From NCBI GenBank assembly GCA_041659405.1, contig JBAZYK010000008.1, positions 52,013 through 84,012 of the forward strand: a stretch of 32,000 nucleotides of DNA, given 5' to 3'. The position numbers and the translations under genes were made by a program. Source of the DNA: Candidatus Altimarinota bacterium. GTDB lineage: Bacteria; Patescibacteriota; Gracilibacteria; UBA1369. The number at the start of each line of letters is the position of its first letter. Position 1 is the stretch's first letter. Below, one piece after another: positions 1 through 32,000 of the stretch. The notes below the pieces were generated by a model. It did not search any database, was not told the DNA's origin, and saw only the letters and a program-made list of their open reading frames with translations.

Positions 1-1661
1 ATAACCTCGCGAATATTGGCCTCATCCTGGAATAGCATAATCAGGCGGTCAATTCCCCAGGCAATACCACCATGTGGAGGAGCTCCAAATTCAAACGCGT
101 GTAAAAGATGACCAAATCTTCTTTGCGCGTCGTCTTTGCTAATTCCTAAAGTATCAAAAATCTTGCTTTGAAGTTCCGGTGTATGAATTCTGATACTGCC
201 GCCACCAATTTCATTGCCGTTCAAAGCCAAATCATAAGCCTTAGCCCTAACTTTTTCCGGCGCGGTATCCAACATGGCCACATCTTCGTCTTTTGGACTC
301 GTAAACGGATGATGAGCCGAATTTAGGCGCTGTTCCGTTGCGCTCCACTCAAAAAGAGGGAAGTCGTAAACCCAACAAAACGCAAAAACATTATTATCAC
401 GTAAATTCATTTTATCGCCGCAAGCCAAACGGATTTTGCCCAAGACCTCACAAACCTTCAAAAACTCACCGGCCCCAAAGAAAATAATATCACCGCTTTG
501 AGCCTTAGTTTTTTCAACAAGTGCCTTAACCTCTTCATCTTTAAAGAATTTGAGTAATGACGATTTTGGTCCTTCCGGCGCGATTTGAATATAAGCCAAA
601 CCTTTTGCCCCAAAGGATTGGGCCAGTTCGGTTAATTCATCAATTTCTTTACGTGTGAATTTATTGCCGCCTTCAACTTTCAAAGCACGAACCACGCCAC
701 CTGCTTTTACGGCATCGGCAAAAACTTTAAATCCGGATTCTTTTACCAAATCACTTACATCAACAATTTCCATCCCAAAACGAATATCAGGCTTGTCTGA
801 GCCATATTTATCCATGGATTCCTGCCAGGTCATACGTGGAAAAGGTTTTTTCTGGATTTTTTTATGAGGAACCAAAGTTTCAACCAGGTTAATCATTAAC
901 TCTTCATTGAGTTGAATAATGTCTTCCTGTTCAATAAAAGACATCTCCACATCCAATTGCGTAAACTCAGGCTGGCGATCTCCGCGTTGATCTTCATCAC
1001 GGAAACAGCGCGCAATTTGGAAATAACGATCCATGGAAGCCACCATTAAAAGCTGTTTCAATTGCTGTGGTGATTGAGGCAGCACAAAAAACTTTCCCGG
1101 ATACAGGCGTGAAGGAACCAGATATTCACGGCTTCCTTCCGGCGTTCCCTTAATCAAAATCGGAGTTTCTATTTCCAAAAAACCTTTGCTGTCCATATAA
1201 TCACGAATTTTTTTGATCACGTTGTGGCGCATAATCAGGTTATTCTTCATGCGCTCACGACGAATATCCAAATAACGATACTTCAAACGCAACTCTTCAT
1301 TGACCTCTTTATCCTGATCAATTTCAAATGGTGGAGTCTTGGAACGATTCAAAATTTCGGCACTATTAACAACCACTTCAATTCCTCCAGTCGTCATCTT
1401 GGAATTCTTCATTCCCTCAGGCCTCTTGCGGACACTTCCTTCAATTTTCAAAACAAACTCACTGCGGGCCTCATCCAGAATTTTATATCCTTCCGGAGAA
1501 ACCGTTGGATCAGCGGCAACTTGAGTCAACCCATAACGATCACGCAAATCAATAAAAATCATTCCACCATGATCACGTCGACGATGGACCCATCCACAAA
1601 GCGTCACTTTTTGATCAACATTAGTTTCAGTTAGTTCATTACAGGTATGAGTTCGGAGCAT
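1..1661 (-). CDS. aspS: Aspartyl-tRNA synthetase, bacterial type; 3' end runs off the window
   Basis: Absent from the ORF track because it has no stop inside the window. My minus-strand translation from ATG 1661 gives MLRTHTCNELTETNVDQKVTLCGWVHRRRDHGGMIFIDLRDRYG... It carries class II signatures FFVLPQSPQQ and CFRDEDQRGDRQPEFTQLD, and motif 3 GAPPHGGIAWGIDRLIML at the window edge. Confidence 0.93.
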   Translation of the reverse strand, partial: MLRTHTCNELTETNVDQKVTLCGWVHRRRDHGGMIFIDLRDRYGLTQVAADPTVSPEGYKILDEARSEFVLKIEGSVRKRPEGMKNSKMTTGGIEVVVNSAEILNRSKTPPFEIDQDKEVNEELRLKYRYLDIRRERMKNNLIMRHNVIKKIRDYMDSKGFLEIETPILIKGTPEGSREYLVPSRLYPGKFFVLPQSPQQLKQLLMVASMDRYFQIARCFRDEDQRGDRQPEFTQLDVEMSFIEQEDIIQLNEELMINLVETLVPHKKIQKKPFPRMTWQESMDKYGSDKPDIRFGMEIVDVSDLVKESGFKVFADAVKAGGVVRALKVEGGNKFTRKEIDELTELAQSFGAKGLAYIQIAPEGPKSSLLKFFKDEEVKALVEKTKAQSGDIIFFGAGEFLKVCEVLGKIRLACGDKMNLRDNNVFAFCWVYDFPLFEWSATEQRLNSAHHPFTSPKDEDVAMLDTAPEKVRAKAYDLALNGNEIGGGSIRIHTPELQSKIFDTLGISKDDAQRRFGHLLHAFEFGAPPHGGIAWGIDRLIMLFQDEANIREV

Positions 1662-1689
1662 AAAAATTCATTAGCAAACGCCCTACATC

Positions 1690-4600
1690 TTAACTCAACA
1701 TAACGTTAAGTTCTAGCTTAAGTTCATCACTCAAATTAATGCCAAAAGGAAGCTTTAATCGTTTTTGCCCCAAAAGAATTTCCACCTTTCTTTCACCGGG
1801 ATAGCGCAAAAGCAGCTGTTTTAAATCTTCCATTTTTTTCAATTGAAAATGCGGCGGAATCGTCACGCAAAATGGATCTTCCTGCCATGGCTCCAAATTT
1901 TGAGCGGCAGAACTTTCATCTGGTGCGTGGGTCACCGGCTCTTCCATTAAAGGATCTTCCACGGCTACAGGATCAGGAGTTAAGGTCTTTTGTTTGCGGC
2001 TCATTTTTTCTTTAGGATCGTACATGTTGAGTTCCTGAGCATTTCTGATCATGCTATCCAAAGAAACCGCCTTGGCTGTGTTGACCGAAAATTGCAGACT
2101 ATCGCGTCGCAAATCCAAACGGCCTTCCATAATCAAAAGCTGGTCCTCTTTAATAAGCTCGCCATATAGTTGATAAACTTTTGGAAAAACCACAAACTCG
2201 ATTCTGCCTGTTGGATCCTCAACTTCGCCATAAACCATATAAGCGCCACTTTTGGTAAAAACCTTTTTTGCTTTTGTTATAATTCCGCCAATTTTAACCA
2301 ATTTACCAACGTGTTTTTTGGCTAAAGAGTCAATAATATTAACTTTTTTGGACAGATATTTTTTTAAACCTCTCAGTGGATGACCGGAAACAAAAAGTCC
2401 CATATATTTTTTCTCCCATGACAATCTTTCCATCAAACTGGTTGGAGCGGCTTTCTTTAGAGTAAAAGTCTGAGTAGAAGACTCCTGCACTTCCTCCATC
2501 ATTCCAAAAATATCAGTTTGGCCTTGCGCGCTAACCTCATGGGCAAATTTTGAAAACTTCGACATTGCTTCAAAACCTTCGGCCAATGATTTACGGTCCC
2601 CAAGTTCATCCAAAGCCCCGGAATAAGCCAAAGCTTCAATCGTTTTTTTATTGATAAGTTTGGCCGGAGCGCGCTTTAAAAATTCTTCAATCGTTGTGAA
2701 TTTACCACCTTTTCTCACTTCGATTAGGTCCAAAATAACGCCTTCACCAAGCCCTTTTATGGCTGTTAAACCAAAGCGAATCGTTTTTTCATCAACAACC
2801 GTAAAATTCGCGAAAGAATCATTTATCGAAGGAGGAAGTACCGCAATTCCCATTTCATTACATTCATTCATTTCCAAAACGACCCGTTCGGTATTGTCAT
2901 AATCCGATGAAAGCAGCGCCGCCATAAACTCAATCGGATAATGCGATTTTAAATAGGCGGTTTGATAAGAAATCATGGCATAACAAGCCGCATGAGCTTT
3001 GTTGAAACCATAACCCGCAAACGGCTCAATAACCTTCTCGAAAACCTCTTTTGCAAACTTTTCTCCATGTCCCTGCCCGATTGCTCCTTTCACAAATTTC
3101 TCTTTTTGCTCATTTAAAAGTGCCAGAATCTTTTTACCCACCGCTTTACGCAAAAGATCAGCTTCCCCCAATGAAAATCCGGCAAAATCGCGGGCAATTT
3201 GTAAAATTTGTTCCTGATAAATCGCCACGCCATTGGTTTCATTCAAAATTTTCTCGAACGAAGGATGAAAATATCTTATACTGCTTGGATCGTGTTTTCC
3301 TTTAATATACTGCGGAATCCACTCCATTGGACCGGGACGATAAAGCGAAATCATCGCAATAATATCTTCAAAACGGGTCGGTTTTAACTCGCGAATATAT
3401 CTTCTCATGCCGGGGGATTCCAATTGAAAAACGCCGGTAGTATCGCCTTTTTGCAAAAGATCAAAACTGGCGGCATCATCCATCGGAATAGTTTCAAGCA
3501 CAAAATCAATGTCATGCCTGAATTTTATCAATTGCAGTGTTCTTTGGATGATACTCAGGTTTTTTAAGCCCAAAAAGTCCATTTTCAAAAGACCAATCTC
3601 CTCAATCGGCTTCATTGAATATTGAGTGATCACTTCTTCGCCGCCACCGGTTGACCTTTGTACGGGACAATAATTGATCAATGGCAATTCAGACATCACC
3701 ACCGCCGAAGCATGAGTTCCGGCATGACGCACAGTTCCTTCCAATTGAATCGCATTGTCTAAAAGTGCCTTTGTTCTTGGCTCGCTTCTATAAACCGCGC
3801 TCAATTCCGAGCTTTCTTCAACGGAAACCTTTAAAGGTGAATGTTTCCCCAAAATTGGCATCGGAATAAGTTTGGAAATACGGTCAACTTCAGCATAAGG
3901 ATAACCCATCGCACGACCAACATCTCTTACCGCCGCTTTAGCCGCCATGGTTCCAAAAGTGATAATCTGCGCCACACAATCTTTGCCATATTTTTCCGTA
4001 ACATAAGCCAAAACCTCGTCTCTTCTGGTATCCGCAAAATCAATATCAATATCCGGCATACTCACACGTTCCGGATTCAAGAAGCGTTCAAAAATCAGCC
4101 CATATTTTAAAGGATCAAGCTGCGTAATATTTAAAGTATAAGTAATGAGCGATCCCGCCGCCGAACCACGACCCGGCCCCACTGTAATTCCCTGATCCTT
4201 GGCAAATCTCACAAAATCCCAAACAATCAAAAAGTAATCGTCAAAGCCCATCTTATGGACAATTCCAAGCTCATAATTTAGCTGAGCGATGGCTTTTTCC
4301 GGTGTTGGATCCCCAAATTTCTTTTTAAGCCCCTCTTCACACAATTTTCTAAGATATGATTCCGAAGTTTCATTACCCGGTTTCTTAAAAATAGGAATAA
4401 GACTCGCCCCAAGTTCAATCGTAAGATCGCATCGTTCCGCTATTTTCGCCGTATTATCAATCGCTTCGGGAACATGCGCAAAAACCCGGCGCATTTCTTC
4501 TTCACTTTGCATCGAAAAATCGCCATCAAATTTCATTCTATTTTCCACTTCCAGGGTCGTTTGAGTCTGAATACAAAGCAAAATATCCTGTGCCAGCGCA

Positions 4601-5241
4601 TCTCCTTTTTTTACATAATGAGAATCCTGAGTAGCCACCAAAGGCGCCCCGGTTATTTTAGAAAGCTCAATCAAGCGGTCATTTAAGACCTTTTGTTCGT
4701 CCAGTTGAGGATGATCCTGCAATTCCAAATAAAAATTCTCTACGCCAAAAATATCCTGATAACTGCGAATAACTTCAATTTGCTTTGCCTCGTTATCGTT
4801 CAAAACAGCCTGGGCAACCTCACCGGCCAGACACGAACTTAAGGCAATCAGACCTTTACTATGGGCTTTCATTAAGCCATGATCCATTCTTGGCTTGTAA
4901 TAAAAACCTTCCAAATGTGCCTTGGAAACAAGCTCCATTAAGTTTTTATAACCCTCAAAATTTTGCGCTAACAAAATAAGATGGAACGGTTTGCTTTCGG
5001 TTCTTGGAGCCCGATCAAAACGTGACCCCGGCGCAACATAAACCTCACAACCAATAATTGGCTTAATGCCTTCAGCTTTTGCCGCTTTATAAAACTCAAT
5101 TGCGCCATATAAAACCCCATGATCAGTCATGGCCACAGCCGGAAAGCCCAGCTCCTTAGCCCTTTGGACGATTTTTTTAGGAGTCCCCAGTCCATCAAGC
5201 AGACTGTAATGAGAATGAACGTGAAGAGGTACGTAAGCCAT
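1690..5241 (-). CDS. dnaE: DNA polymerase III alpha subunit
   Basis: The 1193-aa ORF has the PHP motif VPLHVHSHYSLLDG, the palm GPGRGSAAGSL...PDIDIDF, and a C-terminal OB region. The ORF-track start is TTG 5271. ATG 5241 (MAYVPLHVH) matches the usual DnaE N-terminus and is preferred. Confidence 0.95.
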   Translation of the reverse strand: MAYVPLHVHSHYSLLDGLGTPKKIVQRAKELGFPAVAMTDHGVLYGAIEFYKAAKAEGIKPIIGCEVYVAPGSRFDRAPRTESKPFHLILLAQNFEGYKNLMELVSKAHLEGFYYKPRMDHGLMKAHSKGLIALSSCLAGEVAQAVLNDNEAKQIEVIRSYQDIFGVENFYLELQDHPQLDEQKVLNDRLIELSKITGAPLVATQDSHYVKKGDALAQDILLCIQTQTTLEVENRMKFDGDFSMQSEEEMRRVFAHVPEAIDNTAKIAERCDLTIELGASLIPIFKKPGNETSESYLRKLCEEGLKKKFGDPTPEKAIAQLNYELGIVHKMGFDDYFLIVWDFVRFAKDQGITVGPGRGSAAGSLITYTLNITQLDPLKYGLIFERFLNPERVSMPDIDIDFADTRRDEVLAYVTEKYGKDCVAQIITFGTMAAKAAVRDVGRAMGYPYAEVDRISKLIPMPILGKHSPLKVSVEESSELSAVYRSEPRTKALLDNAIQLEGTVRHAGTHASAVVMSELPLINYCPVQRSTGGGEEVITQYSMKPIEEIGLLKMDFLGLKNLSIIQRTLQLIKFRHDIDFVLETIPMDDAASFDLLQKGDTTGVFQLESPGMRRYIRELKPTRFEDIIAMISLYRPGPMEWIPQYIKGKHDPSSIRYFHPSFEKILNETNGVAIYQEQILQIARDFAGFSLGEADLLRKAVGKKILALLNEQKEKFVKGAIGQGHGEKFAKEVFEKVIEPFAGYGFNKAHAACYAMISYQTAYLKSHYPIEFMAALLSSDYDNTERVVLEMNECNEMGIAVLPPSINDSFANFTVVDEKTIRFGLTAIKGLGEGVILDLIEVRKGGKFTTIEEFLKRAPAKLINKKTIEALAYSGALDELGDRKSLAEGFEAMSKFSKFAHEVSAQGQTDIFGMMEEVQESSTQTFTLKKAAPTSLMERLSWEKKYMGLFVSGHPLRGLKKYLSKKVNIIDSLAKKHVGKLVKIGGIITKAKKVFTKSGAYMVYGEVEDPTGRIEFVVFPKVYQLYGELIKEDQLLIMEGRLDLRRDSLQFSVNTAKAVSLDSMIRNAQELNMYDPKEKMSRKQKTLTPDPVAVEDPLMEEPVTHAPDESSAAQNLEPWQEDPFCVTIPPHFQLKKMEDLKQLLLRYPGERKVEILLGQKRLKLPFGINLSDELKLELNVMLS

Positions 5242-5289
5242 GAAAAGTTCAAAATAAAAATTTTTCCACAAATTTTAAATTCCCTGCGC

Positions 5290-5298
5290 ATTTTAACA
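5290..5298 (-). promoter_or_regulatory. Candidate extended -10 (TGtTAAAAT) upstream of dnaE
   Basis: The minus strand reads tgTTAAAAT about 42 nt upstream of ATG 5241. There is no good -35. Confidence 0.3.
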
Positions 5299-5443
5299 CA
5301 AAAAATTAAAAAAGCATGAGCGGAGGGAAGTTTGAGCAAATTGAGGATTTTTGAACTTACGGGTCTCGCGGGCCCCGAAGTGAAAAAATCCGAATAGTGC
5401 GAAAACTTTCCGCAGCGAATACATTGCCCTTTTCGAAAATATT

Positions 5444-5469
5444 AAAAACCTTTTAGGGAAAAGGTTTTT
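5444..5469 (-). terminator. AT-rich perfect hairpin just 3' of tRNA-Leu
   Basis: AAAAACCTTTT-aggg-AAAAGGTTTTT forms an 11-bp stem with a 4-nt loop, and A/T tracts on both sides make it bidirectional in form. Only 2 of the pairs are GC, so it is weak. Confidence 0.45.
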
Positions 5470-5474
5470 AAATT

Positions 5475-5559
5475 TGGTGCCGGGGAGAGGACTCGAACCT
5501 CCACGCCTTGTGGGCGTCAGCTCCTAAGGCTGATGCGTCTGCCATTTCGCCACCCCGGC
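5475..5559 (-). tRNA. tRNA-Leu (anticodon UAG), class II long variable arm, encoded CCA
   Basis: The reverse complement folds by hand. Acceptor is GCCGGGG/CCCCGGC, anticodon stem TCAGC/GCTGA, loop CTTAGGA, T-loop TTCGAGT, and the variable arm is 13 nt. Confidence 0.9.
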
Positions 5560-5633
5560 CTTTTCACACTGGCCCATATTAGCAAACTTTCCCCCAAGGT
5601 AAAAAGGGATAATTTCAATCCAAAGCTAATAGC

Positions 5634-5662
5634 TTGACAAACCAAAAGTTAAGTTGTAATAT
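5634..5662 (+). promoter_or_regulatory. Sigma70-type promoter, TTGACA-17 nt-TAATAT
   Basis: A consensus -35 and a 5/6 -10 at exact 17-nt spacing lie upstream of the 5675/5816 ORF. Confidence 0.5.
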
Positions 5663-5815
5663 AAATACCTTTTCTTGCGAGAGAAGTGTAAAGCTACAAG
5701 CTTGCGTGAAGATCAAATTTCTTTCTTGACACTATCATTCTTTACGCCTAAGCTCATACTATCTGCACAGGAAATCTTAAACCAAAATTCTTCTAAAATC
5801 TTTAACTGCGAACCC

Positions 5816-6943
5816 ATGGATAACCAATTTTCTCAAAACTCTTTCACTTCTGGCACTGGTTCTACCGCTGCCACTCCCCAAAAACCGATTGGAAAGCTTG
5901 ATTTAAGTGAAATTATTGAGGATATGTTCCTGGTTCTAACGAACAAGGAAAAAGACGTTATCGTTAAAAGATTCAGTCTGGACAGCAAACCTAAGCAAAC
6001 TCTAGAGAAAATCGGCCAATCTTTCTCTGTTACACGTGAAAGAATCCGCCAGATCGAGAAAATCGCGTTAAATAAATTACGCCGCACCGTTGATAACACT
6101 AAACTCAGCATTATCAATAAACTTGCCAAGGAAACTCTTACAACCCATGGTGGTATTTTGCTTGAGAACAAGTTGGTAGCGGAAATTTTAAACAATATTA
6201 TCAGCACACAGGAAGTTGATGCAAATATCATTAAATTGGCACTCAACATCAATCCTGAAATCACCAAGATGGAAAAAACTAATACCTACAAGCCATTTTG
6301 GCACATGTTGAGTATCAGCATGGACGACATTAAATTGATTATCGAAACAGGTATCACTATTTTGAATAAAAAAGGTGATGTTATTATCGATGAAAAACTT
6401 GCAGTGGAAGTAGTGGTTGCCATAGAAGAAAAAGGCAAAAAGTTTGTAAATCCAATGATTCTTTCCGGTCTTGAAGTGGATAAGCGCGTTAAACGTATTA
6501 AAGAAGGCTTTGGCTTGATTATGTGGAGACACATCAACCCACGCAGTATTCGTGATAAAGCTTACATCGTTCTTAAAAAAGGCGGCAATCCATTGCATTT
6601 CGTTGAAATTGCCAATAAGATCGCCGAATCCGGCTTCGATAAAAAAGTAGTAACCACACAAGCCGTTCACAATGAATTGATTCGTTACGAACAATTCGTT
6701 TTGGTTGGAAGAGGCCTTTACGCTCTTAAAGAATGGGGCTACAAAAAGGGAACAGTTGCTGATGTAATTGAAAACCTTCTTCACAAAAAGAGCCCAATGA
6801 CCAAACAGGAAATCATTCAGGGAGTTCTTAAACAACGTCAGGTTAAGAAGGGGACTATCTCACTCAACCTTCAAAAGAACGCTCAATTTGTTCGTGTTGG
6901 TCGTGCGGTTTATAAGCTTGATGAATCAAAGAAGGTTGCTTAA
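5816..6943 (+). CDS. Sigma-70 region-4-like HTH plus HARE-HTH/winged-helix DNA-binding protein (no sigma regions 2/3)
   Basis: LTNKEKDVIVKRFSLD..QTLEKIGQSFSVTRERIRQIEKIALNKLRR matches the RpoD 4.2 signature. The C-terminal PLHFVEIANKIAESGF...FVLVGRGLYALKEWGY is HARE-HTH-like, as in the RpoE-delta N-terminal domain. The ORF track starts at TTG 5675. ATG 5816 is preferred by alignment with the paralog at 12703-13764. Confidence 0.8.
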   Translation: MDNQFSQNSFTSGTGSTAATPQKPIGKLDLSEIIEDMFLVLTNKEKDVIVKRFSLDSKPKQTLEKIGQSFSVTRERIRQIEKIALNKLRRTVDNTKLSIINKLAKETLTTHGGILLENKLVAEILNNIISTQEVDANIIKLALNINPEITKMEKTNTYKPFWHMLSISMDDIKLIIETGITILNKKGDVIIDEKLAVEVVVAIEEKGKKFVNPMILSGLEVDKRVKRIKEGFGLIMWRHINPRSIRDKAYIVLKKGGNPLHFVEIANKIAESGFDKKVVTTQAVHNELIRYEQFVLVGRGLYALKEWGYKKGTVADVIENLLHKKSPMTKQEIIQGVLKQRQVKKGTISLNLQKNAQFVRVGRAVYKLDESKKVA

Positions 6944-6986
6944 TTCCCAAGTTTAAATTCAACATTAAAAATTAAAACACTAGATC

Positions 6987-7307
6987 ATGGCTGATCAATG
7001 CATTTTTTGCAAAATAATTTCCAAAGAAATACCTTCAAAGATGGAACATGAAGATGATCTTTGTGTTGCCTTTCATGATATTCATCCCCGGTCGCGGGTT
7101 CACCTTTTGGTTTTGCCAAAAAGGCACATGGAAACTCTTAAAGATATGGAAATAGCGGACGAGAAAACCCTGGGACGCATGATGAAAGTGGCAAGTGACC
7201 TGGCCAAAAAGTTCAAGCTGGAAGATTACAAACTTTTAATGAGTGTAGGCAAAAAAGCCGGACAGGAAATTTTTCATGCCCACCTTCACGTAATGAGTGT
7301 TGATTAA
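6987..7307 (+). CDS. HIT (histidine triad) family nucleotide hydrolase
   Basis: The 106-aa protein starts CIFCKII and has the C-terminal histidine triad HAHLHVM. Confidence 0.9.
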   Translation: MADQCIFCKIISKEIPSKMEHEDDLCVAFHDIHPRSRVHLLVLPKRHMETLKDMEIADEKTLGRMMKVASDLAKKFKLEDYKLLMSVGKKAGQEIFHAHLHVMSVD

Positions 7308-7330
7308 TTTAGCGGGCGAATGCGCTAAAT
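7307..7330. terminator. Hairpin filling the gap between the convergent HIT and nadC genes
   Basis: ATTTAGCG-ggcgaatg-CGCTAAAT forms an 8-bp stem. There is no clear U-tract, so this is weak. Confidence 0.3.
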
Positions 7331-8289
7331 CAAGCCTGGAATTCCAAAGAAATATCCAGCGCTTTTGCCGAATGTGTAAGCATCCCGAGCGAAATTATGT
7401 CCACTCCACTCGCCGCATACGTCTTTAAATTTTCGAAATTAATTCCACCCGAAGCCTCAAAAAAGATGTTCTTTTGCCAGCCCATTTTTTTACATTGATT
7501 GATAATCATTTTAATTTCGGTAACTTTCATATTATCAAGCATGATATAAAGCGGCTGAAAGCCTTTTGGCGCCTGCTCAAAATAATATTGCGCAACTTTT
7601 AACGCATCGTTTTTGGAAGTCACTTCAATCTCCACAAAATTTCCTAACTGCTCTTTTGAACTTTCAAAAATTTTATCCAAAATTGCCGCAAAATTATTTT
7701 CAAAAAGTGCCACGTGATTATCCTTAATTAAAACCGCATCACTTAGAGAAAGTCTATGTGTCCCGCCTCCACCAACCATGCAAGCCTTTTTATCAAACAG
7801 TGGCCATAAAGTTTTTCGCGTTGGGGTAATCAAAACCTTGCTCGCGCTTAAACTGCAGGCCTTGGCAGTAGCAGTTGCGACCCCGGACATCCTTTGCAGA
7901 AAATTTAAAATTGTTCTTTCCAGTAACAAAATATCCTGCGCGGAACCTTTCAAACTTCCAAATTCCTGGCCTTTGGTAAGTCTTTCGGCATCGCGCACTT
8001 TAAAATTAACAGAAACCTCACCTAATTTAATACTTGCAAGCTTCTCAACATGATTCAAAAAAAACTCTATCTCTTCAATGCCGGCAACAACGCCATCACT
8101 TTTTGCCAAGAAAAAAGCCTCAATTTTCCTTTCAGGATCAGGTAAAAGCCGGCTGGTTATATCGCCTTTATTTCTAACATCCAGACGCAAATTATTTTCA
8201 AAAAAATCCAGGACATGTTGCCTGTATTCTTGATTATTAATGCGCAAATATTTTTCCAAACAATGCGTTTTTCTAATGATGTTTATCAT
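7330..8289 (-). CDS. nadC: Nicotinate-nucleotide (quinolinate) phosphoribosyltransferase, type II PRTase family
   Basis: LLLERTILNFLQRMSGVATAT, TRKT, GGGGTHR, LIKDNH, IMLDNM and EASGGI are all in NadC order. Confidence 0.85.
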   Translation of the reverse strand: MINIIRKTHCLEKYLRINNQEYRQHVLDFFENNLRLDVRNKGDITSRLLPDPERKIEAFFLAKSDGVVAGIEEIEFFLNHVEKLASIKLGEVSVNFKVRDAERLTKGQEFGSLKGSAQDILLLERTILNFLQRMSGVATATAKACSLSASKVLITPTRKTLWPLFDKKACMVGGGGTHRLSLSDAVLIKDNHVALFENNFAAILDKIFESSKEQLGNFVEIEVTSKNDALKVAQYYFEQAPKGFQPLYIMLDNMKVTEIKMIINQCKKMGWQKNIFFEASGGINFENLKTYAASGVDIISLGMLTHSAKALDISLEFQA

Positions 8290-8810
8290 TAAATGGAAAT
8301 ATTTTTAACAAATTTCAACCACCAACCTTTGAGTGTTTCTACGGTTGCATAAGCCAAATGTTCCAAAATTTCTTTTAATTCCCTGATTTTAGTTACGACT
8401 CCGTTAAGTGAATAAGGTGAAAATCCTTTTGGATCTCTCATGATTTTTTTTGCCTCTTTTTCTAAAACCTTGATCTGCTTTTCAATTTCATGCGCGATTT
8501 GTCCGCGCATCGCCTCAATTGTTGGGATCTTGATCGGCTTAATTGCTGTTTGAGTAGTCTGAGCCGCTCCTCCGGAAAACTTGGTAGCAGGTCCGACACT
8601 TTTCTTTTCCGAAACCTGTTCACTTACTTTTTCGTTTGAAGCTTCCACATTTTCGACAACTTCGCCCACGCCTTCCATAAATCTGGTGGAAGTTTGTTGA
8701 ACCTCTTTGGATAACTGCTGTTTTTCAGCCTTTTGCTCCTGGGGCTTTTCCCGTTGAGCTTCAGGTGCGTGAACGATTTGTTCCTTGTTGTTTCCTGGAT
8801 TATTCGCCAT
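8289..8810 (-). CDS. Hypothetical protein with a low-complexity Q/E/K-rich N-terminus and a helical C-terminus
   Basis: 173-aa ORF. Its TAA stop overlaps the nadC ATG (TAATG). I recognise no family. Confidence 0.55.
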   Translation of the reverse strand: MANNPGNNKEQIVHAPEAQREKPQEQKAEKQQLSKEVQQTSTRFMEGVGEVVENVEASNEKVSEQVSEKKSVGPATKFSGGAAQTTQTAIKPIKIPTIEAMRGQIAHEIEKQIKVLEKEAKKIMRDPKGFSPYSLNGVVTKIRELKEILEHLAYATVETLKGWWLKFVKNISI

Positions 8811-8865
8811 AAAATTAGTTTTATACTTTACCTATATAACACAGAATTCGTGAATAAATTACATA

Positions 8866-8895
8866 ATTATACATGATATTTGCCCGTTTTGTCAA
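8866..8895 (-). promoter_or_regulatory. Sigma70-type promoter, TTGACA-18 nt-TATAAT, for the hypothetical-nadC operon
   Basis: The minus strand reads TTGACAaaacgggcaaatatcatgTATAAT, about 55 nt upstream of ATG 8810. Confidence 0.5.
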
Positions 8896-9006
8896 TTGCG
8901 CTAAGCGCTATTTCATTCGCTTCTCCGCTCAAAATAACATAAAATGTCAGGGGCATTTATCCTGCACGTATCTACATAATATAAACTTTACGTCACAAAT
9001 TCAACT

Positions 9007-11664
9007 ATGAAACAAATCGAAAAAACATACGAGGCCAAAAATTTTGAAGATAACATCTATCAACAATGGGAAAAATCCGGGCTTTTTACTCCAAAAATCG
9101 TTACAGGGAAGAAGCCTTTTACGATTTCGATGCCACCTCCAAATGCCACCGGCACACTCCATTTGGGACATGCAATTATGCTTGCGGTTGAAGATATTCT
9201 GGTTCGTTATAAAAGAATGCAGGGGTTTCCAACTTTGTGGGTTCCGGGCACCGACCATGCCGGTATTGCAACTCAGAACAAAGTTGAAAAAATCATTGCC
9301 GAAGAAGGACTGACCCGCCACAGTCTTGGGCGCGAGGCGTTTCTTAAACGCGTTCATGAATTTGTGGCAGGTTCACAATCAACCATCCGCAAACAAATGC
9401 GAAAAATGGGCACAAGCTGCGATTGGACCAGAGAAAGATATACGCTTGATGATGGGCTTTCCAAAGCTGTTAGAGAAATTTTTACCCGCATGTATAATGA
9501 TGGTTTGATTTACCGCGGAAAGCGCATTGTAAACTGGTGCGTACGTTGCAGTTCCACGCTTGCGGACGATGAAGTTAATTTCAAAGAGGAAAAGAGCAAA
9601 TTTTATTATTTCAAATACGGTCCGGTTGTTATTGGTACGGCCCGTCCGGAAACCAAATTTTTGGATAAGGTCATAGTTGCGCATCCAGATGACAAAAGAT
9701 ACAAAAAATATTTCGATAAAGAAATGACAGTTCCTTGGATTAAAGGTGATATTAAAGCCCAATTTATTGCTGATAAAAGCGCAGACCAGGAATTCGGAAC
9801 AGGAGCCATGACCATCACACCAGCCCACGATTTTATTGATTTTGAGATTGCCCAAAAACACAAACTGGAAATCGTTCAGATCATTGATCAAAACGGCAAT
9901 TTTACCGACGTGGTGGGTCCTGAATTTGCCGGAAAAAATGCCCGGGATTCAAGAGAAGCAATTGTTAAAATACTTGCGGAAAAAGGCCTTTTAGAGCGCG
10001 TTGACGAAAACTACGTCCACAACCTTTCGGTTTGTTACAGATGCGGAAGTCCGGTTGAACCGTTAATTTCAGAGCAGTGGTTTATTGACGTTAGCAAGCC
10101 GGTAATCAAAGAAGGCGGCAAGCTGATAAGCCTTAAACAAAAAGCCGCGGAAGCGGTTAAAGATGGCAAAATTGAAATTATTCCCGATCGCTTTAATAAA
10201 ATATATTTTCACTGGCTCAATAACCTAAGAGATTGGTGTATTTCCAGGCAAATCTGGTTTGGACATCAGATTCCGGTTTGGTATTGTCAGGAAAAAGCTG
10301 AATCAAAATGCAGTCAGCCAATAGTACAAACCGAGGCTCCAACAAAATGCCCACATTGCGGATCAGCCAAAATCACGCGCGATCCGGACACTTTGGATAC
10401 CTGGTTTTCTTCCGGGTTATGGACTTTTTCCACACTTGGCTGGCCGGAAAAAACTAAGGAACTGGAATATTTTCATCCAACTTCGGTATTGGAAACCGGC
10501 TATGACATTCTCTTTTTCTGGGTAGCCCGCATGGTTTTAATGACGACCTATGCTTTGCATGAAATACCATTCGAAAAAGTTTATCTGCATGGTTTGGTAA
10601 GAGATAAAGAGGGCAGAAAGATGAGCAAATCTCTTGGTAATGGAATTGATCCGTTGGATATGATCGAAAAATTTGGAACGGATTCTGTCCGTTTAAGTCT
10701 GGTCATTGGAACTTCACCGGGTAATGATTTTAGGCTTTATGAAGAAAAGATTGCCGGATATCGCAACTTTGTTAACAAGATCTGGAATGGGGCCCGTTTT
10801 GCGTTAATGAACCTGCCGGAAAACTATGAACCCAAGGAGTTTAACAAAAAATCCATCAACTCATTGGCTGATAAATGGATCGTTTCCAAATTACAAAAAC
10901 TGATTAAAGAAGTTACCGAAGATCTTGATAATTTTAGGCTTTCCGAAGCCGGAACCAAGATTTACGATTTTACCTGGAGCCAATATTGCGACTGGTACCT
11001 TGAAGTTTCCAAAGGCCAAATGAACGCGGATGTTTTGATTTATGTCTTAAAGACCCTGCTTCAATTACTTCACCCTTTTGTTCCATTTGTAACCGAAGTT
11101 TTGTGGGAACATTTAGGTGAAAAAAAGCTTCTTTTGGGCGAAGATTGGCCAAAGTTAGATAAAACTCTAATGTTTGAAAAAGAGGAAAAAGAGTTTGAAG
11201 TTGTTCAGTCGTTAATTACCGCGATCAGGAGCATCAGGGCGGAAGCGGGCATTGAACCGGTTAAAAAATTAAACGTTATTATCTATGGCGGAAAATATAC
11301 GAATATCATAGAACAAAAGCAGGAAGCCCTGATCCGAATGGCGCGTTTGGAAAAACTTACGCTGGAACAAAAAGGCGAAAAAATAGAGCATGCAATCTGG
11401 AAATACGTTGATGGGGTAGACCTTTATATCCCCATGAAAGACATTTTCGATATTGGTAAAGAAAAGCAAAAAGTTCAAAAAAAGCTTCAGGAAGCCGATC
11501 AGAAAATAAAAAGCCTGGAGGCAAAATTATCAAATCCCGGGTTTTTGCAAAAGGCTCGCCCGGAAATTGTGGCAAAGGAAAAAGAAATCTTTGCAGATCT
11601 TAAAAACGAACTTGATGCCCTGGAAAAGAAATTAAAAGAACTTGAAGATTTGGCCAAAGAGTAG
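9007..11664 (+). CDS. valS: Valyl-tRNA synthetase
   Basis: PPPNATGTLHLGHA (HIGH), KMSKSLGN (KMSKS), and a C-terminal coiled coil; 885 aa. Confidence 0.97.
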   Translation: MKQIEKTYEAKNFEDNIYQQWEKSGLFTPKIVTGKKPFTISMPPPNATGTLHLGHAIMLAVEDILVRYKRMQGFPTLWVPGTDHAGIATQNKVEKIIAEEGLTRHSLGREAFLKRVHEFVAGSQSTIRKQMRKMGTSCDWTRERYTLDDGLSKAVREIFTRMYNDGLIYRGKRIVNWCVRCSSTLADDEVNFKEEKSKFYYFKYGPVVIGTARPETKFLDKVIVAHPDDKRYKKYFDKEMTVPWIKGDIKAQFIADKSADQEFGTGAMTITPAHDFIDFEIAQKHKLEIVQIIDQNGNFTDVVGPEFAGKNARDSREAIVKILAEKGLLERVDENYVHNLSVCYRCGSPVEPLISEQWFIDVSKPVIKEGGKLISLKQKAAEAVKDGKIEIIPDRFNKIYFHWLNNLRDWCISRQIWFGHQIPVWYCQEKAESKCSQPIVQTEAPTKCPHCGSAKITRDPDTLDTWFSSGLWTFSTLGWPEKTKELEYFHPTSVLETGYDILFFWVARMVLMTTYALHEIPFEKVYLHGLVRDKEGRKMSKSLGNGIDPLDMIEKFGTDSVRLSLVIGTSPGNDFRLYEEKIAGYRNFVNKIWNGARFALMNLPENYEPKEFNKKSINSLADKWIVSKLQKLIKEVTEDLDNFRLSEAGTKIYDFTWSQYCDWYLEVSKGQMNADVLIYVLKTLLQLLHPFVPFVTEVLWEHLGEKKLLLGEDWPKLDKTLMFEKEEKEFEVVQSLITAIRSIRAEAGIEPVKKLNVIIYGGKYTNIIEQKQEALIRMARLEKLTLEQKGEKIEHAIWKYVDGVDLYIPMKDIFDIGKEKQKVQKKLQEADQKIKSLEAKLSNPGFLQKARPEIVAKEKEIFADLKNELDALEKKLKELEDLAKE

Positions 11665-11757
11665 AATATTGGCTGCTTTGTCATCTTTTGCATGGCAAAA
11701 AGCGATAAAATAGGTTAAAATAAAGAGAAACAATCACAAACTTAGACACAAAAGCCC

Positions 11758-12693
11758 ATGGCTATAACAGACGCAAAATCGTTAATAAAGGCGAATTATC
11801 AACTCATTCTTGATTACGTTGAGCAGGAAAAATGGGCTGACGCTCATCGTGCCTGTCTGGAAATTCTTCGTTTTGATCCCGAGAACATCAAGATAATTCG
11901 TCTTAAAAGTAAGATCGAAAACACAGTTCGCAAGTTGAATCGGGATTCGGTAAAAAAAGATCTGGAAATGCTGGAGCCGCTTTGGAAAGAGAAAAAGTTT
12001 GCCGATATTTTGGCTTATTTACAAAAATTACAAGCTTTTACGGCTGATTATCCGCCGCTTTTGCAAGTCATGAAAAAAGCGCAAGAGGCCTACAATCAGC
12101 AGGTTTATGAACAGCAGGAAGAATATTTTGGGAAAGATTTCGAACGAATTTTACAACTCGTTAAAGAAAAGAAATTTGGGGAGTGCCTACGTGAAGCCGA
12201 AAAGTTACGTTTACTGAAAATTAATGAATCTCAAGTTAAAAAGCTCATCGGCAAAATCAGAACAGACTGGATCAACAGCGAAATTCAGGAAAATCAAACC
12301 CTGCTTCAAAGCCAAAGATATGAAGATATTTTGCTCTTTTATCAAAGATTAATACGAATCGATTCAAAATCAACCTTATTGGAAAAACTGATTAAGGAAA
12401 CAAAAAAAGACTATCAATTTTATAAAATCGATGAAAAAAAGGAATTCATTTATAAAAGCACCGAAGAAATCCGTACGCTATATTTAATCAAAAAGTACGA
12501 CAAAGCCATCAAGGCCGCAAAAGAAATTCTTGATATCGACCCAAGAAATAAAGAAATCAAAAGTCTTTATGGTAAATCACAAAGAAAATATCACAGGCAA
12601 CTGCAAAAAGAAGTGATCGCCCAAATGCTTGGCTCACAGAGGCAATATAAACCCATCTATAAAGAAAACAAAAAAGCCTTCCGCAGGATCTAA
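11758..12693 (+). CDS. Hypothetical TPR-like helical-repeat protein
   Basis: 311 aa with repeated A..A...L..DP.N motifs (CLEILRFDPEN, AKEILDIDPRN). Confidence 0.6.
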   Translation: MAITDAKSLIKANYQLILDYVEQEKWADAHRACLEILRFDPENIKIIRLKSKIENTVRKLNRDSVKKDLEMLEPLWKEKKFADILAYLQKLQAFTADYPPLLQVMKKAQEAYNQQVYEQQEEYFGKDFERILQLVKEKKFGECLREAEKLRLLKINESQVKKLIGKIRTDWINSEIQENQTLLQSQRYEDILLFYQRLIRIDSKSTLLEKLIKETKKDYQFYKIDEKKEFIYKSTEEIRTLYLIKKYDKAIKAAKEILDIDPRNKEIKSLYGKSQRKYHRQLQKEVIAQMLGSQRQYKPIYKENKKAFRRI

Positions 12694-12702
12694 AACACAC
12701 AT

Positions 12703-13764
12703 TTAATTGGCTTTAACCTTGGCCAGCGCGTATTGTTTACGACCCACACGAATAAATTCCGGGGAGTTTTTTAAGTTAAGCAGCACGGTAATCGGTTTAA
12801 CCTGGCGCACTTTTAAAACCTCATCAATGATTTCCTCCTGGTGAAGAGACTGATTCTTATTCAGGAGTGTCTTAATTACGTCAGAAACGGTCCCGTGACT
12901 GTAGCCCCACTCTTTTAGCGCATAAATGCCCCGGCCGATTAAAACAAAGTCCTGGCAGCGTATAAGTTCATTGTGAACAGCCTGAAGATTTACATTTTTA
13001 TGATCAAACCCGGAAGTAATAATCTTACTTTGAATATCAATAAAATGAAGCGGCTTTTTATCTATCCTAAGAATAAAAAAGATTTTATCACGTAAAGTTC
13101 TTGGGTTGATATTTCGCCATTCGTAAAGGCCGACCGAACTATCATTGATAAGCTTAAAATTCTTTTGAATTTGCAGCAAAGATTTAAGTGAATCAATTGT
13201 GAAGGATTTTGCCTCGAATGAAGACTTCAATTCATTGAACACTTGTCCAATTCCAACAACTTCTTTTTCTTTATGTAAAAAATTTAAAGATTTTTCCGTA
13301 ATTTCATTAATCGTGCTTTCCGAAAAAACATTCAAACGCAGGTATGGATGAAACATGATTGTGTTTGGCATGCGCTCGAATCTTTTATCCACCGATGAAA
13401 CCAAAGAAATAACGGCAGTTGAAAACTCTGAAGTTTGATTAAAGAATTTTGAAAGCAGAATATCTTCACGCAAAATCCCCCCATTAGTAGAAAGCAAATC
13501 AAAAATTATATCGTTAATCGAGTGCAGAGGACTGTTCTCTACATTCCTTCTAAGCTTCTGCAGAGCGTTCTTTTCAATCTGGCGGATTCTTTCACGTGTT
13601 ACATGAAAATGCCTCCCAATTTGTTCGAGAGTAGCTCTTTTTTTCAAGTCCAGATTGAACCTTCTTTCAATGACGAATTTCTCTTTTTGTGATAGCAGCA
13701 GCAAAAATTGAGCTACATGCTGTTGTAATTGTTCAAAGACAAGATCAACAGAAGAAGAAGTCAT
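12703..13764 (-). CDS. Sigma-70 region-4-like HTH plus HARE-HTH DNA-binding protein (paralog of 5816-6943)
   Basis: LSQKEKFVIERRFNLD..ATLEQIGRHFHVTRERIRQIEKNALQKLRR, followed by PLHFIDIQSKIITSGF...FVLIGRGIYALKEWGY. The ORF track starts at GTG 13803; ATG 13764 is preferred. Confidence 0.8.
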   Translation of the reverse strand: MTSSSVDLVFEQLQQHVAQFLLLLSQKEKFVIERRFNLDLKKRATLEQIGRHFHVTRERIRQIEKNALQKLRRNVENSPLHSINDIIFDLLSTNGGILREDILLSKFFNQTSEFSTAVISLVSSVDKRFERMPNTIMFHPYLRLNVFSESTINEITEKSLNFLHKEKEVVGIGQVFNELKSSFEAKSFTIDSLKSLLQIQKNFKLINDSSVGLYEWRNINPRTLRDKIFFILRIDKKPLHFIDIQSKIITSGFDHKNVNLQAVHNELIRCQDFVLIGRGIYALKEWGYSHGTVSDVIKTLLNKNQSLHQEEIIDEVLKVRQVKPITVLLNLKNSPEFIRVGRKQYALAKVKAN

Positions 13765-13836
13765 TTCCAAAAAGTAAAATTCTGGAAATAAGTTATAACA
13801 CACTTAACCGAAATGCAAATTATTTTTAAAACAACT

Positions 13837-14496
13837 TTACGAGAAAATATAACCCGAGCATGGAACAGTGCGGATAAAATGCTCGTTATCTTTATGAATC
13901 TTTTTTCTTAATTTGTTGATGTGGACATCTACCGTATTTGTCATGATATTAGCATTCCGATCCCAGACATTTTCCAAAATGGTTCCGCGACTTAAAATCT
14001 TACCGGTATTCAGCATCATGAACTCCAAAAGTGCAAATTCTTTGCAGCGCAGGTAGATGGGCTCGTTTTTAAATTTCAATTCCCTTGATTCACGGTTCAA
14101 CTCAAGGTCACGAATTTTAATGGTGCTATTATTCATTTTTTCCTTAAAAAGGAAAATCTGAAATCGCATTTCCGCAGCAATCAATCTAAAAGGAAACGGC
14201 CGGACAAAAAGATTGGAAATTCTTTTATCTCTCCGTAAATAATCAACGATCAATGAATCAAACTCCGGCGCCAGAATTATTATCGGTAAATTTTTATATT
14301 TAAAACAGGCATCAACTATCGGTTCAAAATGGTTTAAATCCTTCATGTAAATAAAAATCGCGTCATAACCCAGAGCTTTTTCCGCAAGGTTTTCCGTTGG
14401 GTAAACTCTAACATCGGTTGGTAACTGTTCATATTCCAGTCCTTTAGCAATAAACTCACCTTTTTGGGGAAGGTTGGTGACAAGTAAAGTATGCAT
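13837..14496 (-). CDS. OmpR/PhoB-family winged-helix regulator with a degenerate (pseudo-)receiver domain
   Basis: The C-terminus LSRGTILENVWDRNANIMTNTVDVHINKLRKKI...RTVPCSGYIF is the trans_reg_C signature. The N-terminal domain lacks the acidic pocket (LLVTNLPQ) and the phospho-Asp (DAIFIYMKD), and has RPF in place of KPF. Confidence 0.8.
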   Translation of the reverse strand: MHTLLVTNLPQKGEFIAKGLEYEQLPTDVRVYPTENLAEKALGYDAIFIYMKDLNHFEPIVDACFKYKNLPIIILAPEFDSLIVDYLRRDKRISNLFVRPFPFRLIAAEMRFQIFLFKEKMNNSTIKIRDLELNRESRELKFKNEPIYLRCKEFALLEFMMLNTGKILSRGTILENVWDRNANIMTNTVDVHINKLRKKIHKDNEHFIRTVPCSGYIFS

Positions 14497-14650
14497 AGGC
14501 GAAGATGTTAAATGCTGACTCTGTTACCTGAATAATCCAAGCTCCCGGATATTGCAAGTGGCGATATTGGAGAAAATAGGAGTTTTTGCCTTCACAAAAA
14601 GAAAAAACTCAAATACACTTCGTGTTGTACAAGGTTCATCAACACCCCCT

Positions 14651-15703
14651 ATGCTTTCAAAACAAGACCTTATTTTAAAACTGGAACTGGCCAAATTCCC
14701 CAAGTTCCGCGCCAAGCAAATTATGGCTGCCATATACCAACAAGCAGTCGATAATTATGACGAAATCACCACTTTACCAAAGGAACTTAAAGAATACCTG
14801 AAAAAAAACATCGGAATAATGAGTCTAAAACCGGTCAGATCAATGGTTTCCAAGGATGGAAAAACCGAAAAAGCACTTTTTGAAACCAATGACGGCCAGA
14901 AAATCGAAGCGGTTTTAATGGAGTTTGATGATGGACGGGATTCCGTTTGCGTCTCTAGCCAGGCCGGATGCCAACTTGGTTGTAAATTTTGCGCCACCGG
15001 AACCTTAAAGTTTGGTCGTAATTTAACTTACGAAGAAATTTCCGATCAGGTTCTTTATTTTGCCCAAAAACTTCATAAAAAAGATCGTCATGTTACCAAT
15101 ATTGTTTTCATGGGCATGGGGGAGCCATTTATGAACTATGAAAACGTCATGGATTCGATCAGGAATATCAATGATCCCGATGGACTAAACATTGGCGCAC
15201 GCCATATTACCGTTTCCACATCAGGAATTTGCGAAGGTATTGAAAAACTTGCCGATGCCAAAATTCAGGTTAACTTGGCCGTAAGTCTTCATGCGCCTAC
15301 CCAGGAAATACGCCAAAAAATCATGCCAATTGCCCATAAATATCCTTTGGAACAATTGATGAAAGCAATTGAAGATTATATTCAAAAAACAAATCGTCGC
15401 GTTTCTTACGAATATGTAATGCTAAAAAACATCAATGATGGTGAAAAAGATGCAACAGCTCTGGCGCGACTTTTAAAAGGGCAGCTCTGCCACGTTAATC
15501 TGATCCCTTACAACGCAACCGGCATTCAGGGAATAGAAGGCAGTCACAAAAATAATATTAAAGTTTTTAGTGAAATCTTGAAAAATCGGGGCATTACCTC
15601 TACAATCCGAATGACCATGGGACAGGATATAGATGCCGCATGTGGTCAGCTTGCCAATAAAGAGGCAAGAGTGAAGAGTGGAAGCGCCAATCAGTCAAAA
15701 TAA
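14651..15703 (+). CDS. rlmN: 23S rRNA/tRNA A2503-C2 methyltransferase, radical SAM
   Basis: FRAKQIMAAIY at the N-terminus, CQLGCKFCATG (CxxxCxxC), GMGEPFMN, and the C-terminal ACGQL. The ORF track starts at TTG 14552; ATG 14651 is preferred. Confidence 0.93.
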   Translation: MLSKQDLILKLELAKFPKFRAKQIMAAIYQQAVDNYDEITTLPKELKEYLKKNIGIMSLKPVRSMVSKDGKTEKALFETNDGQKIEAVLMEFDDGRDSVCVSSQAGCQLGCKFCATGTLKFGRNLTYEEISDQVLYFAQKLHKKDRHVTNIVFMGMGEPFMNYENVMDSIRNINDPDGLNIGARHITVSTSGICEGIEKLADAKIQVNLAVSLHAPTQEIRQKIMPIAHKYPLEQLMKAIEDYIQKTNRRVSYEYVMLKNINDGEKDATALARLLKGQLCHVNLIPYNATGIQGIEGSHKNNIKVFSEILKNRGITSTIRMTMGQDIDAACGQLANKEARVKSGSANQSK

Positions 15704-15745
15704 AAGCCCAAACTTATAATTATTTTTAATTCTTAATTAAAAACT

Positions 15746-16009
15746 ATGGCAGATCCAAATCAACAGGTTCAGGTAAAAATCGATCCATCTTTAGAGCAGG
15801 GTGTTTACTCAAATGCAGTTTCGGTTCATGTAAATAGCAACGAAATTATTCTCGATTTTGGTTATATCATCCCAAACATGCAACCAATGACAATCAAGGT
15901 TGTAAACCGCGTTAATTTAAGCCATCAAACTGCGGAATCATTTATGAAAGTGCTTTCCAATGCGCTTCTTGACTGGAGAAATCGCCAAAAAGAAGAAAAA
16001 AAGGCTTAG
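15746..16009 (+). CDS. Small DUF3467-like protein
   Basis: 87 aa. GVYSNAVSVHVNSNEIILDFGY resembles the DUF3467 core, judged from memory of that family. Confidence 0.55.
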   Translation: MADPNQQVQVKIDPSLEQGVYSNAVSVHVNSNEIILDFGYIIPNMQPMTIKVVNRVNLSHQTAESFMKVLSNALLDWRNRQKEEKKA

Positions 16010-16038
16010 TCAAAATTTATAATTTATAATTGAAAAAA

Positions 16039-17421
16039 ATGGCCGAAGATTTAATGAATAAAATTGTTTCCCTAGCCAAAAGACGCGGCTTTGTTTTTCC
16101 GGGATCCGAGATTTACGGTGGGCTTGCCAATACTTGGGACTACGGTCCACTTGGCGTTGAACTTAAAGAAAACCTCCGTCAGGCCTGGTGGAAATTTTTC
16201 GTGCGTGAAAGAGCAGACATGGTGGGGCTTGATGCTGCTATTTTAATGAATCCAAAAGTTTGGCAGGCGAGCGGCCACGTGGAAAATTTTAACGATGCCC
16301 AGATTGATTGTAAAACCTGCAAAGGTCGTTTTAGAGCTGATCATTTGATTGAAGACTCCACAGACATCAAGGTGGAAGGCCTTTCAACCACAGACTTGGA
16401 TAAAATTATTGTCGAAAATCAGATTCAGTGCCCAAAATGCGGATCGAAAACTTTTACCAACACCCGCGTTTTCAATCTTTTATTCAGAACTTTTATTGGC
16501 CCGGTTGCCGGTGATACCGAACCTGTTTATTTGCGAGGAGAACTTGCTCAATCCATGTTCACCAATTTTAGAAACGTTTTGAATACTTCCCGCAAGAAGG
16601 TCCCTTTTGGTATTGCTCAAACCGGAAAATGCTTTAGAAACGAGATTACTCCCGGAAACTTTATTTTTAGAACGCTCGAATTTGATTTGATGGAATTAGA
16701 ATATTTTATTCACGAAAGTCAGTGGGAGAAGACATTTGAATATTGGCTTAATGAAATGCACCGCTGGGTTGAACACATCGGTCTTAAAAAAGAAAACACT
16801 CGCGTTCGTGAACATTCACAAGACGAATTATCGCACTATTCAAAACGAACAGTCGATATTGAATACAACACGCCATTTGGCTGGAAAGAGCTTTATGGCC
16901 TGGCATATCGCACCAATTTTGATCTTAAAAATCATACCGAAAAAAGTGGTGTGGATATGAGTTACCTGGACCCATACACCCAGGAAAGATATATTCCACA
17001 TGTAATTGAGCCGACTTTTGGTTTAAGCAGAACTTTTTTGATGACTCTTTTAAACGCCTATCATGAAGAAAAAGTTGAAGGTGATGAGGAGGGCGATACC
17101 CGCGTTGTGCTTAAGTTCAAGCCATCTTTGGCCCCATACAAGGTTGCAGTTTTACCTTTAATGAATAAGCTCAACGAGCAGGCCCGTGAAGTTTGGGAGA
17201 TGTTGAAGACAGACTTTATGGCTGATTTTGATACCAGCGGATCAATTGGAAAGCGCTATCGTCGTCAGGATGAAATTGGAACGCCATATTGTGTTACTGT
17301 TGATTTTGATACTGTTGAAAAAGATCAAAGCGTTACAATTCGCGACCGTGACACCATGAAACAGGATCGCATCAAGATAACTGATTTAAAAGCAGAATTA
17401 GCAAAAAGACTTCAGCTTTAA
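16039..17421 (+). CDS. glyQS: Glycyl-tRNA synthetase, dimeric alpha2 type
   Basis: [42 protein letters not shown], and a C-terminal anticodon-binding domain. A TTG at 16030 is an alternative start. Confidence 0.95.
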
Positions 17422-17445
17422 TTTAGAAAGTTTTAATTTAAAAGG

Positions 17446-17472
17446 GGTAGCTTAAGAGAGGCTACCTTTTTT
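17446..17472 (+). terminator. Intrinsic terminator after glyQS
   Basis: GGTAGC-cttaagagag-GCTACC followed by TTTTTT, about 25 nt after the stop. Confidence 0.6.
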
Positions 17473-17482
17473 AAATAAATTT

Positions 17483-17926
17483 ATGTGCGATTTTACCCAA
17501 AACAAAAACGATCAATTCAACAAAAACCCTAACGGCGGATCAAAAAAACAAATCCTGCTAAAAAACAGCGACCAGGCTTTTGCAATTTTAAAAGATATGA
17601 AAAACCTGAAGAAAGAGTATTTAAGGGGGCTTTTTATTAATTCCCGCTATTTTCTGATTCATGATGAAGTAATTTCAATGGGAACGCTAAATACCAACAT
17701 TGTGCACCCGCGTGAGATTTTTAGACCGGCAATAGAACACAACGCCTATGCCATTATTCTTGCGCATAATCATCCCAGCGGCGAATGTACACCAAGCCAA
17801 AAAGACCTGGAAATGACTGCGAAAATCGATGAAGCAGGCAAAATCCTTCAAATTCCCGTCCTTGATCATCTGATAATTGCTGAAAATGGTTATTTTAGCT
17901 TTCACAAAGCAGGATTAATGCCATAA
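17483..17926 (+). CDS. RadC-like JAB/MPN domain protein (short form, no N-terminal HhH region)
   Basis: HNHPSGECTPSQKDLEMT is the JAMM motif; 147 aa. Confidence 0.85.
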   Translation: MCDFTQNKNDQFNKNPNGGSKKQILLKNSDQAFAILKDMKNLKKEYLRGLFINSRYFLIHDEVISMGTLNTNIVHPREIFRPAIEHNAYAIILAHNHPSGECTPSQKDLEMTAKIDEAGKILQIPVLDHLIIAENGYFSFHKAGLMP

Positions 17927-17993
17927 AACAGGCAAAAATCGCTCGTTTTTCGCCAAAGAATCTTTTAAATACCGGGAAAGATCAGTAATACCC

Positions 17994-18022
17994 TTCAAAA
18001 AAAGGCTGATTCATGGTAAAAT
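17994..18022 (+). promoter_or_regulatory. Promoter, TTCAAA-17 nt-(TGg)TAAAAT, extended -10
   Basis: Seen directly, 23 nt upstream of ATG 18045. Confidence 0.45.
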
Positions 18023-18044
18023 AATATGATTTATAAGAAAAAAT

Positions 18045-20609
18045 ATGGACTGGACCCAGATTATAGACGCACTAAAAAAAATAGGCTTATACATACTACA
18101 AAATCCAATTTTTGTTGCCGAACTGATTGTCATCGGAATTATTGGGTTTATATATTTTGTAAAAATAATGCGGTATCTACACATGGTATTGGTAGCTTCC
18201 CGCCATTTGGTCTTTTTAAAAGTCACATTACCGCGTGAGGAATCGCCTAAAGATAAAGATAAAGCCGATGAAAAGGATTTCAAAGAAAAAATTGGAATCA
18301 TGGAACAGTTTTATCGCAATATTCATGAATTGGGTGAATTAAGTTTAAAAAACATGATTAGGACCTGGATTTGGAGGGATGATATTCTTTCCATAGAAAT
18401 AGTCGCAATCAATAAAATTGTTGAATTTTACGTTGTTGTTAATAAACGTTATAGTCAGCTTATTGAAAAGCAAATCACATCATATTACCCAAATGCCGAC
18501 ATTACTCCGGCTCAAGCTTATGACATTCAACCAAAAGGTAATAAGCTGCGATGTTATTATGCCCACTTAAAAAACAAATTTTTCTATCCGATTAAAACCT
18601 ATAAAAATCTTGAAAATGATCCGTTAAATGATCTTACCAATATTTTTTCTAAATTTGAGGACGGTGATATTGGTGTGATCCAAATAATTATCAGACCTAA
18701 AAAAAGCAAGAAATGGAGAAAGAAGGCTGAAAACGCAGCCGCTTTAATGTTTAGTGGTAAAAAACCTGAAGGATTGCGATTACCGGGCTTAGGTTGGCTT
18801 AACAGTCTTTTTGTTGGATTATTGTTCGGTGCCGATAAAGTGGCCAAAGGTGCAGAAGGAGGCGGCCCGGCCGGTCCATACGGCGCAACCTCCGGTTTTG
18901 TAAGATTACTTCAAACTCGTGAAGAAGTAGCCAAACATATTGGTGAAAAAGCCGGTGAAGATGGCTTTGACACTCTGGTCCGCGTTATTGGATCAGGCAA
19001 AACAAAATCACGCGCCAGTGAAATAACCGATAACGTTGCGCTTGGTTTAAATCTATTAAAAGATGCGCAGATGAACTGGTTCCAAACCAGACGTATTATT
19101 TTATTTGATACAATCAATAACTTCTTCATGAAGTTTAATTTCAATAAGAGATTATTGGATACCAACGTGTTTTACCTTGGTGAAAAACAATCAATTTTAG
19201 TGAGTGGTGAATTGGCAACATTGTTTCATTACCCAACCAGCCGCTACAATTACACTCCAATCATCAGATGGCTTGAATATAAAGTATTGCCTGCTCCCGT
19301 GAACGTTCCAACGGAAGGAATCCTTTTGGGCTACAACGTTTATCGCGGCGTTAAAACGCCAATTAGAATGCTTAGAGACGATCGCACCAGACATCATTAT
19401 TGCATAGGTAAATCCGGTTCGGGTAAATCCGTTTTCTTAAGCTGGATGGCCCGCCAGGACATTATTAATGGTGATGGCCTTTGCGTAATTGATCCCCATG
19501 GAGATTTGATCGAAGAGTTAATTCAATTCGTTCCAAAAGAAAGAGCTAAAGATGTGGTGATTTTCAATCCGGCGGATATGGAACGTCCAATGGGTTTAAA
19601 TATTCTGGAAGCCAAAACTCCCGAGCAGCAGGACCTTGCTTCAAGTCAGGCGACCGAAATTTTTATTAAAATATTTGGTGATGAAATCTTTGGTCCGCGT
19701 ATTCAACATTATTTCCGTAACGCCTGTTTGACGCTTATGGAAGACGAAGAAGAAGGTGCAACTTTAATTGATGTTCCCAGAATTTTCGTTGATGACGAGT
19801 TCATGAAGTACAAAGTCAGCAAGGTTAAAAATCCGATTGTGAAATCATTTTGGGAGCATGAATATGCCCATACCGGCGAACGCGAACGTCAGGAAATGAT
19901 TCCATATTTCTCGGCCAAGTTTGGTCCGTTTATCACAAACTCAATCATGAGAAATACGATTGGTCAGCCAAAATCAGCCTTCAATTTTCGTGAAATGATG
20001 GATGAAAAGAAAATTCTTTTGATTAACCTTTCCAAAGGTAAAATCGGTGATTTGAATACCCAGCTTTTGGGGTTGGTAATAGTTGCCCGTCTACAAATGG
20101 CAGCCATGAGCCGCGTTGATATTCCCGAAAAAGATCGTAAAGATTTTTATCTCTATGTGGATGAGTTCCAAAACTTTGCCACAGATTCGTTTTGCTCGAT
20201 CTTGTCCGAAGCACGTAAGTATCATCTTGGCCTAATTATGGCCCATCAGTATATTAAACAGCTGGAAAAAAAGAATGATACTTCCATTCGTGATGCGGTC
20301 TTTGGTAACGTTGGTACCATGATGTCATTTAAGGTTGGTGCCGAAGATGCCGAGTATATGGCAAAAGAATATGCTCCGGTGCTTACGGAACAGGATGTAA
20401 TTGGTATTGCCAACTTCAAAGCCTACATCAAACTGAATATCAAAAATTCAACTTCCAGACCATTTTCGATGGAGACGGTTTACGACATGAGTAAGGCTAA
20501 TCCAAAGATTGGCGAAATCGTTACTCAATATTCACGCATGAAATACGGCCGCAAAAAGGAATTCGTCGACCAGGAAATCTCGGCACGTATTGGCGTTGAT
20601 ATGAGCTAA
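18045..20609 (+). CDS. Membrane-anchored VirD4/TraD/TrwB-like (type IV coupling protein-like) P-loop ATPase with a large uncharacterised N-terminal region
   Basis: N-terminal TM helix IFVAELIVIGIIGFIYFV. Walker A is GKSGSGKS and Walker B is FYLYVDEFQNF. DPHGDL, RKYHLGLIMAHQ and the overall layout are typical of TraD/TrwB_AAD_bind proteins. Confidence 0.8.
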   Translation: MDWTQIIDALKKIGLYILQNPIFVAELIVIGIIGFIYFVKIMRYLHMVLVASRHLVFLKVTLPREESPKDKDKADEKDFKEKIGIMEQFYRNIHELGELSLKNMIRTWIWRDDILSIEIVAINKIVEFYVVVNKRYSQLIEKQITSYYPNADITPAQAYDIQPKGNKLRCYYAHLKNKFFYPIKTYKNLENDPLNDLTNIFSKFEDGDIGVIQIIIRPKKSKKWRKKAENAAALMFSGKKPEGLRLPGLGWLNSLFVGLLFGADKVAKGAEGGGPAGPYGATSGFVRLLQTREEVAKHIGEKAGEDGFDTLVRVIGSGKTKSRASEITDNVALGLNLLKDAQMNWFQTRRIILFDTINNFFMKFNFNKRLLDTNVFYLGEKQSILVSGELATLFHYPTSRYNYTPIIRWLEYKVLPAPVNVPTEGILLGYNVYRGVKTPIRMLRDDRTRHHYCIGKSGSGKSVFLSWMARQDIINGDGLCVIDPHGDLIEELIQFVPKERAKDVVIFNPADMERPMGLNILEAKTPEQQDLASSQATEIFIKIFGDEIFGPRIQHYFRNACLTLMEDEEEGATLIDVPRIFVDDEFMKYKVSKVKNPIVKSFWEHEYAHTGERERQEMIPYFSAKFGPFITNSIMRNTIGQPKSAFNFREMMDEKKILLINLSKGKIGDLNTQLLGLVIVARLQMAAMSRVDIPEKDRKDFYLYVDEFQNFATDSFCSILSEARKYHLGLIMAHQYIKQLEKKNDTSIRDAVFGNVGTMMSFKVGAEDAEYMAKEYAPVLTEQDVIGIANFKAYIKLNIKNSTSRPFSMETVYDMSKANPKIGEIVTQYSRMKYGRKKEFVDQEISARIGVDMS

Positions 20610-20637
20610 AGCATTGCATCCACTGCCTGAATTGCGT

Positions 20638-21222
20638 CTACCACCAAACCTTTTTCCAGCCGACTTTATAAGCGATTACATTTGCTGTTAAATGCAGCAG
20701 GGGAGTTATAATTATAAAAACCAGGCTCGTTTGCCAAAAAGAGCCATATTTAAAATGAACCGGTAAAAATGAGGCAAACAGTACTGCCCCAAGCGCAAAA
20801 TCAATTTGATCAAAAGGTACAAACGGAGCTCCGTCTTTAATGCCCAGGCGTCTTTTAAAGAAACTTTTTATTAGATCCCCCAACAGTGCCCCCAAACCCA
20901 AACTCCCTCCCCAAAAAAGTGATATCACCAGCACTTTAATATAGATTTTGAATTCTGTATTTAGGCCGGCAATCAGCCGCGCCCCCTCAACCACTCCTAT
21001 CATAACAATCAGCGCAGCCAAAAAACCGCCAACAACTCCCGCAAAAAGTCCGCGCCAGGTTTTATGACTTCCAAAAATCTCATTTTTACCGAGCTTTCTT
21101 CCACCATCAATTGGGATAGCCCAACTTTTCAATAAACCCAGCTTATCAAAAAAGATTGGCATCATATTGGCTACATAAGCCGGTAAATAGAACCCAACAG
21201 CTTCTAAAATCAGATTGAGCAT
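20638..21222 (-). CDS. carS: CDP-archaeol synthase (CarS/DUF46)-like integral membrane cytidylyltransferase
   Basis: PIDGG..LG...FGSHKTWRGLFAGVVGG, GDLIKSFFKRRLGIKDG..FVPFDQIDF, and the C-terminal IITPLLHLTANVIAYKVG. This agrees with my memory of archaeal CarS (PF01864), not with bacterial CdsA. Confidence 0.7.
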   Translation of the reverse strand: MLNLILEAVGFYLPAYVANMMPIFFDKLGLLKSWAIPIDGGRKLGKNEIFGSHKTWRGLFAGVVGGFLAALIVMIGVVEGARLIAGLNTEFKIYIKVLVISLFWGGSLGLGALLGDLIKSFFKRRLGIKDGAPFVPFDQIDFALGAVLFASFLPVHFKYGSFWQTSLVFIIITPLLHLTANVIAYKVGWKKVWW

Positions 21223-21806
21223 CGTAGTTTGTGAAACAGGAATGAGTTTACAATCAACATGTAGATAGAGAAGAAAACCAAGACCGGATCAAAGAAATTG
21301 GCGCCACTGATCAGCATAATCAAAAATAACAAATAGATGATGTATTTGCTCTTAATGACCGGGAAAAATTTAACCTGCTTAAAATTAAGAATAACCAGCA
21401 AAAAAATCATAACGACATAATTCGTCAGATAAAAAGCTCCCCAAAATGCGTCCAGAAAACGGAAATACAACAGTGTCATAAAAACAATCAGGAAACTCAA
21501 ATGATCCGCAGTGGTATCGGTTAAGGAGCCCAACGTAGAAGTCTTGTTAGTAAACCTTGCCAGTGAGCCATCCAATGAATCAAAAACCTGATTCAAAAGT
21601 AAAAACAAAAAAGCCAACCAGATATTAAAAGCAAAAAATAGCGCAAAAATCAGCGCGCAAAAAATTCCAAGATAACTTAATAAATCCGGCGAAAAACGGT
21701 GTTTAGCCAAAATCGCGCAAACCGGTTCAAAAAAACGATCCCGGTAATGCCTGATTCTTAAATAAATCTTCGCTTCTTCCCCGGAGGAAATGTGAAATGG
21801 AACCAT
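21210..21806 (-). CDS. CDP-alcohol phosphatidyltransferase family protein
   Basis: Exact family motif D-x2-DG-x2-AR-x8-G-x3-D-x3-D, seen as DSLDGSLARFTNKTSTLGSLTDTTAD. Polytopic membrane protein. It overlaps the carS-like start by 13 nt. Confidence 0.87.
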   Translation of the reverse strand: MVPFHISSGEEAKIYLRIRHYRDRFFEPVCAILAKHRFSPDLLSYLGIFCALIFALFFAFNIWLAFLFLLLNQVFDSLDGSLARFTNKTSTLGSLTDTTADHLSFLIVFMTLLYFRFLDAFWGAFYLTNYVVMIFLLVILNFKQVKFFPVIKSKYIIYLLFLIMLISGANFFDPVLVFFSIYMLIVNSFLFHKLRCSI

Positions 21807-21826
21807 AAGAAGAGTTTTATTTTACA

Positions 21827-21903
21827 TGGTGGCTGGAGGCAGGATCGAACTGCCGACCTCGGGCTTATGAGTCCCGCGCTCTAACCAGCTGAGCTACCCA
21901 GCC
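21827..21903 (-). tRNA. tRNA with CAU anticodon (elongator Met, or Ile2 if lysidinylated), encoded CCA
   Basis: Hand fold: GGCTGGG/TCCAGCC acceptor with G1-C72 paired (so not an initiator), loop CTCATAA, T-loop TTCGATC; 77 nt. Confidence 0.85.
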
Positions 21904-21919
21904 ACACATATGCGGAGCC

Positions 21920-21948
21920 ATTTTAGGAAGATTTCGCCAAAAACACAA
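21920..21948 (-). promoter_or_regulatory. Promoter, TTGTGT-17 nt-TAAAAT, in front of tRNA(CAU)
   Basis: Minus-strand reading; the -10 ends 16 nt before the tRNA 5' end. Confidence 0.45.
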
Positions 21949-21968
21949 GGGATCAATCAATACTATCC

Positions 21969-22181
21969 TTATTTTGTGAATTCCAGCTTGTATTTGCCAA
22001 CTGCATCAACCGCCGATTTAAACTTATTAAGGTCAAAACCATCTGTATATTCAAGATTTCCAAGGCCGGTCTTAAAATCAACATCACAGTGAGTAATTTC
22101 AGGGAAATCGGTAGCCACATCTTCAATCATGGCTTTGCAGGCATGACAGTCCATTCCGGTTACTTTAAATTGAGTTTTCAT
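21969..22181 (-). CDS. copZ: Copper chaperone, single HMA domain
   Basis: 70 aa with GMDCHAC as the metal-binding loop. Confidence 0.85.
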   Translation of the reverse strand: MKTQFKVTGMDCHACKAMIEDVATDFPEITHCDVDFKTGLGNLEYTDGFDLNKFKSAVDAVGKYKLEFTK

Positions 22182-22202
22182 ATGTGTAAAAGTTAATAAA
22201 TA

Positions 22203-24002
22203 TTAATCAACAACGTTAAATGAAGTTTGGAGAATTCCCATGCTGCAAACGGCATCGACAGTGCCGGTTTGAGTTGGGGTGAAGTTTATAATGTTTTTTC
22301 CAATTTTAAGAAGTTTGGCTACCCCAAATTCCGGAATCACCATTGTGCCCATACACCCGCCCAAATCGACCTGATCATCAACAGTAAGCTCCACCGGAAT
22401 CCCTTTTTTTATGGTAGTCACAGGAGGATCAAAACCACGATCAGCGGTAACAGTTACAGTAATTTTTTGAACGCTAGAGTTGTCCGCGGCAGGATCATAC
22501 GGCTGAGTTTCGGCCTCGAAAATTTTTGGAGTACCTGTGTTTAAAACAATAGCATTTTGGCTATTACTCTGATTGGTATTTTCAATCACATTAAAAATTC
22601 CCGGCGTCATCATTCCCATGGTGCAATTAAACGAAATTTGTCCAACAGAATCAGGCGTAAAATTGATAATTTTGGTGTTATCTCTTGGCAGCAATTCCGT
22701 AAGTCCAAGACTTGGAACAGTAAGAACTTGCCCACAACCGGCGGCCCCCGCATTATAAACACGCCATTCAACCGGTACCCCTTTAACAATCGTAAATTGA
22801 CTTGGAGTATAGGTGTAACCTTTAACATTCATTTCCACAATTTGTTTTCCATTTTCGATTTTTACCGCATTAGATTGAGCCGTGCCGGTTTTAATTGAAT
22901 CAGTTTGTGATTGAACGCCATTGTTATTTCCTCTAAAAAACGAAGTTACCGCCGAAGCATTAAATCCAGCTAAAGCCAAACCATTATTTATATTGAATAA
23001 GCCAAGAATTAACACCAGCACTCCGGAAAACTTTAAGAAATAGCGTTGGAATTTTCCTTCGGCAAAACTGGAAATCGCGCTTAAAGAAAGCAAAGCCGGT
23101 AAAGTCCCAAGTGCGAAAAATAGCATGATCAACGCTCCATCAATAAAATTTCCTCTGCTTATAACGTAAAGCTGTAAAGATTGAGTAAATCCGCAAGGAA
23201 GAAAAAATGTCAGACCTCCCATTAAAAACGGCAATCCTTTGTTTTGCTTATTTTCAAGCTTTAAAATTTTATGACTAATGACTTTTGGCAGCCTTGGCGA
23301 ATATTTATGAAGTCCCGGAAAAAGTTTAAGAATGCGCATTCCCATCAAAATCATAAACAAAGATGCAATAATGCTGACGATTCCGGTAACTCTTGCTGAA
23401 ACGGTAAAAAAGGATCCAAGTCCGCCAAGTAAACCGCCCAAAACCGTATAAGAAACAATTCTTCCCGCATTAAAAAGCAGATGCGGCTTAAGTTTTTCCA
23501 AGTGCGTTTTAGGTTGATAGGTTTCGTTATACTTTGCAGCCAAAGATAAAAGCACACCGCCGGTCACCGCTATACAGCTAGAACTCGCCGCCACAAGGCC
23601 AATCAAAAAGATAAAGCCATAACTCATGTTGGCACTGATACCCAGATTGAAATCAAAAACATTGGCTTGTTTTAGCAAAATATACAAACCAAAAATAATG
23701 ATCAAGATGGCTCCGATTTCCAGATAATCACGTTTTGTATTCCTTGTTTGCGCCTTGGATTTTACACCAGCATTATCAATTCCATCCGCAATAATTTTAT
23801 AACCATCGGCAGCTACAACATTCTGAAATTCCTGCAAAGACGGCTCTGAACCGTCAAAATGAACGACCGCTTTTCCCGATGCTTGATTCACTTTCACGGA
23901 ACTAACTCCCGGAATTTTATGAAATTTTCGTTCAATCAAAACCTCGCAACTTGCGCAAGTCATTCCCTCGATTTTGAGTTCAATTTTATTCTTTTTAGGC
24001 AT
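22203..24002 (-). CDS. Fusion protein: HMA domain, polytopic DsbD_2/TauE-SafE-like membrane domain, and two C-terminal cupredoxin-like domains
   Basis: GMTCASC near the N-terminus. Membrane Cys motifs are SSSCIAVTGG and FLPCGFTQ. Two repeated ~90-aa beta-rich units each carry GC...C(T/S)MG. The ORF track starts at TTG 24014; ATG 24002 is preferred. Confidence 0.75.
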   Translation of the reverse strand: MPKKNKIELKIEGMTCASCEVLIERKFHKIPGVSSVKVNQASGKAVVHFDGSEPSLQEFQNVVAADGYKIIADGIDNAGVKSKAQTRNTKRDYLEIGAILIIIFGLYILLKQANVFDFNLGISANMSYGFIFLIGLVAASSSCIAVTGGVLLSLAAKYNETYQPKTHLEKLKPHLLFNAGRIVSYTVLGGLLGGLGSFFTVSARVTGIVSIIASLFMILMGMRILKLFPGLHKYSPRLPKVISHKILKLENKQNKGLPFLMGGLTFFLPCGFTQSLQLYVISRGNFIDGALIMLFFALGTLPALLSLSAISSFAEGKFQRYFLKFSGVLVLILGLFNINNGLALAGFNASAVTSFFRGNNNGVQSQTDSIKTGTAQSNAVKIENGKQIVEMNVKGYTYTPSQFTIVKGVPVEWRVYNAGAAGCGQVLTVPSLGLTELLPRDNTKIINFTPDSVGQISFNCTMGMMTPGIFNVIENTNQSNSQNAIVLNTGTPKIFEAETQPYDPAADNSSVQKITVTVTADRGFDPPVTTIKKGIPVELTVDDQVDLGGCMGTMVIPEFGVAKLLKIGKNIINFTPTQTGTVDAVCSMGILQTSFNVVD

Positions 24003-24048
24003 ATTAAAATTCAAGAAGAAATAAGATAAGATGTTAAACCCAACTTAT

Positions 24049-24468
24049 CTATTCTTTCTTAACGACAATTCCCGCCAGCGAAGGAGGGGATTTATAAGCC
24101 TCCACCACATGGATGTATAAAAAAGGTCTTTCCAAATTTAAATTTAAATCAAAATTTCTTGCAACAATCGGCACAGCTATAAGCCCTGAAGTACTTTGAA
24201 TTTTGGAATCAACATCCTTTTGGTGCAGATTCACCCCAATACAACAACTCATTTGAGCCAAATCCCGAGTCTTCAATTGACCTTTTGGCATCTGATTACC
24301 CAACATGCCATGATCATGCATACCTTGGTCATGCATGATTTCTTGGCTTTCCACCGACATCGCTTTGGCAACCGGCAATGATCCACCACTAAAATATTGG
24401 AAACAAAAACCGTTCAATCCAAAACTAACCAGGGCCAAAAAAGCAATAAAGATCTTTTTCATGTTCAT
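24049..24468 (-). CDS. Secreted small protein with a His/Met-rich putative Cu-binding stretch
   Basis: Signal-peptide-like MNMKKIFIAFLALVSFGLNG, then IMHDQGMHDHGMLGNQM. It lies inside the copper operon. Confidence 0.5.
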   Translation of the reverse strand: MNMKKIFIAFLALVSFGLNGFCFQYFSGGSLPVAKAMSVESQEIMHDQGMHDHGMLGNQMPKGQLKTRDLAQMSCCIGVNLHQKDVDSKIQSTSGLIAVPIVARNFDLNLNLERPFLYIHVVEAYKSPPSLAGIVVKKE

Positions 24469-24489
24469 ATTATAACTTTTAGAGAACTT

Positions 24490-27210
24490 TTATGCAATCC
24501 TGGAGCTGAATTTGGCAAATTCCCAGAACAGAAAGGAAAAGAACAAAATCATGATTACAGGGGCGATTTTCGACAGGTAATTTCTTCTATTTGGCTTAAA
24601 ATAGCGCAATAAGAGTGAATTTGTCACCACGGAAACCGAACTTAATGCCATCGCCAAACCGGCAAGTTCAGGCTTTAAAATCAGTCCCCACCCCATGAAT
24701 ATACGGGCGGCAATTGGGATTCCAATAACATTATAGAAAAGCGCGAAAAACATATTTTGCTTAATTTTAGCCATTGTCTCGCGTGAAAGTTCAATGCTAG
24801 AAACCACATCACGAAGGTCATTTCTAATGATAACGATTCCACCCGTTTCCATGGCCACATCCGTTCCCGAGCCCATCGCAATACCAAGATCGGCCTGTGC
24901 TAAAGCAGGTGCATCATTAATTCCATCACCAACCATGGCGACTTTTTTACCCAACGCCTGGATTTTTTTAACCTCTTCCGCTTTTCCATCAGGCAAAACT
25001 TCAGCAAGAACGTTTTGGATACCCAGTTCGGCGGCAATCGCGCCAGCCGTTCTTTTGTTATCACCGGTGATCATATAAAGCTCAATACCCATCTTTTTAA
25101 GCTTGGAAATAGCTTCTTTTGAGGTTTCCTTGATTGTATCAGCCACAGCGATTAAACCAATGATTTCGTTACCCTGCGCCAGAATCATTACAGTTTTACC
25201 CTGATCTTCAAGTTTTGCAATTTTACGCTCATACTTTCCAATATCCACTTTGGCATAGTCCGCCATCAGCTTACGATTCCCAAAAAAGTAGATGTTTTTC
25301 TGAATAGTTCCATTAACTCCGTGCCCGGGGATCGCCTTAAAATCAGAAACTTCCTCCAAATCCAAGCTTTCTTCCTGCGCATGAGTATAAATTGCTTCCG
25401 CAAGAGGATGCTCTGAAAGCCTTTCCAAAGAGGCGGACATAGTTAAAATGTCATCTTCATCCAATTTACCAAAACTTATAACATCTGTTACCTCCGGTTT
25501 TCCTTTTGTTAGAGTTCCCGTTTTATCAAAAATAATTGTGTTGATTCCCTGAGCGGATTCAAGCGGTTCGCCCCCTTTAATCAAAATTCCATATTCCGCA
25601 CCTTTACCTGTTCCAACCATAATAGCGGTTGGTGTAGCAAGTCCCAAAGCGCACGGACACGCAATTACGATGACAGCTGTAAAAGCAAGGAGAGCAAACG
25701 AAAGTGATGCGCCAAGAATGAAAAACCAAACCAGAAATGTCAGAATGGCAATTCCAATGACCGCAGGAACAAACCATGAAGAAATTTTATCGGCAAACGC
25801 CTGAATTGGAGCCTTGGATCCTTGAGCTTCTTCAATCAAACGAATAATTTGAGCCAAAGTCGTTTCTGCTCCAACACGTGTAGCCTTGAATTCAAACGTG
25901 CCATTTTTATTGATAGTTGCCCCAATAACATTATCTCCGGCATTTTTTTCAACCGGAATACTTTCCCCCGTAACCATCGACTCATCAATCGAAGAATTTC
26001 CTTTTGTGATTACTCCATCCACCGGCACTTTTTCGCCGGGTCGCACCAAAATAATATCATCATGAATAACCTTATCAATTGGAATATCCAGAGTTTCACC
26101 ATTTCTGATTACCCGAGCAGTTTTGGCCTGCAAACCCATCAATTTTTTAATTGCTTCGGAAGTATTTCCTTTTGCCCGAGCCTCTAACCACTTACCTAAA
26201 ATCACAAAGGTAATCAGGAAGGCCGCAGTTTCAAAATAAAGTTCCGGGATCTTTTCACCATTCACGCCAAAGAAAGTTTTATTGGAAACGGCGTAACTCA
26301 CATAATTTATCAAACTATAAAAAAAGGCGGTGGAAGTTCCAATTGCAATCAAACTATCCATATTAAAAGTTTTCATGCGCAAGCTTGACCACATTCCTTT
26401 ATAAAATCCCACGCCCGGCCCAAACTGCACAGGAATCGTCAAAAGCAGCGAAATAATTCCTACGTAAGGCATCAAAACTTCCGCCCCAGGGAGAAACTTA
26501 AAGAAATCCAAAAACATAAAGTAAACCATCGGCAAACTAAATACCAATGAAATCAGAAATTTATTTTTAATGGCATTCAGGTCCGCTTTTTTCCTTTTAT
26601 TTTCTTCTTCAGAATTGGCTTCATTAACAAGATTTGCCGAATACCCGGCCTTTTTTACCGCATTAAACAGGTCATCAAGCGAATTAACATTTTCATCAAA
26701 ATTGACCATAGCCTTTTCCGAACCAAAATTAACATGAGCTTCTTTTACACCGGGAAGCTTTTTAAGAACCCGTTCAATAATCGCCGCGCACGAAGAACAG
26801 TTCATCCCGGAAAGGCCCAGATGCACACGTTTGTTATTTTCTTTTTTTGTAGAAACCACCTCCATCTTTCCATTTAAAGGCGAAGCCACCGACTGCACCT
26901 GCAAAACCGTTGGCTCATTATTTTTACCAATATTTTCAAAAAGATTACTGAAATTCACTGCCTGTAAAAAATTATGAACGAAAGAAGCTGATTTATCATC
27001 TTTTTTATCCAGATGAAACTCCGCAAACTTTTCATTTTTTATTTTGCCTTCAAATTGTGGCTTCCCATTGGCATCCTGAATAATCCGGCCTTCCGCTTCA
27101 ATCCGCGATTCAAGAATAACCTTCAGCGGTTCTCCATTCGCGCTTTGCTTAATTAAAACATTATTCTCCGGCTCCTGAATTGGAGAAGTTTTTGTTGAGT
27201 CTTTTTTCAT
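24490..27210 (-). CDS. copA: Copper-translocating P1B-type ATPase
   Basis: HMA GMNCSSC, TGES, CPC in the TM helix, DKTGTLT, and GDGINDAP; 906 aa. Confidence 0.95.
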
Positions 27211-27238
27211 GGGGAAAATTGATTATATAATTTATAAA

Positions 27239-27505
27239 TTATTTATTGGAAAGTTTGGTAACCTTTAAAATTTCCTGAATCATCTCTTTTTGCTTTGATT
27301 CATTGTTGGTTTTCATCGCGTCTTTAAAGCAGCAATTTAAATGATTTTCCATCAACATCAAATGGGCGGACTTTAAAAGCCCAACCACGGCCGAATTCTG
27401 CTGCATAACGTCAATACAATATTTGCCTTCTTCAACCATTTTAATGATTTTCTCGAGGTGACTTTTGGCTTTTTTGAAGTTTATTAAGATTTTTTGATCG
27501 GTCAT
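27239..27505 (-). CDS. csoR: CsoR-family copper-sensing repressor
   Basis: 88 aa. The C30/H55/C59 spacing (C-x24-H-x3-C) matches the Cu(I) CsoR fingerprint. Confidence 0.85.
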   Translation of the reverse strand: MTDQKILINFKKAKSHLEKIIKMVEEGKYCIDVMQQNSAVVGLLKSAHLMLMENHLNCCFKDAMKTNNESKQKEMIQEILKVTKLSNK

Positions 27506-27522
27506 AAAAGTGGATTAAATAG

Positions 27523-27547
27523 ATACCTACACCTATGGTACAGGTAT
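27523..27547. promoter_or_regulatory. Candidate CsoR operator (nested palindrome) upstream of csoR
   Basis: ATACCTACACCTATGGTACAGGTAT has 18 of 25 positions self-complementary (outer ATACCT/AGGTAT, inner ACC-TAT-GGT). It lies 18-42 nt upstream of the csoR ATG. Confidence 0.5.
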
Positions 27548-27698
27548 AAATAATCGAAAGCAAGACCATTTTAAAAATTTATCTTTTGACATAGCCGCAG
27601 AGATTGCCGTTTTGGCAGGCACACTCCAATTCCACCGTTCAGGCGTAAACCCGCTGGATATGAAGGATATTTTTAGATTTTCCAAAGGACGATTTAAA

Positions 27699-27994
27699 CT
27701 AGTTCTTTGGTAAAAAGTTTTCACCGGTAATCACACTTTTTCCCGTTTCTGATTCCAATTCTTTTCGGGCATTTTTCCATCTTGAGCTACCATTTTCAGT
27801 TGGTCACATTTTGTGACCAACTCACTTCCTTCGTTCTTGAGGCGGTTTTTCAGGGTAGTCCAATAACTTTTAGCTTTTTTAAAATCCGGTTGTTGAATCA
27901 GCACCCCAACAACATCAATCACCGAAAAATACCACTGCTCATTGTGCCAAGTTTTGCGAATTGTACTTTGTTCAAACGGAATAATATTATTCAT
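27699..27994 (-). pseudogene. Internally deleted and frameshifted Bro-N/DinD-like (antirepressor-type) gene remnant
   Basis: The N-terminal part MNNIIPFEQSTIRKTWHNEQWYFSVIDVVGVL...YWTTLKNRLKNEGSELVTKCDQLKMVAQDGK fits the family. After an A5 run the family-typical C-terminal tail ARKELESETGKSVITGENFLPK appears in another frame. The ~180-aa middle part is missing. Confidence 0.6.
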
Positions 27995-28022
27995 AATGTT
28001 TTTATAAAAGATAACAATCATC

Positions 28023-29045
28023 CTATTTTATTTCACCGGGTAAAAATTTAATAAATTGATCAAAGTCGGATTCATAAAGCTTATCTTGAACTGGTCGATA
28101 TTTTTCAAATTCACTTTCAGCGAAGCTCTTAGCGATTGCCGCAGTAACCTTACCGACATCTTTTAAAATGTTTTTTGAGTTAAATTGTAAAAACACATTG
28201 AGCTTTTGCGACCAATCTTTCATGGTCATTGGAATACCGTTTTCCGCCTGATCTTCAGCGTAATCCAAATACATAGTCACAAAACGATTGAGTGACTTGA
28301 TCTCTTTTTCGTTTAGGTAATTTTTAGCTATGGAAACATCAGATTTAAGAACCTTTCCATGGGGAGCCTTTTTCCATGTTTTAAGCCCCATATACTCTTT
28401 TTGGTGGTTTGCTCTTTCAACAATCAACTCTGCGGCTGTGTGCCCATGGATAGCATAATGAAGCTTATTTTGAACTGTGGCAAAAAAATCCTTGGTTGTT
28501 TCCGCCTGTGGATCATAATCCATGGCAGTAACATAAATATCCGTAATTTTTTGGTAGAAATTCCGCTCGCTTTCGCGAATATCGCGAATTTCAAGAATCA
28601 AGTCATCAAAGTATTTTTTGCTGAAATACGCACCATTTTTCAGTCTTTCATTATCCAAAACATACCCGCGGATGGCATACGCTTTCAGTACTTGCGTCGA
28701 CCATCTTCTAAACTCAGTGGCCCTCTCGGAATTGATACGATAGCCAAGAGCAATAATCGCCTCTAAATTATAATGTTTTGTATTGTATTTCTTGCCGTCC
28801 TCGGCAGTTATTAGGAAATTCCTAATAACTGAATTTTCCTCTAATTCATACGATGAATAAATATTTTTAAGATGCTCATTGATGGTCGGAATTTGTACAT
28901 CAAAAAGTTTGGCAATAAATTTTTGAGTCAGCCAAACATTTTCATCCTGAACCCTCACTTCAACACCATCTTCCCCAGCCTGTGAAGTAAAAATTAAAAA
29001 CTCAGCAGTAGAGTTTCGTATCCTGAGCTGTTTATCATTTTTCAT
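28023..29045 (-). CDS. RhuM-family protein
   Basis: IRNFLITAEDGKKYNTKHYNLEAIIALGYRINSERATEFRRWSTQVLKAYAIRGYVLDNERLKNG is the typical RhuM core; 340 aa. Confidence 0.85.
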   Translation of the reverse strand: MKNDKQLRIRNSTAEFLIFTSQAGEDGVEVRVQDENVWLTQKFIAKLFDVQIPTINEHLKNIYSSYELEENSVIRNFLITAEDGKKYNTKHYNLEAIIALGYRINSERATEFRRWSTQVLKAYAIRGYVLDNERLKNGAYFSKKYFDDLILEIRDIRESERNFYQKITDIYVTAMDYDPQAETTKDFFATVQNKLHYAIHGHTAAELIVERANHQKEYMGLKTWKKAPHGKVLKSDVSIAKNYLNEKEIKSLNRFVTMYLDYAEDQAENGIPMTMKDWSQKLNVFLQFNSKNILKDVGKVTAAIAKSFAESEFEKYRPVQDKLYESDFDQFIKFLPGEIK

Positions 29046-29063
29046 AAGATCGCATTATAAAAC

Positions 29064-29116
29064 ATAACCGCCCCCATTATGGGTGAGCGTACACTCACCG
29101 TCAAGGTGATTTTATC
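29064..29116. repeat. 53-bp repeat, copy 1 (minus strand reads TTGACG-17-CATAAT with a GGTGAG-N6-CTCACC palindrome in the spacer)
   Basis: 52/53 identical to 30110-30162. The flanks are unrelated. Confidence 0.9.
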
Positions 29117-29118
29117 TT

Positions 29119-29874
29119 TCACCCCTCAACCGCACCCACCGCCTTCACATACGCGCAAAAATCACAATCCACACCTGCGGCCGGCATTTCATCCGAATTC
29201 AAACAATCCTGAATATCTGCAATCGACCCACCCACCCAGGAATCATCGCCGACATACGGAATAACTTTAATATCAAACTCCAGTTTGCCATTAAAGGCCT
29301 CTTTACCCGCATCGCCATTGCAATAAACAAAGTAACCGGTTGGCGAAACCTTAAATCCATTCCTACGAAACAGCCATTGGTAAACCTCCATTTGGCGTTT
29401 ATAGCCGATCTGCCAGTCCGCATCCAAAGAAACATCACCGGCCTTAGAAGTCGCCTTATAATCAACAATAATCAGCTCACCCTGCGGATTTACCCAAACA
29501 TCATCAACTCCACCCGTTATTAAAAGATTAGTCCCGGGAACCAGGTAAGTCACACCTCTTCGGAGCGAATCGCGCCATTCATCAATGCGATCATGGGCCA
29601 GGGGAATGGCATCAATCCCATATTGCCGCATCAAAGGATGAGCAGTGCCTTCAGCCCTATGAATATCAAACTCTTTTTTAAGCAAGGCATCAACCGCCGA
29701 ATTCAAAGAAAATGGATACCCCGGAGGCCTTCCCACACCCAATCTTCGATCCAAATAAAAACACCTTGGACAATTCAAAAAGAGGTCGATTTTGGAACGA
29801 CTCAAACGAAAAGTATCGGAAGAACCGGGTTGATAAATGTTTCTGGTGCGTTGAGGGTTGTAGTATTGGGACAT
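29119..29874 (-). CDS. PD-(D/E)XK nuclease, Cas4/RecB-like, with Cys cluster
   Basis: GGVDDVW, IIVDYK (DxK), QMEVYQWL (QxxxY), N-terminal CPRC, and C-terminal C-x12-C-x2-C. Visibly GC-richer than the flanking genes. Confidence 0.8.
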   Translation of the reverse strand: MSQYYNPQRTRNIYQPGSSDTFRLSRSKIDLFLNCPRCFYLDRRLGVGRPPGYPFSLNSAVDALLKKEFDIHRAEGTAHPLMRQYGIDAIPLAHDRIDEWRDSLRRGVTYLVPGTNLLITGGVDDVWVNPQGELIIVDYKATSKAGDVSLDADWQIGYKRQMEVYQWLFRRNGFKVSPTGYFVYCNGDAGKEAFNGKLEFDIKVIPYVGDDSWVGGSIADIQDCLNSDEMPAAGVDCDFCAYVKAVGAVEG

Positions 29875-29889
29875 ATAAAATTGTTAATT

Positions 29890-30070
29890 TTAGTTAAGAC
29901 ATAATTTTTTCATTACAGACCATTGCTGAGGGGAAAGATTAAAACGGTTTGTTCCTGCCTCATTTTTAAACCCCTCGAATTCGTGGGGTTTAAAATTTTG
30001 ATTATTGAGTTTCTCCATCAATCTCAATGATGTTGATCTCGTTTCCCTGAATAGTTAACTTTTGAGTCAT
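29890..30070 (-). pseudogene. KilA-N domain gene remnant (two out-of-frame fragments)
   Basis: Fragment 1 (30070-30002) is MTQKLTIQGNEINIIEIDGETQ*. Fragment 2 (30018-29890) is MEKLNNQNFKPHEFEGFKNEAGTNRFNLSPQQW... These match the N-terminus and the 'WE.LNNPNF..EF..FKN.AG.N.F.LSP..W' centre of KilA-N family proteins, judged from memory. The rest is absent. Confidence 0.55.
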
Positions 30071-30109
30071 ATTTCGTACTAAATTTAAGATTTCAAAACC
30101 ATCTCATCG

Positions 30110-30162
30110 ATAACCGCCCCCATTATGGGTGAGCGTACACTCACCGTCAAGATGATTTTATC
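30110..30162. repeat. 53-bp repeat, copy 2
   Basis: 52/53 identical to 29064-29116, with the single difference A at 30151 versus G at 29105. Confidence 0.9.
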
Positions 30163-30177
30163 AAAAATGAAAGTTTG

Positions 30178-31095
30178 TTAATTATGTTTAAGAGATAACT
30201 TTAATTTTTTTTGCGCAAATTGATCGGCCTCCTGCTCTAATTCCGAGTTGTCGTGCCCCTTGTTAAAATCCACAAACACTTCTTTTTTACTGTGTTTTAT
30301 CAAATGACTTATTTCATGAAAGAATGTAAACCAAAAACAATCTGCATATTTATATCTTAAGCTCACTTGAATCAAGGCTCTTTTTGGGGTTAACCACCTT
30401 GTCGCGCCATTTACATTCGTATTTTTCAAACACGGAGTATAAACAAGAGCAACTCCACATTCCGCGCATAATTCCACTAATTTTTTTGAATACTGCCCGG
30501 CATCTTTAGTTGTCAGCCCTCTCATCTCATCTAATTTATTTCGTAATTTTTCAAGATCAAACTCGCTTGTTTTAAGCTTATTAGCTTCAATATGCCCTAT
30601 TTTAAGCCATGCGGCCAATGATTCATTATTGGTTTTTTCAACATGCGACCTTCTAAATGCAACCGGAATCACTTGCCGAATTGCCAGGAGGGAATCCACA
30701 GCAAAAAATTTCAATAATTCTTCCACTTTCTCAACCGGATCCCTGGTTTTCTTTACATATCCCAATTTTACCAGCTCAAGATAACATGAAAATTTCCCTA
30801 AATGCTGCGATTCCTCCTCCAATCTTTTTGTTTCCTTTATTCTTAAAAGATCCGCATCGTATTGAGACTGCATATTTAAAAGTCCCAACTTTGAAATACC
30901 CAACACTCTTTCAAACTTTAAAGCTGTTTCCGGAGTAACAGGATTTTTCCCATTTAAAATCTCGCTGATCGTTTTCTCCGCCAACCCAGTGCTTAGGCTT
31001 AAATCGGCTTGAGATATACCCAAAACTTCCAGTGTTTCTTTCACTGTTTCCCCAGGATGGATTGCTATCGGTGATGTGTAGCCGGTTGTTCCCAT
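30178..31095 (-). CDS. HigA-type XRE HTH fused to an ImmA/IrrE (COG2856, HExxH) metallopeptidase domain
   Basis: The N-terminus IHPGETVKETLEVLGISQADLSLSTGLAEKTISEILNGKNPVTPETALKFERVLG is HigA/VapI-like. The C-terminus FTFFHEISHLIKH is the Zn-peptidase motif. Confidence 0.8.
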   Translation of the reverse strand: MGTTGYTSPIAIHPGETVKETLEVLGISQADLSLSTGLAEKTISEILNGKNPVTPETALKFERVLGISKLGLLNMQSQYDADLLRIKETKRLEEESQHLGKFSCYLELVKLGYVKKTRDPVEKVEELLKFFAVDSLLAIRQVIPVAFRRSHVEKTNNESLAAWLKIGHIEANKLKTSEFDLEKLRNKLDEMRGLTTKDAGQYSKKLVELCAECGVALVYTPCLKNTNVNGATRWLTPKRALIQVSLRYKYADCFWFTFFHEISHLIKHSKKEVFVDFNKGHDNSELEQEADQFAQKKLKLSLKHN

Positions 31096-31103
31096 AAGTT
31101 TGG

Positions 31104-31439
31104 TTAAATGTGGTAATTAGCAATGCCCAAAATTTCTACCGCTACGATCGTTGTTTGATTGGCCGGATCATATTCTCCATGTGGAACAAATATAAGTCGC
31201 CATTTTCCTCTTCCACCGCCAAGACTTGGCAGATCAACCGCAAAGTACCTGAACTTATTCCCGTCCTTGATCGAATGTTTCCTGGTATTCAGCGGGAGGT
31301 CCGCATAAGAAGGGAACGATCCAATCTCGCGAAGCCTTGTGACAACACTTTTTGCGACTTTCTCGTCGTATTTAGACTTTAAGTGGTTAAAATCCTCCAG
31401 TTCCTTCCTCAGTTTTTCATTTTTCCAATGTATCTCCAT
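31104..31439 (-). CDS. HigB-like (RelE/ParE superfamily, 'killer protein') toxin
   Basis: 111 aa. The toxin-upstream-of-antitoxin order, WRLIFVP, and the C-terminal ILGIANYH resemble the HigB ...DYH ending. The gap to the downstream HTH gene is 8 nt. Confidence 0.65.
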   Translation of the reverse strand: MEIHWKNEKLRKELEDFNHLKSKYDEKVAKSVVTRLREIGSFPSYADLPLNTRKHSIKDGNKFRYFAVDLPSLGGGRGKWRLIFVPHGEYDPANQTTIVAVEILGIANYHI

Positions 31440-31589
31440 AATATAGCCATGTTACAAAAATGTCAATTCTGGTTTACCTGAAAGGTAAAGAAAAATAAAG
31501 AATATTTAATGCAGAGCTTATGCATAACAAAAAAATAGCACACCTAGATTAAAACAATCTAAAATAAAACTAAAAAGTAGGTATTTTAA

Positions 31590-31900
31590 TTAGTTACTAA
31601 ACAACCTTACCACTTCATCAAAATTTTTAAATCGACTCTTTTCCCACTCCTCCTGTTTAATATACAGTGCTTTATAAACTACTCTACTTTGACGATCATT
31701 AACATCTTCGCACCATTTTTGCAGACGTTCAAATTTTAATTTATCGTTTTCCTCTTCACGTCCCTTTGTTTCAACGATATAAACCGTTTTTTCGTCCTTT
31801 TTTACAAAGAAATCGGGATAGTATGTGGCGATAAACCCTTCAGCATTTTTATATTCAATTCTGAGGGCGCATGCTAAAGTGGTTCCCTTTGTCCAGACAG
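31590..31900 (-). pseudogene. 3' fragment of a type III restriction Res/helicase-associated endonuclease-like gene, 5' part replaced by an IS
   Basis: My translation gives ...RIEYKNAEGFIATYYPDFFVKKDEKTVYIVETKGREEENDKLKFERLQKWCEDVN...*, which carries the PD-(D/E)XK signature Y-PDF...VETKG. No start codon or N-terminal domains are present. The upper boundary is approximate. Confidence 0.5.
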
Positions 31901-31913
31901 TTTTTTGAGATTT

Positions 31914-32000
31914 TTAAGAGAGATTTTGGAAATAAATTTGGGCTGGGGTTTTGTAGTTGAGTGACTGGTGAGGACGAACATTGTTGTAGAAATGAAAGTA
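31914..32000 (-). mobile_element. 3' end of a DDE transposase (rve/integrase-core type, IS3/IS481-like); the rest is outside the window
   Basis: My translation gives YFHFYNNVRPHQSLNYKTPAQIYFQNLS*, the typical rve C-terminal FYN..RPH.SL...TP. Confidence 0.65.

Follow-up and report, generated by a model that had tools for sequence, protein, structure and literature searches.

The window, by which we mean the whole 32-kb stretch of DNA analysed, contains a pair of 53-nt direct repeats that lie 1046 nt apart and bracket a nuclease gene, with a rhuM gene beyond one copy and a gene for an XRE-type protein beyond the other (Table 1). A repeat search of the window confirmed the near identity reported in the initial annotation: the copies are 98% identical, the sole mismatch being a G at 29106 against an A at 30152, and their flanks are unrelated. 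The pair is clearly the top repeat of the window, the next families reaching at most 37 nt at about 65–80% identity, and the core GGTGAGCGTACACTCACC is confined to the two copies when up to three mismatches are allowed (0.01 matches expected by chance). An assembly artefact was rejected, as other contigs with identical nuclease and XRE proteins show the same gene neighbourhood. Only 2 nt separate the nuclease stop codon from copy 1, which in turn lies 18 nt from the ATG of rhuM (29045). Copy 2 is placed 15 nt from the stop codon of the XRE gene, 39 nt from the start of a short ORF (30070) and 235 nt from the nuclease ATG (29874). When re-derived, all of these distances agreed with those first given.

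Both copies read as promoters. On the minus strand, a promoter scan called TTGACG-17-CATAAT at 29104–29076 and at 30150–30122, with 10 of 12 positions matching the consensus, and the predicted transcription starts lie near 29069 (copy 1) and 30115 (copy 2). The spacer between the -35 and the -10 holds the operator GGTGAGTGTACGCTCACC, an 18-bp near-palindrome in which 8 of 9 pairs are symmetric and whose first base is also the last base of the -35. Within the window, the pattern GGTGAG-N6-CTCACC is matched at the two copies alone, with up to two mismatches tolerated. The scan and the conservation described below support the original view of each copy as a full promoter, here of sigma70 type, whose spacer holds a palindromic operator, and likewise the sharing of one operator by two transcription units. 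A second palindrome, CCCAT-T-ATGGG, had been pointed out over the -10. It is indeed present in the window copies and is kept in no related promoter, and we treat it as incidental.

Table 1. Positions of the promoter-operator copies and neighbouring genes in the window, with the basis of each assignment.
Feature	Position	Strand	Basis
Promoter-operator copy 1, upstream of rhuM and Bro-N pseudogene	29064..29116	-	Repeat, promoter scan, alignment with 20 related promoters
Copy 1 -35 hexamer TTGACG	29099..29104	-	Promoter scan; TTGAC invariant in 22/22 aligned promoters
Copy 1 operator GGTGAGTGTACGCTCACC, 18 bp, proposed LexA (SOS) box	29082..29099	-	Arms GGTGAG/CTCACC invariant in all related sites
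Copy 1 -10 hexamer CATAAT	29076..29081	-	Promoter scan
Promoter-operator copy 2, upstream of 235-nt leader and nuclease	30110..30162	-	Repeat, promoter scan, alignment
Copy 2 -35 hexamer TTGACG	30145..30150	-	Promoter scan
Copy 2 operator, 18 bp	30128..30145	-	Pattern search
Copy 2 -10 hexamer CATAAT	30122..30127	-	Promoter scan
Leader, copy 2 to nuclease ATG	29875..30109	-	Short broken ORFs only
PD-(D/E)XK (Cas4-like) nuclease, 251 aa	29119..29874	-	PF12705, E=8e-13
RhuM-family protein, 340 aa	28023..29045	-	PF13310, E=2e-108
Bro-N pseudogene, 3' of rhuM	27711..28021	-	tblastn
HigA-type HTH and M78 (ImmA/IrrE-like) peptidase fusion, neighbour outside the circuit	30178..31095	-	TIGR02607, HTH_3, Peptidase_M78
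111-aa ORF, neighbour, in toxin-gene position	31104..31439	-	Without family match

The same module recurs in related genomes. A genome scan for the exact 23-mer, using one genome per species, recovered it in 10 loci, all from Peregrinibacteria, Peribacteria or 'Gracilibacteria' MAGs, and a metagenome scan yielded 11 further stretches with the module. At the related sites the palindrome is located in every case between TTGAC(G/A) and a TATNNT -10, 12–55 nt 5' of a start codon on the same strand. Across about 236 kb (window plus loci), all 25 sites are intergenic and co-oriented with the downstream gene. The search for further copies found none that were scattered, intragenic or in mixed orientation, and no stray copies with 0–1 arm mismatches were present in these 236 kb beyond the known sites. 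This outcome favours the operator reading, which the initial annotation would have abandoned had many copies lain scattered in both orientations and within genes. All 22 promoters in the alignment (the two of the window and 20 related ones) share TTGAC without exception. The first base of the -10 is T in the 20 other aligned promoters and C in the two window copies alone, and the window copies have a weaker -10 (CATAAT), a point against the SOS reading. The window belongs to the lineage that carries the module, as its ValRS is 100% identical to a protein of an NCBI 'Candidatus Gracilibacteria bacterium' MAG and the other named ValRS homologues are mostly from Peregrinibacteria or Gracilibacteria.

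The genes found downstream of the module are lexA (10 cases), recA (3), radA (2), dinD (1), accessory genes of Bro-N/KilA/RhuM type (5, excluding the rhuM of the window) and a small ORF of 51–52 aa (2). Where scored, the recA, radA and dinD genes exceed the curated NCBIfam cutoffs (398 vs 325, 515 vs 403 and 370 vs 242 bits, respectively, with dinD in locus L007), and lexA reaches 160 vs 111 bits with TIGR00498. Because both DNA scans relied on exact matches, the non-lexA sites are biased towards an identical TGTACG centre and do not delimit the full regulon.

All 10 lexA genes of the related genomes are preceded by the module, a hallmark of LexA autoregulation. Seven of them were chosen by protein similarity alone, blind to the motif: these LexA homologues, 61–76% identical to the LexA of L002, were fetched by protein sequence only, and each of the seven genes has TTGACGGTGAG-N6-CTCACCTATAAT roughly 30–55 nt upstream, one copy with TATAGT. 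Across these lexA promoters no base of the arms changes and the centre takes several forms (TGAACG, TACATA, TGTACA, TATATA and TATATG), a pattern that a dimer-binding operator and autoregulation by LexA would both predict. Judged by its domains and residues, a canonical LexA is encoded in the lineage. The protein combines LexA_DNA_bind (PF01726) with Peptidase_S24 (PF00717), scores above the TIGR00498 cutoff and aligns over its full length with E. coli LexA structures, with the Ala-Gly site, the Ser and the Lys all present; its recognition helix reads SSDNSILKH, versus SPNAAEEH in E. coli. The 32-kb window itself contains no lexA gene, a point against LexA control. The position of the module upstream of lexA, recA, radA and dinD points to it being the SOS box of the lineage, and hence to LexA as the protein most likely to bind it. 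From this comparison we consider it likely that the repeats are duplicated SOS (LexA-type) promoters of the Peregrinibacteria/Peribacteria branch of the CPR, and that both genes are induced by DNA damage via LexA. LexA is most likely the better candidate repressor, ahead of the adjacent XRE protein.

The nuclease, one of the genes placed under the two proposed SOS promoters (P_SOS), scores below the cutoff of the cas4 model TIGR00372 and belongs by sequence to a CPR family that is both very large and highly conserved (more than 8000 homologues, the best 120 all at least 72% identical). Its G+C content is above that of its surroundings in the window, and its homologues are G+C-richer than their own loci in 6/6 cases checked. 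The closest homologues (80–82% identical; P0126 and P0130) are found in other contexts near RM/defence genes, without the operator, and may come from other CPR lineages. The order of nuclease followed by P_SOS is kept in two other genomes (L004/L014 and L015). L004 reads nuclease, P_SOS, KilA-like gene and purC. L015 reads P_SOS, RhuM-like gene, helicase, XRE/DUF4065, 139-aa ORF, nuclease, P_SOS, Bro-N and purC, and the bracketing of the nuclease region by P_SOS is thus seen again.

Between copy 2 and the nuclease, the leader contains ORFs of 22 aa (from 30070) and 45 aa (29890–30027). The label of a KilA-N remnant, first attached to 29890–30070, was dropped: this segment has no Pfam match even at E ≤ 10, and the leader gave nothing significant in tblastx or blastn comparisons with all related loci, Bro-N/KilA genes included. 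The leader may be what is left of an earlier, now decayed gene under SOS control. On the other side, the rhuM product has a weak Bro-N-like N-terminus, and a shorter RhuM-like gene (186 aa, 52% identical) in L006 and L015 has the same promoter module. The pseudogene 3' of rhuM matches, by tblastn, residues 8–75 of the SOS-driven Bro-N proteins of 273–278 aa in L015 and L017 and, in a second frame, residues 243–263 of the same proteins; it reads as a Bro-N remnant with an internal deletion.

We propose that a LexA dimer would bind the arms GGTGAG/CTCACC, whose half-sites are centred 12 bp from each other. Bound LexA would keep RNA polymerase off the promoter, as the operator takes up precisely the interval from -35 to -10. 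Upon DNA damage, RecA-stimulated self-cleavage of LexA would free both promoters, copy 2 then giving a transcript of the leader (235 nt) and of the PD-(D/E)XK nuclease, and copy 1 a transcript of rhuM and the decayed Bro-N gene. As the stretch from the nuclease to rhuM drew no minus-strand terminator-like call, transcription from copy 2 may read through and would probably add to that of rhuM. The identity of the copies over 53 bp and the C in the -10 confined to both of them indicate that the pair is of recent origin, the promoter module having been duplicated locally or copied by gene conversion. Typically, the module is found in the lineage with accessory genes of Bro-N/RhuM/KilA type, in a variable region beside the nuclease gene.

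The initial annotation had named the adjacent XRE-M78 protein as the candidate repressor in a circuit like that of ImmR/ImmA. In such a private circuit the protein would act on both promoters through GGTGAG-N6-CTCACC and be removed by its own peptidase domain. Its gene ends just 15 nt from copy 2, the protein carries an HTH and an M78 domain with an HExxH motif, and the ImmR/ImmA and DdrO/IrrE circuits are real precedents. However, the identical operator lies upstream of lexA, recA, radA and dinD in other genomes, and tblastn found no XRE-M78 homologue in any other operator-bearing locus, those of lexA, recA, radA and dinD included. The HTH is a HigA-family antitoxin domain (TIGR02607, 61.4 bits vs a cutoff of 47.7), and a 111-aa ORF, for which no family match was found, ends 8 nt before the XRE-M78 gene. 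An operon of this toxin-antitoxin-like layout should have its own operator upstream of 31439 and not past the XRE-M78 stop codon. Both the repressor role and the private circuit were given up on these grounds, and we hold them to be very unlikely. A module of ImmR/ImmA or DdrO/IrrE type was also rejected in its own right, as it should comprise a separate XRE repressor and M78 peptidase and a single 305-aa fusion was found. The palindrome could instead be the site of another conserved DNA-damage regulator, and lexA would then be one target among others; damage regulons of this non-LexA kind are known from Deinococcus (DdrO/IrrE) and Actinobacteria (PafBC). The presence of the site at 10/10 lexA genes and a geometry that suits a LexA dimer make this unlikely, and no alternative regulator gene recurs beside the sites.

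The repeats had alternatively been seen as the ends of an inserted or duplicated cassette of ~1.05 kb. In one form of this reading they would be att-like or recombination sites around a mobile nuclease unit, and their promoter look would be incidental. The direct repeats with unrelated flanks would suit such a cassette, as would the G+C of the nuclease, the location of its closest homologues near RM/defence genes and a transposase fragment at the end of the window. Yet the repeated unit is a conserved promoter module that occurs singly elsewhere before core genes, no integrase or recombinase adjoins it, and the viral contigs, searched with the exact 23-mer and a degenerate 20-base pattern, gave no match and hence no sign of a phage-borne module. 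The synteny of nuclease and P_SOS in two other genomes argues that the nuclease is not a fresh insert. Its raised G+C was rejected as a sign of a foreign cassette, the excess being a family trait at the 6/6 loci checked. What survives of this alternative is the recent copying of the promoter, by local duplication or gene conversion. A recent foreign insertion of the nuclease is improbable, and a cassette with incidental promoters appears highly improbable. We regard it as extremely unlikely that the repeat is a REP/MITE-like dispersed element, a structured RNA or a terminator. The palindrome is able to form a hairpin of 6–7 bp, but every site is intergenic, co-oriented and fixed between the -35 and the -10, with none inside a gene, and this distribution refutes a REP/MITE-like element. 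A search of 27000–32000 returned no Rfam match at E ≤ 1, and copy 1, folded together with its flanking sequence, gave an unremarkable z-score of -1.9. The hairpin is not followed by a U-tract on the coding strand, and no minus-strand terminator was called at the repeats.

The reading of the repeats as SOS promoters provides a candidate regulator (LexA) and a candidate signal (DNA damage) for two genes of an uncultured CPR bacterium, one encoding a RhuM-family protein and the other a widely conserved Cas4-like nuclease, and it corrects a tempting mis-assignment of the XRE-M78 neighbour as repressor. A LexA box inside a promoter is a textbook circuit; the value here lies in annotation and lineage-specific detail, with no new mechanism. 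The sharply defined operator would lend itself to the reconstruction of SOS regulons across Peregrinibacteria genomes. More tentatively, and as a possibility that we rate somewhat short of probable, GGTGAG-N6-CTCACC would be an undescribed LexA motif of Peregrinibacteria/Peribacteria and the 29-bp unit a portable SOS promoter copied with accessory genes. If true, -35, operator and -10 would be copied together with genes of Bro-N/RhuM/DinD/KilA type into a variable region beside a conserved Cas4-like nuclease, and accessory genes of unknown function, along with a conserved 51-aa peptide, would make up much of the SOS regulon in these small genomes.

The SOS box of E. coli is CTGT-N8-ACAG and that of Gram-positive bacteria GAAC-N4-GTTC. 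Like E. coli LexA boxes, the operator described here is a palindrome suited to a dimeric repressor, placed over the promoter with half-site centres 12 bp apart, and as in known LexA regulons the module also precedes lexA itself and recA. Unlike other LexA operators, the site here, for which LexA binding is predicted, always exactly fills the spacer between -35 and -10. An SOS network of Patescibacteria was reportedly studied by comparative genomics by Sanchez-Osuna, Barbe and Erill in 2017 (Environ Microbiol 19:3465); it has the superphylum and the regulator LexA in common with the module here. PMC7739468 cites that work for a LexA motif made of direct repeats, whereas the motif here is a palindrome. 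LexA motifs are usually lineage-specific in sequence, according to the introduction of PMC8565304, and GGTGAG-N6-CTCACC is absent from the motifs that these two papers list. A full-text literature search for LexA with CPR lineage names or the motif string returned nothing relevant, and the motif may be undescribed.

In the ImmR/ImmA system of ICEBs1 and the DdrO/IrrE system of Deinococcus, an XRE repressor is cleaved by an M78 peptidase. As in those systems, the DNA beside the repeats codes for an HTH of XRE type and an M78 domain with HExxH, and the logic proposed here is likewise a damage-triggered derepression. The two domains are fused in our case, however, the HTH is of HigA type, and lexA, recA and radA of other genomes carry the operator too. 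Parallels also come from dinD of E. coli, tum of coliphage 186 and the Gifsy antirepressors, all of them LexA-controlled genes. There too, accessory or mobile-element genes with Bro-N-type domains stand directly under a host SOS box. The module here differs from them in that it stands in a CPR chromosome and drives genes for a RhuM-family protein and a Cas4-like nuclease; it was seen in no prophage context, and its motif is absent from the viral contigs.

A direct repeat of 53 nt (29064-29116 and 30110-30162, 1046 nt apart), reported in the initial annotation, was confirmed as real and is the best repeat in the window. The two copies differ at a single position (29106 G vs 30152 A), and a repeat search across the whole window found nothing comparable elsewhere in the 32 kb. 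With up to three mismatches allowed, the core GGTGAGCGTACACTCACC occurs in the window only at the two copies (chance expectation 0.01); the relaxed pattern GGTGAG-N6-CTCACC, allowing two mismatches, again returned these two sites only. Read on the minus strand, the coding strand for all genes near the repeats, each copy gives TTGACG-17 nt-CATAAT, and the operator GGTGAGTGTACGCTCACC has 8 of 9 symmetric pairs. The distances initially quoted for these elements all proved correct when re-checked against the sequence and ORF coordinates; the label 'KilA-N remnant' found no support. The short contig L012, which comes from an independent assembly and has an identical XRE gene, stops within the 53-nt repeat (1754-1782), as expected of an assembler breaking at a repeat.

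A 23-mer query (operator plus TTGAC) against one genome per bacterial species returned 10 loci, all in Peregrinibacteria, Peribacteria or 'Gracilibacteria' MAGs; a single genome carries as many as three sites, on separate contigs. A metagenome scan (operator plus YAT) gave 11 more stretches, about half of them new sites and the others duplicates of sites from the 23-mer scan. Both DNA scans yield motif-selected sites. In every related site the palindrome lies exactly between TTGAC(G/A) and a TATNNT -10, 12-55 nt ahead of a co-oriented start codon. The initial reading of the repeats as promoters with a built-in operator is right. Among the downstream genes, lexA, recA, radA and dinD were assigned with scores above curated NCBIfam cutoffs. 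The conserved small ORF lies about 29 nt past the sites at 5025 in L001 (minus strand) and 2744 in L018, two different genomes, and ends in ...HLELAVRSLNLQRMP or ...RLELRVRSLNLNRLP; its product, presumably under SOS control, may be a cell-division inhibitor or a toxin. A REP/MITE element was ruled out by the copy distribution. Reading the repeat as an RNA element or terminator found no support in promoter/terminator scans, an Rfam search or RNA folding, nor did a phage origin of the module in scans of viral collections.

Features of the promoter-operator module in the window and in related loci (L numbers), and of the copper-resistance cluster and a type IV secretion coupling protein
Feature	Location	Strand
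-35 hexamer	copy 1 29104-29099; copy 2 30150-30145	-
Operator	copy 1 29099-29082; copy 2 30145-30128	-
-10 hexamer	copy 1 29081-29076; copy 2 30127-30122	-
lexA downstream of module	L002, L016, L020	
recA downstream of module	L010, L019, L023	
radA downstream of module	L005, L008	
dinD downstream of module	L007	
RhuM-like gene downstream of module	L006/L015	
Bro-N or KilA-like genes downstream of module	L003, L004, L009/L015, L017	
Conserved 51-52-aa ORF downstream of module	L001, L018	
Promoters with extended common flanks	L015 3649-3669, 8302-8322; L004 4780-4802	
CsoR-type repressor	27239-27505	
CopA ATPase	24490-27210	
HMA/DsbD_2/cupredoxin protein	22203-24014	
Type IV secretion coupling protein	18045-20609	

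Because the DNA scans had selected for the motif, the link to lexA was also checked independently of it, by retrieving lexA genes via protein identity alone. Seven LexA homologues with 61-76% identity to the LexA of L002 were picked from a protein search. All seven genes carry TTGACGGTGAG-N6-CTCACC followed by TATAAT (TATAGT in one), with the operator roughly 30-55 nt upstream of the start codon. The operator arms are invariant across these promoters and the central six bases variable (TGAACG, TACATA, TGTACA, TATATA, TATATG). Fixed arms flanking a free centre have the look of a dimer-binding operator, and a site on every lexA gene reads as the signature of LexA autoregulation. The LexA of this lineage combines a LexA DNA-binding domain with an S24 peptidase domain, aligns over its full length with its E. 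coli counterpart, retaining the Ala-Gly cleavage site, Ser and Lys, and differs from it in the recognition helix; it is a canonical LexA. An NCBI 'Candidatus Gracilibacteria bacterium' MAG encodes a protein identical to the window ValRS, and the named matches among the other ValRS homologues are mostly Peregrinibacteria or Gracilibacteria; the window itself belongs to the Peregrinibacteria/Gracilibacteria lineage carrying the module.

Binding of the palindrome by a global regulator other than LexA would be a less economical explanation. The initial annotation had favored the adjacent XRE-M78 ('XRE-ImmA') protein as repressor. This assignment is wrong, since its HTH is of HigA type, no homologue was found in the other operator-carrying loci, and the operator stands ahead of core genes in genomes without the XRE protein nearby. 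The HTH matches the HigA-family antitoxin domain (61.4 bits vs a cutoff of 47.7) and shares one fusion protein with an HExxH M78 domain; a 111-aa ORF without a family match ends 8 nt ahead of the gene, a toxin-antitoxin-like layout. The whole region (30178-31466) resembles a toxin-antitoxin pair with the antitoxin fused to a peptidase. Its best sigma70-like match, TTGACA-17-TATTAT (31466-31438), has a -10 that runs across the start codon (ATG) of the 111-aa ORF, which puts either this start or the promoter call in doubt.

The repeats had alternatively been taken as the ends of an inserted or duplicated cassette, of which the recent copying of the promoter stands. Related promoters have only about 29 bp in common with the window copies, which are alike over a further 12 nt on each side, and the first -10 base is C in both window copies vs T in all 20 other promoters. 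Because of this 53-nt likeness beyond the module and the common C, the window copies are recent copies of each other, via duplication or gene conversion. The nuclease, in contrast, does not appear to be a fresh foreign insert, since homologues 74-75% identical lie directly upstream of an SOS promoter (P_SOS, the same module) in L004/L014, in the order nuclease, P_SOS, KilA-like gene, purC, and in L015. The L015 nuclease has another SOS promoter 3.4 kb farther out on its upstream side, and the two sites, 4.65 kb apart, bracket the gene as in the window. The nuclease exceeds its locus in G+C in all six loci checked. The nuclease family (29119-29874 and homologues) shows unusual conservation and a wide distribution among CPR bacteria, with >8000 homologues, the best 120 of which are at least 72% identical; the closest relatives are preceded by either an MmeI-like restriction-modification gene or one for T5orf172. 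The L015 and L004 promoters of Bro-N, RhuM-like and KilA-like genes are also alike over some 25 nt ahead of the -35 and over much of the 5' leader, whether compared inside a single genome or across the two, and these extended flanks suggest that promoter and accessory gene travel as one unit.

In the circuit that we propose, LexA bound between -35 and -10 would block RNA polymerase, and DNA damage would lift the block when RecA stimulates the cleavage of LexA. Copy 2 would drive the Cas4-like PD-(D/E)XK nuclease via a 235-nt leader, and copy 1 rhuM together with a Bro-N pseudogene. Because a terminator scan called no minus-strand terminator-like site between nuclease and rhuM, copy 2 transcription would likely read through into rhuM. 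The Bro-N pseudogene (27711-28021), which follows rhuM, has lost an internal segment, matching residues 8-75 and, in another frame, 243-263 of SOS-driven Bro-N proteins (L015, L017).

The SOS-promoter region lies at the edge of an accessory island. At 31596-32000 the window closes with a 3' fragment resembling the C-terminus of a putative PD-(D/E)XK restriction enzyme and, at the very end, the C-terminal part of an rve-type transposase (YFHFYNNVRPHQSLNYKTPAQIYF*); the ENA contig runs on for only 14 nt past the window and breaks off at an IS element in the assembly. The stretch 18045-27505 holds a copper-resistance cluster and a type IV secretion coupling protein. Two genes on opposite strands (5675-6943, plus; 12703-13803, minus) encode proteins with a sigma-70 region 4 domain, and their paralogy accounts for a 68-nt inverted repeat with 74% complementarity (5999-6066 and 13565-13632). 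The remaining window is ordinary chromosome (DnaE, ValRS, RlmN).

LexA motifs vary between phyla (PMC8565304), and the motifs given in PMC8565304 and PMC7739468 do not include GGTGAG-N6-CTCACC. A study of the SOS network in Patescibacteria is cited in PMC7739468 for a direct-repeat LexA motif; the site described here is a palindrome and differs from that motif as the citing paper attributes it. A LexA box inside the promoter is the textbook arrangement, which the window module reproduces. With LexA as the predicted repressor, the window repeats add one more case to these systems, the mechanism of which is already known.
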